The notes beneath the pieces are model-generated. The model was not told the DNA's origin. It did no database searches and was given only the letters and a program-made list of their open reading frames with translations. A program made the position numbers and the translations under genes. 64,000 bases of DNA. Origin: Candidatus Omnitrophota bacterium. Lineage in GTDB: Bacteria > Omnitrophota > Gorgyraeia > Duberdicusellales > 4484-171. The stretch spans positions 5,484-69,483 of the forward strand of contig JAIPHS010000001.1 of assembly GCA_021735105.1 (NCBI GenBank). The letters are read 5' to 3'. Shown piece after piece: positions 1 to 64,000 of the stretch. Within the stretch, counting starts at the first letter, position 1. Each line of letters begins with the position of its first letter.

Positions 1-57
1 TAAAATATATCCAGGCAAAACGATTAAAATACCTATTCTAAAATAAGACCTTTTTGT

Positions 58-1017
58 ATGCGTAAAATAATTCCCATAGATGATTCATCTAAGCTTAAGT
101 ATATTTTTGGCTCCCAGGATAAGAATTTAAAGATATTAGAAAAAGAGTTAGATGTTTCTGTTTATTTAATTTCTCAAGGGATAGCTATCGAAGGGAAAAA
201 ATCTAATCTGGAAAGGGCTTTAACCCAGCTTAATAAAATCATTAAATTAACTCGGGAAGGATTCATTTTTTCCCAAGAAGAGTTGGTTGATTTTATCCAT
301 TCAGAAGAGCCTGTCACTTTTTTTAAAACACCAAATAAAACCAAAGATGGAATAAAAGTATTCTCTGGAAGTAAAGAAAAAGTTTTTCCTAAGACAAAAG
401 GCCAAGCTAATTATATTGCATCAATTAACCAAAGCGATATTGTCATCGGGACTGGCCCTGCCGGAACTGGTAAGACTTATTTGGCTATGGCGATGGCTGT
501 AAATTATTTATTGGAAAAAAAAGTACGGAGAATTATTCTTACTCGTCCTGCCATTGAAGCCGGTGAATCTTTGGGGTATTTACCCGGAAGTATGCAGGAG
601 AAGCTTAATCCTTATCTGCGTCCTTTATATGATGCTTTATATGATATGATGGATGTTGAAGCCATAGAAGAGTATCTTGAAGCAGGAATAATAGAAATAG
701 CTCCTTTGGCTTATATGAGGGGCAGAAGCCTTAATAATGCTTTTGTGATTTTAGATGAAGCACAAAATTGTACTTCAGAACAACTAAGAATGTTTTTAAC
801 TCGATTAGGGTTTGACTCAAAAACAGTAATTACCGGTGATATTACTCAAAGTGATTTACCGGGAGGAAAACCCACTGGTTTATTAGAGGCTAAGAGTATA
901 CTAAAAAAAATTAAAGGCATAGAGTTTATTGAGTTAAAAGGAAAAGACGTAGTAAGGCATCCTTTAATTCAAAAAATAATTCAAGCTTATGAAACTTTTT
1001 ATCAGAGCAAGCTTTAA
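58..1017 (+). CDS. phoH: PhoH-like ATPase (N-terminal KH-like region plus P-loop NTPase)
   Basis: 319 aa ORF; Walker A 'GPAGTGKTYLA', Walker B 'FVILDEAQN'; positioned before the 7TM-HD and ybeY genes as in the Firmicutes phoH-yqfF-ybeY operon. Confidence 0.85.
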   Translation: MRKIIPIDDSSKLKYIFGSQDKNLKILEKELDVSVYLISQGIAIEGKKSNLERALTQLNKIIKLTREGFIFSQEELVDFIHSEEPVTFFKTPNKTKDGIKVFSGSKEKVFPKTKGQANYIASINQSDIVIGTGPAGTGKTYLAMAMAVNYLLEKKVRRIILTRPAIEAGESLGYLPGSMQEKLNPYLRPLYDALYDMMDVEAIEEYLEAGIIEIAPLAYMRGRSLNNAFVILDEAQNCTSEQLRMFLTRLGFDSKTVITGDITQSDLPGGKPTGLLEAKSILKKIKGIEFIELKGKDVVRHPLIQKIIQAYETFYQSKL

Positions 1018-1020
1018 AAA

Positions 1021-2379
1021 ATGGATATTTCATTGGGTAAAAATAAAATAAAATTAAAGAATGCAATAATCGGCTCTAGTTTCTTTTTGATTGCAGTTTT
1101 TACTTTTTTTCTTTATTCAATTAGTCTTTCTTTGCTTGCTTTGATTGCAGCTTTATTTATCTATTTACAATTTTTTCGCCGGCCGGACAATTTACCATCT
1201 CTTCTAGATTTATCTATTCTTGCTATAATTGCTATTTTTATACCGGTACTTACTACAATAATATTTAAAATACCTGCTTATGGCATAGCGGCTATAGGTT
1301 TTGCTATTTTGATTACTCTATTATTTGAGAATTTGGAACTATCATTTGTTTTTTCTCTTTTTATTGCCGTTTTAGCTGGTGAGGTTTCCGATAGAAGCTT
1401 TAGCGTAGCTTTAAGTTTATTCATAGCTTCAATCATAGCTTCATTATTTAGTTTTCGGATTAGGCGCCGTTTCCAGGTAATTCAAGCGGGATTTTTAGCT
1501 GGAGTTGTACAATTTATTATGGCTTATATTTTAGAGGGCAAAAATGGGTTTTTAATGTTTTCTACATTAGACTTAGGTTTGCTTAAGATATGTTTAATTA
1601 ATGGCATTCTATCTTCAATTATTGTCTTAGGAATACTTCCAATTTTTGAATTTATATTTAAAGTCCTTACCAACATTTCTTTGCTTGAGCTTTCTGATTT
1701 TAATCACCCTTTGATAAGACGTTTAATACTTGAAGCTCCCGGGACTTACCAACATTCTTTAGTTATGGCTAATCTTAGCGAGGCGGCGGCAGAAGCTATT
1801 GGAGCTAATTCACTTCTGGCTAGAGTAGGGGCTTATTATCATGATATTGGAAAACTGATTAAGCCTCAGTATTTTGTTGAGAATTTGGTAAACTATAAAG
1901 ATATGCATAAAAAGTTAAAACCTTCAATGAGTAAGCTAATTATTTTCAACCATGTTAAAGAAGGGGTTGAGTTAGCAAAGAAATACCATATTAATCCGCA
2001 AATAATTAACTTTATTCGTCAGCATCATGGTAAAACTTTAGTTTATTATTTTTATCATCGGGCAAAAGAAGTTGATCCAAGCAATAAACACGAAGAAGAG
2101 TATAAATATCCAGGCCCCAAGCCTCAATCTAAAGAGATTGCTATTGTTGCTTTAGCTGATTCAGTTGAGGCTATCTCACGTACTGTTTCTGAACCGAATC
2201 CGGCCCGAATAGAAGAGATGATCAGAGAGATTGTAAGAAAGCGGTTTATGGAAGGCGAATTAGATGAAAGTAATCTTACCTTGAAAGATTTAGAAAAAAT
2301 TACTCAAAGTTTTATTCGCATATTAAATGCAACATTTCATACACGAATTAACTATCCCAAAGACAAGAAAAATGTTTAA
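1021..2379 (+). CDS. 7TM receptor with intracellular HD hydrolase domain (YqfF/PgpH-like, possible cyclic-dinucleotide phosphodiesterase)
   Basis: 452 aa; N-terminal half is multiple hydrophobic helices, C-terminal half has HD motif 'GAYYHDIGK' and 'HHG'; lies between phoH and ybeY. Confidence 0.75.
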   Translation: MDISLGKNKIKLKNAIIGSSFFLIAVFTFFLYSISLSLLALIAALFIYLQFFRRPDNLPSLLDLSILAIIAIFIPVLTTIIFKIPAYGIAAIGFAILITLLFENLELSFVFSLFIAVLAGEVSDRSFSVALSLFIASIIASLFSFRIRRRFQVIQAGFLAGVVQFIMAYILEGKNGFLMFSTLDLGLLKICLINGILSSIIVLGILPIFEFIFKVLTNISLLELSDFNHPLIRRLILEAPGTYQHSLVMANLSEAAAEAIGANSLLARVGAYYHDIGKLIKPQYFVENLVNYKDMHKKLKPSMSKLIIFNHVKEGVELAKKYHINPQIINFIRQHHGKTLVYYFYHRAKEVDPSNKHEEEYKYPGPKPQSKEIAIVALADSVEAISRTVSEPNPARIEEMIREIVRKRFMEGELDESNLTLKDLEKITQSFIRILNATFHTRINYPKDKKNV

Positions 2380-2401
2380 ACAAAGATAGGGGCACATTGC
2401 A

Positions 2402-2848
2402 ATGCGCCCCTACCTTCTCTGCATGGAAATATCCAATCGACAAAAGATTAAAAAAATAGATATGCAAAGAATAAGAAAATATTTAAACCAAATATTTTCT
2501 TACTTAATGATGGAGGAGAAAAAGGCCTCTTTTGTTTTTTGCGACAATCAGTTTATAGCTGAGTTAAATTATAACTATTTTAGAAAAAATACCGCCACTG
2601 ATGTTATTTCTTTTTCTTTAGCTGACGATATGGAACCAAACTATTTAGGAGAGGTGGTTATTTCTGTGGAGGAAGCGGTTCTTACTGCAAAAGGATTGAA
2701 ACTTAATTGGCAAAAAGAACTATTGCTTTATGCTATTCATGGTATATTACATCTTATTGGTTTTAAAGATAAAACATCCAAACAGAGGAAAGAAATGGAG
2801 CAAAAACAACAAGAAATTTTTTCTAAGTTTAAAAAAATAAAACTATAA
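2402..2848 (+). CDS. ybeY: rRNA maturation endoribonuclease YbeY
   Basis: 148 aa; zinc-binding 'HGILHLIGFKD' (HxxxHxxxxxH) motif; true start may be a downstream Met (MEISN / MQRIR). The annotated ATG sits inside a GC-rich hairpin. Confidence 0.75.
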   Translation: MRPYLLCMEISNRQKIKKIDMQRIRKYLNQIFSYLMMEEKKASFVFCDNQFIAELNYNYFRKNTATDVISFSLADDMEPNYLGEVVISVEEAVLTAKGLKLNWQKELLLYAIHGILHLIGFKDKTSKQRKEMEQKQQEIFSKFKKIKL

Positions 2849-2850
2849 CC

Positions 2851-3621
2851 ATGATTAAAAAAGATATAGGTTTTGTTTTAAAGAGATTTAATTTTAGAGA
2901 AACAAGTATAATTGCGACTCTCTATTTACATAAATTTGGTAAAGTCAGAGGAATTTTTAAAGGATTTTACCGACAAAAAAAAGAGTTTTCTACTCCTTTA
3001 GATACTTTTAGCTTAAATGAATTTATATTTTATCCTAGAGATAGTGAAATTTGGTTAGTTTCGCAAGCAGAACTTATTAGTGAGTTTTCTTATTTAAGAA
3101 ATAATTTAAAAAAAGCGGCGATAGCGGGGTTTTTTCTAAGTTTACTAGATAAAACTATGCAGCTGTGGGATAAAAATAGGTATGTTTTTAACCTCACTTT
3201 TCATTGTATCCGTTTAATTGAAAAAGATCATATTAAGGCATTTTATCTTTTTTTAATTAAATTTTTAACTTTAGCCGGAGTTAAACCAGAGTTTAATCAT
3301 TGTATAATTTGTCAGCAGCTAATTAGAGGGCCTCGTTTTTTTAGTACTAAAAAAGGAGGGCTTCTTTGCGCTAGATGTTGCAAAAGTTATCAAGACTATA
3401 AAAGTATAAGTAAAGAAGCATCGAAAACATTTAGTTACATTCAAAATAATTCAATTGCAGCAGCCAGCCGCCTTCAGTTAAGCTTGCGCTCTCAAAACGA
3501 AATATTACAAATCATTCAAAGGTTTATGGCTTATCATTTTGATTTAGAAGATTTATTTCAAAATAATTTGTTATTTCCAGCTTCTTTAACTGTAAACCCT
3601 GAATTATTATTTCAATCTTGA
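2851..3621 (+). CDS. recO: DNA repair protein RecO
   Basis: 256 aa; OB-fold N-terminus and Cys-rich segment 'CIICQQ...CARCC'; follows ybeY as in many Firmicutes. Confidence 0.7.
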   Translation: MIKKDIGFVLKRFNFRETSIIATLYLHKFGKVRGIFKGFYRQKKEFSTPLDTFSLNEFIFYPRDSEIWLVSQAELISEFSYLRNNLKKAAIAGFFLSLLDKTMQLWDKNRYVFNLTFHCIRLIEKDHIKAFYLFLIKFLTLAGVKPEFNHCIICQQLIRGPRFFSTKKGGLLCARCCKSYQDYKSISKEASKTFSYIQNNSIAAASRLQLSLRSQNEILQIIQRFMAYHFDLEDLFQNNLLFPASLTVNPELLFQS

Positions 3622-3690
3622 GATTAATAAATATAAATAGGTTAGGAGAAAAGGTGGAAATGGAAGGAAGTTTTGGTATAATAAAATATT

Positions 3691-4122
3691 ATGATTTATG
3701 AAAAACGAGAAATATCTTCTCTAGAAAAAAAGGCCAAAAAAACTGTATCTAAGAGTTTTTTGCCCGAAGATATTGATGTCTCAATTTTACAAACCATTTC
3801 TTATAAATACCCAAAAAAGATAATTGATGTTCAACTAAGCTCACAAGAGTTTAGTAGTGTTTGTCCTTATTCCGATCTTCCTGATTTTGCTTGTTTGACA
3901 ATACGCTATACCCCTTATAAAAAATTGATTGAATTAAAATCTTTGAAATATTATATTTATGCTTTTCATAATGTAAAAATTTACAATGAGCACGTAGTAA
4001 ATAAGATTATGAAAGACTTAAAAAAAATACTAAATCCTCGCAAAATAGAAGTAACCGCAGAATTTAGTTGCCGAGGCGGTATAATCAATAAAGTTGCAGC
4101 TACTTTTAAGAAAAAGCATTAA
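3691..4122 (+). CDS. queF: NADPH-dependent 7-cyano-7-deazaguanine (preQ0) reductase QueF, type I
   Basis: 143 aa; catalytic Cys context 'SVCPYSDLPDFA' and QueF motif 'ELKSLKYYIYAF'; alignable by eye to B. subtilis YkvM. Confidence 0.8.
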   Translation: MIYEKREISSLEKKAKKTVSKSFLPEDIDVSILQTISYKYPKKIIDVQLSSQEFSSVCPYSDLPDFACLTIRYTPYKKLIELKSLKYYIYAFHNVKIYNEHVVNKIMKDLKKILNPRKIEVTAEFSCRGGIINKVAATFKKKH

Positions 4123-4142
4123 GGCTAACCAGAAAAATATAA

Positions 4143-5075
4143 ATGCTTAAAAAAGCTATAATTTTATTTTTGTTATTTTTTAGCTCTTGTGCTCCTTTTA
4201 TAAATAAAGATAAATTTATTGTGTCCGGCACCTATCTAGAAGTACAATCGCCAGATGAACATGCTGCTAAAGTTGTCTACCAAGAATTTAGGCGTCTAGA
4301 TTTAATTTTTAATAGTTACCAAAAGAATTCAGAAAGTTATAAATTAAATAAGAGTCCAAATAAAGCATTTAAGGCATCAAGTGAGTTGGTTGAGGTTATA
4401 AAGGCAGCTAAAAAATATTATAAATTAAGCGAAGGCGCTTTTGATATAACAAAGGCTAAATTATATAGTTTTTGGAAAAAGTGGGGCAAAGAGAGTCAAA
4501 CCAGTAAATTTCCTAGCTTTGAGGAGATAGCGCAGCTACAAGATGCAGGGGATATAGATAGCATTGAGATTGATGAGGCAAAAAAAACTATCAGAATTAA
4601 TGACAATCAGTTAACTATTGATTTTTCTGGGATTGCTAAAGGTTACATAGTTGACAAGGCCGTTCTAAAGTTAAAAAAGTCAGGCATTGAGAGTGCCTTG
4701 GTTAATGCCGGTGGAGAGGTGTATTGTTTAGGTAAAAACAAAAAAAAGCCTTGGAGAGTTGGGATAAAAGGACCAAGTGGGATTATTAAAATCATAGAAG
4801 TAGTTGATGCTGCTGTTGCAACTTCTGGTAATTATGAGCAATTTTATGAAAAATCCGGAAAGAGCTATTCTCATATTATTGATCCGCGGACTGGATATCC
4901 AGTTAATAAAAAATTTTTAGGAGTAACAGTTATTGCAAAAAAATGTATAAAAGCAGATGTATTAGCAACAACTTTTTTTATAAATGGAAAAGAGTTTGCA
5001 AAAAAAATTATAAAGGATGACCCGTCAATTACTGCTTATTTTGTAACTGAAGCTGAAATAGAAAAGATAAACTAA
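4143..5075 (+). CDS. apbE: ApbE-like FAD:protein FMN transferase lipoprotein
   Basis: 310 aa; signal peptide with lipobox-like 'FFSSC'; size and overall composition consistent with ApbE family. Assignment by family resemblance only. Confidence 0.55.
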   Translation: MLKKAIILFLLFFSSCAPFINKDKFIVSGTYLEVQSPDEHAAKVVYQEFRRLDLIFNSYQKNSESYKLNKSPNKAFKASSELVEVIKAAKKYYKLSEGAFDITKAKLYSFWKKWGKESQTSKFPSFEEIAQLQDAGDIDSIEIDEAKKTIRINDNQLTIDFSGIAKGYIVDKAVLKLKKSGIESALVNAGGEVYCLGKNKKKPWRVGIKGPSGIIKIIEVVDAAVATSGNYEQFYEKSGKSYSHIIDPRTGYPVNKKFLGVTVIAKKCIKADVLATTFFINGKEFAKKIIKDDPSITAYFVTEAEIEKIN

Positions 5076-5102
5076 AAGAATTTAATTAAGTTAAGGTAAA
5101 TT

Positions 5103-5891
5103 ATGAAAAAAAACAATATAAAAATTAAGCAAGTTATGGCCGGAGAAAAGAAGATATCGATAGTTACTTGTTATGATTATTCTTTTGCCCGGATTTTAAA
5201 TCAAAGCGTTATTGATATTATTTTAGTGGGAGATTCTTTGGCTAATGTTTCATTGGGCCTTGCTGACACAAAAGAAATAACTATTGAGGAGATGTTGAAC
5301 CATACCAAGGCAGTCTCTAGAGGCGCTCCTGATAAAATTATTATTGCAGATATTCCTTATTCAGGATGCCAGAAAAAGTCTAGTCAACCCCTAGAAATTG
5401 CAAAAAGGCTTATCCAAGCTGGGGCTGATGGGATTAAAATAGAGTGGTTCAAGGGCTGTAAAAAAGTGATTAGAAAATTGGTAGAAAAAAATATTTGGGT
5501 TATGGGCCATATTGGGCTTACGCCTCAGACTGTGCATCTTTTGGGTGGTTATAAAGTTCAAGGTAAAGATAAAGAATCGGCTGATAAGTTAATTAAGCAA
5601 GCTAAGCTATTACAAGGCTTAGGTGTCTCTAGTATTGTTTTGGAATGCATAAAAAAAGATATCGCTAAACAAATTACTGAGAGTATAGATATTCCTACTA
5701 TTGGTATTGGGGCTGGGAAACATTGTGGCGGCCAAGTTTTAGTCTTATATGATTTATTGGGTATGTATCCTAATAAAATGAAATTTGTAAGAACTTTTTC
5801 TAATTTATCTTATCAAATAAAAGGTGCAATAAATTTATTTGATCAAGCCATAAAAAAGGAAACTTTTCCTTCAAACCAGGAAAGCTTTTAA
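5103..5891 (+). CDS. panB: 3-methyl-2-oxobutanoate hydroxymethyltransferase (ketopantoate hydroxymethyltransferase)
   Basis: 262 aa; 'ISIVTCYDYSFARIL', 'GADGIKIE', 'HIGLTPQ' typical PanB segments. Confidence 0.8.
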   Translation: MKKNNIKIKQVMAGEKKISIVTCYDYSFARILNQSVIDIILVGDSLANVSLGLADTKEITIEEMLNHTKAVSRGAPDKIIIADIPYSGCQKKSSQPLEIAKRLIQAGADGIKIEWFKGCKKVIRKLVEKNIWVMGHIGLTPQTVHLLGGYKVQGKDKESADKLIKQAKLLQGLGVSSIVLECIKKDIAKQITESIDIPTIGIGAGKHCGGQVLVLYDLLGMYPNKMKFVRTFSNLSYQIKGAINLFDQAIKKETFPSNQESF

Positions 5892-5903
5892 AATATATTT
5901 TAA

Positions 5904-5932
5904 TTGACTGGTTTAGCCACTTCTGCTAATAT
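5904..5932 (+). promoter_or_regulatory. sigma70-type promoter upstream of purB (TTGACT-17-TAATAT)
   Basis: TTGACT at 5904-5909, 17-nt spacer, TAATAT at 5927-5932; followed by an AGGAGG RBS and the TTG start of purB at 5967. Confidence 0.5.
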
Positions 5933-5966
5933 TGTATTCCTACAAACATTTATATAGGAGGCAGGT

Positions 5967-7259
5967 TTGATCAAAAGATATACCCCGGAAAAAATAGGTA
6001 AAATTTGGCAAGAAGATGAGAAGTTTAGGCGTTTTTTAAAGATTGAGGCTTTACTTTGTGAAGCTCTAGAGAAACAAAAGAAGATACCGAAAGGAACTAG
6101 TAAAAAGTTTTCTAAAGTAAAAATTTCAACTAGTAAAATAAAGGACATTGAAGCAAAAACCTGTCACGATATTGTAGCTTTCCTAAAACATATATCAGGT
6201 CAAATTGGCCCAGCTGCACAATATCTTCATCGGGGCCTTACTTCTTCAGATCTTCTAGATACAACTTTAGCCTGGCAAATAAAAGATGCTTGTAAAATTA
6301 TTTTGTCTGATTTAGATAAAGTAATAACTGTAGCTAAAAAGAAAGCAATAAAGTATAAAGATACAATCTGCATGGCTCGGACCCATGGGATGCATGCTGA
6401 AATTTATAGTTTTGGGCTAAAATTTCTTTATTTATATAACGATTTAATGGAGGAAAGAACGAAATTATCTGAAGCCCTTGATTATATAGTTTGCGGAAAA
6501 ATCTCTGGAGCTGTAGGAACATTTGCTTATTTTAGCCCAAATACCGAAGACTATATTTGTAAAAAGATAGGCATAAATAGAGCAAAAATTTCTACGCAAA
6601 TTGTTTCAAGAGAAAGGTTTGCATATTTTTTATCTTTACTTTCACTGATTGGATCAACTCTTGAAAGATTTGCTACCGAAATCAGGCATCTTCATCGGAC
6701 AGAAGTCAATGAAGCTAAAGAACCTTTTTATAAAGGACAAAAAGGTTCATCAGCTATGCCGCATAAACAAAATCCTATCATTTGTGAAAGAATTTGCGGC
6801 TTAGCACGTTTGCTTCGTTCTAATTCATTTGCTGCCTCGGAAAATATAAATCTTTGGCATGAACGAGATATTTCACATTCTTCAGTAGAAAGGGTTATAA
6901 TCCCGGATTCAACAATAATTATAGATTATATACTGCAAAAATTTAAAGAAGTTATATCCAGAATAAATGTGAGCTCTAAAGGAATGCTTAGAAATATTGA
7001 GCTTAACAGAGGGATAGTTTATTCTCAAAAAGTATTAATTGAACTTATGAAAAAAGGTTTATCTAGAATGCAGGCATATGATCTAGTTCAAGAAATTTCT
7101 TTAAGGGTAATTAATAATAGTTCACATTTTAAAGAAGAAGTGTTTAAAAACAACAAGATAAAAGATATCTTGGATAAAAAGATTCTAAATGACATATTTG
7201 ACCCGTACAATTATCTAGCAAATATAGACAAAATTTATAAAAGGTTTAATTTAAGTTAA
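5967..7259 (+). CDS. purB: adenylosuccinate lyase
   Basis: 430 aa, TTG start; fumarate-lyase signature 'GSSAMPHKQNP'. Confidence 0.85.
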   Translation: MIKRYTPEKIGKIWQEDEKFRRFLKIEALLCEALEKQKKIPKGTSKKFSKVKISTSKIKDIEAKTCHDIVAFLKHISGQIGPAAQYLHRGLTSSDLLDTTLAWQIKDACKIILSDLDKVITVAKKKAIKYKDTICMARTHGMHAEIYSFGLKFLYLYNDLMEERTKLSEALDYIVCGKISGAVGTFAYFSPNTEDYICKKIGINRAKISTQIVSRERFAYFLSLLSLIGSTLERFATEIRHLHRTEVNEAKEPFYKGQKGSSAMPHKQNPIICERICGLARLLRSNSFAASENINLWHERDISHSSVERVIIPDSTIIIDYILQKFKEVISRINVSSKGMLRNIELNRGIVYSQKVLIELMKKGLSRMQAYDLVQEISLRVINNSSHFKEEVFKNNKIKDILDKKILNDIFDPYNYLANIDKIYKRFNLS

Positions 7260-7300
7260 ACCCCTCATTAGCTGATTAATTAATAAATAATAGGAGTTTT

Positions 7301-10204
7301 ATGATTTGGAGAATCGATGTATTCTCTAAGAAGGAAGAAGAAAGTATCGAGCTTAAATCTCAGATAAAAGATTTAGGGTTTAAAGATTTTTCTTTATCTA
7401 CAAAAAAAGTATATTTTATTGATGCAGAGTTTGATCTTAAAAAGATTAAACAAATTGCAGAAAAGCTTCTTATAGATCCAATCACAGAAGAATATGCTTT
7501 ATCTAAAGGTGTTTTTAGTAAAAAACCTTCTAGCCAAGAGATTATGGTAATTTATCATCCCGGTGTTTTTGATTCTGTTGCCGTTTCTTTAAAAAAAGCT
7601 ATTGATGACTTATCTTTAGGCAGCGTTGAAGTTCATACTGCCACTCTATATAGATTTGACGGCCTTAACCAGGCCCAGATTCATTCTTTAGGGCCCAAAA
7701 TTATTTATAATCCGGTTATCGAACAAGTAGCTGATTATAATAAATTAAAAAGCCTGGAAAGTTTATCTCAGCTGGCAGCCAGCCGCTATAGTTTTGAACT
7801 TAAGGTGATAGATATTTTAGAAGCCGATAAAAAGAAACTAGATCAAATATCTAAAGAGGGCTGCCTGGCTTTAAATACTCTTGAGATGAAAAAGATTCAA
7901 AAGTATTTTAAAGAATTGGGGCGTAATCCTACTGATTGTGAATTAGAGACTTTAGCTGTTTTATGGTCGGAACATTGCGGGCATAAAACTTTTTCCGGGC
8001 TTATTGATTATGAAGAAAAAACAGATGGAAAAATTATAAAAAAAGAAAAAATAAATAATTTACTTAAATCTACAATAATGAAAGCAACCAAAGAAATAAA
8101 TTCTCCTGAATGTGTATCTGTGTTCGTTGATAATTCAGGCATTGTAAAGTTTGATCAAGGCCAAAATATTTGCTTTAAAGTCGAAACTCACAATCATCCT
8201 TCGAGCCTTGAACCGTACGGAGGGGCTTCAACTGGTATTGGCGGGGTTATTAGAGATGTGTTAGGCACAGGGTCCGGGTTTAGGCCATTTGCCTCGATAG
8301 ATGCTTTTTGTTTTTCTAATTGGCAAGTAGAAGATAAAGATTTGCCTAAAGGTTTACTTCATCCGCGTAGAATCATTAAAGGAGTAGTATCCGGGGTGAG
8401 AGATTATGGTAATAAAATGGGTATTCCTACTGTAGCCGGTTCAGTGCTTTTTGACAATCGTTTTTTAGGAAACCCTTTAGTGTATTGTGGAACGCTTGGG
8501 ATTGGTTCTTCTGATAAATCTTTTAAAAAAGTTAAAAAAGGTGATTTAGTTGTGGTTTGTGGAGCAAAAACCGGTAAAGATGGAATTCATGGTGCTACTT
8601 TTTCGTCACAAGAATTAGACCAAGAAACTACGGGGCTGAGAAGTGCTGTGCAAATTGGTAATCCTATTGAAGAAAAGAAAGTTGCAGATGCTTTAATGCA
8701 GGCTCAAGAAAGGGATTTATTTACTGCAATTACAGATTGTGGAGCCGGAGGGCTTTCGAGTGCGGTTACTGAGTTAGCTAAAGATTATGGTGTTAAGGTT
8801 TATCTTGATAAGGTCCCGCTTAAATATAAAGGTTTAACCTATACAGATATTTGGATATCTGAATCCCAGGAAAGAATGGTCTTTTTTACCCAAGAAGATA
8901 AAATCAAGGAGCTAAAAGATATTTTCAAACAAGAAGAAGTTGATATGAGGGTAGTTGGCCAGGTAACCGGATCTAACGATTTAACTCTTTTTTATCAGGA
9001 TAATAAGGTGGCAGAGTTAGGCATGGATTTTATTTTCAGCAGCCTTCAAATTTCAAAAAAAGCTATTTGGGTAAATAGCAAACAAAAGAAAGAAAAACTA
9101 AAAGAAAAAAATAACTATAATCATGATTTAGCTGCTATTCTAAGTTCACCAAATATTGCCCCTAAAGATTGGATTTTGAATCAATACGACCATGAGGTTC
9201 AAGGGGGGTCAGTTTTAAAGGCGATTAGCAATTCGCCGCTTAAAACCAACGATGCGGCAGTAATAAGGCCTAAGCTTGACAGTCAAAAAGCTGTCGTAGT
9301 TGGATGCGGAATAAATCCTTTTTATTCTGACATTGATCCTTATTGGATGGCTGCTTTGGCTATCGATGAAGCTATGAGAAATGTAGTTTCAACTGGAGCA
9401 TCCTTAGATAAAACATTTATTTTAGATAATTTTAGCTGGGGCTCACCGGAAGATCCTCAAGTATTGGGCAGTTTAGTAAGGGCGGCAAAAGCTTGTTATG
9501 ATTATTCTGTTTATTTTGGCACACCTTTTATCTCGGGCAAAGACAGTTTATACAATGAATATAATTTAGGTAAAGATAAAATAACTATTCCAGGGACACT
9601 TTTAATTTCAGCTGTATCGGTATTAGATAATTGGCAGTTAGCCTTAGACAGTAGTTTTTCTAAAGAAGGTAATCTTATTTATCTAATTGGTTTAACTAAA
9701 CCAGAGCTCGGCCAATCTGAATACTTAAGGCAAAAAGGCATAAAACAGGGCTTGGTGCCAAAAGTTGAGCCTGACGCCAAAAATACTTTTATTAATTTAT
9801 CTAAAGCTATAAAGCAAAAGTTAGTTGTTTCTTGCCATGATTTATCTGAAGGTGGGCTTGCTGTGGCTGTTTCTGAGATGTGTGTAGGTTCTGGGATGGG
9901 GGTGTCTCTTTTTTTAGAGGAGGTGCCGGCTCAAGAAAGCAGCAAAGATTATCAACTTTTATTTTCTGAATCTCCTTCGAGGTTTTTAGTTGAGGTATCT
10001 AAAGATAAAAAAGAAGAGTTTGAAAATCAACTCCAGGGAGTGCCTTTTGGGCTTATTGGCTGTGTTTTGGCCGATGAACAGGTGGTTGTACATAATAAAA
10101 AATCAAATAAAATCATTGATATGAGTTTATCATATTTAGAAGGAAGTTTACTTAAGGCATTTCAAGAGTTTAGATGGGAACCAAAGGAGATAAAGAGCAG
10201 GTAG
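7301..10204 (+). CDS. purL: phosphoribosylformylglycinamidine synthase PurL with two tandem N-terminal PurS-like modules (PurS-PurS-PurL fusion)
   Basis: 967 aa, about 230 aa longer than a small PurL. Residues about 1-80 and about 90-170 each resemble PurS ('...EKLLIDPITEEYAL', '...IIYNPVIEQVADY'). PurL core follows ('LWSEHCGHKTF', 'GNPIEEK', 'DCGAGGLS'). Confidence 0.8.
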   Translation: MIWRIDVFSKKEEESIELKSQIKDLGFKDFSLSTKKVYFIDAEFDLKKIKQIAEKLLIDPITEEYALSKGVFSKKPSSQEIMVIYHPGVFDSVAVSLKKAIDDLSLGSVEVHTATLYRFDGLNQAQIHSLGPKIIYNPVIEQVADYNKLKSLESLSQLAASRYSFELKVIDILEADKKKLDQISKEGCLALNTLEMKKIQKYFKELGRNPTDCELETLAVLWSEHCGHKTFSGLIDYEEKTDGKIIKKEKINNLLKSTIMKATKEINSPECVSVFVDNSGIVKFDQGQNICFKVETHNHPSSLEPYGGASTGIGGVIRDVLGTGSGFRPFASIDAFCFSNWQVEDKDLPKGLLHPRRIIKGVVSGVRDYGNKMGIPTVAGSVLFDNRFLGNPLVYCGTLGIGSSDKSFKKVKKGDLVVVCGAKTGKDGIHGATFSSQELDQETTGLRSAVQIGNPIEEKKVADALMQAQERDLFTAITDCGAGGLSSAVTELAKDYGVKVYLDKVPLKYKGLTYTDIWISESQERMVFFTQEDKIKELKDIFKQEEVDMRVVGQVTGSNDLTLFYQDNKVAELGMDFIFSSLQISKKAIWVNSKQKKEKLKEKNNYNHDLAAILSSPNIAPKDWILNQYDHEVQGGSVLKAISNSPLKTNDAAVIRPKLDSQKAVVVGCGINPFYSDIDPYWMAALAIDEAMRNVVSTGASLDKTFILDNFSWGSPEDPQVLGSLVRAAKACYDYSVYFGTPFISGKDSLYNEYNLGKDKITIPGTLLISAVSVLDNWQLALDSSFSKEGNLIYLIGLTKPELGQSEYLRQKGIKQGLVPKVEPDAKNTFINLSKAIKQKLVVSCHDLSEGGLAVAVSEMCVGSGMGVSLFLEEVPAQESSKDYQLLFSESPSRFLVEVSKDKKEEFENQLQGVPFGLIGCVLADEQVVVHNKKSNKIIDMSLSYLEGSLLKAFQEFRWEPKEIKSR

Positions 10205-10206
10205 CT

Positions 10207-10980
10207 ATGGCAAAGCCCAATGTTTTAATTTTTCGTACTGCTGGAACAAATTGTGATAAAGAAACAGAATTTGCTTTTAAAGCTGCTGGTGCAAAAACTG
10301 AACTAGATCATATAAATATTATCAAGAAAAAAAAGGATTTTTCTTCTTATCAAATTATCTGTATTCCGGGAGGTTTTAGTTACGGGGATGATTTAGGAGC
10401 AGGAAAAATATTTTCATTAGAAATTATTCTTTGGTTAAAAGATAAAATGAAAAATTTTATTTACAAAGGAGGTTTGATTTTAGGAGTTTGCAATGGTTTT
10501 CAGGTTTTGGTTAGATCGGGTATTCTTCCTAATTTAAATTTTAACCAAAGTTTAAGCTTGATAGAAAATGATTCCGGACGCTTTGAAGATCGGTGGGTTC
10601 AGTTAAAAATAGATTCTGGTTCTAATTGTTTAGCCAGAAAAATATGGTTTAAACAGTTGCCGGAATTGATTTACTTGCCAGTTGCTCATGCTGAAGGTAA
10701 ACTGTTTTGCAAACAGAATATTTTAAATAAAATAAAAAATAATAATCAGATTGCGTTAAGGTATAGCAGCAGCAAGGGCAATGAGGTTAATTATCCGGAT
10801 AACCCTAACGGCTCTTTAGATAATATTGCCGGTATTCTAGACCAAACTGGTAGAGTCCTTGGGCTTATGCCGCATCCAGAAAGGTTTATTTTTCAGCATC
10901 AATATCCATATTGGCAAAAAGAAAAAAAGGATCCATATGGTTTCAGTTTGTTTAAAAATTCCGTAGATTATTTTAGGTAA
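10207..10980 (+). CDS. purQ: FGAM synthase glutaminase subunit PurQ
   Basis: Class I GATase: 'IPGGFSYGDDL', catalytic Cys in 'GVCNGFQ', 'HAEG', 'MPHPER'. The start is taken at the ATG (10207) immediately after the purL stop; the ORF track's upstream start would overlap purL. Confidence 0.8.
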   Translation: MAKPNVLIFRTAGTNCDKETEFAFKAAGAKTELDHINIIKKKKDFSSYQIICIPGGFSYGDDLGAGKIFSLEIILWLKDKMKNFIYKGGLILGVCNGFQVLVRSGILPNLNFNQSLSLIENDSGRFEDRWVQLKIDSGSNCLARKIWFKQLPELIYLPVAHAEGKLFCKQNILNKIKNNNQIALRYSSSKGNEVNYPDNPNGSLDNIAGILDQTGRVLGLMPHPERFIFQHQYPYWQKEKKDPYGFSLFKNSVDYFR

Positions 10981-11000
10981 TTTAACAAGGGAGAGTGTTT

Positions 11001-12395
11001 ATGAGTGGTATATTCGGAGTAGTTTCTAAAAATAAAAAGTGTATGGATCAGCTTTTTTATCTTGGCGATTATCATTCTCATCTTGGGACTAATTTTGGAG
11101 GTGTGGCCTTATCTGGGAAAAAAATGGTAAGAAAGATCCACAATATAAGCAATAGCCAGTTTAAGTCTAAATTGTTAGAAGAATATAGTTCTTTAGAAGG
11201 TGACAAAGGAATTGGAACTATAAGTTATGAAGAACAACCTTTATATGTTAAATCCAGGTTTGGAGACTTTTGTTTGGCGATAAATGGGTGGATAAATAAT
11301 TGGAAGGTTTTAGCTCGAGAATTATTTTCAAATAATTTTTCTTTTAGTGAAGTTTCTAATAGCCGGGTAAATATATGTGAACTGGTAAGTAAATTAATCT
11401 TACAAAAAGGGTCTTTGGATAAAGGGATAGAATATATGTATTCAAAGATTGAAGGTTCTATATCTTTATTAATTTTAACGAAAAAGGGGATTTATGCGTC
11501 TCGAGATAAATACGGAATATCATCATTAATTATCGGGAAAAATAAAAGTGGGTTTGCAGTTGTTACCGAAACTGCGGCTTTTCCTAATTTAGATTTTAAA
11601 GTCGAAAAAGAGCTAATGCCGGGTGAAATTGTATTTATAAATAAAGAGAGCTTAGAGCAGAAAAAGGCCGGCATCAAGAAAAACTTAAAGGTTTGTGCTT
11701 TTTCATGGATTTATACAGGATTTCCTGCTTCTTCTTATGAGGGCATAAATACAGAAAAGGTAAGGGAAAATTGTGGTAGATGTTTAGCTCGAAATGACAG
11801 AATTAAACCTGATTTAGCAGCTGGAGTTCCAGATTCAGGTATTGCTCATGCTATAGGGTATGCTTTGGGCAAGGGTATTCCTTTTCGCAGGCCTTTGGTT
11901 AAATATACACCCGGATATGGGCGCAGCTATCTTCCTTCTTTACAAAGTATAAGGAATCTAGTAGCTAAAATGAAACTTATTCCGATAAAAGAAATAATCA
12001 AAAATAAAAAAATTGTTCTTTGTGAAGATTCTATCGTAAGAGGTACTCAGCTTAAGAGTTATACTCTTACAAAATTATGGGAAAATAAAGCTAAACAAAT
12101 TCATGTTCGGGTTGCTTGTCCGCCCTTAATGTTTCCTTGCGTCTTTAACTATTCAACTCGGGCTAAAAAAGAATTAGTGGCCCGCCGGGCGATAAAAGCA
12201 ATTGAGAAAAAGGAAATAAAAGATGCTTCTCAATACATAAATGATAAATCTGCCAAATATAATAAGATGGTGTCTTGGATAGCTAAAGATTTAGGAGTAA
12301 CTAGTTTAAAATATCAAAAAATTGACGATATGGTTGCGGCGATTGGTTTACCTAAAGATAAGCTTTGTCTTTATTGCTGGACTGGAAAGAAATAG
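11001..12395 (+). CDS. purF: amidophosphoribosyltransferase PurF homolog (N-terminal nucleophile position is Ser, not Cys)
   Basis: Ntn-GATase domain alignable to E. coli PurF ('GIGTISYEEQPLYV', 'AINGWINN') plus PRTase motif 'IVLCEDSIVRGTQL'. N-terminus reads M-S-G-I-F-G where PurF has M-C-G-I. Confidence 0.75.
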   Translation: MSGIFGVVSKNKKCMDQLFYLGDYHSHLGTNFGGVALSGKKMVRKIHNISNSQFKSKLLEEYSSLEGDKGIGTISYEEQPLYVKSRFGDFCLAINGWINNWKVLARELFSNNFSFSEVSNSRVNICELVSKLILQKGSLDKGIEYMYSKIEGSISLLILTKKGIYASRDKYGISSLIIGKNKSGFAVVTETAAFPNLDFKVEKELMPGEIVFINKESLEQKKAGIKKNLKVCAFSWIYTGFPASSYEGINTEKVRENCGRCLARNDRIKPDLAAGVPDSGIAHAIGYALGKGIPFRRPLVKYTPGYGRSYLPSLQSIRNLVAKMKLIPIKEIIKNKKIVLCEDSIVRGTQLKSYTLTKLWENKAKQIHVRVACPPLMFPCVFNYSTRAKKELVARRAIKAIEKKEIKDASQYINDKSAKYNKMVSWIAKDLGVTSLKYQKIDDMVAAIGLPKDKLCLYCWTGKK

Positions 12396-12522
12396 CTATC
12401 ACTGCCTGCACTTAGTACAGGCAGGGGTAAATTGAGAAGGCACTTCGCCGAGTAATTCGGCTCAGTGCCATTGAAAATTAAGGTATTCGTTAAATAGTTT
12501 CATTTTCAATGGAGGAGAATTC
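12396..12522 (+). promoter_or_regulatory. GC-rich structured intergenic leader between purF and purM (three stem-loops)
   Basis: Hairpin ctgcctg/caggcag (12404-12426). Nested hairpin ggcact...tcgccgagtaattcggctc...agtgcc (about 12440-12470). 11-bp stem ccattgaaaat/attttcaatgg (about 12469-12510) ending at the GGAGGAG RBS of purM. Confidence 0.4.
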
Positions 12523-13524
12523 ATGGGAAAAATTGATTATAAAAAAGCTGGTGTAGATATAAAAAAAGCGGATCAGTTTGTAGCAGGGATTGGTTCTTTT
12601 GTTTCTTCTAAAAAAATCAACAAGACTTCTGTTTTTGGTTCTCTTTTTGATTTTAAAGCTGTAGCCAAAAAATATAAAGATCCAGTTCTGGTTTCTTCTA
12701 CTGATGGGGTGGGGACAAAACTGAAATTAGCTCAAAAGTTTGGCCTACATTCCGGAGTGGGCATAGATTTAGTAGCTATGAATGTCAATGATATTATTTG
12801 CCTAGGGGCTAAACCGCTTTTTTTCCTTGATTATATAGCTTGCGGTAAATTAAAACCAGCTGTTTTAAAAAAAGTGGTTGGAGGTATATACCAGGGCTTG
12901 TCAGAAAGTAATTGCAGTCTTTTGGGAGGCGAAACTGCTGAAATGCCTGGTATGTACAAAAAGGATGAATATGATTTAGCCGGGTTTTGTTTGGGAGTAG
13001 TTGATAGGAAAAAGATAATAAATGGGAGTAAAATTAAAGAAGGGGATAAAATAATAGGGGTTTCTTCGTCGGGCCTTCATTCTAATGGTTTTTCTTTAGT
13101 AAGAAAGGTATTAAATCAAAAAGATCTTAAAAGCCACAAAAAGACTTTGCTTAAACCTACACGTGTTTATGTAAAGTCAATACTTTCTTTGCTTTCATCT
13201 AAGAGTTTGGGCAATTCAGTAACCGGGATAGCTCATATCACTGGTGGCGCTTTTTATAATAAAGCGACTAAAATTGTTCCTGGAGGTTTGAGTTTGCTGG
13301 TGAGTAAAAAAAGCTGGTGCCCAGGCAATATATTTAAAAAAATTCAAAAAAGAGGAAATTTGAGCCAAACTCAAATGTATTCAGTTTTTAATATGGGTAT
13401 TGGTTTGATAGTTGTTGTTAAAAAAGATGCAGCTAAAAGAATATTAAATAGATTGAATAAAAGCTATAAGAGTTATTTGGTCGGAGAAGTTGTTAAAGAT
13501 AAAAATAAACTTATTTTAAACTAG
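12523..13524 (+). CDS. purM: phosphoribosylformylglycinamidine cyclo-ligase (AIR synthetase)
   Basis: 333 aa; PurM-type AIRS N and C domains ('GVDIKKADQF', 'GVGIDLVAMNVND', 'GLHSNGFSL'). Confidence 0.85.
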   Translation: MGKIDYKKAGVDIKKADQFVAGIGSFVSSKKINKTSVFGSLFDFKAVAKKYKDPVLVSSTDGVGTKLKLAQKFGLHSGVGIDLVAMNVNDIICLGAKPLFFLDYIACGKLKPAVLKKVVGGIYQGLSESNCSLLGGETAEMPGMYKKDEYDLAGFCLGVVDRKKIINGSKIKEGDKIIGVSSSGLHSNGFSLVRKVLNQKDLKSHKKTLLKPTRVYVKSILSLLSSKSLGNSVTGIAHITGGAFYNKATKIVPGGLSLLVSKKSWCPGNIFKKIQKRGNLSQTQMYSVFNMGIGLIVVVKKDAAKRILNRLNKSYKSYLVGEVVKDKNKLILN

Positions 13525-13542
13525 GTTAAAACAGGGGTAACT

Positions 13543-14847
13543 GTGAAAGTTTTAGTTGTTGGATCAGGAGCTAGAGAACATTGTTTAGTTGATAAATTAT
13601 TCCAAAGCCCTAAAGTTGATAAGATTTATATTGCGCCCGGTAACGGGGGGACATCTCAATTATGCGAAAATATTGACATTGAAGCTGATGATATTGAATC
13701 TTTGGTGAAATTTGCAGTAGCTAAAGATGTAGGGCTTACTGTGGTAGGCCCTGAAATTCCTTTGGCTAAAGGAATTGTGGATAAGTTTAAAGATAAAGGA
13801 TTAAAAATTTTTGGCCCAAACCAGGAATTAGCTCAGTTAGAATCATCTAAGGTGTTTGCTAAAGAGTTAATGGAAAAATATAATATTCCCACCGCGAGTT
13901 TTCAAGTTTTTAACCAACCTAATTCAGCAAAAGAATATCTTAAAAAGATTAATTTTCCTGTTGTAGTTAAGGCAGATGGTTTGGCTGCTGGTAAAGGGGT
14001 TATGGTTTGTGAAAATAAAGAAGAAGCTAAGACGGCAATAGATACTATAATGGTAGAAAAAAAATTCGGCCAGGCCGGTAATAATTTAATTATTGAAGAT
14101 TGCCTGAAAGGCCAAGAATTTTCAGTTTTAGCTTTTAGTGATGGAGAAACTATTTTACCCTTGGCAGCTTCACAAGATCATAAACGTGCTTTTGATAATG
14201 ATAGAGGGCCTAACACAGGAGGCATGGGAGCATATGCACCGACTCCTTTACTAGATAAACAAGGTTTTGATCAGATAATAGATGGTATATTTTATCCTTT
14301 GATAAAAGGGTTAAAAAAAGAAAATAAATTATATAAAGGAATTCTCTATGCTGGGCTTATGCTTACAGATAATGGGCCTAGTGTTTTGGAATTCAATGTA
14401 AGGTTTGGGGATCCTGAAGCGCAGGTTGTTTTACCTAAGCTAAAAGGGGATTTAGCTGATATCATTTTAAAAACTATTGGAGGAAAGTTGTCTGAGGCAA
14501 AAATTGAAGAGGACCTAAGAGCTTGTGTTTGTGTAGTATTGGCTTCAGGCGGATATCCTAATAAATACCAAAAAGGTAAAGAAATAAAGGGATTAGAAAT
14601 TGCCCAAAAGCAAAGAGATATTTTGGTTTATCAGGCTGGAACTAAAAAAGAAGCTGGAAAAATATTAACTAATGGAGGAAGAGTTCTCAGTGTAGTTGGC
14701 TTTGGGAGTACAATAAAAGAAGCAAAAGATAAGGCATATAAAGTTGTGGGCAAAATAAGCTTTGAGGGCATGCAGTATAGAAAAGATATAAGTGATAAAG
14801 CTTTGTTAAGTCCTAAGTCCAAAGTCCAATGTCCAAAGTCAAATTAA
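13543..14847 (+). CDS. purD: phosphoribosylamine--glycine ligase
   Basis: 434 aa, GTG start; ATP-grasp 'VVKADGLAAGKGV'. The C-terminal tail is encoded by an (A)AGTCC tandem repeat. Confidence 0.85.
   Translation: MKVLVVGSGAREHCLVDKLFQSPKVDKIYIAPGNGGTSQLCENIDIEADDIESLVKFAVAKDVGLTVVGPEIPLAKGIVDKFKDKGLKIFGPNQELAQLESSKVFAKELMEKYNIPTASFQVFNQPNSAKEYLKKINFPVVVKADGLAAGKGVMVCENKEEAKTAIDTIMVEKKFGQAGNNLIIEDCLKGQEFSVLAFSDGETILPLAASQDHKRAFDNDRGPNTGGMGAYAPTPLLDKQGFDQIIDGIFYPLIKGLKKENKLYKGILYAGLMLTDNGPSVLEFNVRFGDPEAQVVLPKLKGDLADIILKTIGGKLSEAKIEEDLRACVCVVLASGGYPNKYQKGKEIKGLEIAQKQRDILVYQAGTKKEAGKILTNGGRVLSVVGFGSTIKEAKDKAYKVVGKISFEGMQYRKDISDKALLSPKSKVQCPKSN
14806..14847 (+). repeat. short tandem repeat (AAGTCC-like units x5) forming the 3' end of purD
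   Basis: 'tcctaagtccaaagtccaatgtccaaagtcaaatt' encodes ...SPKSKVQCPKSN at the extreme C-terminus. Confidence 0.6.
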
Positions 14848-14859
14848 GAGGAGGATAAG

Positions 14860-15315
14860 ATGACAAAAAAGATAGCTGTTGTTTTGGGGAGTAAGTCAGA
14901 CAAAGAAAAACTAAAGATAGGTTTTCAACTTTTAGATGAAGCGGGAGTTTCTTATAAGTTAAAAGTAATCTCTGCTCACAGGAATCCGGATAAGTTAAGA
15001 AGTTATTGTAAAAAAATCGAAAAAGACAAAATAGATTTGGTTATAGCTTGTGCAGGTTTGGCGGCAGCTTTACCTGGGTTTATGGCTTCTTATCTAAACA
15101 TTCCTGTAATTGGAGTAGGCCTAAAAGGCGGAATGATGGATGGATTAGATTCGCTTTTTTCTATTGTGAGCGCTCCTAAGGGAATCGGGCTTGTTTCTTC
15201 GGGATTAGGAGAAAATGGTTTTATCAATGCTATTATTTTTGCTTTAGAAATAATGGGAATATCGGATAATGCAAGTTTAGAAAAAGTTAAAAAAATAAAA
15301 AATAAATTTAAATAA
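14860..15315 (+). CDS. purE: N5-carboxyaminoimidazole ribonucleotide mutase PurE (class I-type SAHR motif)
   Basis: 151 aa; 'KVISAHRNPDKL', 'ACAGLAAALPG' PurE signatures. Confidence 0.85.
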   Translation: MTKKIAVVLGSKSDKEKLKIGFQLLDEAGVSYKLKVISAHRNPDKLRSYCKKIEKDKIDLVIACAGLAAALPGFMASYLNIPVIGVGLKGGMMDGLDSLFSIVSAPKGIGLVSSGLGENGFINAIIFALEIMGISDNASLEKVKKIKNKFK

Positions 15316-15320
15316 TAGCA

Positions 15321-16385
15321 ATGGAAAAAATAACAATTGATACAAAAAAAATAGGTAAATTGGACATAAAAAGGGCAGCTAATATGCTTTCTCAAGGAAA
15401 AATTGTAGCTATGCCCACAGAAACTGTCTATGGCTTGGCTGTAAGAACTGATAAAAAGAATGGAGTAGAAAAGTTATATTCTTTAAAAGAAAGGCCTCTG
15501 GATAAACCGTTTAGCATTGCTTTAGCTGATTTAGACAAAGCAATCAACCAATATTTTTTAACTCTTAATCCTTTTGGGCATCGATTGATAGAGAATTTTT
15601 GGCCGGGGCCTCTTACCATTGTTTATTACAAGAATCCAGAAGGTAAAGTTGGTATTAGGATACCTTCTAATTTTGTTGCCAATAGTATTTTGAGGCTTCT
15701 TGGTTCTGCGGTTTTTTTTCCTTCGGCCAATCGAAGCGGCCAAAATGAAGCTATTTCTGCAGATCAAGTAGAAGAAAGCTTTGATGGGCAAATAGATTTA
15801 ATTGTTGACGGAGGAAAGGCTGATTATAAGAAATCATCAACAGTTGTAGATTTAACTTATAAACCATTTAAAATATTACGAGAAGGTGTAGTTTCAGAAA
15901 AGCAGATTGCAGCTATTTTTATCAGAAGAAGAATATTATTTGTTTGCACGGGTAATAGTTGCCGGTCCCCTATGGCTGAATATATTTTGCGTAAATACCT
16001 GCAGGAAAAACGAAGAGCTGCTTTGCAAAGATATGAGATTATTTCTGCAGGGATTGCTGCTCCGGAAGGTAGGCATCCGCCTGAGCAGGTAGAGAAGGTA
16101 ATACAAAAGCAGGAAGGTACTAATATAGCAGGCTTTAAAGCCAAGCAATTAACAAAACAAATGATACTTTCTTCGGATTATATTTTTACAATGGAAGATT
16201 CTCAAAAAGAAGATATTTTAAGAAAAGTTCCTTCGGCTCGGGCGAGAATTTTTAATTTAACTCAATTTCTTCTTTCTGAAAAAATCGTAAATATTCCTGA
16301 TCCAATAGGGAAAAGTTTTGTTTTTTATGAAAATGCCTATAAAATGATAAAAAAATCAATAAACGAGTTAAGTGATTGGTTATAA
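15321..16385 (+). CDS. fusion protein: YrdC/TsaC-like threonylcarbamoyl-AMP synthase domain plus low-molecular-weight protein phosphatase domain (YwlE-like)
   Basis: N-terminal 'KIVAMPTETVYGLAV' (YrdC/Sua5 fold). C-terminal half 'ILFVCTGNSCRSPMAEYIL' (CX5R P-loop of LMW-PTP/arginine phosphatase). Followed by rpiB and glyA, mirroring B. subtilis ywlC-ywlE-ywlF-glyA. Confidence 0.7.
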   Translation: MEKITIDTKKIGKLDIKRAANMLSQGKIVAMPTETVYGLAVRTDKKNGVEKLYSLKERPLDKPFSIALADLDKAINQYFLTLNPFGHRLIENFWPGPLTIVYYKNPEGKVGIRIPSNFVANSILRLLGSAVFFPSANRSGQNEAISADQVEESFDGQIDLIVDGGKADYKKSSTVVDLTYKPFKILREGVVSEKQIAAIFIRRRILFVCTGNSCRSPMAEYILRKYLQEKRRAALQRYEIISAGIAAPEGRHPPEQVEKVIQKQEGTNIAGFKAKQLTKQMILSSDYIFTMEDSQKEDILRKVPSARARIFNLTQFLLSEKIVNIPDPIGKSFVFYENAYKMIKKSINELSDWL

Positions 16386-16408
16386 TAATTTAGGAAAAGG
16401 AGACTAAT

Positions 16409-16852
16409 ATGAGGATAGCTTTTGGTTGTGATCACCGTGGCTTTAAATTAAAAAATACTTTAATAAACTATTTAGAAGGTAAAGGCCATAAAATTATTGA
16501 TTTCGGTACATTTTCTAAGGATTCATGTGATTATCCTGATTATATTTATCCAGCTGCGTCTGCAGTAGCTAATAAAAAAGCAGATAGAGCTGTTGTTATT
16601 TGTTTTACTGGAATTGGAAGCTGTATTTTGGCGAATAAAATAAAGGGAATAAGGGCGGCTTTAGCTTACAATATAAAAAGCGCTAAACTTTCCCGTTGTC
16701 ATAATGATAGTAATGTTTTGGTGCTGGCTGCAGATTTGGTGAAGCCGGATTATGCTAAAAAAATGGCTTTAAGTTGGCTTAAAGAAGGTTTTGAAGCAGG
16801 AAGGCATAGCCGAAGATTGCGTAAGATACGAAAAGCCGAGGAATCTCAATAA
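16409..16852 (+). CDS. rpiB: ribose-5-phosphate isomerase B
   Basis: 147 aa; 'RIAFGCDHRGFKLK', 'CFTGIGSCILANK' RpiB/LacAB family. Confidence 0.8.
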   Translation: MRIAFGCDHRGFKLKNTLINYLEGKGHKIIDFGTFSKDSCDYPDYIYPAASAVANKKADRAVVICFTGIGSCILANKIKGIRAALAYNIKSAKLSRCHNDSNVLVLAADLVKPDYAKKMALSWLKEGFEAGRHSRRLRKIRKAEESQ

Positions 16853-16953
16853 TCAACGAATGCATATAATCATCGAATGTACTAATCTTTACGAATATAC
16901 GAATGATATTATAAATATTCGTACATTCGTAATTGATTCGTATATTCGTTGAT
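16853..16953 (+). repeat. intergenic palindromic element, copy A (TACGAAT/ATTCGTA heptad array)
   Basis: 'tcaacgaat...tacgaatatacgaatg atattataaat attcgtacattcgtaattgattcgtatattcgttga': 4 heptads on each arm in inverted orientation; starts at the rpiB stop codon; family shared with 26882-26966 and 63724-63811. Confidence 0.7.
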
Positions 16954-16978
16954 AACAATCAGTTATGAGGAGGCTTAA

Positions 16979-18229
16979 ATGTTTGAAAAATTAAAACAAA
17001 AAGATTTAAAAATTTATTCTGCTATATCTCATGAGCTTAAAAGGCAAAGAGAACATCTTGAACTTATTGCCAGTGAAAATTTTGCCCCGCCTGAAGTTTT
17101 AGAAGCTCAAGGCTCGGTGTTGACTAATAAATATGCTGAAGGTTATCCACATCGGCGTTGGTACGGGGGCTGTGATTTTGTTGATATAGCAGAGGATCTT
17201 GCGATTGAAAGAGCTAAAGCTCTTTTTGGGGCTGAATTTGTTAATGTACAACCTCATTCGGGGACCCAAGCTAATATTGCGGTTATGATGGCGGTATTAA
17301 AACCGGGAGACACAATTTTAGCTATGGATTTAGCTTGTGGGGGCCATCTTTCCCATGGGCATCCACTTAATTTTTCCGGAAAATTTTACAATATAGTTTC
17401 ATATGGTGTTGATAAAAGTTCAGAGTGCCTAAACTATGCGAATATAGAACAATTAGCTTTAGATAATAAACCTAAGATGATAATTGCCGGGGCAAGTGCA
17501 TACCCGAGAAAGATAGATTTTAAACGCTTTCGGGAAATAGCTGATAAAGTAGGAGCTTTTTTGTGTGTAGATATGGCTCATTTTGCCGGTTTAGTTGCTG
17601 CCGGCATACATCCTAACCCTTGTCCTTATGCAGATTTTGTTACTTCAACAACACATAAAACTTTACGTGGCCCTCGAGGCGGATTTATTTTAGCTAAATC
17701 AGATTTTGGCAAAAAAATCAATACAGCAGTTTTTCCTGGAAATCAAGGTGGGCCGCTTATGCATGTTATAGCAGCAAAAGCCGTAGCTTTTGGGTTAGCT
17801 CAACAGGATGATTTTATCCGGTATCAAAAACAAGTTGTCAAAAATAGTTCCTATTTTGCCAAAGATATGGCTGATTTAGATTATCGGATTGTAAGCGGGG
17901 GAACTGAGAATCATCTATTTTTAGTGGATTTAACTGAAAAAAATATAACCGGTAAAGATGCTTCTTTTATTTTAGATAAGGTAAATATTACCGTAAATAA
18001 GAATCTTATTCCTTTTGATAAAAAATCGCCTGTCGTAACAAGCGGTATTAGGATTGGAACCCCGGCAATTACTACTCGTTTAATGAAAGAAACAGAGATG
18101 GGAAAAATAGCTAATTTAATTAATCAGGCTCTAACCAACAGAGAAGATGATGCGAAATTATTAGAAATTAAAAAAGAGGTTTTAAATTTAACTGGGAAAT
18201 TTCCCTTATACGGTGATTTTGAGTTATAA
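16979..18229 (+). CDS. glyA: serine hydroxymethyltransferase
   Basis: 416 aa; PLP site '[13 protein letters not shown]', highly conserved SHMT throughout. Confidence 0.9.
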
Positions 18230-18243
18230 ATAAAATTTTTAAA

Positions 18244-18717
18244 ATGAAAAATAAAAAAAGGCCCTCTTGGGACCAATATTTTATGGGAGTAGCTTTTTTA
18301 GTTAGCAAACGATCTACTTGCCTGCGGCGGAAAGTAGGAGCTGTTTTAGTAAAAGATAAGCAGATTCTTGCTACCGGCTATAATGGTGCACCCAGAGGCA
18401 TAACCCATTGTGAGGTGACTGGTTGCCTACGAGAGAAGATGGAAGTTCCTTCCGGCCAGCGGCATGAGATATGCAGGGGGCTTCATGCCGAACAGAATGT
18501 TATTTTACAATCTGCTCTACATGGTGTATCTGTTAAAGAAAGTACTATCTATATAACAAATTCACCTTGCAGTATTTGTGCAAAGATGATTATTAATGCT
18601 GGTATTGATGAAATAGTTGTTTTTGATGATTATCCTGATAAAATGGCTATGGAATTTTTAAAAGAAGCAAAAATGGCCTTATTAAAGCTAAAGGATTTTA
18701 ATAAAGGAGATATTTAA
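18244..18717 (+). CDS. dCMP deaminase family (ComEB-like cytidine/deoxycytidylate deaminase)
   Basis: 157 aa; zinc ligand motifs 'HAEQNV' and 'PCSICAKMI'. Confidence 0.7.
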
Positions 18718-18723
18718 CCAGTT

Positions 18724-19185
18724 ATGCGTTGTCCTTATTGCAATTTTAATGAAGATAAAGTGGTTGATTCACGTCTTACCTCTGAAGGTTCTGCCATAAG
18801 GAGGAGAAGAGAATGCAATAGTTGTGGAAGGCGTTTCACTACATATGAATATGTGGAAAAAACTCCTCTTATGGTAATAAAAAAAGATGGGCGCAGAGAG
18901 CCTTTTTCTCAACAAAAAGTTTTAGACGGATTGATTAAGGCTTGTGAAAAAAGAGCTATAAGTGTAGAAAAATTGGAAAATATAGTTTCTGAAATCGAGA
19001 TTAAATTACAAAAGAAATTTGAACAAGAAGTTGACTCAAATCATATTGGAGAATTAGTTATGGAAAGACTTTCCAAAATAGATGATGTAGCTTATGTAAG
19101 GTTTGCTTCTGTGTACAGACAGTTTAAGGATATTAATCAATTTTTGCGTGAGTTGCGTGAAGTTTTAGGGAGAAAGATAAAGTAA
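18724..19185 (+). CDS. nrdR: transcriptional repressor NrdR
   Basis: 153 aa; '[17 protein letters not shown]...[12 protein letters not shown]' zinc ribbon plus ATP-cone. Confidence 0.85.
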
Positions 19186-19250
19186 TAGTTGATTTTTATA
19201 AGCGGCCATCCTTTTTAATTGTCAAACTGCCTTAAGATAAGAACTTATCT

Positions 19251-20690
19251 ATGAAATTCGATACTTACCTAAAAAAAATTCCTCAAATAGATCAGATTTC
19301 AAAAATAGCGAAAAAATTAAAAATCAAGGTGTGGCTGGTAGGTGGTTTTCTAAGAGATAGCTATATTAAGGTATCCAAAGATTTAGTTGATTTTGATTTT
19401 TGCGTGGAAAAAGATATAAATTTATTTGTTGAAAAAGTAGCTAAAACTTTTGGGGCGAAGGTAATCGTATTAGATAAAAAAAGTTCTAGTTTCCGAATTG
19501 TCTTAAATAAAAATATAAAAAAATATAGCTACGATTTTATTTTGATGCGTGGAAAAAACATAAAAAAAGATTTAGAACTAAGAGACTTTACGATTAATAG
19601 TTTAGCGCTGGATATAATTGAGCCAAGAAAAATTTTAGATTACCATAAAGGAATTAATGACTTAAAAGATAAACGGATAAAATCCTTAGCAGAAGGGGTG
19701 ATAGTCGATGATCCTTTGAGGATATTGAGAGGTTTTTCTTTTGCTGCAAACTATGAGTTTAAGATTGACCCACAAACTTTAAACTTTTTTTCTCGCTATA
19801 AAAAAAAGCTAAAAAATGTATCTTGTGAAAGAATTAATGAAGAGCTTTTTAAAATATTTAATTCCAAAAAGTCTTATAAAGTAATTAAAAAAATGGATAA
19901 AGTGAGAGTGATTGATGAAATTTTACCTTATGTTGAGAAGATGCGAAAAACTATACAAGGAGGGTTTCATCATTTGAATGTTTGGGGCCATTCAATCGAG
20001 ACTTTAAAACAATTTGAGGTACTTTGTAAAAGAGAAACCAAAAAAGAAAACGAAGCTATTGATTTTTTTAATCAAAATTTATCCGGAAATCGAAAAAGAT
20101 TTCAAATAATAAAATTAGCTTGTTTGCTTCATGATCTGGGGAAGCCCTTTGTGAAAAAAATAACTAAAGCCCGGACGATATTTCATGCTCACGAAAAAGC
20201 CGGCAGAGATATTTCTTCTCTTTTTGCTAAAAAAATACGGTTAGCAAAAGCTGAAAGAAAAGCGTTAGAGGAGATGGTATTTTGGCATCTTCGGCCCGGG
20301 TATTTGGCTGATCAAATTACGCCCAGTCGCAGGGCTGTTTACCGTTTTTTTCGTGATACACAAGAAGAGGGGGTGTCTATTATTTTTCTTTCTTTAGCTG
20401 ATTGGAGAGCTACTTGCGGCCCATTGGCAGATTTAGGAAAAAGAAAACGCCATGAAAAAATAATGCTTAAGTTGATCAAAGACCATTTTATCGAAAAAAA
20501 GAAAAAACCTATGCCTAAAATCATAGATGGTTATGATCTTATGAAGCATTTTAAGATAAAAAGAGGCCCCTTGATCGGCCAAATTTTAAATAAAATTAAA
20601 GAACTTCAGGTTATGGGTAAAATAAGTAAAAAGTCAGAAGCCTTAGCGGCTGCAGAAAAGATTTATGCAAAAAAAGCAAAAAAGAAGTAG
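19251..20690 (+). CDS. cca: tRNA nucleotidyltransferase (CCA-adding family) with C-terminal HD domain
   Basis: 479 aa; head motifs 'LVGGFLRDS', 'DFDFCVE', 'RDFTINS'; HD motif 'LLHDLGKP'. Confidence 0.7.
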   Translation: MKFDTYLKKIPQIDQISKIAKKLKIKVWLVGGFLRDSYIKVSKDLVDFDFCVEKDINLFVEKVAKTFGAKVIVLDKKSSSFRIVLNKNIKKYSYDFILMRGKNIKKDLELRDFTINSLALDIIEPRKILDYHKGINDLKDKRIKSLAEGVIVDDPLRILRGFSFAANYEFKIDPQTLNFFSRYKKKLKNVSCERINEELFKIFNSKKSYKVIKKMDKVRVIDEILPYVEKMRKTIQGGFHHLNVWGHSIETLKQFEVLCKRETKKENEAIDFFNQNLSGNRKRFQIIKLACLLHDLGKPFVKKITKARTIFHAHEKAGRDISSLFAKKIRLAKAERKALEEMVFWHLRPGYLADQITPSRRAVYRFFRDTQEEGVSIIFLSLADWRATCGPLADLGKRKRHEKIMLKLIKDHFIEKKKKPMPKIIDGYDLMKHFKIKRGPLIGQILNKIKELQVMGKISKKSEALAAAEKIYAKKAKKK

Positions 20691-21567
20691 GTGTTTTGTG
20701 GAATTAGAAAATATAATTATAGATTTATCAAAAAGTTTTAAAAGAGATATCCAGTTAAAAAAAATAAAGGAGATTAATAACAATTTAGGTCAATTGAAAA
20801 AAAATCAGGCAGTATTGATAAAAAATAGTTATTTTAAAACTAAATATATTGTTTTAATTAATTTTGATAATAAGCCTAAGCCGGAAGTTATTCGAGGAAC
20901 TTTGGCAAATTGTTTTAAAAGAATTAGAGATAAGAATATTAATTCTGTTGCTTTTCTAACGGCTGGTTTTAAAAAGAATGTTAATGTTCGTATTTTTTCT
21001 AAGATAATTGCTCAAGAGCTTTTTCGCTTTGTAAGAAGTAAAAAAGAAATAATTTTAAAAAGAGTATCATTTATAACATATACTGAACAAAGTTATAAAA
21101 TATTAAAAAAAAATATAATAGGATATCTGAATCATATAAAGGCTAATAGAGGGCCATTTCTTACTGTCGATGCTATTATTTGTTACAAAAAAGGAATAGT
21201 TTTAATAAAGAGAACAAATCCTCCTTTAGGCTGGGCTTTACCGGGGGGGTTTGTTGATTATGGCGAAAAACTAGAAAAAGCTGTTGCTCGGGAGGCTAAA
21301 GAAGAAACCGGTCTTGATTTTAAGGATGTAAAGCAGTTTAAGGTTTATTCAGATAATAAAAGAGATCCTCGTTTTCATACCGTTTCAGTAGTTTTTCTCG
21401 GCAAAGGCAAGGGAAGGCTCAAAGCAGCATCAGATGCAAAGGATGCATCAGTTTTTATGATTAAGGGAAGGGATCCTCTGTTAAATTTACCGCCTAACAT
21501 TGCTTTTGATCATAAAAAAATAATTAAAGATTATATAAAAGATAAAAGGCAAAAGAAAAAAGGCTAA
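20665..21567 (+). CDS. two-domain protein: unassigned N-terminal domain plus C-terminal Nudix hydrolase
   Basis: 300 aa; Nudix box 'GWALPGGFVDYGEKLEKAVAREAKEETGL' in the C-terminal half. The N-terminal about 150 aa has no family I can name. Start is uncertain because the ORF overlaps the cca end. Confidence 0.55.
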   Translation: MQKKQKRSRCFVELENIIIDLSKSFKRDIQLKKIKEINNNLGQLKKNQAVLIKNSYFKTKYIVLINFDNKPKPEVIRGTLANCFKRIRDKNINSVAFLTAGFKKNVNVRIFSKIIAQELFRFVRSKKEIILKRVSFITYTEQSYKILKKNIIGYLNHIKANRGPFLTVDAIICYKKGIVLIKRTNPPLGWALPGGFVDYGEKLEKAVAREAKEETGLDFKDVKQFKVYSDNKRDPRFHTVSVVFLGKGKGRLKAASDAKDASVFMIKGRDPLLNLPPNIAFDHKKIIKDYIKDKRQKKKG

Positions 21568-21570
21568 ATT

Positions 21571-23652
21571 ATGAATAAAACACCTATACGCTATATTAAA
21601 GGGGTGGGGCCGCGCAAAGAAAAAGTATTTAATAATAAAGCAGGGGTTTATACTATTGAGGACCTTCTTTATTTATTCCCTTTTCGTTATGAAGATAGAA
21701 CTAATTTCATAAATATCATAGATTTAAGAGAAAATAAACCAGCGGTAATTGAGGCAGAAGTGTTGGCTAGAAATTTAAAAAAATTTCCTTATTTTATCCG
21801 ATCTCGAAAAATAAAAAGTATTTTTGAAGTTATTTTAGAAGATAAAACTGCTAAAATTAATTGTAAATGGTTTAATCAACCATATCTTAACGATTCTATT
21901 AAAGTAGGTCAAAAGTTAATTATCTATGGAAAACCTTCTCGTTATAAAGGTAAATTACAGATAATTTCACCAAAGTTTGAACAGAGCGGCAACGATCAAA
22001 ATTTAGAAGTTGGTAAAATTACATCTATTTATAGATTGCCGGCTGAATTTAGCCAAAGGTATATTAGAAAAACCATATTTTTTATTTTAAAAAATTATCA
22101 TTCGCAAATTTCTGACCCAATTCCTTTTAGCATTAGAGATAAACAAAATATTCCTAATATTGCAAAAAGTCTTAAGCAGATACATTTTCCCGATTCTTTA
22201 AAAGAGGCTGATTTAGCTAGGCAAAGGTTTATTTTTGAAGAATTATTTATTTCACAAATTATGGTTTATTTGCGTAAGGCTAAACATCGCCTTCAAAAAG
22301 GCCCTGCCTTAAAAGTTGATAGAAAAGCGGTAGAGGAAATTAAAAAAGTTTTCTCTTTTCAATTAACTCAAGCTCAAAAAGAGGTTTTAACTAAAATTTT
22401 ATCGGATTTAAGTAAAACCTATCCTATGCATAGGCTTTTGCAAGGAGATGTAGGTAGTGGAAAGACTGCTGTAGCTCTTTTTCCGATAATTTTATCTGCT
22501 TTGTCGTCTTGGCAGGTAGCTTTTATGGTTCCCACTGAAGTTTTAGCTTATCAGCATAAAAAGACAATTGATGATTTATTAAAGCAAGCCGGCCCTTCTT
22601 TAGCTAAATTAAGGGGTAAAGTGGATATATTGACATCATCATTGCCGGTGAAAGAAAAAAATGCTGTTTTACAAAAGTTAGCTAAAGAAGATTCATTGAT
22701 TATAGTAGGGACTCATTCTTTGATTCAAAAGAACCTAAAATTTAAAAAATTAGGATTGGTGGTAATAGATGAGCAACATAAGTTTGGCGTAGCTCAAAGA
22801 ACACTTTTACCTAAAAAAGGCCAACTTTTACCAAATTGTTTAGTAATGAGCGCCACACCAATTCCACGTAGCTTAGCTCTCTCTATTTATGGTGATCTTG
22901 ATGCGTCAACTATTTATCAATTGCCTCCAAATCGAAGTAAGCCGGATACGATTGTTGTTAAAGAAGAAAAAAGAAGTTGGGTTTATGATTTAATTGAAGA
23001 AAAAATAAAACAGAAAAAACAGGTTTATATAGTTTATCCAATTATTGACCAAAATGATGGCTTAGAGGTTAAATCGCTAAATCAGATGCATAAAAAAATA
23101 AAGAAAAGATTTTCAAAGTTTTCAATAGGGATATTCCATGGCCGGTTAAAAAATCAAGATAAATTAACAGTAATTGATAAGTTCAATAAAGCTAAAATTG
23201 ATATTCTTATCTCTACAAATGTAGTAGAGGTTGGCCTTGACATTAAAAATGCTACGACTATGGTAGTAGAAAGCCCGCAAAAATTTGGCTTATCCCAGTT
23301 ACATCAATTACGCGGCAGGATTAGAAGATCTAGCCAAAAAGCTACTTTTATTTTAATTTATAGGGAAAGTATTTCTCAAGAGGCTAAAAAGAGATTAGAG
23401 ATAATAGAAAAAGAAAGTGATGGTTTTAAAATAGCTGAAGCAGACCTAAAGCTGCGCGGGCCGGGAGATTTTTTTGGACAGCTTCAACACGGATTACCTA
23501 ATTTGAAGATAGCGGAACCTCTAAGAGATTTAAAGATTTTAAAACAGGCACGGATTTTTGCCAGAGAAGTTGTAAAAAAAGATACTTATTTGGCCCAATC
23601 CGGATTTAAACCATTAAGGGGCTATCTTGGTGATAAAAAATGCAAGTTTTAG
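21571..23652 (+). CDS. recG: ATP-dependent DNA helicase RecG
   Basis: 693 aa; wedge/OB N-domain, helicase motifs 'GDVGSGKT', 'VIDEQHKFG', 'QLRGRIRR'. Confidence 0.85.
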   Translation: MNKTPIRYIKGVGPRKEKVFNNKAGVYTIEDLLYLFPFRYEDRTNFINIIDLRENKPAVIEAEVLARNLKKFPYFIRSRKIKSIFEVILEDKTAKINCKWFNQPYLNDSIKVGQKLIIYGKPSRYKGKLQIISPKFEQSGNDQNLEVGKITSIYRLPAEFSQRYIRKTIFFILKNYHSQISDPIPFSIRDKQNIPNIAKSLKQIHFPDSLKEADLARQRFIFEELFISQIMVYLRKAKHRLQKGPALKVDRKAVEEIKKVFSFQLTQAQKEVLTKILSDLSKTYPMHRLLQGDVGSGKTAVALFPIILSALSSWQVAFMVPTEVLAYQHKKTIDDLLKQAGPSLAKLRGKVDILTSSLPVKEKNAVLQKLAKEDSLIIVGTHSLIQKNLKFKKLGLVVIDEQHKFGVAQRTLLPKKGQLLPNCLVMSATPIPRSLALSIYGDLDASTIYQLPPNRSKPDTIVVKEEKRSWVYDLIEEKIKQKKQVYIVYPIIDQNDGLEVKSLNQMHKKIKKRFSKFSIGIFHGRLKNQDKLTVIDKFNKAKIDILISTNVVEVGLDIKNATTMVVESPQKFGLSQLHQLRGRIRRSSQKATFILIYRESISQEAKKRLEIIEKESDGFKIAEADLKLRGPGDFFGQLQHGLPNLKIAEPLRDLKILKQARIFAREVVKKDTYLAQSGFKPLRGYLGDKKCKF

Positions 23653-24182
23653 GAGGAAAATTAAAAGGAAGAAAAATTAAAATCCCGGCTCAGATAAGGC
23701 CGGTCTCTCAGCGGATAAAGAAAGGTTGTTTTGATATAATATTTGATTTGGTTGAGGCCAAGACAGTTTTAGATCTTTACGCCGGTAGTGGTTCTTTGGG
23801 TATAGAAGCTTTATCTCGAGGCGCAGAGCGGGCTGTTTTTGTAGATAAGGATAAAGCTAGCATAAAATCTATAAAGAGCAATATTAATAGCTTAAAATTA
23901 AATAAATCTGCTGAAATTTATTGCAAAGAAAGCTCTTTAGCTATAAAATATTTATGGAGAAAAAAAGCTTTTTTTGATCTTATTTTTCTTGATCCGCCTT
24001 ATTACAAAGGCTTGCTTATAAAGAGCTTGCAACTGCTGGAAAGTTATGATATATTAGCCCGTTCTAGTTACTTAATTTGTTTTTGTTATGAAAATGACCA
24101 ATATGCGCAAAAATATAAAAGTTTTTCCTTAGATTTGAAAAGAAACTACGGCCAATCTAGTCTGCTTATATACAAAAAGTAA
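23640..24182 (+). CDS. rsmD: 16S rRNA (guanine966-N2)-methyltransferase RsmD
   Basis: 180 aa; SAM motif 'DLYAGSGSLGIEALSRGA' and 'FLDPPY'. Confidence 0.7.
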   Translation: MQVLGGKLKGRKIKIPAQIRPVSQRIKKGCFDIIFDLVEAKTVLDLYAGSGSLGIEALSRGAERAVFVDKDKASIKSIKSNINSLKLNKSAEIYCKESSLAIKYLWRKKAFFDLIFLDPPYYKGLLIKSLQLLESYDILARSSYLICFCYENDQYAQKYKSFSLDLKRNYGQSSLLIYKK

Positions 24183-24185
24183 ATA

Positions 24186-24680
24186 ATGAAAAAAGTTATT
24201 TATCCAGGGACATTTGATCCAATTACCAACGGTCATCTTGATATAATAAATAGAGTCAATACTTTATCAGATAGTTTAGTGGTTGCGGTGGCTAAAAATC
24301 CAACTAAAGACTGTTTTTTTTCCTATGATCAGCGCCTAGATTTAGTAAAAAAAGTAACTAAAAGCATAAAAGGCATAGCAGTTTTAGGGTTTGACGGATT
24401 GGTTATTGATTTTGCCTGTCAGAATAAAGCCAATGCAATCATTAGAGGATTAAGGACGATGTCAGATTTTGAATATGAGTTTAAAATGGCATTAACTAAC
24501 AAAAGCCTAGCTCCAGGCATTGAGACATTGTTTTTGATGACTCATCCCCAATATTCTTTTATTTCTTCTCATTTGATTAAAGAAGTTGCTTTATTAGGAG
24601 GGGATCTGAATAAATTTTTACCTGAGCCGGTATTGTCGGCAGTGAATGATAAAATTAATGAAAATTATGGAGGTAAATAA
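24186..24680 (+). CDS. coaD: phosphopantetheine adenylyltransferase
   Basis: 164 aa; 'YPGTFDPITNGHLD'; stop codon overlaps the rpmF start (TAATG). Confidence 0.85.
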   Translation: MKKVIYPGTFDPITNGHLDIINRVNTLSDSLVVAVAKNPTKDCFFSYDQRLDLVKKVTKSIKGIAVLGFDGLVIDFACQNKANAIIRGLRTMSDFEYEFKMALTNKSLAPGIETLFLMTHPQYSFISSHLIKEVALLGGDLNKFLPEPVLSAVNDKINENYGGK

Positions 24681-24889
24681 TGGCACACCCGAAACGAAAA
24701 CACTCCCATGCACGAACTCATAAAAAAAGAACACATCAAAAAATACATTCTCCCTCGCTGGTAAAATGTAGTCAGTGTAAGAAATTTAAACCTAAAAGCA
24801 TGGTCTGTCCTTTTTGCGGTTATTACAAAAATAAAGAAATCATAAAAATAGAGCCAAAAGAAAATAAAAAGAAAAAAAGACAAGGTTAA
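24680..24889 (+). CDS. rpmF: 50S ribosomal protein L32 with lysine-rich C-terminal extension
   Basis: 69 aa; 'MAHPKRKHSHARTHKKRTH...CPFCGYYK' L32 zinc ribbon; heads the rpmF-plsX-fabHDG-acpP-fabF cluster. Confidence 0.8.
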   Translation: MAHPKRKHSHARTHKKRTHQKIHSPSLVKCSQCKKFKPKSMVCPFCGYYKNKEIIKIEPKENKKKKRQG

Positions 24890-24892
24890 TTT

Positions 24893-25918
24893 ATGGCTAA
24901 GTTTAAGATAGGGATAGATGCATCCGGTGGAGACCTTGCGCCTTTAGAGATTGTTAAAGGGGCTATTCTGGCTAAAAAGGAGATAGATCAAGAATTAGTC
25001 TTGATTGGCGATAAGGAAAAAATAAGAAAAGAACTTAAAAAATATAAGGTAGATTTTGCTATTGTTGATGCTCCAGAAAAAATTAATATGGCTGAGGCCC
25101 CGGTTTCTGCAGTAAGAAAAAAAAGAAACTCTTCAATAGTTGTAGGCTGTAAGCTTCTTAAAAAAAGAGAAATTGATGCTTTTGTCTCTTGCGGCAACAC
25201 TGGTGCTGTAGTTTGTGCTTCAGCTTTAATTTTAAAGTTTATCGAGGGGGTAGAGCGCCCCGGTATAGCTTTAATGTTTCCTACCCAAAAAGGTGTTTCT
25301 TTGCTTATCGATGCGGGAGCTAACATTGATTGTAAACCGATTCATCTTCTCCAATATGGAGTGATGGCCTCTGTTTATTATAGTACCGTTTTAGAAAAAG
25401 AAAGGCCTACGGTAGGCCTTCTTAATATTGGCGAAGAAGCTTCTAAAGGCCTTGAGGTATTAAAAAATACGCATAAACTTTTTGAACTTTCATCTTTAAA
25501 TTTTTCTGGTAATATAGAGGCTAAAAGCATTCTTTCAGGAAGTTCTGATTGTATTGTTTGTGATGGTTTTGTTGGTAATATTGCCTTAAAAGTTCTTGAA
25601 GGAAGCACCGAGGCAATGGGCAAACTTTTTATTGAGTTTATGAAAAAGAGCCTGCCGGGCCGGTTAGGGCTTTTGTTGGCAAAAGGAAATCTTAAAAAAC
25701 TTAAAGAATCAATAGATTATTCTGAATATGGGGGTGCACCTCTTTTGGGCGTAGATGGAGCGGTAATTATTGGCCACGGGAGGTCTGATGCTAAAGCTGT
25801 AAAGAATGCAATCGGAGCAGCAGCTAGGGAATTAAAGAGAAAACTTAACGAAAGGATAAAGGAAAAAATAAATGAAACCTGTCAAGATAGTAGGATTAGG
25901 CAAATACTTGCCGCCTAA
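24893..25918 (+). CDS. plsX: phosphate acyltransferase PlsX
   Basis: 341 aa; 'GIDASGGDLAP', 'VSCGNTGA' typical PlsX. Confidence 0.85.
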   Translation: MAKFKIGIDASGGDLAPLEIVKGAILAKKEIDQELVLIGDKEKIRKELKKYKVDFAIVDAPEKINMAEAPVSAVRKKRNSSIVVGCKLLKKREIDAFVSCGNTGAVVCASALILKFIEGVERPGIALMFPTQKGVSLLIDAGANIDCKPIHLLQYGVMASVYYSTVLEKERPTVGLLNIGEEASKGLEVLKNTHKLFELSSLNFSGNIEAKSILSGSSDCIVCDGFVGNIALKVLEGSTEAMGKLFIEFMKKSLPGRLGLLLAKGNLKKLKESIDYSEYGGAPLLGVDGAVIIGHGRSDAKAVKNAIGAAARELKRKLNERIKEKINETCQDSRIRQILAA

Positions 25919-26849
25919 AAAACTAACAAATTCTGATCTAGAAAAAATAGTAGATACTTCTGATGAGTGGATTACAACTCGTACCGGCATAAAAGAAAGA
26001 AGAATTGCTAAAGGTATGTCTTCTTCAGAACTTGCTCATAAAGCATCTAAGCAAGCTTTAAAAAATGCGGGTTTAGGTGCTGATGACTTAGATTTAATAA
26101 TAGTTGCTACAATTACTCCTGATAATTTTTTTCCTTCTACTGCTTGTCGATTGCAAAGTTTGCTTAAAGCTAAAAAAGCAGCTGCTTTTGATATTTCTGC
26201 CGCTTGTTCGGGATTTGTTTATGGATTGACCTGTGCTTGGCAGATGATTGGGGCAGGATTATATAAAAATGTTTTAGTAGTAGGCAGTGAGGTTCTTTCT
26301 TCGGTCACTGATTGGCAGGATCGCTCTACTTGTGTTCTCTTTGGTGACGGAGCCGGAGCCGCGGTATTGACCGCGGCAGATCAAAAAAGCTTTTTAAGTT
26401 CGCATCTAGGCGCCGATGGCTCACGTGCGGATCTTTTAAATATTCCGGCCGGTGGTTCTCGGATGCCAACCTCACATCAGACAATTGACGATAAACTTCA
26501 TTGTATAAAGATGAAGGGTAATGAATTATTTAGAGTGGCTGTTAGGGTTATGGTAGATTCTGCTAAAGTTGCTTTAGCAGAAGCAGGGCTTAAAGCTGAC
26601 GATCTAGATATGCTAGTTCCGCATCAGGCGAATAAAAGGATAGTAGATGCCGTAGTTAAAACCTTGAAAATAAAAGATAAGGTATATTTTAATCTTTCTC
26701 GCTATGGAAATATGTCATCTGCTTCTTGTGCTGTAGCTCTTTGTGAAGCCTGTCAGGAGTCAAAGATAAAAAAAGGAGATATCGTTGTTTTAGATACCTT
26801 TGGGGGCGGGCTTGTTTGGGGAAGTTGTGTGATCAAATGGGCATTGTAG
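25872..26849 (+). CDS. fabH: 3-oxoacyl-ACP synthase III
   Basis: 325 aa; 'LTNSDLEKIVDTSDEWI', active Cys 'AACSGFVYGL', 'HQAN', 'GNMSSAS'; 47-nt overlap with plsX. Confidence 0.85.
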   Translation: MKPVKIVGLGKYLPPKKLTNSDLEKIVDTSDEWITTRTGIKERRIAKGMSSSELAHKASKQALKNAGLGADDLDLIIVATITPDNFFPSTACRLQSLLKAKKAAAFDISAACSGFVYGLTCAWQMIGAGLYKNVLVVGSEVLSSVTDWQDRSTCVLFGDGAGAAVLTAADQKSFLSSHLGADGSRADLLNIPAGGSRMPTSHQTIDDKLHCIKMKGNELFRVAVRVMVDSAKVALAEAGLKADDLDMLVPHQANKRIVDAVVKTLKIKDKVYFNLSRYGNMSSASCAVALCEACQESKIKKGDIVVLDTFGGGLVWGSCVIKWAL

Positions 26850-26881
26850 ATGGTGAGCGGTTAATTGGTGAGTAGTGAGTA

Positions 26882-26966
26882 ATCAACGAATTTACTAATC
26901 TGTACGAATATACGAATTTAATAAGTTCCTATTCGCAAATTCGTAATTAATTCGTACATTCATTGA
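26882..26966 (+). repeat. intergenic palindromic element, copy B (TACGAAT/ATTCGTA family)
   Basis: 'aatcaacgaatttactaatctgtacgaatatacgaat...attcgcaaattcgtaattaattcgtacattcattgat'; bracketed by outer inverted repeats ggttaattgg (26860-26869) / ccaattaacc (26971-26980). Confidence 0.7.
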
Positions 26967-26970
26967 TGGT

Positions 26971-27010
26971 AACCAATTAACCAATTGACCAATTAACTAA
27001 TTAACTAATT
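26971..27010 (+). repeat. 8-nt tandem repeat array (CCAATTAA-like x5) in fabH-fabD spacer
   Basis: 'ccaattaa ccaattga ccaattaa ctaattaa ctaattta' directly before the fabD RBS and start. Confidence 0.65.
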
Positions 27011-27011
27011 T

Positions 27012-27923
27012 ATGGGTAAGAAAGCGATAATATTTCCGGGGCAAGGATCTCAATATCCTCAGATGGGTTTGAGTTTATACCAAAACTTTCAAGAAGCAAA
27101 GAAAGTTTTTGATCTAGTTGAACGGATTTCCGGAATTAAAATTTCAGAAGCTATATTTAGCGGAGATTCCTCTCAGCTTAAAGATACAGCTATTCAACAA
27201 TTGGCTATTTTAGCAGTTAGTTTAGCAGCTTATGAGCTGTCAAAGCCTCATTTGGGGGATGTTGAATTTGTTTTAGGGTTAAGCTTGGGTGAATATAGTT
27301 GTCTTTATGCCGGAGGAGTTCTTTGCTTAGAAGATCTTATTTTATTGGTTAAAGCAAGGGGCCAAGCTATGCAGAAAGCAGCTAAGGTTAACCCTTCTTC
27401 TATGTTTGCCGTTATTGGAGCCAATCGGGGTGATTTAGAGCCAAAACAAAGAGATTTAGATTTTTATATTTCTAACATGAATGCTCCTTCTCAAATTGTT
27501 ATTTCTACAAAAAAAAAGAATAAAAACGAATTAAAAAATAAATTAGAAAAAGAAGGGTTAAGGGTAATAGAGCTTAAAGTTTCTGGAGGTTTTCACTCTC
27601 CTTTTATGGAACCAGCCAGAGAAGAACTTAAAAAAGTTGTTGCCGATTTTGAATTTTCTGACGCACATATTCCTATTATAAGCAATGTAACCGCCAGTCA
27701 AGATATTAAGTCTGAAAAAATAAAAGAAAATTTACTTAAGCAATTAGTCAGTCCTGTGTTATGGATGGATTCAATAAAATATTTATCAAAAAAAGGTATA
27801 AATAATTTCTATGAAGTTGGCCCTTCAAAGGTATTAAAAGGGCTCTTAAGGAAGATAGACAGAGATTTAAAAGTTATCAATATCGAGAAGAAGGAAGATT
27901 TAGAGAAAATAATTGATAATTGA
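27012..27923 (+). CDS. fabD: malonyl-CoA:ACP transacylase
   Basis: 303 aa; 'FPGQGSQ', active Ser 'GLSLGEYS', 'GGFHSP'. Confidence 0.85.
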   Translation: MGKKAIIFPGQGSQYPQMGLSLYQNFQEAKKVFDLVERISGIKISEAIFSGDSSQLKDTAIQQLAILAVSLAAYELSKPHLGDVEFVLGLSLGEYSCLYAGGVLCLEDLILLVKARGQAMQKAAKVNPSSMFAVIGANRGDLEPKQRDLDFYISNMNAPSQIVISTKKKNKNELKNKLEKEGLRVIELKVSGGFHSPFMEPAREELKKVVADFEFSDAHIPIISNVTASQDIKSEKIKENLLKQLVSPVLWMDSIKYLSKKGINNFYEVGPSKVLKGLLRKIDRDLKVINIEKKEDLEKIIDN

Positions 27924-28002
27924 TAATTGATAATTGATAATTGAGAAAAAAATTATTGAAATAGAATAAATTTTAATTATAAGTTATAAATTATCAATTA
28001 TG
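27908..28002 (+). repeat. heptamer tandem repeat (GATAATT x about 5) at fabD 3' end plus complementary arm, forming an intergenic palindrome
   Basis: gataatt units 27915-27942 span the fabD stop. 'aaattatcaattatg' at 27988-28002 is the reverse complement of 'ataattgataat', giving a long imperfect hairpin across the fabD-fabG spacer. Confidence 0.6.
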
Positions 28003-28018
28003 CATTAAAAGGAGGAAT

Positions 28019-28753
28019 ATGGATTTTAAAGATAAAGTAGTGGTAGTTACCGGCGCTGCCAGGGGAATTGGTAAACAAATTGCCTACAGTTTTGCTAAAA
28101 GAAAAGCAAAAGTAGTTTTGTTTGATTTAGACCAGGCTCAGCTTGAAGCTGCAAAAAAAGAGTTATCCGGTATTACCGAGTCTCAATCATATTCGATTGA
28201 TGTTACAAATTATCAGCAATTGTCAAATGTTATAGACAAAGTTATTGACAAGTTTCTAAAGATTGATATATTGGTTAACAATGCCGGGATAACTAAAGAT
28301 AACCTGGCTTTAAGGCTCTCTGAAACAGATTGGGATAAAGTTTTAGAAGTTAATTTAAAAGGCACGTTTTTAACTTCAAAAGCTGTTTTGAAAAGAATGT
28401 TGAAACAGCGGAGTGGAAAAATTATCAATATTTCCTCAATAATTGGTATTATTGGTAATTTTGGCCAATCAAACTATGCAGCTTCCAAGGCGGGTTTAAT
28501 TGGGTTAACAAAATCTCTTTCTAAGGAAGTAGGAGCTAGGGGAATAAATGTAAATGCTGTTGCTCCAGGCTACATTAAGACTAAAATGACTGATGTTCTT
28601 CCTGATAAGGTTAAAGAGGAAATGCTTAAAAGAATTCCTTTAAAGAGGTTTGGTTCAACCGAAGATGTGGCTAATGCAGTATTGTTTTTGTCTTCTCAGT
28701 TAGCAGATTATATAACAGGGCAAGTAGTTGTTGTTGACGGTGGTATGATTTAA
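28019..28753 (+). CDS. fabG: 3-oxoacyl-ACP reductase
   Basis: 244 aa SDR; '[10 protein letters not shown]', 'NAG', catalytic 'YAASKAG'. Confidence 0.85.
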
Positions 28754-28766
28754 AAAAAGGAGGTCT

Positions 28767-29000
28767 TTGATGGCGATTGAAGAGAAAGTAAAGGAAATAA
28801 TTTCAGAACAGCTTGGTGTCAAGAAAGAAGAGATAAAACCGGAAAGTTCTTTCATTGATGATTTAGGCGCGGATTCTTTGGATACAGTAGAAGTTGTTAT
28901 GGCATTGGAAGAAGAGTTTGGCATAGAAATACCTGATGAAGATGCGGAAAAAATTACAAAAGTCGGAGAAGCCATTAAATATATCGAAGAAAAGAAATAA
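28767..29000 (+). CDS. acpP: acyl carrier protein
   Basis: 77 aa; phosphopantetheine site '[10 protein letters not shown]'. Confidence 0.9.
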
Positions 29001-29015
29001 CAAATTTAATTATAG

Positions 29016-30248
29016 ATGAATAAAGTTGTTGTTACTAGTTGTGGGGTAGTTTCTCCGGTTGGAATAGGCAAAGTTGATTTTTGGGATGCTTTAACCAAGG
29101 GAAGAAGCGGAGTAGGGCCGATTACTCAATTTGATTCTGAGCAATTTGATAGTAAAATTGCTGGTGAGGTTAATGACTTTGATCCTACGACTTTTCTTTT
29201 GCCAAAGGAACAACGGCGAATCCCTCGATTTGTTCAATTTTCTCTTCAAGCCGCACAAGAAGCTATTGATCAAGCTGGAATTGACTTTGAAAAAATTAAT
29301 CCCTATCAAGTCGGGACTATCATTGGCTCAGGCATAGGCAGTCTTGAGACTGTAGAAAAAGAATACAAAGTGCTTTTGGAAAAAGGGCCGCGAAGGCTTT
29401 CTCCTTTTATGATTCCGAGGTTAATTACCAATGAAGCTGCAGGATATGTAGCTATCCGGTTTGGGCTAAAAGGCCCTAACCTCTGTACAGTTACCGCTTG
29501 TGCATCTGGAGCTCATGCTATTGGAGAAGCATATCGGGTTATTAAAGAAGGAAAAGCTAAAGTGATGGTTTGTGGAGGAACTGAGGCTTGTATAGTTCCT
29601 CTTGCTGTAGGTGGTTTTTGTGCTCTTAAGGCTTTGTCTAGGCGCAATGATGATCCAACTAAGGCTAGCCGCCCCTTTGACAAAGACAGGGATGGTTTTA
29701 TTATGGCAGAAGGAGCCGGTATAGTTATTTTAGAAGAAATGGAGCATGCTAAAAAAAGAGGAGCTAAAATTTACGGTGAACTTTCTGGATATGGAAGTAC
29801 TTGTGATGCCTATCATATTACGGCACCTAATCCAAATGGAGAATCTGCAGCTGAGGCAATGAAATCAGCTCTAGCTGAAGCTTCTTTTGACAAACATAAG
29901 CCTATTCATCTTAATACCCACGGTACAAGCACACTATTAAATGATAAAATGGAGACAAAAGCTATTAAATTAGTATTTGGTCAAAAACCCGAAAATTTAG
30001 CAATAAACTCTATAAAATCTATGCTTGGCCATACTTTAGGAGCGGCTGGAGCCATTGAGTTTATTAGTTGTTGTCTTACTTTAGAAAAAAGCGTGATTCC
30101 GCCTACCATAAATTACGAGTATTCCGACCCTGAGTGTGATCTAGATTATACTCCAAATCAAGCTCGAAAATTAGAGGTTGATGCCTGCCTTTCAAATTCT
30201 TTAGGATTCGGAGGCCATAATGCCTCTCTTTTAGTTGAGAAGATATAA
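29016..30248 (+). CDS. fabF: 3-oxoacyl-ACP synthase II
   Basis: 410 aa; 'VTACASGAH', 'HGTST', 'GHTLGAAG' Cys-His-His triad. Confidence 0.85.
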   Translation: MNKVVVTSCGVVSPVGIGKVDFWDALTKGRSGVGPITQFDSEQFDSKIAGEVNDFDPTTFLLPKEQRRIPRFVQFSLQAAQEAIDQAGIDFEKINPYQVGTIIGSGIGSLETVEKEYKVLLEKGPRRLSPFMIPRLITNEAAGYVAIRFGLKGPNLCTVTACASGAHAIGEAYRVIKEGKAKVMVCGGTEACIVPLAVGGFCALKALSRRNDDPTKASRPFDKDRDGFIMAEGAGIVILEEMEHAKKRGAKIYGELSGYGSTCDAYHITAPNPNGESAAEAMKSALAEASFDKHKPIHLNTHGTSTLLNDKMETKAIKLVFGQKPENLAINSIKSMLGHTLGAAGAIEFISCCLTLEKSVIPPTINYEYSDPECDLDYTPNQARKLEVDACLSNSLGFGGHNASLLVEKI

Positions 30249-30249
30249 G

Positions 30250-31569
30250 ATGGGTCTAACATTAATTGAAAAAATTTTAAAAAAGAAATCAATCAATAAA
30301 AGATTAGATAATTTTATCTATGCTAAGATTGATTTTTGTTTTGGCAACGATATAACAGCGCCTTTAGCTGCTAAAATATTTGAAAAAGCTAAGTTTAATT
30401 CTGTTTATAATCCTAGAAAGGTAGGATTTTTTTGTGATCATTTTGTGCCGGCTCGTGACCAAAAAGCGGCAAATAATGTGAAAAAATTAAAAGAGTTTGC
30501 GAAGAAATTTAAAATTAAAAATTTTTATGATACCAATACCTGCGGAATAGAACATGTTTTTTTACCGGAAAAAGGGTTAGTCAAAACTGGCGACCTAGTT
30601 ATTGGCGCTGATTCTCATACTTGTACTTATGGGGCCTTAGGAGCAGCAAGTTTTGGGATAGGTTCGACAGATTTAGCTGCCGCTATCAAAGAAGGAACTT
30701 GTTGGTTTAGGAAACCTGAAACTATTAAATTTGTCTATTCAGGCAAAATTCCTCAATGGTTTACCGGTAAAGATTTAATCCTTTATACTATAGGCAAAAT
30801 AGGAGTAAGCGGAGCGCTTTATAAAGTTATGGAATTTGGAGGGCCTGTGATTAGAGCTTTGGGGATGGAAGATAGGTTTACTATCTGTAACATGGCGATA
30901 GAAGCTGGCGCTCAAACTGGAATAATTGAACCTGACAAAAAAACTGTTAAATTTATAAAAAAGGTAAATCCCCGTATAAAAAAGGTGCCATTGATTAAAA
31001 GTGATAAAGATGCAAATTATTATAAAGTTATGAAGTTCGATATCTCTTTGCTAAAACCCCAAATCGCTTGTCCTCATTTGCCTAGTAATGTAGTAGATGT
31101 GGATAAGTTGAAAAAAGTAAGTTTAGATCAAGTTGTTATTGGATCTTGCACAAATGGGCGTCTTAAGGATTTAGGCCAAGCCGCAGAGGCATTAAAAGGA
31201 AAAACAATTAAAAAAGGCTTAAGGGCTATTGTTATTCCAGGTTCTCATAAGGTTTATGGCCAGGCTTTCAAAAAAGGTTATCTAGATATTTTTCATAAAG
31301 CAGGTTTTATGGTTTCTCCGCCCACTTGCGGGCCTTGTTTAGGAGGCCACACCGGTATTTTAGATAAGGGCGAAGTTGCTCTTGCTACAACTAATAGGAA
31401 TTTTATTGGACGGATGGGGCATCCGGAAAGTTTTGTTTATCTGTCTAATCCAGCGGTAGCTGCGGCAAGCAGTATTACCGGTAAAATCACCCATCCCGCA
31501 GAAATTGTTAAGAAGGTACCGATGGATGAAAGACGAAGGATGAAAGGACGAAGGCGTCTGTCGTCTTAG
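30250..31569 (+). CDS. leuC: aconitase-family dehydratase large subunit (archaeal-type 3-isopropylmalate/homoaconitate dehydratase LeuC-like) with about 16 aa C-terminal read-through extension
   Basis: about 440 aa; 'GADSHTCTYGALGA', Cys ligands 'GSCTNGR' and 'PTCGPCLGGH'. The tail 'PMDERRRMKGRRRLSS' is encoded by the GC-rich repeat element 31524-31645 and is atypical for the family. Confidence 0.75.
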   Translation: MGLTLIEKILKKKSINKRLDNFIYAKIDFCFGNDITAPLAAKIFEKAKFNSVYNPRKVGFFCDHFVPARDQKAANNVKKLKEFAKKFKIKNFYDTNTCGIEHVFLPEKGLVKTGDLVIGADSHTCTYGALGAASFGIGSTDLAAAIKEGTCWFRKPETIKFVYSGKIPQWFTGKDLILYTIGKIGVSGALYKVMEFGGPVIRALGMEDRFTICNMAIEAGAQTGIIEPDKKTVKFIKKVNPRIKKVPLIKSDKDANYYKVMKFDISLLKPQIACPHLPSNVVDVDKLKKVSLDQVVIGSCTNGRLKDLGQAAEALKGKTIKKGLRAIVIPGSHKVYGQAFKKGYLDIFHKAGFMVSPPTCGPCLGGHTGILDKGEVALATTNRNFIGRMGHPESFVYLSNPAVAAASSITGKITHPAEIVKKVPMDERRRMKGRRRLSS

Positions 31570-31645
31570 CGAAGGCCTTCGACTTGGCTCAGGCCGAGTC
31601 CTGAGTAGTATCAAAGGGAGAAGCGATTGTCTATCGTCCCTCGGA
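31524..31645 (+). repeat. GC-rich repeat/hairpin element inserted between leuC and leuD
   Basis: 8-nt tandem units (gatgaaag/gacgaagg x2). Perfect palindrome cgaaggccttcg; hairpins gacga..tcgtc and ctcagg..cctgag. GC content far above the local background. Shares ggctcag and gccgagt heptamers with the purF-purM GC island. Confidence 0.5.
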
Positions 31646-31660
31646 ATGAGGTTACAAACT

Positions 31661-32161
31661 ATGGTTATTAAAGGTAGAGTTCATAAATTAGGCAAAGATG
31701 TAAATACCGACGATATTATTGCTGCTAAATATTTAGACTCGCAAGATTCTAAATTTTTAGGTTCTAAGTGCATGGAAAATATTGACCCTCAATTTTCCAA
31801 GCGGGTAAAAAAGGGTGATATTATTGTAGCCGGGGAAAACTTTGGTTGTGGTTCTTCACGAGAACATGCACCGGTCGCGATTAAAGGTTGCGGGATTTCT
31901 TTAGTTATAGCAAAAAGCTTTGCCAGGATTTTTTTTCGTAATGCTATTAATATTGGTTTACCAATTATAGAATTAACGGATATAGAAAAAATTAAAACAG
32001 GCAACTTGCTTAAAGTTGATTTGGCTAAAGGGTTGATTATAAATAAGAGAAAAAATGAAAATTTTTCCACAAAGTCATTTCCTCAATTTTTACAAAAAAT
32101 TATAGCAAAAGGCGGGCTTATAAATTGGCTAAAAGATAAAAAAGGAGATAAAAATGTTTAA
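31661..32161 (+). CDS. leuD: aconitase-family dehydratase small subunit (LeuD-like, archaeal short type)
   Basis: Start set at 'MVIKGRVHKLGKDVNTDDIIAAKYL' (typical LeuD N-terminus) with GAGG RBS 9 nt upstream. The ORF-track start at 31646 lies inside the repeat element. Confidence 0.75.
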   Translation: MVIKGRVHKLGKDVNTDDIIAAKYLDSQDSKFLGSKCMENIDPQFSKRVKKGDIIVAGENFGCGSSREHAPVAIKGCGISLVIAKSFARIFFRNAINIGLPIIELTDIEKIKTGNLLKVDLAKGLIINKRKNENFSTKSFPQFLQKIIAKGGLINWLKDKKGDKNV

Positions 32162-33221
32162 AAAGTATAAAATTGCAACAATCGGAGGAGACGGTACAGG
32201 GCCCGAAGCAGTAAAAGAAGGCTTAAAAGTATTAGCAGCAGTTTCTGATAAATATAAAATTGATTATGAAACTGTAGATTATGATTTTGGCGGCAAAAGG
32301 TTTTTAGATACAGGGGAAATTTTGCCGGATTCTGCTATAGATGAACTAAAGAGTTTTGATGCTATATATTTAGGGGCAATAGGGCATCCTGATGTAGAGC
32401 CGGGGATTCTAGAGAAAGGTATTTTATTGCGGCTTCGCTTTGAGCTTGATCAGTATATTAATCTAAGGCCGGTTGTTCTATATGATAAGAAGTATTGCCC
32501 TTTAAATCTAGGCCAAGATCAAAAAATTAATTTTACAGTAGTTAGGGAAAACACAGAAGGCCTTTATTGTGGAGCCGGCGGGTTTTTACGTAAAGGCAGT
32601 GTTGATGAGGTTGCAATTCAAGAAAGTATTAATTCTTATAAAGGAATAGAGCGCTGCATAAGGTATGCTTTTGAATATACAAAGAAGGTAAATAGAGAAA
32701 AAAAGCTTACTCTTTGCGGAAAAACTAATGTTTTAACTTATGTTTTTTCACTTTGGCAGAGGGTGTTTAATAAGGTCGCAAAAGAATATCCTGAAATAAA
32801 AACCGATTATGCTCATGTTGACGCAACTTGTATGTGGATGGTTAAAAACCCTGAATGGTTTGATGTAATTGTTACCGATAATATGTTTGGAGATATAATA
32901 ACTGACTTGGGTGCAATGATTCAAGGCGGCATGGGAATAGCTGCCGGAGGCAATATTAATCCTCAAGGAGTTAGTATGTTTGAGCCAATTGGAGGCAGTG
33001 CTCCTAAATATACCGGTAAGAATGTGATAAATCCTTTAGCTGCAATATGTGCAATTTCGATGTTGCTTAATCAAATTGGCCAAGAGCAAGCTGCTAAAGC
33101 AGTTGAAAGTTCAGTAGTGAAAATTGTAAAAGAAAAGCTCAAATCTTTAGGAGCAGGAAGAATGGGATACTCAACCTCTGAAGTTGGCGATTTAGTTGTG
33201 AAAGAGATAATTGATAAATGA
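32154..33221 (+). CDS. leuB: 3-isopropylmalate dehydrogenase family (isocitrate/isopropylmalate DH fold)
   Basis: 355 aa; '[12 protein letters not shown]', 'NLRP', '[11 protein letters not shown]', 'GSAPKY' beta-decarboxylating dehydrogenase motifs. Substrate specificity cannot be decided by eye. Confidence 0.65.
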
Positions 33222-33252
33222 TAATTGATAAATAAGGAGAAAGATTTAAGGT

Positions 33253-34278
33253 ATGGGGAAGAACGTAGCAGTTGTTGGCGTAGGAGCAGTAGGAATTGAA
33301 ATATTGAAAATTTTAAAAGAAAGAGAGTTTCCTGCTGATAAGATAAGGATTTTTGCTCGGACCAGCCGAGAAATTGAACTAGATAACCAAACCTATCAAG
33401 TTGAGGCTATAGACGAAGAAAATTTTGACAATATTGACATTGCTCTTTTCGCTGGGACCGAAGGAGAGAAGGGAGCAAGTGTTCAATATGCGCACAAATT
33501 TATAGAAAAAGGTGCCGTGGTAATTGATAATGGCAAGGATTTTCGCCTCCAGGAAAATGTACCTTTGGTAGTACCTGAAGTTAATAAAGATAAAATTTCT
33601 TTTAATCAAGGGCTTATTGCTAATCCAAATTGCACTACAATCCAGATGGTTGTAGCTTTAGGGCAAATATTTAAAAACTTTGGTTTAGATAAAATAATTA
33701 TGACTAGTCTTCAGGCAACTAGCGGCGGAGGGCGCAGCTCGGCCCAATCTCTTTGGGATGAAACTAAATATATTGTAGAAAAAAATAAAGATAAGAAATA
33801 TTTTTCTCAAATAAATAAAGATAGAGACGACATCAAAAGCAGCTTTGCAAACCAGATAGCCTTTAATGCGATACCTCAGATTGGCGGGTTTAACCAAGAC
33901 GGATTTACCGGAGAAGAGCAAAAAGTTATTGATGAAACCCATAAAATCTACGGAAATAATAAAATTGAAATATCTGCTACTTGTATACGTATTCCAGTAT
34001 TTACATCACATTCAGAATCTATCTATTTTAAAACCAGCCAGTCAACAGATTTAGAACAGTTAAAAAAAGTTTTAAATGGCTCTGAGGGGGTTGTTTTTTT
34101 TGATGATTGTTCTAACTATCCTCTTGCTTTAGGCGCAGAAGGCAAAGATTCTGTTTATCTGGGAAGATTACGGTGTGATCCCAGTCAAGAAAATAGTTTT
34201 TGGCTCTGGGCTGTTTCAGATAATTTGCGTAAAGGCGCGGCGCTTAACGCGGTTCAAATTGCCGAAAACCTGCTCTAG
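33253..34278 (+). CDS. asd: aspartate-semialdehyde dehydrogenase
   Basis: 341 aa; Rossmann 'VAVVGVGAVG', catalytic Cys 'NPNCTTIQ', 'SDNLRKGAA'. Confidence 0.8.
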   Translation: MGKNVAVVGVGAVGIEILKILKEREFPADKIRIFARTSREIELDNQTYQVEAIDEENFDNIDIALFAGTEGEKGASVQYAHKFIEKGAVVIDNGKDFRLQENVPLVVPEVNKDKISFNQGLIANPNCTTIQMVVALGQIFKNFGLDKIIMTSLQATSGGGRSSAQSLWDETKYIVEKNKDKKYFSQINKDRDDIKSSFANQIAFNAIPQIGGFNQDGFTGEEQKVIDETHKIYGNNKIEISATCIRIPVFTSHSESIYFKTSQSTDLEQLKKVLNGSEGVVFFDDCSNYPLALGAEGKDSVYLGRLRCDPSQENSFWLWAVSDNLRKGAALNAVQIAENLL

Positions 34279-34282
34279 CAGA

Positions 34283-34444
34283 GGGGACGGTCCTTATCCT
34301 TGTAAGTCTTTTATCTATAATTACTTATGAAAAAAATAAAATTACTATAATTCAATAAAGATAAAACGCTGTGTGTTTATTTAGAAAATATTATTTTTAT
34401 AACTTGTTGAGGAGTAATTAATTAAAAAGGTAAGGACTGTCCCC
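34283..34444 (+). repeat. AT-rich spacer bracketed by a 16-17 bp long-range inverted repeat (ggggacggtccttatcc / ggtaaggactgtcccc)
   Basis: Left arm 34283-34299, right arm 34429-34444. They can pair as 16 bp with two G-U wobbles. The right arm contains the AAGGA RBS of truA (ATG 34447). Confidence 0.5.
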
Positions 34445-34446
34445 GT

Positions 34447-35196
34447 ATGGAAAAGAATATTTTTTTTGAGATAGAATATGTAGGAACTAATTATTTTGGG
34501 TTTCAGGTTCAGAATAAAGAAAATAAAAAAGAAGTAACTATTCAAAGTATTTTTGAAAAAGTTTTATCTAAACTTTTTTGTCAATCAATAAAAATTAATG
34601 CTTCAGGAAGGACTGATCGAGGTGTTCATGCTAAAGCTCATCCCTTAAATTTTAAAGTTAATACGGAGATACCTTTAAAAAATATAAAGAAAGCGATAAA
34701 TTCTTTTTTACCTTCAGACATAAGAGTAAAAAAAGTTAAATTAGTAGCTCTAGATTTTCATAGTCGATTTAGTGCAAAATCAAAAATCTATCGTTATATT
34801 ATTTTAAATCAAAAAGAATTTTCTGTTTTCTGGTCTAAATTTTCTTGGCATTTTGCCAAACAATTAAATATAGGCTTGATGCGCCAAGCTGGAGAAAAGT
34901 TAATCGGGCTAAAGGATTTTTATATTTTTACTAAAGAGACTAAAAAATATAGGAATTGTGTGCGAAATTTAAAAAAAATATCTATAAATAAGAAAAGAAA
35001 TTTTATTTATATAGACATAGAGGCAAATGGTTTTTTGTATCAGATGGCCAGAAATATAGTTTATTTCTTAACTGATGTTGGCAGTAAAAAAATTACTATA
35101 AACCAAATAGAGGGTATTCTATCACGAAAAATTAAATTTATAAAAAAACCTGCTCCTTCTTGGGGCCTTTATCTTAAGCAGGTTAAATATCAATAA
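34447..35196 (+). CDS. truA: tRNA pseudouridine(38-40) synthase
   Basis: 249 aa; 'ASGRTDRGVHA' catalytic Asp motif. Confidence 0.8.
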   Translation: MEKNIFFEIEYVGTNYFGFQVQNKENKKEVTIQSIFEKVLSKLFCQSIKINASGRTDRGVHAKAHPLNFKVNTEIPLKNIKKAINSFLPSDIRVKKVKLVALDFHSRFSAKSKIYRYIILNQKEFSVFWSKFSWHFAKQLNIGLMRQAGEKLIGLKDFYIFTKETKKYRNCVRNLKKISINKKRNFIYIDIEANGFLYQMARNIVYFLTDVGSKKITINQIEGILSRKIKFIKKPAPSWGLYLKQVKYQ

Positions 35197-35224
35197 GCAT
35201 TTGGCTAGATTTTTTTCTTCTCTA

Positions 35225-35233
35225 TGGTATAAT
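35225..35233 (+). promoter_or_regulatory. extended -10 promoter element TGGTATAAT, 8 nt upstream of the ATG (probable leaderless/near-leaderless transcript)
   Basis: TGGTATAAT at 35225-35233; lipoprotein gene ATG at 35242; same geometry as the queF upstream element at 3674-3682. Confidence 0.4.
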
Positions 35234-35241
35234 TTTTATTT

Positions 35242-35724
35242 ATGAAAAAAAGAATTTTATATATTTTTTTATTAGTAATTTTAGCCTTAAATAGTGGTTG
35301 CCATTCCTTGCGCAAAAAATTTATCCGTAAAAAAGATAAAAAAGAGGTGCCGGTTTATATAACTGCTAAGGAATATCCTGATAAGCCTACTCGTGATATC
35401 TATATTGATTATTGTCTTTATACCAAGGGATGGCTAGGGGAATTAATTAAGGCGTTACGTAAAGGAATAAGTTATAAGCGTCAAAGATATGCAATAAGTG
35501 AGGCGATAATGAACTTAGAGCAAATAATTTCTTTTTTTAATCAAAAAGGAAAAGAAAATATAGAATCTTTATATCAAAAACTTCAGCAAATACAAGCTGA
35601 AATCAAACGAGCTCCTAATTTAAGCCGGATCAAAAGAGATTCTCTTATTCGTAAAATTTCAAGGATTAAGAGAGATTTTGATTCTAATTATACCTATACT
35701 GATGTAGAAGAATGGTTAAATTAG
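35242..35724 (+). CDS. hypothetical lipoprotein
   Basis: 160 aa; signal peptide plus lipobox 'LALNSGC'; basic, helical remainder; no recognisable family. Confidence 0.5.
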   Translation: MKKRILYIFLLVILALNSGCHSLRKKFIRKKDKKEVPVYITAKEYPDKPTRDIYIDYCLYTKGWLGELIKALRKGISYKRQRYAISEAIMNLEQIISFFNQKGKENIESLYQKLQQIQAEIKRAPNLSRIKRDSLIRKISRIKRDFDSNYTYTDVEEWLN

Positions 35725-36326
35725 ATTTAAAGGTTTTTCCTTCTGGGCCGCTGGATACAAATAACTATCTTCTTTTTAATAAGCAATCCAGGAAAGCATG
35801 TATTATTGATCTTTCCTCGTCTTCCGGCCAATTGTTTGATTTTCTTAGAAAAGAGAAAATAAAAGTTGATTTTGTGCTTTTAACTCACGCTCATTTTGAT
35901 CATATTGGTGGGTTAAGAAATACCGATTTTCCTTTTTATCTTCATAAAAAAGATCTTGTGTTGCTTTCGGATCCTGAAAAAAATGGTTCTTTTTTCTTTA
36001 CTGATCTTATAGCTGTAGAAAGAAAACCGCATATTTATAAAGAGAGCTTAAATTTTTCTGGCTTAAAGATTGACGTAATCCATACTCCCGGCCACACCCC
36101 AGGATCAGTTTCGTTAAAATTAGATAATTGGCTTTTTAGCGGAGATACGCTTTTTCGTCAAGCCATAGGCCGTACAGATATTCCTTTAGCTTCCGGAGAA
36201 GAGTTGATCAAATCAATTAAAGAGAAAATATTAATTTTACCTAATGAAACTATAGTTTATCCCGGCCATGGTCCTAGCACGATTTTGGGGCAGGAAAAAG
36301 AAACCAATTCCTTTTTAGTCATTTGA
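35712..36326 (+). CDS. metallo-beta-lactamase fold hydrolase (glyoxalase II-like)
   Basis: 204 aa; 'LLTHAHFDHIGG' (HxHxDH), 'HTPGHTPGS', 'GHG'. Confidence 0.7.
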   Translation: MVKLDLKVFPSGPLDTNNYLLFNKQSRKACIIDLSSSSGQLFDFLRKEKIKVDFVLLTHAHFDHIGGLRNTDFPFYLHKKDLVLLSDPEKNGSFFFTDLIAVERKPHIYKESLNFSGLKIDVIHTPGHTPGSVSLKLDNWLFSGDTLFRQAIGRTDIPLASGEELIKSIKEKILILPNETIVYPGHGPSTILGQEKETNSFLVI

Positions 36327-36355
36327 AATTATTTAATGATTTGGATTTATAATTT

Positions 36356-37246
36356 ATGGATACCTACATTGAAGCATTTTTTGATTATCTAAGCGTAGAA
36401 AGAGGCTTAGCTTTAAACTCTATAAAGTCATACAAGACAGATTTAAATAAATATAAAAATTATCTAGATAAATTGGGTAGAGATAATCCAAGAAAGGTAA
36501 AAAGGGAAGATATTTCTGAGTTTATCTTTTCGCTGCGAAGTTCACTTTCTATTGGGACCATTTCACGGATACTTTCATCAGTTAAAAATTTTTATCAATT
36601 TTTATTGCGGGAAAAAATAATATCTCATGATCCTTCTAGTTTAATAGAATCACCAAAACTAGAGAAAAAAATACCTTCATTTTTAACATCTCAAGAGGTT
36701 ATTATGGTTCTTAAGGCACCAAACTTAAAAAATAATAGAGGTATAAGAGCTAGGGCAATTTTAGAAGTAATGTATGCAACTGGTTTGAGAGTCTCTGAAT
36801 TAGTTGACTTAAAAACACAGCATGTTAATTTAGAGGTAGGCTTTGTTAAATGTAAAGGTAAAGGTTCTAAGGAGCGGATTGTTCCTTTAGGTAATACTGC
36901 TAATCATTTTATTAAAAAGTATAAACAGCAAGCAAGGCCTGGTTTATTAAAAGAAAAAGAATCTGTTTTTTTGTTTCTTGCTCAAGGCGGCCATAAATTG
37001 AGCCGGCAAACTGTCTGGAAGATCATTAAAACCATGGTAAAAAAAGCAAAAATAAAAAAGAAGGTAAGCCCGCACACCTTAAGGCACTCTTTTGCTACTC
37101 ATCTTATCGAGGGTGGAGCGGATTTACGGAGTGTCCAAGAGATGTTAGGCCATGCGAATATAACTACAACTCAAATTTATACTCATGTTAATCAAAAAAG
37201 ATTAAAAGAAATTTATAACCAATTTCATCCCAGGTCAAAAAAATAA
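36356..37246 (+). CDS. tyrosine site-specific recombinase XerC/XerD family
   Basis: 296 aa; 'ATGLRVSEL', 'HTLRHSFATHL', 'LGHANITTTQIYTHV' (R..HxxR..Y catalytic set). Confidence 0.75.
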   Translation: MDTYIEAFFDYLSVERGLALNSIKSYKTDLNKYKNYLDKLGRDNPRKVKREDISEFIFSLRSSLSIGTISRILSSVKNFYQFLLREKIISHDPSSLIESPKLEKKIPSFLTSQEVIMVLKAPNLKNNRGIRARAILEVMYATGLRVSELVDLKTQHVNLEVGFVKCKGKGSKERIVPLGNTANHFIKKYKQQARPGLLKEKESVFLFLAQGGHKLSRQTVWKIIKTMVKKAKIKKKVSPHTLRHSFATHLIEGGADLRSVQEMLGHANITTTQIYTHVNQKRLKEIYNQFHPRSKK

Positions 37247-37260
37247 GGATAATTATTGTA

Positions 37261-38529
37261 ATGGTTAACAAATTGAAAAGATTAAATCCTCAATTCAAAA
37301 ATTTTTTAAAAACTTCATCAAAATCAGCGAAACGATTTGGCTATAATATTTATTTAGTTGGAGGGGCAGTAAGAGACCTATTACTTAATCGGCCGGTATT
37401 TGACTTGGATATAGCAGTTGAAGGTGATGCTATACTGCTTGTTAGGCAGATAGCAAAACAGCTAAACGAAAAATTTCGCCGGCATCATAGTTTTGGTACA
37501 GCAACTTTATATCATCATGGGCATAAAATAGATTTTGCTACAGCCCGTAAAGAGATATATCCTTATTCCGGTTCATTACCTAAAGTTAAAAAATCTTTTT
37601 TGAAAGAAGATTTAGCCAGAAGAGATTTTTCTATAAACGCAATGGCAATAAGTTTAAATAAAAAAAATTATGGCCAGTTGATTGATTTCTATCAAGGCCG
37701 CCAAGATTTAAAAAATAGATTAATTCGAATATTATATCCAGAGAGTTTTTTAGATGATTCTTTGCGAATATTACGTGCTGTTAGGTTTCAGCAGCGTTTT
37801 ACTTTTAAAATAGAGACAAAGACCTATGCATTCATGAAACAGGCTATTGGTGCAGGAGCCTTAAAATGGATTAATCCTCACCGCCTTAGAGATGAATTAA
37901 TTCTTTTTTTAGATGAACCTAATCCTTATAGGTATATAAAGAAGTTTTATTTGCTTGAGAGGTTTAATTTTATAAATAAACGGATAAAATTAGATAAAGA
38001 GGATTTTAAATTTTTCATCCGAGCTCAAACTGCAATTAGATTTTACAATAAATTAGTTAAAAACGAAAAAAAAGTTAAATATTGGTTAATATTTTTAACC
38101 GGTATTTTGTTAAATCTATCTAACCATGAAGCCGTTGAAGTAGTTGCTAAGTTTGGCTTTAAAAAAGACGAAAGGTCAACTATTATTTCAATCAAAAAAG
38201 GTTTAGATAAGATAAAAAAATTAGATAAAAAGCTAAAAGCGAGTGCCATTTATAAGATTTTAAGCGGTTATAATCAAGAGGCAATAATCTTTTTTTATGC
38301 ATATTTTTCTAGAAAAAAAATACGCAGTAATATAATATTTTTTCTAAAAAAAGTATCCGGTCAAAAGCTAAAGATAAAAGGAAAAGATTTACAAAAGATT
38401 GGAGTTGAATCATCATCCTTTATGGGGGAAATGTTAAAGGAGATATTTTATTTGAAGTTAGATAAGAACTTAAATACTAAACGTCAAGAATTAAATGAAG
38501 CCAGGAATATAATTAAAAAAGGTGGATAA
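37261..38529 (+). CDS. class II nucleotidyltransferase of the CCA-adding / poly(A) polymerase family, no HD domain
   Basis: 422 aa; 'LVGGAVRDLLL', 'DLDIAV', 'RRDFSINAMA' head domain. It has no HD motif, unlike the 19251-20690 paralog. Confidence 0.65.
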   Translation: MVNKLKRLNPQFKNFLKTSSKSAKRFGYNIYLVGGAVRDLLLNRPVFDLDIAVEGDAILLVRQIAKQLNEKFRRHHSFGTATLYHHGHKIDFATARKEIYPYSGSLPKVKKSFLKEDLARRDFSINAMAISLNKKNYGQLIDFYQGRQDLKNRLIRILYPESFLDDSLRILRAVRFQQRFTFKIETKTYAFMKQAIGAGALKWINPHRLRDELILFLDEPNPYRYIKKFYLLERFNFINKRIKLDKEDFKFFIRAQTAIRFYNKLVKNEKKVKYWLIFLTGILLNLSNHEAVEVVAKFGFKKDERSTIISIKKGLDKIKKLDKKLKASAIYKILSGYNQEAIIFFYAYFSRKKIRSNIIFFLKKVSGQKLKIKGKDLQKIGVESSSFMGEMLKEIFYLKLDKNLNTKRQELNEARNIIKKGG

Positions 38530-38531
38530 AT

Positions 38532-38885
38532 ATGTCAATAAGAATTGATAAAATCAATACGGAAATACGCAGACAGCTTATGAAGATAATTCAAGAGGAG
38601 ATTGATGATCCAAATATAGGATTAGTAACTATAACCAAAGTAGACACCAAATCTGACCTAGAAGAAGCAAAAATTTATTTTAGTCTTTTGGATCAGAAAA
38701 AATATGAAAAAGTAAAGAAAGTATTAAATCAAATGAAGAGTTTTATTAAAGTGATTTTAGCAAAAAGAATAAGGTTAAAGAAAACACCCGAATTAGTATT
38801 TCAACTAGACAAATCAATAAAATATAGTTTAGATATTTATCAAAAGATAGAGGAGCTAAAGGATGAGGAAAACAAAAATAAATAA
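38532..38885 (+). CDS. rbfA: ribosome-binding factor A
   Basis: 117 aa; 'RIDKINTEIRRQL...VTITKVDTKSDLEEAKIYFS' RbfA KH-like fold. Confidence 0.8.
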   Translation: MSIRIDKINTEIRRQLMKIIQEEIDDPNIGLVTITKVDTKSDLEEAKIYFSLLDQKKYEKVKKVLNQMKSFIKVILAKRIRLKKTPELVFQLDKSIKYSLDIYQKIEELKDEENKNK

Positions 38886-39831
38886 AATAATAGCCATAAT
38901 TAAAAACAACAATACTTTTTTGATAACTGCGCATATGAACTTGGAAGGAGATGCGTTAGGCTCTGAATTGTCCTTATATCTTTTGCTTAAAAAATTAAAC
39001 AAAAGAGTTACAATTTATAATCACGATCTTACTCCCGATGCCTATAAGTTCCTGCCCAAACACAAACTTATAAAAAATAATCCTAAAAAAAATAAGGTTG
39101 ATGTAGCTTTTGTCCTAGATTGCTCTGATTCTTCTCGTGCCGGCAGAATAGAGAATAAACTGTCTGATGCTAATATTGTGGTAAATATTGATCATCATAT
39201 AAGTAATACTTTTTTTGGTGACCTTAATTGGGTAGAACCAGAGATGAGTTCTGCTTCTGAAATGATTTATCATTTAGCTAAGAAAATAAAAATTATAAAT
39301 AAGAATATTGCTTTATGCCTTTATACTGGTATTTTTACCGATACAGGAGGTTTTACTTATGCAAATACAAATTCTAATACGCATAAAATAATAGCAGAGC
39401 TTATGACTTTTGATGTTAAGCCTCATTTAATTGATAAAGAAATTTATAGTTTATGTGTACCTGATGATATCAGATTTATTAGTAGATCTATACAAAAGTT
39501 AAAATTTGTTTCAAATCAGAAAATATGTTGGTTAGCAATATCTAGGTGGCAAGAAAAAGAATATGACTTAACTGAGATAATTTTTTCTATAATGAGGCTT
39601 TTAAAAACCCCTGATGTTTTTGTTGTTTTTAAAAAAATTAATAAAAATAGAACCAGAATTAATTTTCGTTCTTGCTCTCAAGTGGATGTAAATAAGATTG
39701 CCAAATTTTTTGGAGGAGGCGGTCACAAAAAAGCTAGTGGTACTACTTTGGATGAAAACTTAAAAGAATCTGAAAAAAAAGTGATTTCTTTCATCAAAAG
39801 GTTTACTGATGGCAAAAATACAAAAAGGTGA
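38863..39831 (+). CDS. DHH/DHHA1 phosphoesterase (NrnA-like oligoribonuclease/pAp phosphatase)
   Basis: 322 aa; 'HMNLEGDALGS', 'DHHISN', DHHA1 'GGGGHKKASG'. Confidence 0.7.
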   Translation: MRKTKINKIIAIIKNNNTFLITAHMNLEGDALGSELSLYLLLKKLNKRVTIYNHDLTPDAYKFLPKHKLIKNNPKKNKVDVAFVLDCSDSSRAGRIENKLSDANIVVNIDHHISNTFFGDLNWVEPEMSSASEMIYHLAKKIKIINKNIALCLYTGIFTDTGGFTYANTNSNTHKIIAELMTFDVKPHLIDKEIYSLCVPDDIRFISRSIQKLKFVSNQKICWLAISRWQEKEYDLTEIIFSIMRLLKTPDVFVVFKKINKNRTRINFRSCSQVDVNKIAKFFGGGGHKKASGTTLDENLKESEKKVISFIKRFTDGKNTKR

Positions 39832-40502
39832 AAGTTTTTATGAAAGGAATATTGCTAATTAATAAACCTTTGGGAATTACATCACATGATGTAGTTGATA
39901 TAGCTAGAAAAAAATTAAAATTTCGTAAAATAGGGCATGCAGGGACTTTAGATCCTTTAGCAGAAGGCCTTTTGGTTCTTTTGGTTGGTTCTTATACTAA
40001 GAAGTTTGAAAAATTTGTTAATTTTGATAAAAAATACTTTGCTACCCTAAAGTTAGGGGAAATTACCAATACCGGGGATTCAGAAGGAAAAATCATTGAA
40101 CAAAGAAATTGGAAAAATATATCGCGGCTGCAAGTAAAAAATGCTGTTGAAAGTTTCCAAGGTGCGATTGAGCAAGTTCCTCCGATGGTAAGTGCATTAA
40201 GGCAAAAAGGGCAGAGATTGTATAAATTAGCCAGAAAGGGTATTAATGTCGAGCGTAAACCCAGGAAAATAGATATATATAATTGCAGCTTAAAAGATAT
40301 ACGGTTTCCTTATGTAGATTTTTATGTTCACTGTTCCAAAGGTACTTATATTAGGAAATTAACAGAAGATATAGGGGGTAAACTGGGCTGTGGTGCCTAT
40401 GCAACTAAAATTGTAAGGGAAGAGATAGGTCCCTTTAATTTAAAAGATTCAATAAAACCTAAAGATATCAATGAAACTGATCTACAAGAATTTACCTTTT
40501 AA
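39828..40502 (+). CDS. truB: tRNA pseudouridine(55) synthase (short form, PUA domain not evident)
   Basis: 224 aa; 'GHAGTLDPLAEGLLV' catalytic Asp motif. Confidence 0.8.
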   Translation: MKVFMKGILLINKPLGITSHDVVDIARKKLKFRKIGHAGTLDPLAEGLLVLLVGSYTKKFEKFVNFDKKYFATLKLGEITNTGDSEGKIIEQRNWKNISRLQVKNAVESFQGAIEQVPPMVSALRQKGQRLYKLARKGINVERKPRKIDIYNCSLKDIRFPYVDFYVHCSKGTYIRKLTEDIGGKLGCGAYATKIVREEIGPFNLKDSIKPKDINETDLQEFTF

Positions 40503-41376
40503 CAAGATTGATGGCTGTGTGGTAACTGTCGGCGTATTTGATGGTGTTCATCTTGGCCACCAATATATATTAAATAAGATTAAACGACAAGCGGAAAAGA
40601 AGAATAAGCCTTCTTTGGCGATTAGCTTCGATATTCCGCCCGAGAAAGTTTTAAATTCTAAGAAAAAGTTTAAAGGGTATTTAACTGATTATAAACAAAA
40701 GATTTCTTTAATTGAATCTTTAGGGATAGATTATTTATGGCTTTTAAAGACTGAATTAAATTTACTCCAGTTTTCTGCTGATAAATTTTTATCATATATT
40801 AATAAATATTTTGTAATTGATGAGATGATTGTTGGCGATGATTTCCGTTTTGGCATTAAGGCTGAGACTGGTAGCAGCCAATTGAGCCAGCTTGCAGAGC
40901 GTTATGGATTTGGTCTAAAGATCATTGATAAAAAAAGTTTTTCTGGAGTTCGTGTCAGCAGTTCATTAATAAGAAAATTAATAAAATCTTCCAAAATTAA
41001 ACAAGTAAAAAAACTTTTAGGAAAAAACTACACCTTAAAAGGTAAAGTGATAAAAGGTAAAGGAGTTGGAAAGCAGCTTGGTTTTTCTACGGCTAATCTT
41101 AATACTTTTGATTATGTTTTGCCCAAGCAAGGTGTTTACGCAGCTTACAGTAGGATAGGCGATACTGATTTTCTTGCAGCGGTAAATATTGGGAAAAAAG
41201 ACTTTGAAGTGCATTTATTAAATTTTTCTAAGGATATATTAAATGATACTATTGAAGTAACTTTGCTAGAGAAAATAAGAGACGAATCTAATTTTCAATC
41301 AAAAAATAATTTAGTTAAACAAATCCAAAAAGATATTCAAGCCATCACCTCTAAATATAGTATCCCTCCTGATTAA
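40471..41376 (+). CDS. ribF: bifunctional riboflavin kinase / FAD synthetase
   Basis: 301 aa; 'VVTVGVFDGVHLGHQ' adenylyltransferase motif and C-terminal riboflavin kinase region ('GFSTANL'). Confidence 0.8.
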   Translation: MKLIYKNLPFNKIDGCVVTVGVFDGVHLGHQYILNKIKRQAEKKNKPSLAISFDIPPEKVLNSKKKFKGYLTDYKQKISLIESLGIDYLWLLKTELNLLQFSADKFLSYINKYFVIDEMIVGDDFRFGIKAETGSSQLSQLAERYGFGLKIIDKKSFSGVRVSSSLIRKLIKSSKIKQVKKLLGKNYTLKGKVIKGKGVGKQLGFSTANLNTFDYVLPKQGVYAAYSRIGDTDFLAAVNIGKKDFEVHLLNFSKDILNDTIEVTLLEKIRDESNFQSKNNLVKQIQKDIQAITSKYSIPPD

Positions 41377-41421
41377 TTTATACAATCCATTGTGTTGTAG
41401 TGATTTATTTCTCTATACACC

Positions 41422-41450
41422 TTGACAGCCTGATGCATTAGAGATATATT
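41422..41450 (+). promoter_or_regulatory. sigma70-type promoter of the dcw cluster (TTGACA-17-TATATT)
   Basis: TTGACA 41422-41427, 17-nt spacer, TATATT 41445-41450, about 75 nt upstream of the mraZ ATG. Confidence 0.55.
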
Positions 41451-41456
41451 ACTTAT

Positions 41457-41481
41457 GTGGCATAAAGTGGAAGAGAGTGGA
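41457..41481 (+). promoter_or_regulatory. MraZ operator: three direct GTGG(C/A) boxes at 10-bp periodicity
   Basis: GTGG at 41457, 41467 and 41477 ('GTGGCataaa GTGGAagaga GTGGAagaaa'), immediately downstream of the -10. This matches the known spaced-repeat MraZ binding architecture. Confidence 0.6.
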
Positions 41482-41523
41482 AGAAACCTTGTTATATTAA
41501 TATTTTCTTGAGGTGGCCAAACG

Positions 41524-41961
41524 ATGTGGTACGGTCAATATTTACATACCTTAGATAAAAAAGATAGATTCATCCTCCCGGCAAAATTTAGAGAAAAGAT
41601 AAAAAAAGCAGAAAATTTTTATTTTTATATAACTCGTGGCTTAGATGGCTGCCTTTTTTTATATTCAAAAAATGTGTGGAAGGAGCTAGAGGCAAAATTG
41701 CAATCTCTCTCTTTTACAAATCAAAAACCGCGTTTTTTTAATCGTCTTTTTTTTAGTGGAGCTTCAGAGATAGAAGTGGCACCTCAGGGCAGAATCATTC
41801 TTCCTCAAAATTTAAAACAATTTGCAGATATAAAAAAAGAAATAATTATTATCGGTGTGGGGAATAGAATTGAGGTTTGGGATAAAGATAGGTGGAATCA
41901 ATTTTATTTGAAAAATAAAAGTAATTTTGAAGAGATGGCTGAAGATCTTTTTCAGATGTAA
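41524..41961 (+). CDS. mraZ: transcriptional regulator MraZ
   Basis: 145 aa; two tandem MraZ/SpoVT-AbrB-like repeats ('RFILPAKFREK', 'RIILPQNLKQF'). Confidence 0.85.
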   Translation: MWYGQYLHTLDKKDRFILPAKFREKIKKAENFYFYITRGLDGCLFLYSKNVWKELEAKLQSLSFTNQKPRFFNRLFFSGASEIEVAPQGRIILPQNLKQFADIKKEIIIIGVGNRIEVWDKDRWNQFYLKNKSNFEEMAEDLFQM

Positions 41962-41995
41962 ATAGTTGATTAGCTTTGATCAAAAAGGAGGTTTT

Positions 41996-42178
41996 ATGAG
42001 TAGAGGTGTCAGCAAAAAAAGAAGTAGGCATTCTAAAAACCAAGATAATCAGAAAGTGTTTGTAGGCTCTTCAATAGTTCACCTTTCAGGATTTTCTCTT
42101 TGTGACAATAAATCGGGAGAATTAGATTTAACCTCATTAACCAGCAAGCAGATTAGAAAAAAAATCGGATGGCTATAA
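41996..42178 (+). CDS. small basic hypothetical protein inserted between mraZ and rsmH
   Basis: about 60 aa from the ATG preceded by RBS 'AAAGGAGG' ('MSRGVSKKRSRHSKNQDNQKV...'). The ORF-track start at 41966 is less likely. Confidence 0.4.
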   Translation: MSRGVSKKRSRHSKNQDNQKVFVGSSIVHLSGFSLCDNKSGELDLTSLTSKQIRKKIGWL

Positions 42179-42181
42179 TTT

Positions 42182-43105
42182 ATGGTTGTTACCAAATTTT
42201 TAGATAAAATGGAAAAAGTTTACCATTATCCAGTCATGTGGCAAGAGGTGATCGATAGCTTAAAGCTTATAGATCGAGAAGTTATCATAGATTGCACGGC
42301 TGGTTTAGGTTCTCATGCATATAAGATGATTCAGGCAAGCGAAAAAAATTCTTTTCTTATAGGCCTTGACAAAGATAGTCAATCCTTAAAAGAGGCTTAT
42401 TGGAAGCTTAAACCTTTTGAAGGTAGGTTTGTTTTGCTTCAAGAAGATTTTATAAATTTAGATAAAGTCTGTCAAGAATTTGATATTAAAAAAGCCGATG
42501 TTTTCTTCTTTGATTTAGGGATATCTACTTATCAATTAACTAATCCTCAAAGGGGTTTTAGTTTTTTAAGTGAAGGTGCTCTGGATATGAGGATAAATAA
42601 GGACAACTTTCTTACGGCTTTTGATTTGGTGAACAATTTGAGTGAGCGGGAATTAGTCAAAATATTTAAAAAATTTGGAGAAGAACGTTATTCAAGACGA
42701 ATTGCTCATGCGGCGGTAACCCATCGGCAGAAAAGTTTAATTTCTACAACTACACAATTAGCTGAAATTATTGAAAAAAGTGTGCCTGTAAAGAGTCGTT
42801 TTGGAAGAATTCATCCAGCCACTAGAGTTTTTCAGGCTTTAAGAATTGCGGTTAATCGCGAGCTGGAAGCTCTTAAGATAGCTTTACCGAAAGCTATTAA
42901 TCTTTTGAAAAAAGGAGGTAGGATAGGAGTTATATCATTTCATTCGCTGGAAGATAGGATAGTCAAACATACATTTAAGAACTTTGCATCACAGAATTTA
43001 TTAAAAATAATTACAAAAAAACCGAAAAGGCCGACAGAAGAAGAAAAGAGAATTAATTCAGCTTCACGATCGGCAAAGCTGCGTATAGCAGAAAAAATTG
43101 GTTAA
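42182..43105 (+). CDS. rsmH: 16S rRNA m4C1402 methyltransferase RsmH (MraW)
   Basis: 307 aa; 'DCTAGLGSH', 'FDLGIST', 'HSLEDRIVK' RsmH motifs. Confidence 0.85.
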   Translation: MVVTKFLDKMEKVYHYPVMWQEVIDSLKLIDREVIIDCTAGLGSHAYKMIQASEKNSFLIGLDKDSQSLKEAYWKLKPFEGRFVLLQEDFINLDKVCQEFDIKKADVFFFDLGISTYQLTNPQRGFSFLSEGALDMRINKDNFLTAFDLVNNLSERELVKIFKKFGEERYSRRIAHAAVTHRQKSLISTTTQLAEIIEKSVPVKSRFGRIHPATRVFQALRIAVNRELEALKIALPKAINLLKKGGRIGVISFHSLEDRIVKHTFKNFASQNLLKIITKKPKRPTEEEKRINSASRSAKLRIAEKIG

Positions 43106-43463
43106 AATGCGTAAAATATCACCATTATTATCAGTATTTATTATATTTGCTTTTCTTGTAGTATACCTTCACCAAAAGGTTCAAATTTACACAACTGCAT
43201 TTTACCTGCAAAAAAATTACAATGATTGTCAAGAGCTGGCTGCTAAAAAAGATTATTTAATGCATAATTTTTCAAAGAAAGTTTCTTTATCTCATGTAAG
43301 TAAATGGGTTTTGGCAGAAAAGTTTTTCTCGCCGGAAAAAGGAAAACTTTTGGTGTTTAAGCCTAAGGATCGAATTGAGACTGATGCGGCTTCGAAAAAA
43401 TCACTTTTTGAACGTATTAAGTCTTCTGCTTCAATAGCTGATGTTTTTGCAAAAGATCGGTAA
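43098..43463 (+). CDS. ftsL: FtsL-like cell division protein (single TM plus coiled coil)
   Basis: 121 aa; N-terminal TM 'LLSVFIIFAFLVVYL' then helical region; sits between rsmH and ftsI. Confidence 0.5.
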   Translation: MVKMRKISPLLSVFIIFAFLVVYLHQKVQIYTTAFYLQKNYNDCQELAAKKDYLMHNFSKKVSLSHVSKWVLAEKFFSPEKGKLLVFKPKDRIETDAASKKSLFERIKSSASIADVFAKDR

Positions 43464-43497
43464 AAAGTAACCCGTTTCTTCCTAAAAGCCTAAAACA

Positions 43498-45150
43498 GTG
43501 AAAAAAAAATGTTTTTCTCGATTTACCGTAATATATCTACTATTTGTCTTTTTGTCCATAATCCTTTTTGCTAAAATCATATATCTTCAAGTTTATCGAG
43601 AAGATTTTTTTGATCAGCTTGCCCAGAAACAGCATTATGGACTTTTTCCAATACAAAGCAAGAGAGGTGAGATTATTGACCGTAATCAAGATATTCTTGC
43701 CAAAAGTATTCATTTTTATTCGGTTTTTGCCGATCCATTTTTTATCAAAAATAAAAATAATTATGCTAGCCTTCTTTCTGAAAAATTAAATATTTCAGAA
43801 AAAAATTTAATAGCTAAATTAAATAAAAAAAACCGTCGTTTTATTTGGGTAAAAAGAAAGATAGACTGGAAACAAAAAAAAGATATAGAAAGTCTTAATT
43901 TAACTGGAATTGGATTTATAAGAGAAAACCAAAGGTTTTATCCTGAAAAAAGTTTATTTCCTTCTGTCTTGGGGCTTGTAGGTATAGACAATAATGGTTT
44001 AGAGGGAATTGAATTTTATTATGATAATTATTTGCGGGGCAAAAAGGGATGGGCTAGGGTTTTAAGAGATTCGGCTTCAGAGCATTTGATTTTGACCCCT
44101 TCTTTGATAGAATTACAACAAGGGGCTGACTTGGTACTTACCTTAGATACTAGAATTCAATATTGGGTAAAACAATATCTAAAAGAAACAATTGAAAAAT
44201 ATAGAGCAAAAAATGGTTCGGTAGTGGTGATGAATGCCCAAAATGGTGAAATATTAGCTTTAGCAAATTCTAATAGTTCTGACCTAGAAAAAGACAAATT
44301 TTATTTTTCTAAAAATAATGCAGTTACAGATATGTTTGAGCCTGGTTCGGTTTTTAAGATTGTAACTTTAGTTGCTGCATTATCAGAAAAAATGCTTTTT
44401 GGTAAAATTGATTGTGAACAAGGTAAATTCAAAATTCCCGGGACTGTATTAAACGATTACCGTCCTTATGGAAAACTTTCTTTCCAGGAAGTTTTTTATA
44501 AATCAAGCAATATAGGCGTTGCTAAAATAGCTACAACCGTTGGTTACAAAAAAATATATAATTATATAGAAAAAATGGGTTTTGGCCAAAAAACCGGCAT
44601 AGATTTTCCCGGTGAAACTAAAGGAAGGCTTATCCAGCTAGATAAATGGTCAAAAACTGCAAGATATATTATTCCTATTGGCCAAGGTATAGGAGTGAAT
44701 TTACTGCAATTGGTGAGGGCCTTTGCTGTAATAGTAAACGGTGGAGATTTAGTAACTCCTCATTTAGGTAAAAAATTATGCGCTAAAGGTTTTTGCCGAG
44801 ACATTAAGCATGATTTAAAAAAAGATATTGTATCGGCTGAAACAGCTAATAAAGCTAAAAAAGTCTTAGTTAAAGTTGTTAGCCAAGGAACCGGCAGAAG
44901 AGCTAAAGTTGACGGTGAATTAGTTGGCGGCAAAACCGGAACTGCCCAAAAATTTGATTCAAATTTAGGCAGATATTCTCCCAGTAAATATAGGGCTAAT
45001 TTTATTGGTTTTATTGACAGCGCAAAAAAGCCAATTGTAATTGGAGTAACTATCGATGAACCCAAAAAATCACATTTTGGGGGAGCAGTAGCAGCTCCTT
45101 TATTTAAAAAAATTGCTGAAAAAATTATTAGTTATGAATTATTCGAATAA
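43498..45150 (+). CDS. ftsI: peptidoglycan D,D-transpeptidase FtsI (class B PBP)
   Basis: 550 aa; N-terminal TM, transpeptidase motifs 'SVFK' (SxxK), 'SSN', 'KTGT'. Confidence 0.8.
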   Translation: MKKKCFSRFTVIYLLFVFLSIILFAKIIYLQVYREDFFDQLAQKQHYGLFPIQSKRGEIIDRNQDILAKSIHFYSVFADPFFIKNKNNYASLLSEKLNISEKNLIAKLNKKNRRFIWVKRKIDWKQKKDIESLNLTGIGFIRENQRFYPEKSLFPSVLGLVGIDNNGLEGIEFYYDNYLRGKKGWARVLRDSASEHLILTPSLIELQQGADLVLTLDTRIQYWVKQYLKETIEKYRAKNGSVVVMNAQNGEILALANSNSSDLEKDKFYFSKNNAVTDMFEPGSVFKIVTLVAALSEKMLFGKIDCEQGKFKIPGTVLNDYRPYGKLSFQEVFYKSSNIGVAKIATTVGYKKIYNYIEKMGFGQKTGIDFPGETKGRLIQLDKWSKTARYIIPIGQGIGVNLLQLVRAFAVIVNGGDLVTPHLGKKLCAKGFCRDIKHDLKKDIVSAETANKAKKVLVKVVSQGTGRRAKVDGELVGGKTGTAQKFDSNLGRYSPSKYRANFIGFIDSAKKPIVIGVTIDEPKKSHFGGAVAAPLFKKIAEKIISYELFE

Positions 45151-46597
45151 AATGAAGGTAAAAAATTTTTTAAAATCAATCAAAGATCCCCATATCCAAA
45201 ATTTAATAATAACAGATATTGCTGATGATTCCAGATTTGTTAAAAAAGGAAGTATCTTTTTTGTAATCGAGAAACCAAATTTTGATATATTTTCTGTTTT
45301 AAAAAAAATAGAGAAAAAAGTAAAAATATATGCTGTTGACTTAAAAAATAAAGATCGTATTAAAAAAATGGCTATAAATAAACCAGTTATTTATTTAAAA
45401 GGGATAGAAAACCATTTCTATCAAGCAGTTAAAAAATTTTATAAACCAAAATTGAATCTTAAAATAATTGGAATTACTGGAACTAATGGAAAAACTTCCA
45501 CCGCTTATTTTTTACACCAATTATTTAAAAAAAATGGGAAAAAAACAGCTTTTTTTGGAACAATCGGTTATTTTATCGGTTCATCTAAATATAAAATAAA
45601 CCATACTACTGCTGATTTTCTTACGCTTTATAAAATGATTAAAAAAGTTAGTCAGAAAAAGATTAATTACCTAATTATGGAAGTTTCTTCTCACAGTATA
45701 GCTCAAGAAAGGATAAAAGGCTTAAATTTTACAAGATGTGTATTTACCAATCTAAGCCGGGACCATCTTGATTATCATAAAACAATGGATTCATATTTTA
45801 AAATAAAAAAAAGTTTTTTCTTTCAGAGTAATTGTTATTCTGTTGTTAACAATAATTGCTTATACGGTAAAAAAATATTGTCTAGTTTAAATAAAAAGAT
45901 TTCTTATGGGGTTAAAAGCAACTCTGATTATCAAGCAAAAAATATAAAACTTTTTAAAAATAGGACAAAATTTGATTTAGTTTGGAATAATCGAGTTTTT
46001 CCTGTATCAACGAAATTATCTGGGTATCATAACATTTTAAATATTTTAGCGGCATTAGCTTCTGCCCATTCTTTAAGATTTTCTTTAGATAAGCTGGTAA
46101 AGACGGTTCCGTCTTTGAAAAGAGCTAAGGGCCGATTTCAAGAAATAGCTCAAAATATATTCATAGATTATGCTCATACACCAGAAGGGCTTGAGCATAT
46201 TCTTTCTTCTTTGCAAGATATAGGCTATGAGAAGATTATATCTGTCTTTGGTTGCGGCGGGCAGCGGGATAAAGGCAAAAGAAAAATTATGGGGAAAATA
46301 TCTTCTCAATTAGCCGATGTTACTATTATTACTTCAGATAACCCCAGGGGAGAAGATCCATCATATATTTGTAAACAAATCAAAAAAGGTTGCCTAAACA
46401 ATAGATTTAAAGTTATCATAAATAGGAAAGAAGCAATAAGAAAAGCAATATTATTATATCGAAACAAAAAAGAAATTGGCCAAAAAGTGTGTGTTTTGGT
46501 GGCTGGTAAAGGGCATGAAGATTGTCAAATATTAAAAAATAAAAAGGTTCCTTTTCAAGATTCAAAGACAATCAAAAGTATTTTAAAAAATAACTAA
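45113..46597 (+). CDS. murE: UDP-N-acetylmuramoyl-tripeptide synthetase MurE
   Basis: 494 aa; Mur ligase P-loop 'GITGTNGKTST', 'DYAHTPEGL'; start uncertain because the ORF overlaps the ftsI end. Confidence 0.75.
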   Translation: MLKKLLVMNYSNKMKVKNFLKSIKDPHIQNLIITDIADDSRFVKKGSIFFVIEKPNFDIFSVLKKIEKKVKIYAVDLKNKDRIKKMAINKPVIYLKGIENHFYQAVKKFYKPKLNLKIIGITGTNGKTSTAYFLHQLFKKNGKKTAFFGTIGYFIGSSKYKINHTTADFLTLYKMIKKVSQKKINYLIMEVSSHSIAQERIKGLNFTRCVFTNLSRDHLDYHKTMDSYFKIKKSFFFQSNCYSVVNNNCLYGKKILSSLNKKISYGVKSNSDYQAKNIKLFKNRTKFDLVWNNRVFPVSTKLSGYHNILNILAALASAHSLRFSLDKLVKTVPSLKRAKGRFQEIAQNIFIDYAHTPEGLEHILSSLQDIGYEKIISVFGCGGQRDKGKRKIMGKISSQLADVTIITSDNPRGEDPSYICKQIKKGCLNNRFKVIINRKEAIRKAILLYRNKKEIGQKVCVLVAGKGHEDCQILKNKKVPFQDSKTIKSILKNN

Positions 46598-46603
46598 ACA
46601 AAA

Positions 46604-47947
46604 ATGAATATTAGTGATTTTAAAGTTATTGAAAAAGTCTTAGATCCCTATAAAATTTATAACCTTTATTATTTTCAGCCAGTTAAAGGATTTTGCTTAG
46701 ATTCACGTTCTCTAAGGAAGGGAGATGCTTTTATTGCTTTAGCTGGGAAATATAAAGATGGCCATGATTTTATTAAAATGGCGGTTAAAAAAGGGGCGGT
46801 TTTAATAATAACTGCAAAATACATAAAAACTAAACCCAAAGTTCCTCAGTTTATCGTTCAAGATACAACTCATGCTCTTGAGAGAATAATTTTATTTTTA
46901 CGAAAAAAGCATAAAAAAACAACTGTTTTTGCTATAACTGGTTCTTTGGGAAAAACAACAACTAAGGAGATGCTCAGTTTCCTTCTTCAGCCTTATAAAA
47001 ATATTTTAAAGAACAGGGCTAGCGAAAATAATATTTTTGGAGTAGCAAAAACTATTTTTTCTTATAATAATCAGAATTCAATTATCTTTGAACTTGGAAC
47101 AAATCAAATCGGAGAGATCAAAAACCTTGCCAAGATGATTCAGCCTAATATAGGAGTTATTACTTGTATAAAGCCGGCCCATTTGGCTGGTTTAGGAAGT
47201 GTCGATAAGATTAAAAAAGAAAAACTTTCAATGTTTGAAGACAACCAAAAGATGAGAGCTGTTTTAAATGGTGATGATAAAATGCTTTCCGGCCTGAAGC
47301 TAAAAAATAAAACTTTTTGGTATGGTAAAAATAAAAAAAATCACCTCTATTACAAGCTGGAAAAAAGAAAAGATGACAAAATTCATTTTAAAATATTAGA
47401 TAAGTATAACCTGATTGTACCGATTCGTTTTGAAAATTTTATTAGTAATTATTTGGCAGCAATATCAGCCGCTCATATTTTAGGTATTCCATATCGAGAT
47501 CTTATTCAGCGTCTAAATAATTTTAATAGTTTTTCTTCAATGCGAATGGAAAAAAGAATAATAGGCAGTTACACTATTTTAAATGATGCCTATAATGCTA
47601 ATCCTTATTCTTTTGAGCAGTCCCTTTCGGTAGTGAAACGATTTAAAATACCCAAGGTAGTTATAGCTGCAGATATGCTTGAGTTAGGTTCAAAAACAGA
47701 ATATTATCACCGTAAGTTGGCTGCTCAAATCTATGGAATTGGTTGTCAATATTGTGTTACCTACGGTAATAATAGCAAAATAACAAATAAGCAACTAAAA
47801 ATTTTAGGGCATAAAAATGTATTTCATTTTTTTTCTCAAAAAAAAATTGCGTCATTTTTAAAACAAAAATTGAAAAATAAAAATTATTTAATTTTCTTAA
47901 AAGGTTCCCGGAAAATGCAGCTGGAAAAAATAGTTAAATATCTATAA
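46604..47947 (+). CDS. murF: UDP-MurNAc-pentapeptide synthetase MurF
   Basis: 447 aa; 'AITGSLGKTTTKEM', 'NDAYNANP'. Confidence 0.75.
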   Translation: MNISDFKVIEKVLDPYKIYNLYYFQPVKGFCLDSRSLRKGDAFIALAGKYKDGHDFIKMAVKKGAVLIITAKYIKTKPKVPQFIVQDTTHALERIILFLRKKHKKTTVFAITGSLGKTTTKEMLSFLLQPYKNILKNRASENNIFGVAKTIFSYNNQNSIIFELGTNQIGEIKNLAKMIQPNIGVITCIKPAHLAGLGSVDKIKKEKLSMFEDNQKMRAVLNGDDKMLSGLKLKNKTFWYGKNKKNHLYYKLEKRKDDKIHFKILDKYNLIVPIRFENFISNYLAAISAAHILGIPYRDLIQRLNNFNSFSSMRMEKRIIGSYTILNDAYNANPYSFEQSLSVVKRFKIPKVVIAADMLELGSKTEYYHRKLAAQIYGIGCQYCVTYGNNSKITNKQLKILGHKNVFHFFSQKKIASFLKQKLKNKNYLIFLKGSRKMQLEKIVKYL

Positions 47948-47961
47948 TAATTACTAGTTTT

Positions 47962-47970
47962 TGGTACAAT
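47962..47970 (+). promoter_or_regulatory. possible internal extended -10 promoter (TGGTACAAT) upstream of mraY
   Basis: TGGTACAAT at 47962-47970, followed by TATAAT at 47970-47975; mraY ATG at 48010. Confidence 0.3.
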
Positions 47971-48009
47971 ATAATTAAAAGTCACATGTCATCTGTAACC
48001 TAAAATATT

Positions 48010-49092
48010 ATGTTTTATCACCTATTATATCCTTTGTCTGAGCACTTTTTTATTTTTAATCTCATAAAATATATTACTTTTCGGGGTGGTTGTGCATTTT
48101 TTACTTCTTTTTTTCTTGTTCTTTGCCTCTGGCGGCCTTTAATAAAGAGATTACATAAGCTGCAGATTATAGAAACTGTAGATATGTATGGACATCTGCA
48201 TCTTGAAACCCTGCATAAAGATAAAAAAGGTACTCCTACTATGGGAGGTATTCTTATTGTTTTTTCTCTATTTTTTTCTAGTTTGCTTTGGGTTCGTTTG
48301 GATAATTTATTAGTATGGGCAGTATTGTTTACTATGGTGGCTTTAGCTTTTTTGGGCCTAGCAGATGATTTTTTAAAAATAAAAAAAGCTAAGGGATTGA
48401 GCCGGTTTCAAAAATTGTTTTGGCAAAGCCTAATTGGCTTAATTTTAGGCCTTTTTATAGTATTATACAAAGGCATAGAACCTACCTGGAGCTTACCTTT
48501 TTTTAAAAATGTAGTATTAAATTTAGGATATTTTTATATTTTTTGGGCTATTTGTTTAATAGTAGCTACATCTAATGCAGTAAATTTTACCGATGGTTTG
48601 GATGGTTTAGCGGTTGGCAGTTTAATTATTAATGCAGCTATCTTTTCTTTACTAGCTTATTTGGTTGGAAATATAAATTTTGCTGAATACCTTTTTATTC
48701 CTTATATAGAAGGTGCAGGAGAATTAACTATTATAACTTTAAGTTTAGTTGGTTCTGGTTTAGCCTTTCTTTGGTTTAATTCTTATCCGGCTCAGATTTT
48801 CATGGGAGATATAGGGGCATTAGCCTTAGGGGGGCTCATTGGAGCAGTTGCTTTAATTATAAAAAAAGAATTTATCCTTTTTTTAAGCGGTGGTTTGTTT
48901 GTAATTGAGGCGTTAAGTGTAATCTTACAAATTGGTTCTGTAAAGTTACGTAAAAAAAGAATGTTTAAAGCTGCTCCTATTCATCACCATTTCCAAATTA
49001 AAGGTTGGGCAGAACCAAAAATAATTATCCGGTTTTGGATTATTACGATAATCTGTGCTTGTCTGGCGCTGCTTACCCTTAAGCTTCGATAA
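48010..49092 (+). CDS. mraY: phospho-N-acetylmuramoyl-pentapeptide transferase MraY
   Basis: 360 aa polytopic; 'NAVNFTDGLDGLA', 'MGDIGALALGG', 'HHHFQ'. Confidence 0.85.
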   Translation: MFYHLLYPLSEHFFIFNLIKYITFRGGCAFFTSFFLVLCLWRPLIKRLHKLQIIETVDMYGHLHLETLHKDKKGTPTMGGILIVFSLFFSSLLWVRLDNLLVWAVLFTMVALAFLGLADDFLKIKKAKGLSRFQKLFWQSLIGLILGLFIVLYKGIEPTWSLPFFKNVVLNLGYFYIFWAICLIVATSNAVNFTDGLDGLAVGSLIINAAIFSLLAYLVGNINFAEYLFIPYIEGAGELTIITLSLVGSGLAFLWFNSYPAQIFMGDIGALALGGLIGAVALIIKKEFILFLSGGLFVIEALSVILQIGSVKLRKKRMFKAAPIHHHFQIKGWAEPKIIIRFWIITIICACLALLTLKLR

Positions 49093-49095
49093 TTA

Positions 49096-50346
49096 ATGAA
49101 ATTTATTAAAGACTTAAAGATAGTTTGCGTAGCGGGATGGGGGAAAACCGGTATTTCTTTGGTAAAGATGTTACTTAATTTAGATAAAAAAATTAAAGTA
49201 ACCGAAACTAGAAAAAGGAATTGTTTTTGCCCTCAGCTTATTAAGGATTTTGAAAGTAAGGGGGTTGAGTTTGAGTTTGGCGGCCACTCAGAAAAATTTA
49301 TCAAATTATCTGAATTAATTATCTTAAGTCCGGGGATAGATCTTTCTAAATCAGAACTAAATAACATTGCCAAAAAAAATCATATAGCTTATTTGGGAGA
49401 GTTGGAGTTTGCTTCTTATTTTACAAATGCAAAAATTATTGCAATTACTGGAACCAATGGGAAAACTACAACAGCTTATTTAACCTACCAGCTGCTTAAA
49501 CAAAAAAATAAAAAAGTCTATTTAGGTGGTAATATTGGACGCCCTTTTTCTGAATTTGTATTGGATACTCAAGAAAAAGATATAGTGGTTTTGGAAGTAA
49601 GTTCATTTCAGTTGGAAACAATTATTAAATTTAGGCCATATGTTGCTGTTTTGCTTAATGTTGAGCCTGATCATATAGATCGGCATAAAAATTTCGGCAA
49701 TTATTTAAAAATAAAATTGAAAATATTTAAAAATCAGCAAAAAAATGATTGGATGGTTATCAATAAAGCAATAAATCTACAAGAAATCTCGTTATCACAA
49801 ATAAATTCAAAAATAATATATTTCAAAGATGAGTTGTCTGACCAAAATTTTTCAGCTGCCTATAGAATAGGAAAGATTTTTGGTGTTACCAAGGCTGATT
49901 GCCACCTGCTTTTTTCCCAATATAAAAAATTACCCCATCGCCAACGACTAGTAAAGGAAATAAATAAGATAAGATTTATAAATGACTCAAAATCTACTAA
50001 TCCTTCTTCAACATCATTTGCTCTAAAGTCAATAAAATCACCGATTATATTAATTGCTGGAGGTAAAGATAAAGGGTTTTACTACCAAGGCTTGAGATTA
50101 TATGCAAGAAAAATTAGACAGGTAAACCTTATCGGCCAGGCAGCAGATAAAATTAAAAATGAGTTAGGTAATAAAATTAAATGTCAAAAGTTCAATTCAT
50201 TGCAAGAGGCGGTATTGTCTGCGTATAAGCAAGCAAAGGCTTTTGATACCATTCTTCTTTCTCCGATGTGTTCTAGTTTTGATATGTTTAAAAATTATAA
50301 AGAAAGGGGCCGGAAATTTATCGAAATTGTAAAAAATATTTCCTAA
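49096..50346 (+). CDS. murD: UDP-MurNAc-L-Ala--D-Glu ligase MurD
   Basis: 416 aa; 'ITGTNGKTTT', 'NDSKSTNP'. Confidence 0.8.
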   Translation: MKFIKDLKIVCVAGWGKTGISLVKMLLNLDKKIKVTETRKRNCFCPQLIKDFESKGVEFEFGGHSEKFIKLSELIILSPGIDLSKSELNNIAKKNHIAYLGELEFASYFTNAKIIAITGTNGKTTTAYLTYQLLKQKNKKVYLGGNIGRPFSEFVLDTQEKDIVVLEVSSFQLETIIKFRPYVAVLLNVEPDHIDRHKNFGNYLKIKLKIFKNQQKNDWMVINKAINLQEISLSQINSKIIYFKDELSDQNFSAAYRIGKIFGVTKADCHLLFSQYKKLPHRQRLVKEINKIRFINDSKSTNPSSTSFALKSIKSPIILIAGGKDKGFYYQGLRLYARKIRQVNLIGQAADKIKNELGNKIKCQKFNSLQEAVLSAYKQAKAFDTILLSPMCSSFDMFKNYKERGRKFIEIVKNIS

Positions 50347-50362
50347 TATAACCGGTTGTTTT

Positions 50363-51517
50363 ATGATAAACAGAATAAAAATTTTTTTCATCAATAAAAT
50401 TAATAACTTAAAGGAATGGGAGTCATTACGTAAGGAAAGAAGAATTATTTTTTCCTTAATTTTCAGCTTAACTCTTATTGGGTTACTTTTTATTTATGAA
50501 TCTTCCAGCCTTTATGCTTTAAAGCATTATAATGATTCTGCTTATTTTTTTAAAAAACAAATTTTGTTTTTTATATTAGCACTTTTTTCTTTTTGTGGGG
50601 CATTATTTATAGATTTAGATTTTCTTCGACAGCAAAGTAAAAAAATATTAATTTCTTTGATTGTAATTTTGATAATTGTTCTTTTTTTTGGCCAGAAATC
50701 AGGCGGAGCTTCTCGCTGGATTCAGCTAGGGGGTTTTAGCTTTCAACCCTCTGAATTATTAAAAATATTTTTTCTTATTTATTGCGCTGATTATTGCAGC
50801 CGAAAAAAAATGATTTTAAAAGATTTGAATTATGGTTTTATTCCGGTGGGGTTGGTTTTAGCCATAATTTGCTTACTTTTGTTAATTCAGCCGGATTTAG
50901 GGGGTGTAATCTTTTGGATTATTTGGTTTTTAATTTTTGTATATTTATATGGAGCAAGATTAAAGCATCTAGCTATAATTATCTTAGGCTGTTTGATTAG
51001 TTTCTTTTTTTTAGTAAAGCTATACCCTTACCGGGTAAGAAGAATAATCGCTTATCTTGATCCTTTTTCTGATCCTCAGGGTTCAGGCTTTCAAATTATT
51101 CAGTCTCAATTAGCTTATAGCAGAGGAGGGATATTAGGAGTAGGATTAGGGGAAGGAAAACAGAAATTATTTTTTTTACCGGCTGCGCATACTGATTTTA
51201 TATTTTCAATTATTGCCGAAGAATTAGGGCTTATTTTGACTTTAGGGATTGTATTAATGTTTTTTTTAATTATTCATAAAATGTTAAAAATTTCTGACTT
51301 TATTAATGATAACTTTAGAAAAGGAATACTTTTTGGAATAGCTGTTATTTTTTTTCTTGAAGTATTTATTAATATTGGTGTTACCTGCGGCCTATTGCCG
51401 ACCAAAGGGATGCCTCTTCCTTTTATCAGTTATGGTGGTACCAATTTGGTTGTCCACTATATACTCTTAGGGTTATTTTTTAATGCATCGAAAAAACCAT
51501 TTAAAGATAAAAGATGA
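50363..51517 (+). CDS. ftsW: SEDS-family peptidoglycan polymerase FtsW
   Basis: 384 aa, about 10 TM; 'QPSELLK', 'QPDLGG', 'HTDFIFS', 'LPTKGMPLPFISYGG'. Confidence 0.8.
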   Translation: MINRIKIFFINKINNLKEWESLRKERRIIFSLIFSLTLIGLLFIYESSSLYALKHYNDSAYFFKKQILFFILALFSFCGALFIDLDFLRQQSKKILISLIVILIIVLFFGQKSGGASRWIQLGGFSFQPSELLKIFFLIYCADYCSRKKMILKDLNYGFIPVGLVLAIICLLLLIQPDLGGVIFWIIWFLIFVYLYGARLKHLAIIILGCLISFFFLVKLYPYRVRRIIAYLDPFSDPQGSGFQIIQSQLAYSRGGILGVGLGEGKQKLFFLPAAHTDFIFSIIAEELGLILTLGIVLMFFLIIHKMLKISDFINDNFRKGILFGIAVIFFLEVFINIGVTCGLLPTKGMPLPFISYGGTNLVVHYILLGLFFNASKKPFKDKR

Positions 51518-52548
51518 AGGTATTATTAGTATCTGAAAGAAGCGCTGGGCATGTTTATCCGGCTTTGGCTATTGGTGAGAAAATTAAAGAAAGTAACTTA
51601 ATTGATGCTAAAATTGTTTTCTTTACAAGTTCAAGATTTTTCAAAAAATATATTAAAAATAAAGGTTATTCAGTGTTAGGATTAACCTTTCAATTTAGGA
51701 ATATTTTTGTTGAATTTTTTTGCCGTTTTATCGAGTCAATATATATTCTTATCAAAGTTTTTCCTGATATAGTTATTGGATTTGGGGGAAGAGATAGCCT
51801 ATTTTTAGTTTTATTTGCTAGGATGCTTGGCAGGAAAACTTATATTTACGAGCCAAACGCGGAAATGGGCAGGGCTAATAAATTTCTTTCTCTTTTTGTA
51901 AAGAATATATTAAGAGGTATCCCTTCTTCTGATCAAAAGAAGAAATATAGAATTATCGGAATTCCTTTGGGTAAAAATATAGTAAAAAAAGAAAAAGAGA
52001 GGCTAAGAGAAAAGTTTAATTTTAATCAAAAACCTATTATTTTATGCTTTGGCGGCAGTCAAGGTTCTCGTTTTATTAATGATAGTTTTCTTAACTTTAT
52101 AGGAAGACACAATAATAATTCATATCAAATAGCTCATATTACCGGCGCGAAAGATTATTCTAAAGCGGTCGATTTTTATAGAAAAATAAAGAATAATAAA
52201 GTTGTAAAAGATTTCTATCAAGATATGCCTAATTTTTATAATCTAGCTGATGTTATTTTGTCTAGAGCGGGGGCATTGACTTTAGCTGAAATATCTTTTT
52301 ATAACATTCCGGCCATTTTAATTCCTCATCCACAAGCATTTGGGCATCAAAAAACAAATGCAAATTATCTAAAAGATAGAGGTGCTGCAGTTATTTTTGA
52401 ACAAAATAGTTTTGATTTTAAAAAATTTGAACTTTGCTTAAGCAAATTAATTCAAAATAACAGTGCTCGAAAAAATATAAAAAATAATCTTAAAAAAATA
52501 AAAATTGGAATAAAATATGAAGATTTTTCTTTTAATTTTATTAGTTAA
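51514..52548 (+). CDS. murG: UDP-GlcNAc:lipid I N-acetylglucosaminyltransferase MurG
   Basis: 344 aa GT28 fold; 'GHVYPALAIGEKI' N-terminal Gly-rich loop, C-terminal 'SRAGALTLAE'. Confidence 0.7.
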   Translation: MKVLLVSERSAGHVYPALAIGEKIKESNLIDAKIVFFTSSRFFKKYIKNKGYSVLGLTFQFRNIFVEFFCRFIESIYILIKVFPDIVIGFGGRDSLFLVLFARMLGRKTYIYEPNAEMGRANKFLSLFVKNILRGIPSSDQKKKYRIIGIPLGKNIVKKEKERLREKFNFNQKPIILCFGGSQGSRFINDSFLNFIGRHNNNSYQIAHITGAKDYSKAVDFYRKIKNNKVVKDFYQDMPNFYNLADVILSRAGALTLAEISFYNIPAILIPHPQAFGHQKTNANYLKDRGAAVIFEQNSFDFKKFELCLSKLIQNNSARKNIKNNLKKIKIGIKYEDFSFNFIS

Positions 52549-53305
52549 TTCATTTTTTCAAAATGTGTACGCAGAAGTTAAAGATTTTAGACAACTGCGG
52601 AGCAGCCATTTTATTATAAATTATCAGGAAGGGGTAGAAAGATCTTATCTAACTAATATTAAGCAAAAAGCTGAAGATTTTTACAAAAAAATTACCCAGG
52701 AATTTCATTTAGTTCGAGATGAACTTTGGCTTTGGGACAACCGCGCTAAAATTTTTGTAGCTAGAGACAGAAAAGAGTATCTTGATAATTTCAATTGTCC
52801 TAATTGGTCGGCTGCCTGCCTAGACTATAGGGCAAAAAAAGTTTATACATATCCTGGCCAAAAATATTTTATATCAACTCTAGCGCATGAATTGACTCAT
52901 ATTATTTTTCGGGAATATATAAAAAGACAAGATTTACCTCTCTGGCTAGACGAGGGAATGGCCATGTATATAGAAACAAAATTTTCTGATTCGAGATATC
53001 AAGTTTTTTCTGGCCGTATTAAGAAAATGATAAAAGATAATAGTTTTATACCTTTTAAAGAGTTAACAGAGCTCAACACAAGAACCATGAGAGAAAAACC
53101 GGATTCTTATGTAAATACCTTTTATCTGCAGTCTTTTTCTCTTATAAATTTTATAATTGGAAAGTATAAAAAGCATCACTTTTCACAATTTTTGTGGAAC
53201 TTTAAAAATGAATCAAATTTTAGGAAAGCTTTATCTAAAACCTATTATCAACTAAAAAGTTTAAAAGATTTAGAAGAAAGATGGAAAACTTATTATCTAA
53301 AGTAA
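52517..53305 (+). CDS. secreted HEXXH zincin-like putative metallopeptidase inserted in the dcw cluster
   Basis: 262 aa; signal peptide 'MKIFLLILLVNSFFQNVYA'; 'HELTHIIFREY' plus downstream 'LWLDEGMA' (HEXXH...E). No confident family assignment. Confidence 0.5.
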   Translation: MKIFLLILLVNSFFQNVYAEVKDFRQLRSSHFIINYQEGVERSYLTNIKQKAEDFYKKITQEFHLVRDELWLWDNRAKIFVARDRKEYLDNFNCPNWSAACLDYRAKKVYTYPGQKYFISTLAHELTHIIFREYIKRQDLPLWLDEGMAMYIETKFSDSRYQVFSGRIKKMIKDNSFIPFKELTELNTRTMREKPDSYVNTFYLQSFSLINFIIGKYKKHHFSQFLWNFKNESNFRKALSKTYYQLKSLKDLEERWKTYYLK

Positions 53306-54666
53306 AAAAAATTCATTTGATCGGTATTGGCGGTATCGGGATGACTGGCTTGGCACTTCTTTTGCAGGATAAAGGGTTTTTGGTCCAAGGCTCTGATATT
53401 CGTAAAACAGTCAAAACAGGAATACTTGCCAAAAGAGGGATTAAAGTTTATTTTGGGCATAAAAGAACCAATATTGACCCAAAAGTGGATTTAATTTGTT
53501 ATTCTTCAGCTGTTGGTTTAGACAATAGCGAGTTAAAAGAAGCAAAAAGCAAAAAGATAGGTGTGATTAAAAGAGGAAAGTTATTAGCTTTTTTATGTAA
53601 AGATACAAAAACTATAGCAGTAGCAGGAAGCCATGGTAAGACCACAATAGTCTCTCTCTTAAGTTATCTTTTTAAAAAAATTGGTTATACTCCCACAGTA
53701 TTTGTTGGTGGATTACCTGTAGACGGCTCTTTGTCTGCTTCTTGGGGTAGAGACTATTCAATCATAGAAACAGATGAGAGCGATGGAACTTTTCTTGACT
53801 ATGAGCCTCATCTTTCCATTATTACCAATATTGATAAAGAGCATCTAAATTATTATGGTGATTTTACTAATTTAAAAAAGTCATTTTTAAATTTTGCCAA
53901 AAAAACTAAAAAGAAAGTTTTTGGTTTTGGAGGGCAAAAAGAAATTAAAGAAATAATAGATAAAGTCAGGGGTGTTTCTTTTGGGATGGGCTCTGATTGT
54001 AATTTAAGTGCAAAAAATATACGTTCAGATCAAAGGTTTAGTTATTTTGATCTTTATAAGGGAGATGACTTACTGCTGTCGGTAGAGAGCCCTCTTTTAG
54101 GCCGGCATAACTGTTATAATGTGATGGCCGCTTTGGCTATTTTTGATTATTTGGGCCTAAATTTAGAAAAAATAAAGGATTATTTGATTGATTTTAAAGG
54201 TACAAAAAGACGGTTTCAAATAAAAACAAATATTTGCGGAGTAACATTTATAGATGATTATGCTCATCATCCAACTGAAATTAAAGCTACTTTAGAGACA
54301 GCTAGAGCAATACCTGCAAAAAGAATAGTGGCTATTTTACAGCCGCATAGGCCATCAAGGATTAAATCTTTATTTAAAGAATTTTCTTTATGCTTAAGGC
54401 AGGCAGATTTAGTAGTAGTGACTGATACTTATCAAGCTTCTGAACCATATCTAGAGGGAGTAAATAGCTTAAAATTGGTCAAAGCAATCAAAAGCCAGGG
54501 GCACAAAAATATTATTTATATTAATAAAAATAAATTAGAATTAAAAGTTCCAGAGATGATTGAAAAGGGTGATCTAGTTATTTGCCTAGGGGCAGGGGAT
54601 ATAAATAAGAAGTTAGAAAAGATTATTTATGAGTTTAAAAAAATTAAAACCGAAAAAAAATATTAA
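53281..54666 (+). CDS. murC: UDP-N-acetylmuramate--L-alanine ligase MurC
   Basis: 461 aa; 'IGIGGIGMTGLA', 'VAGSHGKTT', 'DDYAHHPTE'. Confidence 0.85.
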   Translation: MENLLSKVKKIHLIGIGGIGMTGLALLLQDKGFLVQGSDIRKTVKTGILAKRGIKVYFGHKRTNIDPKVDLICYSSAVGLDNSELKEAKSKKIGVIKRGKLLAFLCKDTKTIAVAGSHGKTTIVSLLSYLFKKIGYTPTVFVGGLPVDGSLSASWGRDYSIIETDESDGTFLDYEPHLSIITNIDKEHLNYYGDFTNLKKSFLNFAKKTKKKVFGFGGQKEIKEIIDKVRGVSFGMGSDCNLSAKNIRSDQRFSYFDLYKGDDLLLSVESPLLGRHNCYNVMAALAIFDYLGLNLEKIKDYLIDFKGTKRRFQIKTNICGVTFIDDYAHHPTEIKATLETARAIPAKRIVAILQPHRPSRIKSLFKEFSLCLRQADLVVVTDTYQASEPYLEGVNSLKLVKAIKSQGHKNIIYINKNKLELKVPEMIEKGDLVICLGAGDINKKLEKIIYEFKKIKTEKKY

Positions 54667-55486
54667 TTTAAGGCAATTGACTACTTTAGAGATAGGAGGA
54701 AGAGCTGAATATTTCTTTGTGGTTAGAGATAATTTTGAATTGTCAAAATTATTAAAAGAAATTGGAAGCCAATTTTATATTTTAGGTAATGGGTCAAATT
54801 TATTGATAAAAGATGGGCTAATAAAAAAACCAGTTGTAAAATTAATAGATAAATTTGAATTAATAAAACCAAAAGGAAATCTCTTAGAAGTTGGTTCTTC
54901 AACTTTACTTTCTTTTTTGGTAAAATATTGTATTAATAACTGTTTAGGGGGTATAGAAAATTTAGCAGGTATACCTGCAACAGTTGGTGGTATGCTTTCT
55001 TCTGCTGCTTCATCATTTGGAGTTAGTATTTTTAATTATTTAGAAATGGTAGAGGTAATGGATAAATTTGGCAATATTAATATGATTAAAAAAGATAAAA
55101 TTAATTATAGTTATAGGCGTTCCGGCCTAGAAGATAAAATAATAATTAAAGGCTTTTTTAAATTTTCTAAAAACAATAAAGAAATAAAAAAAAAGATACA
55201 GAATATAATTAAAAAAAGAATTACCTTACAAGATTTTTCTTTTCCCAGCTGTGGTTCGGTTTTTAAAAATCCTGTTTCTGCTGTGGCAGGCGCCTTGATA
55301 GAACAGGCTGGTTTGAAGGGAAAGCGAAAAGGTGATATCAAAATTTCAGATAAACATGCTAACTTTATTTTAAATGTAGGAAAAGGTTCATATTGCCAAG
55401 CCGATTATTTAATTAAGCAAATAAAGGATCTTATTTATCAAAGAGAAGGGATTGTTTTAGAGGAAGAAGTTAAAAGATGGAATTAA
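54629..55486 (+). CDS. murB: UDP-N-acetylenolpyruvoylglucosamine reductase MurB
   Basis: 285 aa; FAD-binding N-domain ('LGNGSNLLI'), 'CGSVFKNP' catalytic Ser region. Confidence 0.75.
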   Translation: MSLKKLKPKKNINLRQLTTLEIGGRAEYFFVVRDNFELSKLLKEIGSQFYILGNGSNLLIKDGLIKKPVVKLIDKFELIKPKGNLLEVGSSTLLSFLVKYCINNCLGGIENLAGIPATVGGMLSSAASSFGVSIFNYLEMVEVMDKFGNINMIKKDKINYSYRRSGLEDKIIIKGFFKFSKNNKEIKKKIQNIIKKRITLQDFSFPSCGSVFKNPVSAVAGALIEQAGLKGKRKGDIKISDKHANFILNVGKGSYCQADYLIKQIKDLIYQREGIVLEEEVKRWN

Positions 55487-56409
55487 CAAAGATAAAAGTG
55501 GGAGTTTTGGCTGGGGGGGTCTCTGAAGAAAGAGATATTTCTCTGCTTTCCGGCCGGCAAGTTTTTCAAGCTCTTAAGCGAAGAAACATTAAAGCAGAGT
55601 TGATCGAGATAAAAACTTCAAAAAGCATTCAAATAAAACAAATAATAAAATCAGCTCAAATAGATTTAGCGTTTATTGCTTTGCATGGATTATTTGGAGA
55701 AGATGGCAAAATTCAGTCTATACTGGAAGAAATTCCTATAGCTTATACTGGTTCAGGCCCAGAAGCAAGTTTTTTTTCAATGAATAAAATAGCGGCTAAA
55801 GAAAAATTTAAAAAAGAAGGGGTTCCTACCCCTTTTTTTCGTTTGGCTATTAGCAAAAGCCATAATTATGAAGATATTAATTATCCGGTTGCGGTTAAAC
55901 CTTCTCATTCAGGGTCAAGCTTTGGTATTTCAATAGTCGATACTAGAGAAAAAATAAAGAGGGCTCTAGAGAAGTCTTTGAAATTTAGCGAGTCAGTTAT
56001 TATCGAAGATTTTATTAAAGGCAAAGAGCTAACAGTTGGAGTTTTGGGGAAGAAGCCTCTGGCAGTAGTTGAAATTGTTCCCAAAGGGAAATATTTTGAT
56101 TTTAAAAATAAATATATAAAAGGAAATTCTGTTTTTATTGTACCGGCTAAACTTGATGAAAAGATATATAAACAAGTGCAAGAAGTAGCTTTTGCAGCTC
56201 ATAAAGCTTTAGGGTGCCGTGATTTTTCTCGAGTTGATATAAGATTAGAAGGTAATGTACCGTATGTTTTAGAGGTTAACTCAATACCAGGATTAACAGA
56301 ACGCAGCTTATTGCCGCTTTCTGCTTTTGCTTGCGGAATAAGTTTTGATCAACTAATTTTTAGTTTTTTAAAAGCTGCGTTATTAAGAAAAAATAAAGTT
56401 AAATTATAG
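55477..56409 (+). CDS. ddl: D-alanine--D-alanine ligase
   Basis: 310 aa ATP-grasp; 'HGLFGEDG', 'PVAVKPSHSGSSFGIS', 'LEVNSIPG'. Confidence 0.85.
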   Translation: MELTKIKVGVLAGGVSEERDISLLSGRQVFQALKRRNIKAELIEIKTSKSIQIKQIIKSAQIDLAFIALHGLFGEDGKIQSILEEIPIAYTGSGPEASFFSMNKIAAKEKFKKEGVPTPFFRLAISKSHNYEDINYPVAVKPSHSGSSFGISIVDTREKIKRALEKSLKFSESVIIEDFIKGKELTVGVLGKKPLAVVEIVPKGKYFDFKNKYIKGNSVFIVPAKLDEKIYKQVQEVAFAAHKALGCRDFSRVDIRLEGNVPYVLEVNSIPGLTERSLLPLSAFACGISFDQLIFSFLKAALLRKNKVKL

Positions 56410-56424
56410 GAGAATGAATGTTTT

Positions 56425-57234
56425 ATGGCCAGAAGAAGAAAAAATAAAAAAATAAACATATTTAAAATTTTTACAAATAAATTTTTTATTTGGATTTTTG
56501 CAATTTTTTTAATTATTGGAATTTTTTTATTGGGTGGATATCAAATTTATAGAGCGGATTTTTTTAAGGTTAGTGAAAGAAATTTACAATCAAACCTGGA
56601 TATAAATAGAAATTTTATGAATAAAATAAAAGGGAAGTCAGTTTTTAATATTAATTTAGATAAGTTACATACTTACCTAATACAGCAATATCCGGAATAT
56701 AAAGAGATTAAAATTATAAAAAAATTTCCTAATTTTATCAAAGTTGAAATGAAAGAAAGAAAACCGATTGCTCAAATAAGAGCTAAAAATTTTTATTTAA
56801 TCGATAAAAATGGAGTAATTGTTAGCCGAGGCGAAAATAACCCTTTTGAAAGTTTTCCTGTAATAAATGATTTGTCTTTTGACCAATATTTGGCGAAGGG
56901 AAGAAATATCTACAATGAAAACGTAAGAGCTGCTTTTAGGCTAATAGATATTATTAAAGGCGAAAACTTGCTTGAAGCAATTAATTCTCTTGATACGGAT
57001 TATCAATTTAAGCTAGGAGGTATTAACGTTTCTTCTCCAGAGACAATATATTTCTATTTAAAAAATAAAAAATATTACCAGAGAAGGATTAAAGTTATTT
57101 TAAACCGGCAAGACTTACAAGAAAAAGTAAGCCTTCTCAAGAGGCTTGTAAAGCAAAAATTAAAAGATAAACTATCTTTAATAAGGTATATAGATTTTCG
57201 TTTTCAAAAAGTTGCAGTAGGTTTTAAAAGATAA
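56425..57234 (+). CDS. ftsQ: FtsQ/DivIB-like cell division protein
   Basis: 269 aa; basic N-terminus, single TM 'FFIWIFAIFLIIGIFLLGG', POTRA-like region; position between ddl and ftsA. Confidence 0.6.
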   Translation: MARRRKNKKINIFKIFTNKFFIWIFAIFLIIGIFLLGGYQIYRADFFKVSERNLQSNLDINRNFMNKIKGKSVFNINLDKLHTYLIQQYPEYKEIKIIKKFPNFIKVEMKERKPIAQIRAKNFYLIDKNGVIVSRGENNPFESFPVINDLSFDQYLAKGRNIYNENVRAAFRLIDIIKGENLLEAINSLDTDYQFKLGGINVSSPETIYFYLKNKKYYQRRIKVILNRQDLQEKVSLLKRLVKQKLKDKLSLIRYIDFRFQKVAVGFKR

Positions 57235-57236
57235 TT

Positions 57237-58385
57237 ATGAAAACTTTTTCTGCATTAGTTTTAAAAAAAGACAAAGCTTTTCTTTCTTTTGCTATTCTTA
57301 AAAAGGGATGCCTAAAGCTTTTGGATGAAAAAGAGCTGCTATTGGCAAGTAATGATGATTTTCTTAAACAGTTAAAAGCTAATGCTAAAAAGATAGAGAA
57401 ATTAATAATTAATTTTGAACAAAAACATTCTTTCTCTGTAGGAAAAATATTTATGGAGTTACCTTCGGACCTGGCCGATGAGGTTGAAGTACAAGAGAAA
57501 GTAGTTTTCCCTAAAAAAAAGAAAATTACTCCATCAACTATTGATTCTGTCAAAAAATATATTGAAGACAAATTTCTTGAATGGAATCAACGCTGTGTAC
57601 ATCATATTGTTTTAGATTATCAAACTGAAGGTATACAAACTAATGATGCACCCTTACAGGTTTTTACTAATAAAATAAAATTCAGGTCTTTACTTATTTA
57701 TGTAAAAGAGGATTTTTATAAAGAAGTTACTGATATCTTTTATAATATGGAAAGAAATTTTGCCGGATTCATAGCACATAAAATAAGTGCTTTTTCGCAG
57801 GGTTTTAATAACTTAGAAGGAAATCAAATTGTAATTGGTGTTAATAATTTTAACAGCTATGCCGGCATAAAAGATGAAAAAGGAAGGCTATTTGAAAAAA
57901 AATTTAGTTTTGGTGTAAAAGAAGTTACCGAAGAGTTGGCCAAGCAATACGTAATAGCACCTTCTGTAGCTGAGCAGCTGTTAAAGAGCTATGGATCTTT
58001 TAAAGAAATTCCTTATTTTAAAGAAATAACTATCAAAAAACAAGATAGTTATCTAAATTTAAGTACTAAAGTTTTGAGCAATTTTTTAAAAAAAGTTTTT
58101 TCAAGTAATATAAAACTAATCATAGAGGAGGTTTTAAAAGTTGTTAAGGAAGGCAAAAGAGATGAAGCCGTTTTTTCTTTTATTGGGCCTTTAACTACAA
58201 AAGATGGTTTTTATGGCTATATTAAAAAATTATTAACCGTCAAAATTGAAGTGCCTGCTTATAAGTGTAGTTCTCCTGCTTTTGGCTGTATAAAGTATGG
58301 TTATTTTAAACCATTAGAAAATGAGCATCTGAAAAAACAATCTTTATTAAGGAAAATAAAAAAAATTTACCATGAATATTTTTAA
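57237..58385 (+). CDS. ftsA: divergent FtsA-like actin-fold protein (nucleotide-binding motifs degenerate)
   Basis: 382 aa; alignable by eye to FtsA in the phosphate-2/adenosine regions ('QIVIGVNNFNSYAG' vs 'VVDIGGGTMDIAV'; 'IAPSVAEQLLKSYG' vs 'TPPSDAEAIKVRHG'). Canonical DxGT and GGG motifs are absent. Confidence 0.5.
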   Translation: MKTFSALVLKKDKAFLSFAILKKGCLKLLDEKELLLASNDDFLKQLKANAKKIEKLIINFEQKHSFSVGKIFMELPSDLADEVEVQEKVVFPKKKKITPSTIDSVKKYIEDKFLEWNQRCVHHIVLDYQTEGIQTNDAPLQVFTNKIKFRSLLIYVKEDFYKEVTDIFYNMERNFAGFIAHKISAFSQGFNNLEGNQIVIGVNNFNSYAGIKDEKGRLFEKKFSFGVKEVTEELAKQYVIAPSVAEQLLKSYGSFKEIPYFKEITIKKQDSYLNLSTKVLSNFLKKVFSSNIKLIIEEVLKVVKEGKRDEAVFSFIGPLTTKDGFYGYIKKLLTVKIEVPAYKCSSPAFGCIKYGYFKPLENEHLKKQSLLRKIKKIYHEYF

Positions 58386-58410
58386 TTTAAATTTATTGTA
58401 AAAGATAAGC

Positions 58411-60312
58411 ATGAATAATGGTATATATCAAGATTTTGTAAAGAAGTTTAAGGTTGCGCTTACAAATTGTTCAATTTATTTTCCTCAACATCCTATTTTT
58501 TTTCAATCAGTAAATAATTTTAAAAAAAGTATCAATTTAGTTGCTCAAGATGAGCTTTTTCTTTTAATTAAAGTAAAACCAAAAGCTCTTATTATTAACG
58601 GGAAAAACCTAGAGGAGGTAAGTTTATATAAAGATTTAGCGACTTTTTTTCATCGGAGAAAAGTAAAGAGCATAAAAATAGAAAAAGAAATTACTGCTGA
58701 AGAACTATCTAAATTTTTAGTAAATATTTCTTCTAGCGAAAAAAATATTTTAGCTAAAGGAGGAATAAAAAAAATATTAAAAGAAAATGAAGTAAAAAAT
58801 ATTGAAATTGATGAGCTTGATTATTCACAATTGATAAAAGGAGAAGGTAAGGGAGTAAAAGATATTTGGAGTTATATTTTAAGGTCTGAAGATACGCAAG
58901 GCAATAATAAAGTTACTGCTGATAAATTTGCTGATAAGTTTAGAAAAATAACAGAGAAATATGGGGTTAAAGAAATTCTCGAAGATAAAAGAATGTTCAA
59001 GCAGCTGCTGGATTTAGTTGAAAAAATTGAAGATAAAGATAATTTTAAAAAAATTATCGAAAGTTTAGTTAGATCTATTTTAGATGATGAGAGTCTGGAT
59101 AAAATAACAAACAAAGAACAATTTAAGAGTTTATTTTTTAAGGTTGATCTGCAAGATTTGGCAAATCTTTTGTCTAAGTTTTTACAATCTGATAAACGCT
59201 TCAATCCGGCATCTTTTAGATTATTTTCTACATTAATATCTCCAGATGCTCATAAAGTGGTTGCAGGCAGTTTAAACAGAGAGATTAAGGCAGGAAAAAG
59301 TAAGTTTGATATAGACAAAATCAGAAATTTGTTTGAATCTCTTGATGATCAAAGTATTGTACCTATTTATCAAAAAAATTTATCTTTGGATAATTTAGAT
59401 AGCGTTAGCAAAAGAGAATTTTCTTTCGATTATAATCATTTGCATCAAAATTATCGTTTACTTCTTCTTGATTTGTTTTTTTATGAAACTAGTGAATTCC
59501 GCCTTGTTTTAATCTTAAAAAAAATATTGCTAGAAATAGAAAGGAATTTTTTGGACAATATAGAGTTTGTTAATAAATTTGCCAAGATATATATTAAAAA
59601 AACAATCGATACAAGATCAAAAGAGCTTAATAGCACAATAAAGAAGGTTTGGTCTCAATCTGAAAAAAATATTTTTAAAACAGATGATTTTAAAAACTTT
59701 ATTTTTTTAACAAAAGTTCTGAAAACAACTACGTTAGATGTTTATTTTTATTTAGATGAAATTGAAGAAAAAAAATTTAATCCTTTAGTTTTAAAACTTT
59801 TTTTTAAATTTTTTCCAAAACAAATAGATAAATTATATAAAAAAATTAAAGACAAAAGAAAAGATTATGATTTTTTAAAAAAAATTATAACGGATTTAAA
59901 GTTAAGCAATCATTTTGCTGCTTTAGATCTTTTAAAGCGTTTGTTTAATTTGGTGCCTATTTTAGTAAAAATTGAGATATTAGACATAATTAAAAATTAT
60001 CCTCAATGTGATCAAAATTTTATATTATCTCTGGTTAATAGCCAAAGCTTTCATATTCGCAAAAAATCTGTTGAGATGGCAGTTAAATTTCCTCAGCTGC
60101 ATAAACAAACAGCCCAAAAGCTTCTTTCTTTATCAAATTATTTTGGATTCAATTCTAAAATTATTTTAGAAAATTTAGAAATAATCAATCAAAATTATAT
60201 TCCTCAAGCTAGGCCTTTTTTAGATAAGTTAACAAGGAGGGGTTTTTTCTGGGATAGGCAAATAAGAAAAAAAGCCAAACAGGTGTTGGAAAATCATCTG
60301 GAAAATAGATAA
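58411..60312 (+). CDS. hypothetical protein: N-terminal domain paralogous to the next gene's N-domain, plus long alpha-helical (HEAT-like) C-terminal region
   Basis: 633 aa; the first about 130 aa ('YFPQHPIFF...LATFFHRRKVKSIKIEKEITAEELSKFL') parallels the first about 110 aa of ORF 60324 ('YGGQHPEFN...LINKFKSKGFEKLTFRKNVTKDELKAIF'). The rest is K/E-rich and helical. Confidence 0.5.
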   Translation: MNNGIYQDFVKKFKVALTNCSIYFPQHPIFFQSVNNFKKSINLVAQDELFLLIKVKPKALIINGKNLEEVSLYKDLATFFHRRKVKSIKIEKEITAEELSKFLVNISSSEKNILAKGGIKKILKENEVKNIEIDELDYSQLIKGEGKGVKDIWSYILRSEDTQGNNKVTADKFADKFRKITEKYGVKEILEDKRMFKQLLDLVEKIEDKDNFKKIIESLVRSILDDESLDKITNKEQFKSLFFKVDLQDLANLLSKFLQSDKRFNPASFRLFSTLISPDAHKVVAGSLNREIKAGKSKFDIDKIRNLFESLDDQSIVPIYQKNLSLDNLDSVSKREFSFDYNHLHQNYRLLLLDLFFYETSEFRLVLILKKILLEIERNFLDNIEFVNKFAKIYIKKTIDTRSKELNSTIKKVWSQSEKNIFKTDDFKNFIFLTKVLKTTTLDVYFYLDEIEEKKFNPLVLKLFFKFFPKQIDKLYKKIKDKRKDYDFLKKIITDLKLSNHFAALDLLKRLFNLVPILVKIEILDIIKNYPQCDQNFILSLVNSQSFHIRKKSVEMAVKFPQLHKQTAQKLLSLSNYFGFNSKIILENLEIINQNYIPQARPFLDKLTRRGFFWDRQIRKKAKQVLENHLENR

Positions 60313-60323
60313 TTATTAAAGAT

Positions 60324-61658
60324 ATGAAAGAAAATATTGAAAAATTTTTAAAAAATTTCTCATCTTGTTTTCAGCTTGCTCAAATGTATGGGGGTCAGCA
60401 TCCGGAATTTAATAAGGCCCTCTTAGAGACATATCAAGAGTTGACGCAAATATTAAAAGATCAAGAAGAACTAACTATAGCAGCCGTGGGCGGAGAATTG
60501 ACAAGTGGAGACAGTATTTTCTTTGATTTAAGTAAAAAGTTAACAACTTTAATTAATAAATTTAAAAGCAAGGGCTTTGAGAAATTAACTTTTAGAAAAA
60601 ATGTTACAAAAGATGAATTAAAGGCTATTTTTTTATTTTTTCTAGCTCAAAAAGATAAAAAAGCTGATATAGAAGAACAACTTAAATTGCAGGGAATAAA
60701 AAGTATTAAAATCGGTAAAATTCAAGAAGCTGATTCTAAAGAAGGTAAAAAAGAGGAGGATCCCAAAAAATCTTTTAGCCAGCTATATACAAAATCTGTG
60801 GCTAATTTATCATCTTCTTTAGGTGATCTTATTGAAAAAGAACTATTAGATTTTACAAAGTTTGGTTCAGTTGTAAATAACCTAATGGAAGGAGTTGACT
60901 ATCATTATCAAGAGATATTAAAGTTATCTAAGTTAAAGGGGAAAGACACTGTTACCTTTGCTCATCTTTTAAATGTTTCTTTTTTATCTATACATTTTGC
61001 TAAATTTTTGGGTCTCAATAACTCTGAGTCTAAAAAAATTGGCCTAGCTTCTCTCTTCCATGATATTGGTAAGATTTATATCTCAAATAGAATACTTAAA
61101 GGGGGAAAACTTAGTGATGAAGAATTCGAAAAAATAAAAAGCCATTCGGTTTTAGGCGCGGCAATTCTTCTTAATTTTGTCGATAAATTGGGGGAATTAG
61201 TGCCGGTAGTTGCTTTTGAGCATCATCTAAAGTTTGGTTCCGGGGGTTATCCTAGACTAAATTTTCCTCGGCGTCTTCACTTTGCTTCAATGTTGATTAC
61301 ACTTTGTGATGTCTATGATGCCTTAAGTCAAAGGCGTAGTTATAAAAATAGTTTTCCTCCAGAGCAAATTTATAAAATTATGAAAGAAGGGAGAGATTCA
61401 CAATTTGATCCTTTGCTTTTTGATAATTTTTTCACATTTTTAGGAGTTTGGCCAAACGGGACAGTTATTTTATTAAGTAATGGTAAGGTTGCTCGGGTTA
61501 AGAGTCAAAATCCTGATAATATTTTTTCTCCTGAGGTTGAAGTAGTTTCTGATACTCCGCATAAGATTATTGATTTAAAACAAGACGGCCTAAACTTAAA
61601 AATTAAAAAATCTCTAAATCCCTACAAGGAAGGCAAGCATTACCTAAGTGCTGATTAG
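60324..61658 (+). CDS. HD-GYP domain protein (putative c-di-GMP phosphodiesterase) with N-terminal DUF3391-like sensor-type domain
   Basis: 444 aa; 'SLFHDIGK' (HD), 'HHLKFGSGGYP' (GYP), 'DVYDAL'. The N-domain is paralogous to ORF 58411. Confidence 0.75.
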   Translation: MKENIEKFLKNFSSCFQLAQMYGGQHPEFNKALLETYQELTQILKDQEELTIAAVGGELTSGDSIFFDLSKKLTTLINKFKSKGFEKLTFRKNVTKDELKAIFLFFLAQKDKKADIEEQLKLQGIKSIKIGKIQEADSKEGKKEEDPKKSFSQLYTKSVANLSSSLGDLIEKELLDFTKFGSVVNNLMEGVDYHYQEILKLSKLKGKDTVTFAHLLNVSFLSIHFAKFLGLNNSESKKIGLASLFHDIGKIYISNRILKGGKLSDEEFEKIKSHSVLGAAILLNFVDKLGELVPVVAFEHHLKFGSGGYPRLNFPRRLHFASMLITLCDVYDALSQRRSYKNSFPPEQIYKIMKEGRDSQFDPLLFDNFFTFLGVWPNGTVILLSNGKVARVKSQNPDNIFSPEVEVVSDTPHKIIDLKQDGLNLKIKKSLNPYKEGKHYLSAD

Positions 61659-61718
61659 GATATCTGATTAAAATATTTTACCCGCCTAATTTTTTATGAT
61701 ATAGTTAATCATAAAAGC

Positions 61719-62843
61719 ATGATTAAACAACCAATAATCCATATTTTTCATATTTCCAACTTTGGCGGCCATAGCCAAGCTGCCTTGAATATTAAAGAAG
61801 CTATTTTAGCTAAAAATAGCAGTGCTGAAATTGTAAATTTAAATAGTTTTCAGTATTTCTATCCTCGCACAGAAAAGGTAATAGATACTATTTATAAACT
61901 AGTAATTAAAAGAATTCCTTCTCTTTGGGGTAAGGCTTATGACCATAAAGCAGTAGCTAAATACTTAAGGCCGTGGCATACAGTTATTAACTATATTTGT
62001 TTTCCTAAATTGCGCAAATATATAAAGGCTAAAAAACCAAATTGTTTTATTACTACTCAAGCTTTTCCTTGCGGAATAATTGCGGATTATAAAAAAAAGC
62101 ATAAGCCAGGCATACCCTTAATTGCTGTAGTTACTGATTTTCATCCGCATCGTTTCTGGATGCATCCTTATGTTGATCAATATATAGTTGCTTCAGGTGA
62201 AGCAAAGACGACATTAATTAAAGAAGGTGTAGCTGAAGATAAAATAGCCGTTTTTGGAATTCCCATATCTATTAAGTTTATGAATAATTCTCTTGATAAA
62301 AGGTTTATGCAAAAATTAGGTTTTTCTTCTCAATTGAAATCAATTTTAGTTATGGGAGGAGGACTGGGTATGGGCCCAATTGAAAAAATTGTAACAAATC
62401 TTGACCATCTAGATCACAACTTTCAAGTAATTGTAGTTTGTGGCAAAAACAGAACTCTTTACCGCAAGTTGCAAAAAATAAAAAATAAAATAAAAAAACC
62501 ATTATTTATTTTTAGCTACATAGAATATATAAACAAAATAATGGATTTTTCTGACATTATTATCACCAAAGCCGGTGGAATTACTGTATCTGAGGCTTTA
62601 GTAAAAAAAATGGCAATAATAATTACAAATCCTATTCCCGGCCAAGAGGAGCTAAATGTCAATTTTTTACTTAAAAGAAATGCAATTATAAAGGCAGACA
62701 CCTTAAAACAGATAAATGAAAGTGTAGCTAATCTAATAGAGAATCCGGATAGATTAAAATTTTTGAAAGAAAATGCTAAAAAAAATTCTCTCGAAGATTC
62801 TTCAGCTAAAATTGCCAATTTAATTTTTAAATTTATTAACTGA
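61719..62843 (+). CDS. MGDG-synthase-like / UgtP-like diacylglycerol glycosyltransferase (GT28 family)
   Basis: 374 aa; N-terminal 'GGHSQAA' MGDG_synth-type region and C-terminal GT-B nucleotide-sugar domain ('ITKAGGITVSEAL', 'GQEELN'). Confidence 0.6.
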   Translation: MIKQPIIHIFHISNFGGHSQAALNIKEAILAKNSSAEIVNLNSFQYFYPRTEKVIDTIYKLVIKRIPSLWGKAYDHKAVAKYLRPWHTVINYICFPKLRKYIKAKKPNCFITTQAFPCGIIADYKKKHKPGIPLIAVVTDFHPHRFWMHPYVDQYIVASGEAKTTLIKEGVAEDKIAVFGIPISIKFMNNSLDKRFMQKLGFSSQLKSILVMGGGLGMGPIEKIVTNLDHLDHNFQVIVVCGKNRTLYRKLQKIKNKIKKPLFIFSYIEYINKIMDFSDIIITKAGGITVSEALVKKMAIIITNPIPGQEELNVNFLLKRNAIIKADTLKQINESVANLIENPDRLKFLKENAKKNSLEDSSAKIANLIFKFIN

Positions 62844-63679
62844 TGTATTATCTTTTTATTCTAGGAAAAATAATTGCTTTAAGCGGGCCGCGAATAATTT
62901 CTTATCAAGTTGCTAAGTTTTTTGCTTTACTTCATTATTATCTTTCTAAAAAAGATAGAAATGCTGTTTTTTATAATTTAAGGCCTTTAGTTCAAAAAGA
63001 GAAAAAAAGAAAAGAAATTGCAAGAAAAGTTTTTATTAATTTTGCCTACTATCTTACTGATTTTTTTTGCTATTCAAGATTAACCAGAAAATTTATTAAA
63101 AAATACGTTAGTTTTCAAGGGCTGGATTCAGTTGATAAAGCGATTAAAGAAAAAAGAGGAGCGATACTGCTCACTGCTCATTTAGGAAACTATGAATTAG
63201 GCGGAGCAGTTATGTCATTGTTGGGTTATCCTTTATCAGTGGTTGCTTTGCCACACCTTGATTTGCGTACTAATAATTTTTTTAACAAACAACGTAGGAG
63301 AGTAGGGGTTGATGTGATTCCTACCGGAGCTGCAATAAAAAGAAGTATAAAAGTTTTAAATCAAGGAAAGCTACTGGCTTTACTTGGAGACAGAGATTTC
63401 TCACATTCTGGCAGAAAACAAAAGTTTTTTTCACGATTTGCAGAAATTCCGCGGGGAGCAGCTTTTTTTGCAAAAAAAACCGGTGCAGTAGTAATTCCTA
63501 CTTTTTTAGTCCGGGAAAAGAAATACAATTACCGGCTTATCTTTGAAAAAGAGATTAAATATAACAGGGAAGATAAAAACGGTGAGGAAGATATACTTAA
63601 GAAATACGTATCTGTATTAAAAAAATATTTAAAAAAATATCCTGACCAGTGGTATTTGTTTCAAAAGTACTGGCAGTAA
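62843..63679 (+). CDS. LpxL/HtrB-family lysophospholipid (lipid A-type) acyltransferase
   Basis: 278 aa; N-terminal TM, 'LTAHLGNYELGG' (HX4E acyltransferase motif), 'LGDRD'. Confidence 0.6.
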   Translation: MYYLFILGKIIALSGPRIISYQVAKFFALLHYYLSKKDRNAVFYNLRPLVQKEKKRKEIARKVFINFAYYLTDFFCYSRLTRKFIKKYVSFQGLDSVDKAIKEKRGAILLTAHLGNYELGGAVMSLLGYPLSVVALPHLDLRTNNFFNKQRRRVGVDVIPTGAAIKRSIKVLNQGKLLALLGDRDFSHSGRKQKFFSRFAEIPRGAAFFAKKTGAVVIPTFLVREKKYNYRLIFEKEIKYNREDKNGEEDILKKYVSVLKKYLKKYPDQWYLFQKYWQ

Positions 63680-63680
63680 A

Positions 63681-63720
63681 TAAGGATAAAGGATAAAGGT
63701 TAAAGGTTAAAGGATAAAGA
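63681..63720 (+). repeat. tandem repeat (AAGGATAAAGG / AAGGTTAAAGG units) directly after the acyltransferase stop codon
   Basis: 'taaggataaaggataaaggttaaaggttaaaggataaaga' immediately precedes repeat copy C. Confidence 0.6.
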
Positions 63721-63723
63721 GTT

Positions 63724-63811
63724 AATCAACGAATTTACTAATCTTTACGAATTTACGAATGTTTACATATTTTTATTCGTATATTCGTAATTGATTCGTA
63801 TGTTCGTAGAT
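63724..63811 (+). repeat. intergenic palindromic element, copy C (TACGAAT/ATTCGTA family)
   Basis: 'atcaacgaatttactaatctttacgaatttacgaatg...attcgtatattcgtaattgattcgtatgttcgtagat'. The 5' arm is near-identical to copy B and the 3' arm near-identical to copy A. Confidence 0.7.
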
Positions 63812-63823
63812 ATTGGTAAAACT

Positions 63824-64000
63824 ATGAAAATTTGGGCAATAATCCCCGCGTATAACGAAGCTGATGATTTAGCTAAGTTTCTTGTTAAAATAAAAAAGAA
63901 AAACTTATCAATCTTGGTAGTTGATGACGGCTCAGCTGATAATACCTACCAGGTTGCTAAAAAGTATTCTGATATTGTAATAAAGAACCAGAAAAACTTT
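63824..64000 (+). CDS. family 2 glycosyltransferase (5' part, runs off the window)
   Basis: 'MKIWAIIPAYNEADDLAKFL...LSILVVDDGSADNT' is the classic GT2 (DPM1-like) N-terminus; no stop before the window end. Confidence 0.6.
   Translation, partial: MKIWAIIPAYNEADDLAKFLVKIKKKNLSILVVDDGSADNTYQVAKKYSDIVIKNQKNF

Follow-up and report, generated by a model that had tools for sequence, protein, structure and literature searches.

Several kinds of short repeat are known from the intergenic DNA of bacteria. The Correia (NEMIS) elements of Neisseria and the ERIC (IRU) sequences of enterobacteria are non-coding, ~100-150 bp long and bounded by long terminal inverted repeats, with many intergenic copies, often within operons, and with insertion polymorphism. 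Their transcripts fold into a long duplex, which RNase III cuts in the case of Correia, and each arm of such MITEs represents a single transposase footprint. REP, BIME and REPIN sequences are extragenic palindromes that follow stop codons and lie within operons, where inverted pairs of units form a larger hairpin, and their expected mobiliser is a single-copy enzyme acting in trans, the RAYT (Y1) transposase. The STRR heptamers of cyanobacteria are intergenic heptamer arrays, and the S23p four-helix-bundle proteins are known chiefly from rRNA intervening sequences (IVSs). In Coxiella, the 23S rRNA IVS is a small, selfish, S23p-bearing insert whose ends pair into a stem, which is cut by RNase III and carries tandem heptamers, GACAGAT, at its 5' end (PMC4990558). 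The genome of Geobacter metallireducens contains dozens of paired sites on opposite strands, each of 3-5 tandem hepta- or octanucleotides at a variable distance from its partner, which have been annotated as the sites of global regulators (PMC2700814). Finally, TAACTGA arrays consist of 7-nt intergenic units near start codons, some of them in ribosomal-protein operons, and have a patchy, unexplained spread across Beggiatoaceae, cyanobacteria and Bacteroidetes, which suggests transfer without an evident vehicle (PMC4679880). The same paper cites Mrazek 2007 for heptanucleotides being the commonest long simple repeats in prokaryotes.

The window analysed here, meaning the whole 64,000-nt stretch of Candidatus Omnitrophota DNA, has a GC content of 32%, nearly all its genes on the + strand, very short spacers and no tRNA or tmRNA genes. 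It contains three copies of an AT-rich palindrome of 85-105 bp (Table 1), essentially where the initial annotation had placed them (16853-16953, 26882-26966 and 63724-63811). The window contains the 7-mer TACGAAT 16 times, whereas dinucleotide-preserving shuffles give 5.8 +/- 2.4 and none of 100 shuffles reached 16; 14 of the 16 occurrences fall inside the three palindromes. Identity among the three copies is 92-95% in the 5' arms and 76-80% in the 3' arms, the right arm of copy B (ATTCGCA, ATTCATTGAT) being the most decayed. Copy C is identical in an independent record (JAIPHB010000001.1, locus L138; GCA_021735385.1). Each copy had been described as starting within 45 nt of the preceding stop codon, which holds for copies B (32 nt) and C (45 nt), with the correction that copy A abuts it. 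At up to one mismatch, the palindromic clusters in the window are the three known copies, with no fourth. The sole other match at one mismatch, at 45133-45148, consists of three overlapping one-mismatch matches to TACGAAT. A DNA-uptake sequence was considered and rejected, as enrichment of the 7-mer is confined to the palindromes, and its two copies elsewhere in the window fall below expectation.

Table 1. Coordinates within the window of the three palindromes, their parts and the adjoining repeats
Feature	Position	Strand	Description
rpiB stop codon TAA	16850-16852	+	Apparent insertion target; TAA again at 16953-16955
Copy A	16853-16955	.	103-nt insertion between rpiB and glyA; TCAACGAAT...ATTCGTTGA plus a probably duplicated TAA
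Copy A, extra outer unit	16851-16867		Additional 17-nt copy of the outer unit
Copy A, left arm	16869-16904		
Copy A, loop	16905-16916		
Copy A, right arm	16917-16953		
Outer left arm around copy B	26852-26879	.	GGTGAGC GGTTAATTGGTGAG TAGTGAG; different palindrome, of TAACCAAT/ATTGGTTA type
Copy B	26882-26967	.	Between fabH and fabD
Copy B, left arm	26882-26917		
Copy B, loop	26918-26930		
Copy B, right arm	26931-26967		
Outer right arm around copy B	26968-27011	.	(TAACCAAT/TAACTAAT) x5, reaching the fabD ATG
Array (AAGGATA/AAGGTTA) x6	63680-63721	+	Found by TRF; directly upstream of copy C, outside the element
Copy C	63725-63811	.	Between the LpxL-like acyltransferase gene and the GT2 gene
Copy C, left arm	63725-63760		
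Copy C, loop	63761-63774		
Copy C, right arm	63775-63811		

Read 5' to 3', the window copies consist of ATCAACGAAT-N-TACTAAT-CTN-TACGAAT-N-TACGAAT, then a loop of 12-14 nt, and then ATTCGTA-N-ATTCGTA-ATTR-ATTCGTA-N-ATTCGTTGAT, giving about four units per arm. The arms had been read as heptad arrays, and the units are indeed 7-mers, but they are not contiguous, since they start 8, 10-11 and 8 nt apart. They therefore differ from head-to-tail long simple repeats: TAACTGA and STRR arrays are contiguous direct repeats oriented toward the downstream gene, whereas the TACGAAT elements are palindromes of non-contiguous units without an orientation bias. In the 5' arm, TACTAAT takes the second place and lies opposite ATTCGTA, producing a conserved T-C mismatch that is present in all 20 aligned Omnitrophota copies, i.e. 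it is inherited. Pairing of the arms covers ~30 positions, and the termini TCAACGAAT...ATTCGTTGA form the terminal inverted repeat of a MITE; like a MITE, the element is also small (<~600 bp) and non-coding, as no ORF fits into the arms and the 12-14-nt loop.

This architecture extends beyond the window. Over 149 elements, the most frequent form has 4+4 units, those of the left arm invariably reading TACGAAT and those of the right ATTCGTA, with spacings of 7 nt (192 cases), 8 nt (311) and 10-11 nt (213). An outer-to-inner spacing of 7-(9..11)-8 prevails in Patescibacteria; in Omnitrophota, one arm follows this pattern and the other is 8-10-8 with TACTAAT second. Of the units in these elements, 825 match exactly; position 4 is the most variable, and C3, A5 and A6 are almost fixed. 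The loop ranges from -2 to 25 nt, or 366 nt where a gene is present, and 30 of the 149 elements are loop-less perfect palindromes (TACGAATTCGTA). Spacers and loops vary even between copies of one genome. In one Omnitrophota subfamily (AUK068-type, ~130 nt), the spacers, the loop and the flanking TCTAAT units are kept across many contexts; the copies of this subfamily are often found at contig ends.

Comparison with related genomes demonstrates that these elements enter short intergenic spacers whole, in either orientation, and are gained or lost between close relatives. Firstly, the site of copy A is empty in L136, and the insertion is clean: the rpiB-glyA junction is TAA / 103 nt / CAATCAGTTATGAGGAGGCTTAA / ATG in the window and TAA / CAATCAGTTATGAGGAGGCTTAA / ATG in L136, where the orthologous downstream spacer matches at 23/23 nt and RpiB is 88% identical. 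The site is empty in L135 and L137 too, and such presence and absence at orthologous sites is typical of MITEs. Secondly, another Omnitrophota genome (L004; 38% GC) has a copy 93% identical to copy A, its loop and extra unit included, which follows an unrelated gene of 634 aa and whose flanks cannot be aligned with the window. Thirdly, among syntenic relatives, copy B is missing from the fabH-fabD spacer in L121-L123, with L120 retaining the left arm only (FabD 80-90% identical), and copy C is missing from the LpxL-GT2 spacer in L139-L141 (LpxL 81-90% identical). At these two loci the entire spacer differs among relatives, so that a plain contrast of filled and empty sites does not apply.

The last three inserted bases of copy A are TAA, hence TAA stands on both sides of the insertion. 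Copy A would touch the stop codon because this TAA looks like the insertion target, with the whole element inserting into the spacer and the stop codon serving as a putative point of entry that was duplicated. The chance of such a repeat of TAA is ~4% in AT-rich DNA. At L043, the element stands between two TTA triplets, and the flanks of other Omnitrophota copies resemble T-N-A, matching at 1-2 of 3 positions. A blind test for 3-nt target duplications gave 5 matches versus 3 expected over 98 elements, which is no excess; nor was there an excess of 2-4-nt duplications in general, the matches at a shift of 2-3 being artefacts of palindromic dinucleotides. Hence the duplication of TAA at copy A is only probable, and target duplication in some copies only sets these elements apart from the Correia and ERIC type of MITE.

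An alternative without transposition, in which replication slippage and palindrome correction generate simple repeats where they stand, has some appeal in a clade whose spacers are rich in other 7-8-nt arrays that differ between relatives. One run of units, in L089, has expanded to 18, and heptanucleotides are the commonest long simple repeats, going by the citation of Mrazek 2007 in PMC4679880. However, slippage cannot account for two genomes in which 105-nt units that are 93% identical, and that share a loop and an asymmetric mismatch, follow unrelated genes. Nor can it yield the non-tandem 7/10-11/8 spacing common to several phyla, or the clean 103-nt gap relative to L136. Origin by slippage is therefore disfavoured, and we regard it as very improbable.

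The other arrays in the spacers of this clade that differ among relatives are GATAATT, TAACCAAT, AAGGATA, CCGAAAT and GGACGAY. The AAGGATA/AAGGTTA array upstream of copy C lies with it within one repeat-built spacer, and is present in L120, L123 and L140 without the TACGAAT element.

The palindromes belong to a dispersed family with insertion polymorphism and with conserved units and spacing, and the suspicion of such a family in the initial annotation was well founded, surviving the refutation test proposed along with it. A scan of species-representative genomes with the pattern TACGAATNTACGAATN{10,35}ATTCGTAATT gave at least 119 loci, and a metagenome scan added 11 more in further contexts. 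Together with the three copies in 64 kb and the multi-copy genomes (JACQWN01, JAGGUG01 and JACPMF01), these provide the multiple dispersed copies expected of a MITE. By record title, the listed loci were labelled as Patescibacteria lineages (57), Bacteroidota (34), Omnitrophota (15), 'Gammaproteobacteria' (9), Bdellovibrionales (2), Methylomirabilis (1) and Planctomycetaceae (1), and their GC content ranges from 29 to 60%. Every listed match in the genome scan is in a MAG, hence some of these labels may be binning errors. The same pattern had no match in 2.9 million viral contigs, and the consensus element had none in 72,556 plasmids searched with blastn; as for the TAACTGA arrays, the spread across phyla is patchy and suggests transfer with no evident vehicle (PMC4679880). 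The family also lacks a named relative, as had been supposed: the window had no match at the gathering thresholds of Rfam 15, and in E-value mode the elements of eight loci matched only plant microRNA hairpin models, below threshold. A search of full-text literature found no paper with doubled TACGAAT-type unit strings, and nothing relevant was found in the literature on 'repetitive extragenic palindromic' sequences and Patescibacteria.

The genomic context of the elements is consistent across the family. Both flanking genes could be called for 126 of the 149 elements, and these genes were co-directional in 102 cases, divergent in 15 and convergent in nine; the orientation of the element relative to gene direction (44:32) was not significantly biased. 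The median distances are 12 nt from the preceding stop codon and 22 nt to the following start. The 131 downstream neighbours are ordinary, diverse housekeeping genes spanning 158 Pfam families, and among the commonest of these families there was no transposase, RAYT/Y1 included. About 14 of the at least 119 listed loci are in the ribosomal-protein alpha and spc operons, in spacers that differ by lineage, and one type IV pilus operon has four elements in its spacers. This excess in highly expressed operons is odd for a purely selfish element, and could reflect a host function.

Such a function might be that of a host-selected intercistronic hairpin, which would act as an RNase III site or as a barrier to 3' exonucleases and thereby set how stable neighbouring cistrons are relative to each other or how well they are translated, an effect that REP and Correia sequences can have. 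The excess in ribosomal-protein and pilus operons would be in keeping with this, as would the typical position ~12 nt after a stop and ~22 nt before a start, mostly in co-directional strings of genes. The predicted folds are also strong: each window copy folds far better than its shuffles on both strands (z -3.5 to -6.1; -32.9 kcal/mol and z -5.7 for copy A), and the mean over 81 elements between co-directional genes is -29.6 kcal/mol. Furthermore, the fabH-fabD spacer of relatives has a different, GC-rich hairpin, as if one were always wanted there. However, the helix itself bears no mark of maintenance. Across 20 aligned Omnitrophota copies, none of 29 predicted pairs shows compensatory change (covariation term +0.15). 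Position-4 variants are compensated on the opposite arm in 7/98 unit pairs, the usual case being TACTAAT facing ATTCGTA; the single-nucleotide spacers pair at chance level only; and sense and antisense fold energies do not differ (p = 0.48, 81 elements). The copies are not kept at orthologous sites, the L121 spacer being without any hairpin, and a structural role leaves the conservation of the 7-mer across phyla unexplained. Hence the RNA hairpin that had been suggested does form in silico, but with neither covariation nor a difference between strands to its credit. It would form in the transcript without a sign of selection for it, and selection by the host for this hairpin is unlikely, although it retains some weight as an explanation.

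The suggestion of an intrinsic terminator or attenuator was not supported. In its favour, the hairpin follows closely on a stop codon, yet in place of a GC-rich stem and U-tract these copies have an AT-rich stem and the 3' tails GATAACAATC, GATGGTAACC and GATATTGGTA, in which a U-tract is absent, and a terminator and promoter scan called neither at copies A and B. Long strings of co-directional genes enclose the copies, there is no excess between convergent genes (9/126 elements), and the hairpin is equally stable on both strands. Termination can consequently be regarded as extremely improbable.

What is conserved is the sequence of the units and their spacing, and not the helix, which therefore points to a protein recognising each unit individually, as far as can be judged from the pattern of conservation. 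This protein could be a host regulator or nucleoid protein, for which the elements would be an operator array on double-stranded DNA, akin to the Geobacter paired sites or to the 7-bp arrays of ribbon-helix-helix and Fur-family proteins. Individually conserved units, fixed spacing and free spacers would follow naturally from such a role, as would the symmetric, orientation-independent layout and the loop-less perfect palindromes (TACGAATTCGTA) of 30 elements. The architecture also has a published precedent, in that the 4+4 layout resembles the pairs of 3-5 tandem 7-8-nt units of G. metallireducens, although the units of that species (GTTGCTYN, TCTCCGTS and MTYCTGA) are unrelated to TACGAAT and are interpreted as operators, without reports of mobility or of an associated mini-gene (PMC2700814). 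However, the TACGAAT sites are not conserved before the same genes in close relatives, the neighbouring genes have no common theme, there is no excess between divergent genes, where promoters lie, and copy A is demonstrably an insertion. Regarding specific regulators, ATTCGTAAT overlaps the register of TCGTAAT, the Bacillus Zur half-site, and GATAATT arrays lie nearby; Fur/Zur sites were nevertheless set aside, because the unit that is kept is ATTCGTA, whose 8-nt spacing loses the Zur-like register, and the sites are not kept before any set of genes. An operator array is thus decidedly unlikely.

Rather, the TACGAAT palindromes are probably a family of small, non-coding, mobile MITE-like elements that are gene-less derivatives of GxxExxY mini-elements. 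The evidence for this derivation comes from gene-bearing forms. A search for left and right arms 0.3-4 kb apart returned one case, L102, in a Patescibacteria pilus operon, where a 134-aa ORF encoding a GxxExxY protein (PF13366 PDDEXK_3, 7e-17; TIGR04256, 2e-15) is enclosed by 5+5 units (1217-1259 and 1625-1666). Gene-less palindromes occur at 3700-3764 and 4377-4436, only 2-3 kb from this gene, and when compared with them the left arm of the gene-bearing form is identical over its 45 nt and the right ~90% identical, a pattern as expected of a full-length element accompanied by deletion derivatives. When every ORF of all loci was searched by profile, the sole further GxxExxY gene was that of L018, which also has 4+4 TACGAAT-like units around it. 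These two loci may correspond to the longer, transposase-encoding elements with the same ends that accompany a MITE, although GxxExxY is no known transposase. The link to GxxExxY rests on other phyla, because neither the window nor ~200 kb of sequence from its relatives yielded such a gene.

Outside these loci, no GxxExxY relatives were found in viral contigs, a GxxExxY gene on a Treponema plasmid has 25-nt inverted repeats and no unit arrays, and no solved structure matches GxxExxY by sequence. PF13366 is listed as a family of unknown function, with no known nuclease or transposase activity, and has a phylogeny shaped by multiple transfers (PMC3424549). The order of events may also have been the reverse, with a GxxExxY gene inserted into a pre-existing palindrome.

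Under the preferred derivation from GxxExxY mini-elements, the ancestor would have had the same arms bracketing a ~125-aa gene of the GxxExxY / PD-(D/E)XK nuclease family, which was then lost. We infer this loss, and that the units are read by a mobilising protein: the 7-mers would be sites for the protein that moves the element, for which the GxxExxY nuclease is the first candidate. The proposed reading of the 7-mers by this protein would explain why the units are kept across phyla while spacers and loops drift. By analogy, the elements are presumably transcribed, because they are located in co-directional strings of genes. The transcript would fold into an imperfect ~30-bp duplex that RNase III could cut, as it does rRNA intervening sequences and Correia; such cutting would affect the flanking mRNAs incidentally, and would not be the element's reason for existing.

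The TACGAAT elements hence appear to be MITE-like or IVS-like, and any host function would be conjectural. The initial annotation offered a choice between REP/BIME-like and MITE-like families, of which the latter fits better. In common with REP and REPIN sequences, the elements follow stop codons within operons, their inverted units pair into a larger hairpin, and many variants begin CTAC... and end ...GTAG; a single-copy enzyme acting in trans would likewise be the expected mobiliser. However, they are AT-rich, and a single arm is a direct array of 7-mers rather than the self-complementary, GC-rich imperfect hairpin of 20-40 nt that makes up a REP unit; the subfamily in the window ends in GTTGA(T) and not the REP-type GTAG or GTGG; and no RAYT (Y1 transposase) gene was seen among the commonest families of the downstream neighbours. 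Differences from Correia and ERIC are of another kind. Each arm has four spaced copies of one 7-mer instead of a single transposase footprint, the loop and spacers are free, the family extends over several phyla and not one genus, and in place of a DDE transposase, for which no partner is known, there is a candidate ~125-aa PD-(D/E)XK protein. The likeness to the 23S IVS is that of a small selfish insert with ends that pair into a stem, but the TACGAAT copies lie between protein-coding genes and not in 23S rRNA helices, those in the window have no ORF, and their ORF-bearing relatives carry GxxExxY and not S23p.

If true, this interpretation names a mobile repeat family common to several of the least understood bacterial phyla, which are seen only as MAGs. 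The elements would also affect the reconstruction of these genomes, because their copies break assemblies at contig ends. That one 7-mer is common to several phyla, with no phage or plasmid carrier detected, bears on gene flow among ultra-small bacteria. The interpretation would further supply a first testable role for two very common orphan families, PF13366/GxxExxY and S23p, and one explanation for the frequency of 7-nt repeats in prokaryotic intergenic DNA.

The inclusion of S23p follows from a wider pattern. In L141, a relative in which copy C is missing, the LpxL-GT2 spacer contains an S23p four-helix-bundle gene (PF05635, TIGR02436), which is bracketed by GGTTAATTGGTGAG x2 and (TTAACCAA) x12-13, the latter placed as the outer right arm is around copy B. 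A sample was formed of this gene and ten homologues on plasmids of cultured bacteria (Nostoc, Calothrix, Stanieria, Pseudanabaena, Picosynechococcus, Riemerella and Gemmatirosa). All 11 S23p genes have arrays of period 7-8 on both sides, and in 9/11 the two arrays are reverse complements. The Coxiella IVS likewise has heptamers, GACAGAT, at the 5' end (PMC4990558), and the S23p genes outside rRNA found here are bracketed by inverted 7-8-nt arrays. It is tentatively suggested that palindromes of 7-8-nt arrays are the cis-acting ends of a widespread, hitherto undescribed class of mini-elements, with a GxxExxY nuclease or S23p as the sole cargo, in which TACGAAT would mark the GxxExxY lineage, crossing Patescibacteria, Omnitrophota, Bacteroidota and others. 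Should this hold, it would unite rRNA intervening sequences, cyanobacterial heptamer arrays, the 'global regulator sites' of Geobacter and the TACGAAT elements, four subjects hitherto kept apart, and would make the GxxExxY protein a transposase or homing nuclease of a new type that reads such units. One array pair of the S23p type also occurs in the window, where it surrounds copy B, its right arm having a period of 8 and 5.1 copies (TRF). Because these surrounding units are those that bracket the S23p gene in L141, copy B is nested inside a second palindrome or element.

Copy B of the TACGAAT element is itself enclosed by a palindrome of a different unit, GGTTAATTGGTGAG / (TAACCAAT) x5, the units of which also bracket an S23p gene in L141, a relative syntenic for the LpxL-GT2 region. 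For S23p / four-helix-bundle mini-genes (PF05635, TIGR02436), tandem arrays of 7-8-nt units lay on both sides of the gene in all 11 cases examined, comprising that of L141 and those of the plasmid loci L143-L152. In nine of these 11 the upstream and downstream units are reverse-complementary; those of L148 are direct rather than inverted, and the units on the two sides of the L143 gene are unrelated to each other. Units of the CTGCCYT type are common to the S23p genes of Nostoc PCC 7120, Stanieria and Gemmatirosa. On two cyanobacterial plasmids, L148 and L149, the mini-genes and their flanking arrays are found within CRISPR-Cas operons.

Ribosomal-protein operons are enriched in TACGAAT elements, with the spacer occupied differing from lineage to lineage. 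In the pilM-pilO-pilB operon of L102, from Patescibacteria, four are distributed along a single operon, with the copy that carries a GxxExxY gene between its arms upstream.

Arrays of other units populate the spacers of the window and its relatives. The glyA-dCMP deaminase site of L123 and L135 carries an TTAACTAA array. In the fabD-fabG spacer of the window lies another type of palindrome built from units, in which (GATAATT) x4-5 precedes AATTATN units with 82-85% complementarity; this spacer contains CCGAAAT/ATTTCGG-type arrays in the relatives L120-L122, and is only 28 nt long in L123. Each AAGGATA/AAGGTTA unit of a direct array includes a Shine-Dalgarno-like AAGG, with TAA formed across unit junctions, and the array recurs upstream of fabD in L120 and L123, and downstream of the LpxL-like gene in L140. 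In a Bacteroidia MAG, L089, a run on one strand has expanded to 18 ATTCGTA/GTTCGTA units, showing that slippage can also enlarge arrays.

The insert in the asd-truA spacer, ending in 16-nt inverted repeats (GAGGGGACGGTCCTTA / TAAGGACTGTCCCCGT), is a MITE-like element unrelated to the TACGAAT family; it is present in L120, halved in L122, and absent from L121 and L123. The fabH-fabD spacer of relatives contains a GC-rich, REP-like hairpin, GTAGGGGCAGGCC...GCCTGCCCTA, with GTAG at its head, and a similar hairpin, CTGCCTGC...GCAGGCAGGGG, occurs in the window. Two apparent window spacers contain small genes absent from the 80-aa ORF list, which synteny with L120-L123 identifies as rpmF (L32), preceded by yceD, and acpP.

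Positions of the features (window coordinates unless a locus is named)
Feature	Position	Context
Palindrome enclosing copy B	26852-26879 and 26968-27011	
Second unit palindrome	27915-27944 and 27975-28002	fabD-fabG spacer
Direct array (AAGGATA/AAGGTTA) x6	63680-63721	
Expanded run	L089:31-170	contig end
168-nt insert	34279-34446	asd-truA spacer
GC-rich REP-like hairpin	L122:9946-10000, L123:9937-10000, L120:9924-10054	fabH-fabD spacer
Similar hairpin	about 12400-12430	spacer 12396-12522
Missed small genes	24681-24892 and 28754-29015	
S23p case	L141:5838-6376	
S23p mini-gene with arrays	L148	between cas6 and cas4
S23p mini-gene with arrays	L149	between cas10 and cmr3
TACGAAT elements	L052, L059, L060, L071, L075, L079, L106, L113	alpha operon
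TACGAAT elements	L020, L031, L036, L049, L097, L100, L116	spc operon

What the first reader, a model, noticed from the sequence alone, without database searches (positions are those of the whole stretch)
57237..61658. dcw cluster ends in a degenerate FtsA, with a paralogous gene pair carrying HD-GYP where ftsZ is expected
The division/cell-wall cluster is complete and collinear from mraZ through ftsQ. The protein after ftsQ aligns to FtsA in several blocks but has lost the canonical phosphate-binding DxG and GGG motifs. That suggests a non-catalytic or highly derived FtsA. No ftsZ follows, and no tubulin GGGTGTG motif is anywhere in the window. The next two genes share a clearly paralogous about 110-130 aa N-terminal domain, of the kind found N-terminal to HD-GYP domains. 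The first is fused to a long helical region and the second to a bona fide HD-GYP domain. A c-di-GMP phosphodiesterase pair embedded at the ftsZ position of a dcw operon is unusual. It could couple second-messenger signalling to division in this lineage.
Basis: partly seen in the sequence, partly recalled or inferred. Interest (0 to 1): 0.6.

Follow-up and report, generated by a model that had tools for sequence, protein, structure and literature searches.

The report
FtsA without ATP site or FtsZ
In this uncultured Omnitrophota bacterium the cell-division gene cluster ends with a well-conserved FtsA that has lost its ATP-binding motifs and has no ftsZ after it, followed by a phylum-specific signalling gene pair, which fits a phylum that may divide without the usual FtsZ ring.

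Summary
The window comes from a Candidatus Omnitrophota MAG. mraZ to ftsQ is a collinear dcw cluster. The next gene (57237-58385) is a true FtsA orthologue. Its model (pLDDT 91) matches only FtsA structures at the top (TM 0.70-0.75), and it keeps the C-terminal membrane helix. All three nucleotide-binding motifs are gone. It is not decaying: dN/dS is 0.14-0.19, like ddl.

No ftsZ lies in the window. None follows ftsA in 0 of 50 Omnitrophota-type loci, against 10 of 10 loci from other phyla. In other Omnitrophota, yggS and proC abut ftsA directly, which suggests loss in place. Pende et al. 2021 already list Omnitrophica as FtsZ-less but FtsA-positive. Whole-genome absence was not testable here.

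The next two genes do share a 135-aa N-domain (hhalign E=3.7e-9). That domain is not DUF3391. The first gene adds an alpha-solenoid. The second adds an intact HD-GYP domain. The pair is restricted to Omnitrophota and moves as a unit: in four distant relatives it sits away from ftsA. A link to division therefore rests only on clade-specific adjacency.

Verdict: a new variant of known kinds, of moderate interest.

The parts
41524..57234 (+). dcw cluster from mraZ to ftsQ: mraZ, rsmH, a 121-aa ORF at the ftsL position, ftsI, murE, murF, mraY, murD, ftsW, murG, an HExxH peptidase-like gene, murC, murB, ddl and ftsQ
   Evidence: Pfam hits; NCBIfam. The same gene order is seen in relatives L001, L004, L006 and L007.
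56425..57234 (+). ftsQ (POTRA plus FtsQ/DivIB C-terminal domain). It ends 2 bp before the FtsA-like gene.
   Evidence: PF03799 at E=1.6e-8 and POTRA_1 at E=8.8e-4.
57237..58385 (+). FtsA orthologue (382 aa) without nucleotide-binding motifs
   Evidence: TIGR01174 at E=4.8e-9. A family profile against PDB hits only FtsA. The AlphaFold2 model has pLDDT 91.2. The top 19 Foldseek hits are all FtsA, TM 0.70-0.75. dN/dS is 0.14-0.19.
57252..57275 (+). Position equivalent to the phosphate-1 loop (residues 6-13, ALVLKKDK); the canonical sequence is G-L-D-I-G-T-T-K
   Evidence: MAFFT alignment with canonical and intermediate FtsA. The beta1-beta2 hairpin of the model lies at residues 3-22. The motif is present in 0 of 17 clade members.
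57828..57869 (+). Position equivalent to the phosphate-2 loop (residues 198-211, IVIGVNNFNSYAGI); the canonical sequence is V-V-D-I-G-G-G-T-T-D-I
   Evidence: Alignment. The hairpin is at E197-202 and E207-212 in the model. D-x-G-G-G-T is present in 0 of 17 clade and 0 of 36 other Omnitrophota FtsA, against 11 of 11 canonical FtsA.
58173..58199 (+). Position equivalent to the adenosine motif (residues 313-321, FSFIGPLTT); the canonical sequence is V-L-T-G-G
58341..58382 (+). C-terminal amphipathic helix (SLLRKIKKIYHEYF), the putative membrane-targeting sequence
   Evidence: Helix 370-381 in the model. The hydrophobic moment is 0.68, against 0.69 for the E. coli FtsA membrane-targeting sequence. 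The '(E/D)YF' ending is shared with canonical and intermediate FtsA. Y378, Y381 and F382 are invariant in alignment A1.
58411..60312 (+). 'X' (633 aa): N-domain plus alpha-solenoid, with no catalytic domain detected
   Evidence: No Pfam or NCBIfam family. Homologues are all hypothetical Omnitrophota proteins of about 560-720 aa, mostly 620-670 aa. AlphaFold2 pLDDT is 83.5. Foldseek gives only weak HEAT/ARM solenoid hits. Relative P0134 hits Pfam HEAT_2.
58411..58818 (+). Shared N-domain of X (residues 1-136, alpha/beta)
   Evidence: hhalign of A2 against A3 gives E=3.7e-9. Secondary structure. An exhaustive profile search finds 749 representatives, with the domain at the N-terminus in all of the best 150 listed.
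58849..60300 (+). All-helical repeat region of X (residues 147-630)
   Evidence: It does not align with confidence to the HD-GYP domain.
60324..61658 (+). HD-GYP protein (444 aa): the same N-domain plus an HD-GYP phosphodiesterase domain
   Evidence: PF13487 at E=9.1e-15. The best solved relative is the HD-GYP protein 4mcw at E=9e-25, over residues 194-370.
60324..60722 (+). Shared N-domain of the HD-GYP protein (residues 1-133)
60903..61442 (+). HD-GYP catalytic domain. Motifs are H214, H248-D249, H275, H301-H302, G308-Y309-P310 and D329.
   Evidence: The motifs are conserved in 12 of 12 orthologues.
61719..63679 (+). Downstream context: an MGDG-synthase-like glycosyltransferase and an LpxL-like lipid A acyltransferase. 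A 60-bp gap precedes the first of them.
   Evidence: Pfam hits. These genes are syntenic in L001, L006, L007, L016 and L089.

Best explanation
The locus is the 3' end of the dcw cluster of an Omnitrophota bacterium.

Shown:
- The gene after ftsQ is the FtsA orthologue of a clade in which FtsA has lost all nucleotide-binding motifs.
- It keeps the whole FtsA fold, including the FtsA-specific domain arrangement, and the C-terminal amphipathic membrane helix.
- It is under strong purifying selection.
- ftsZ does not follow ftsA in any Omnitrophota-type locus examined.
- In other Omnitrophota, the genes that normally lie behind ftsZ (yggS, proC) abut ftsA directly.
- The phosphate-2 loop of FtsA is already lost across the phylum.

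Inferred:
- ftsZ was deleted in place early in the phylum. Published surveys of five genomes point the same way.
- FtsA then survived as a nucleotide-independent, membrane-anchored scaffold. It would link the cytoplasmic face of the membrane to the retained FtsQ, FtsW and FtsI septal peptidoglycan machinery.

The two following genes form a separate, Omnitrophota-specific two-gene module. One is an alpha-solenoid (HEAT-like) protein. The other is an active-looking HD-GYP cyclic-dinucleotide phosphodiesterase. They share an N-terminal alpha/beta domain of about 135 aa.

Inferred for the pair:
- The shared N-domains let the two proteins pair up, or respond to the same signal.
- The solenoid partner localises or regulates the phosphodiesterase.

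In the window's clade this module has been parked directly behind ftsA and is probably co-transcribed with it. In other lineages it sits elsewhere. Any control of division by it is possible but not shown.
For: FtsA identity:
- Collinear TIGR01174 match at E=4.8e-9.
- A family profile against PDB hits only FtsA.
- The AlphaFold2 model has pLDDT 91.2 and pTM 0.87.
- The top 19 Foldseek hits are all FtsA, at TM 0.70-0.75. PilM reaches about 0.55 and MreB about 0.48.
- There is a graded series from canonical FtsA, through intermediate Omnitrophota FtsA, to this clade.

Motif loss:
- Canonical FtsA: phosphate-1 in 10 of 11, phosphate-2 in 11 of 11, adenosine in 11 of 11.
- Other Omnitrophota: 23 of 36, 0 of 36 and 14 of 36.
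- This clade: 0 of 17 for all three.

Membrane helix kept: hydrophobic moment 0.68, against 0.69 for E. coli, with a shared '(E/D)YF' end.

Selection: dN/dS is 0.14-0.19, against 0.18 for ddl and 0.22 for ftsQ.

ftsZ:
- None in the window.
- 0 of 50 Omnitrophota-type loci with at least 1.5 kb behind ftsA have it, against 10 of 10 loci from other phyla.
- yggS and proC, which follow ftsZ-pgeF in Nitrospira-type loci, sit 21-187 bp behind ftsA in Omnitrophota, at 40-47% identity.
- Pende et al. 2021 list FtsZ as absent in 4 of 5 Omnitrophica genomes and FtsA as present in 4 of 5.

The pair:
- N-domain paralogy at E=3.7e-9.
- HD-GYP motifs conserved in 12 of 12 orthologues. The closest solved structure is the HD-GYP protein 4mcw at E=9e-25.
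- X has a solenoid fold, and one relative hits HEAT_2.
- There are 749 representatives of the N-domain. Among the best 150 listed, about 114 are of the 620-670 aa type and about 15 of the 430-480 aa type; most of the rest are shorter than 400 aa and probably fragments. All but one of the named members checked are labelled Omnitrophota.
- X and its partner are adjacent or overlapping in every context seen.
- The pair follows FtsA-like in about 14 clade lineages, with junctions from -3 to +89 bp.
Against: - Whole-genome absence of ftsZ was not tested here. The window is 64 kb of a MAG, and only about 20 kb per relative could be read.
- Rivas-Marin et al. 2016 and 2017 count Omnitrophica as FtsZ-positive, on the basis of OLB16. 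A 2025 survey calls dcw genes 'highly conserved' in the phylum.
- Motif loss is read from alignments at 12-15% identity and from a predicted model. A non-canonical nucleotide site cannot be excluded.
- The scaffold role, the N-domain pairing and the phosphodiesterase substrate are inferences.
- No GGDEF cyclase was seen in the fetched DNA, though that DNA covers only dcw neighbourhoods.
- No promoter or terminator signal above chance defines the transcription unit.
Confidence: 0.7

Rival explanations
1. This is an ordinary FtsZ-dependent division system with a split gene cluster. ftsZ has simply moved elsewhere in the genome, and the divergent FtsA still tethers it to the membrane.
For: - Only 64 kb of the genome is visible.
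- Rivas-Marin et al. list Omnitrophica among FtsZ-containing PVC phyla.
- dcw genes are called highly conserved in Omnitrophota in PMC12283558.
- FtsA is retained under strong constraint and keeps its membrane helix, as expected of an FtsZ tether.
- The two PVC phyla known to lack FtsZ also lack FtsA.
Against: - Pende et al. 2021 found no FtsZ in 4 of 5 Omnitrophica genomes. The one positive genome was OLB16.
- 0 of 50 Omnitrophota-type loci carry ftsZ behind ftsA, and the downstream genes yggS and proC have closed up on ftsA.
- The phylum-wide erosion of the FtsA phosphate-2 loop is unexpected for a canonical FtsZ partner.
- No FtsZ-dependent accessory genes (minC, zapA, sepF) lie in the window.
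Confidence: 0.2
2. The HEAT-like/HD-GYP pair is a division regulator. It is co-transcribed with ftsQ and ftsA. It docks on the FtsA scaffold and makes septation depend on cyclic-dinucleotide levels.
For: - The junctions are tight or overlapping: 25 and 11 bp in the window, and -3 or 0 bp between FtsA-like and X in L007, L011, L012, L013 and L022.
- The arrangement is kept while FtsA-like identity falls to 36-40%.
- The interval between ftsA and the MGDG-synthase gene always holds at least one HD-GYP gene in this clade. L016 has a receiver protein plus a different HD-GYP protein there, and L013, L015 and L021 have both modules. The exception is the L004/L005/L009 branch.
Against: - In four of four more distant lineages looked at, the pair lies elsewhere: polA/rpe, laminin-G/RHS, NUDIX/OmpA and pilMNOPQ.
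- Clade members L004, L005 and L009 have groES-groEL behind FtsA-like instead.
- The whole neighbourhood downstream is syntenic too, so conserved order is not specific to ftsA and the pair.
- There is no expression or interaction evidence.
Confidence: 0.15
3. The pair belongs functionally with the envelope genes downstream (MGDG-synthase-like glycosyltransferase, LpxL-like acyltransferase, GT2), or it is a free-standing signalling unit. Its position next to ftsA would then be an accident of gene order.
For: - The same downstream genes follow the pair in L001, L006, L007 and L089. They also follow the alternative HD-GYP module in L016.
- The pair occurs as a unit in unrelated contexts.
Against: - A 60-bp gap with a promoter-like site (61677-61705) separates the HD-GYP gene from the glycosyltransferase gene, whereas the junctions with ftsA-like are tighter.
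- In the distant contexts the envelope genes do not accompany the pair.
Confidence: 0.45
4. The FtsA-like gene is a decaying relic (pseudogene in progress) left after the loss of FtsZ.
For: - All ATP-binding motifs are lost, and no Pfam family is recognised.
Against: - dN/dS is 0.14-0.19, equal to or below that of ddl and ftsQ.
- The ORF is intact at 379-400 aa in the roughly 15 full-length clade loci. Twenty-nine protein clusters were found, and 25 columns are invariant in the alignment of 25 of them.
- The fold prediction is very confident.
- The C-terminal helix is conserved.
Confidence: 0.02

Closest known systems
FtsA (bacterial actin-like division protein; TIGR01174; structures 1e4f, 4a2a, 3wqt, 7q6d)
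   Same: - It sits directly after ftsQ at the end of the dcw cluster.
- It has the full FtsA fold (TM 0.70-0.75 over about 380 columns), ahead of PilM and MreB.
- It has a C-terminal amphipathic helix ending in '(E/D)YF', as canonical relatives do.
   Different: - Identity to solved FtsA is 12-15%.
- It scores 35.8 bits against a cutoff of 175.85, and has no Pfam hit.
- The phosphate-1, phosphate-2 and adenosine motifs are all absent.
- No ftsZ lies next to it.
FtsZ-less division in Chlamydiota and Planctomycetota (PVC superphylum)
   Same: - It belongs to the same superphylum.
- ftsZ is missing from the dcw cluster while the peptidoglycan synthesis genes and ftsQ, ftsW and ftsI are kept.
- Omnitrophica are already listed with these phyla as FtsZ-less in Pende et al. 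2021.
   Different: - Those phyla have also lost FtsA. Here FtsA is retained, constrained and remodelled.
- Absence of ftsZ from the whole genome was not verified here.
HD-GYP phosphodiesterases (Persephonella marina PmGH, 4mcw; Vibrio cholerae V-cGAP3, 5z7c; Pseudomonas PA4781, 4r8z)
   Same: - The catalytic domain (residues 194-373) has all the H/HD/H/HH/GYP/D motifs.
- The match to 4mcw is E=9e-25.
   Different: - The N-terminal domain has no relative in Pfam, or by sequence in PDB.
- The gene is always paired with a non-catalytic paralogue that carries the same N-domain.
- The substrate is unknown.
DUF3391 (PF11871), the N-terminal domain of many proteobacterial HD-GYP proteins
   Same: - It occupies the same position, N-terminal to HD-GYP, and has a similar size.
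   Different: - No sequence match appears in either full-length protein at E<=1 or in 16 N-domains at E<=10.
- A fold comparison could not be run.
HEAT/ARM alpha-solenoid scaffolds (for example the PP2A A subunit, 3dw8, and importins)
   Same: - The C-terminal roughly 480 residues of X are stacked helical hairpins.
- The best Foldseek hits are solenoids.
- One relative passes the Pfam HEAT_2 cutoff.
   Different: - TM-scores are only 0.1-0.27.
- The window's own protein has no repeat-family hit.
- The similarity is generic.
PilM (type IV pilus actin-like protein)
   Same: - It has an actin-like fold with an FtsA-type extra domain.
- It is the second-best structural class.
   Different: - TM is only about 0.55.
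- There is no pilNOPQ context in the window.
- The dcw position and the graded sequence series point to FtsA instead.

Membership tests
FtsA | Actin-like fold with the FtsA-specific domain arrangement (the 1C/SHS2 insertion) | tested here: met
   AlphaFold2 pLDDT is 91.2. The top 19 PDB hits are all FtsA at TM 0.70-0.75 and E from 1e-18 to 3e-24. PilM reaches about 0.55.
FtsA | Sequence score above the curated family cutoff (TIGR01174, or Pfam FtsA/SHS2_FTSA) | tested here: not met
   TIGR01174 scores 35.8 bits against a cutoff of 175.85. There is no Pfam hit at E<=1.
FtsA | Nucleotide-binding motifs (phosphate-1 DxGxxxxK, phosphate-2 DxGGGT, adenosine GG) | tested here: not met
   All three are absent in the window and in 17 of 17 clade members.
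FtsA | C-terminal amphipathic membrane-targeting helix | tested here: met
   The helix spans residues 370-381. Its hydrophobic moment is 0.68, against 0.69 for E. coli. The '(E/D)YF' ending is conserved.
FtsA | Gene located after ftsQ at the end of the dcw cluster | tested here: met
   There is a 2-bp gap after ftsQ. The same position is seen in all relatives.
FtsA | Partnership with FtsZ (adjacent ftsZ; binding of the FtsZ C-terminal peptide) | tested here: not met
   For adjacency, none is found in the window or in 50 Omnitrophota-type loci. Binding cannot be tested with these tools.
HD-GYP phosphodiesterase | HD_5/HD domain above the Pfam cutoff | tested here: met
   PF13487 scores 55.2 bits against 27.2, and PF01966 scores 43.4 against 22.
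HD-GYP phosphodiesterase | Metal-ligand and signature residues (H, HD, H, HH, GYP, D) | tested here: met
   The motifs are FAHLLNV, LFHDIGK, KSHSVLG, EHHLKFGSGGYP and CDVYDAL. They are conserved in 12 of 12 orthologues and align to 4mcw.
HD-GYP phosphodiesterase | Hydrolysis of c-di-GMP or another cyclic dinucleotide | not testable with these tools
   This needs an enzyme assay. The next-best solved relative (5z7c) is deposited as a 3'3'-cGAMP-specific phosphodiesterase, so the substrate is open.
DUF3391 (PF11871) | Match to the Pfam model | tested here: not met
   There is no hit at E<=1 for the full proteins, and none at E<=10 in 16 N-domains.
HEAT-repeat proteins | Repeat-family match or alpha-solenoid fold for the C-terminal part of X | tested here: inconclusive
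   The window protein has no repeat hit. Relative P0134 hits HEAT_2 at 30.4 bits against 27.7. Foldseek gives solenoid hits only, at TM no higher than 0.27.
FtsZ-less PVC-type division | No FtsZ/tubulin homologue anywhere in the genome | tested here: inconclusive
   None is found in 64 kb of window or in 1.02 Mb of Omnitrophota-type dcw neighbourhoods. The literature reports absence in 4 of 5 genomes. Whole genomes could not be read here.

The most novel reading that the evidence does not exclude
Omnitrophota build an FtsZ-independent divisome around a nucleotide-free, membrane-anchored FtsA scaffold. In this clade the co-transcribed HEAT-like/HD-GYP pair docks on that scaffold, so that cyclic-dinucleotide levels gate septation. 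That would be a signalling-controlled replacement for Z-ring regulation.
Probability: 0.1. Interest if true: 0.85.

Novelty: new variant of a known kind. Interest (0 to 1): 0.55.

Why it matters

The locus points to a third situation in the same superphylum:
- ftsZ is gone from its usual place.
- FtsA is kept under strong selection.
- FtsA's ATP site has been progressively dismantled. The phosphate-2 loop is lost in 53 of 53 Omnitrophota FtsA examined, and all three motifs are lost in this clade.

If whole-genome absence of FtsZ is confirmed, this gives a natural series for asking two things. What does FtsA do on its own? Is nucleotide binding needed only for its work with FtsZ?

The HEAT-like/HD-GYP pair adds an undescribed N-terminal domain family, with about 750 representative clusters, apparently confined to Omnitrophota. 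It also adds a catalytic/non-catalytic partner arrangement for HD-GYP enzymes.

Tried and rejected
- Exact look-up of the window's FtsA-like protein found no contig on record. Relatives were used instead.
- DUF3391 as the identity of the shared N-domain is rejected. There is no hit.
- The idea that X is a degenerate HD-GYP paralogue over its whole length is rejected. hhalign is confident only over the N-domain, and the fold is a solenoid.
- A word-indexed protein search with the N-domain profile returned only two fragments. The exhaustive search was needed and found 749 representatives.
- The promoter and terminator scan found nothing above the shuffled expectation (46 against 40.7 promoter-like sites; 8 against 4.4 terminator-like sites). 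It does not define the operon.
- A GGDEF motif search in all fetched loci found none. This says nothing about whole genomes.
- The supplements of PMC12283558 hold no Omnitrophota rows. Seymour et al. 2023 does not discuss division.
- The pseudogene hypothesis for FtsA-like is rejected by dN/dS and conservation.
- A direct test for ftsZ elsewhere in the genome could not be designed within the tools. The homology search scores only the 8000 best word-sharing candidates.
They scored 260-372 and 221-373 bits on canonical loci, and the FtsA segment agrees with the 7q6d alignment shown.

Full report
**Source and setting**

The window has about 31% G+C, and every ORF of 100 aa or more that has a Pfam match lies on the + strand. 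The FtsA-like protein and the protein after it are 100% identical to NCBI entries K9L69_00210 and K9L69_00215. Both are 'MAG: hypothetical protein [Candidatus Omnitrophica bacterium]', on a 71.8-kb contig.

The rest of the window holds housekeeping genes: purine synthesis, fatty-acid synthesis, leucine genes, recG, xerC-like and others. None is an FtsZ partner such as minC, zapA or sepF.

**Observation check**

mraZ to ftsQ is a collinear dcw cluster by Pfam.
- A 121-aa ORF with no family match sits at the ftsL position.
- An HExxH/Peptidase_MA_2-like gene lies between murG and murC.

No tubulin signature exists in any frame. The paralogy of the two N-domains is weak in a pairwise comparison (24% identity, E=0.027). 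It is clear once four orthologues of each are compared profile to profile: probability 96%, E=3.7e-9, 131 columns.

**The FtsA-like protein**

Pfam sees nothing at E<=1. NCBIfam TIGR01174 (ftsA) matches collinearly, residues 45-307 against model positions 45-304, at E=4.8e-9 and far below its cutoff. A profile of 25 family members hits only FtsA chains in the PDB (E=1.2e-3).

AlphaFold2 on that alignment gives pLDDT 91.2 and pTM 0.87. Foldseek against the PDB returns FtsA from S. aureus, T. maritima, Vibrio, Xenorhabdus and E. coli as its top 19 hits, at TM 0.70-0.75 over about 380 columns and 12-15% identity. PilM (TM about 0.55) and MreB (about 0.48) follow. It is therefore an FtsA in fold and in gene position.

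I fetched 80 ddl-anchored loci from one genome per species. FtsA falls into three grades:
- Canonical FtsA, in Nitrospirota, deltaproteobacterial, Verrucomicrobia, NPL-UPA2 and other loci.
- An intermediate Omnitrophota type, scoring 44-167 bits to E. coli FtsA and 0-100 bits to the clade profile.
- The window's clade, with no detectable E. coli score and 150-594 bits to the clade profile.

The nucleotide-binding motifs track these grades (alignment, alignment-free counts):

| Grade | Phosphate-1 | Phosphate-2 | Adenosine GG |
|---|---|---|---|
| Canonical | 10/11 | 11/11 | 11/11 |
| Intermediate Omnitrophota | 23/36 | 0/36 | 14/36 |
| Window's clade | 0/17 | 0/17 | 0/17 |

In the window, ALVLKKDK, IVIGVNNFNS and FIGP stand where GLDIGTTK, VVDIGGGTTD and TGG would be. 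These positions match the beta-hairpins of the model.

The protein is not degenerating:
- dN/dS against three orthologues is 0.14-0.19. For comparison, ddl gives 0.18 and ftsQ 0.22.
- Twenty-five columns are invariant across the 25 aligned family members, which range down to 29% identity to the window protein.
- The C-terminal amphipathic helix is kept. It reads SLLRKIKKIYHEYF and has a hydrophobic moment of 0.68, against 0.69 for the E. coli FtsA membrane-targeting sequence. Its '(E/D)YF' ending is shared with canonical and intermediate FtsA.

**ftsZ**

In the 10 canonical loci with sequence behind ftsA, ftsZ follows within 13-196 bp. In 50 Omnitrophota-type loci with at least 1.5 kb behind ftsA (31 intermediate, 19 clade), there is no FtsZ match and no tubulin signature. 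These loci are part of 1.02 Mb of Omnitrophota-type sequence, and both methods pick out exactly the same 10 ORFs.

In Nitrospira-type loci the order is ftsA-ftsZ-pgeF-yggS-proC. In many intermediate Omnitrophota, yggS or proC lies 21-187 bp behind ftsA, at 40-47% identity to the Nitrospira-type proteins. That is the footprint of a deletion in place rather than of a moved cluster.

The literature is split:
- Rivas-Marin et al. 2016 and 2017 count Omnitrophica as FtsZ-positive. [quoted passage not shown]
- Pende et al. 2021 list Omnitrophica with Planctomycetes and Chlamydiae as lacking FtsZ. Their Supplementary Data show FtsZ = NA in 4 of 5 genomes and FtsA present in 4 of 5.

An FtsZ-less, FtsA-retaining phylum is thus already on record, though only in a figure legend and a table. 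I found no description of the loss of FtsA's nucleotide-binding motifs in the papers I searched. I could not read whole genomes, so absence of ftsZ from this genome remains inferred. I put it at about 0.75-0.8.

**The two downstream genes**

The 444-aa protein has an HD_5 domain (E=9e-15). It carries every HD-GYP signature residue, and these are conserved in 12 of 12 orthologues. Its closest solved relatives are the HD-GYP protein 4mcw (E=9e-25, residues 194-370), a 3'3'-cGAMP-specific phosphodiesterase (5z7c) and a cyclic di-GMP phosphodiesterase (4r8z). From my own knowledge, these are Persephonella PmGH, Vibrio V-cGAP3 and Pseudomonas PA4781.

The 633-aa protein ('X') matches no family. Its model (pLDDT 83.5, pTM 0.47) has an alpha/beta N-domain (residues 1-136) followed by about 30 helices. 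Foldseek finds only generic HEAT/ARM solenoids at TM no higher than 0.27, and one relative passes the Pfam HEAT_2 cutoff. Beyond the N-domain it does not align with confidence to the HD-GYP domain.

The shared N-domain is not DUF3391. An exhaustive profile search finds 749 representative clusters at E<=1e-3, and 212 at E<=1e-10. Among the best 150, the domain is always N-terminal, and the full-length proteins fall mainly into two length classes, about 620-670 aa and about 430-480 aa. Of the members I looked up that carry an organism label, all but one are Candidatus Omnitrophota; the exception is labelled Elusimicrobia.

**Is the pair tied to division?**

Within the window's clade the order ftsQ, FtsA-like, X, HD-GYP, MGDG-synthase-like glycosyltransferase, LpxL-like acyltransferase is kept while FtsA-like identity falls to 36-40%. 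This holds in about 14 lineages: L001, L006, L007, L011-L013, L015, L018, L019, L021, L022, L026 and L089.

The junctions are tight. In the window the gaps are 2, 25 and 11 bp. Several relatives show overlaps of 0 to -3 bp between FtsA-like and X. That fits co-transcription. However, the promoter and terminator scan is uninformative, and the genes downstream are just as syntenic.

Variants exist inside the clade:
- L004, L005 and L009 have groES-groEL behind FtsA-like.
- L016, a complete chromosome, has a receiver protein plus a different 385-aa HD-GYP protein in the same slot.
- L013, L015 and L021 have both modules.

Outside the clade, all four X-type genes I could place lie elsewhere:
- polA / S15 peptidase / X / HD-GYP / rpe / pgi.
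- laminin-G / X / a 364-aa partner / ATP-grasp / RHS.
- NUDIX / X / HD-GYP / OmpA.
- pilMNOPQ / X / HD-GYP / AsnC.

X and its partner always stay together, usually overlapping by a few bases. The pair is therefore an autonomous two-gene module, and its place behind ftsA is a feature of this clade only.

**Most likely mechanism**

Shown:
- An FtsA orthologue with an intact fold and membrane helix, no nucleotide motifs, and strong constraint.
- No ftsZ at the locus across the phylum.
- An intact HD-GYP enzyme paired with a solenoid paralogue.

Inferred:
- After loss of ftsZ, FtsA persisted as a nucleotide-independent membrane scaffold for the retained FtsQ, FtsW and FtsI machinery.
- The shared N-domains mediate pairing or common signal input.
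- The solenoid partner positions or regulates the phosphodiesterase.

Cyclic-di-GMP control of division has precedents in other bacteria (my own knowledge, not tested here). Here it rests on adjacency alone.

**Comparison and novelty**

The FtsA-like protein works like FtsA, and by descent it is an FtsA. It fails two defining tests of the family as curated: the score cutoff and the ATP motifs. It also lacks the adjacent partner gene.

The HD-GYP protein is a regular family member with a new N-terminal domain and an obligate non-catalytic partner gene.

Both are new variants of known kinds. The FtsZ-less state of the phylum is already in the literature.

**Limits**

- No whole-genome search for ftsZ was possible.
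- Two fold libraries were unavailable, so the N-domain fold is unassigned.
- The motif calls rest on low-identity alignments and a predicted structure.
- No expression or biochemical data exist.

Noticed in passing
window 52517-53305 (+): An HExxH / Peptidase_MA_2-like gene (262 aa) is inserted between murG and murC inside the dcw cluster. Its ends overlap both neighbours. Homologues occupy the same spot in 16 of 23 clade loci and 21 of 39 other Omnitrophota-type loci. None is found in the 11 canonical, non-Omnitrophota loci.
   Followed up: partly
window 43098-43463 (+): A 121-aa ORF with a TTG start sits at the ftsL position, between rsmH and ftsI. It has no Pfam match. It is presumably a divergent FtsL.
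   Followed up: no
L016:11730-16000 (CP070797.1), and also L013, L015 and L021: Between FtsA-like and the MGDG-synthase-like gene, some clade members carry a 119-126-aa response-regulator receiver protein and a second, different HD-GYP protein of 385-406 aa. This module either replaces the X/HD-GYP pair or is added to it. The interval therefore behaves as a recurrent 'HD-GYP slot'.
   Followed up: partly
L092:969-8568: In one distant lineage the X/HD-GYP pair lies directly behind a pilM-pilN-pilO-pilP-pilQ operon. PilM is the closest structural relative of FtsA. The pair thus follows an operon that starts with an FtsA/PilM-fold gene in two unrelated contexts. This may be coincidence.
   Followed up: no
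window 1021-2379 and 38863-39831 (+): Two other genes in the window may encode nucleotide-messenger hydrolases. One is a 7TM-7TMR_HD protein between phoH and ybeY. The other is a DHH/DHHA1 protein.
   Followed up: no
L024-L087 (intermediate Omnitrophota loci), e.g. L044:9951-11270 and L055:4419-5681: In Omnitrophota outside the window's clade, FtsA keeps D-x-G but has lost the G-G-T part of the phosphate-2 loop in 36 of 36 cases. In many of these loci yggS or proC sits 21-187 bp behind ftsA, where other phyla have ftsZ-pgeF.
   Followed up: yes
L004/L005:11142-13230 and 19190-21140: In the most divergent clade member, groES and a 552-aa gene follow FtsA-like directly. The 552-aa gene is presumably groEL, though no Pfam hit is on record for it. 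A ribonucleotide reductase gene nearby carries an intein with LAGLIDADG domains.
   Followed up: no
Record titles of L009, L011, L017, L028, L033 and others; proteins P0014/P0039 and P0216: Many contigs with the Omnitrophota-type dcw cluster are labelled 'uncultured Planctomycetia/Planctomycetales bacterium'. Single proteins are labelled Babeliales or Elusimicrobia. These look like taxonomic mislabels of MAGs rather than a wider distribution.
   Followed up: no
window 1-64000: All genes with a family match lie on the + strand, and GC skew is positive in every 2-kb bin. This fits a long stretch of co-oriented genes on a leading strand.
   Followed up: no
window 61677-61705 (+): The only promoter-like site with an extended -10 TG (TTTACC-17-TATAGT) lies in the 60-bp gap between the HD-GYP gene and the glycosyltransferase gene. 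It could mark the start of a separate transcription unit.
   Followed up: no
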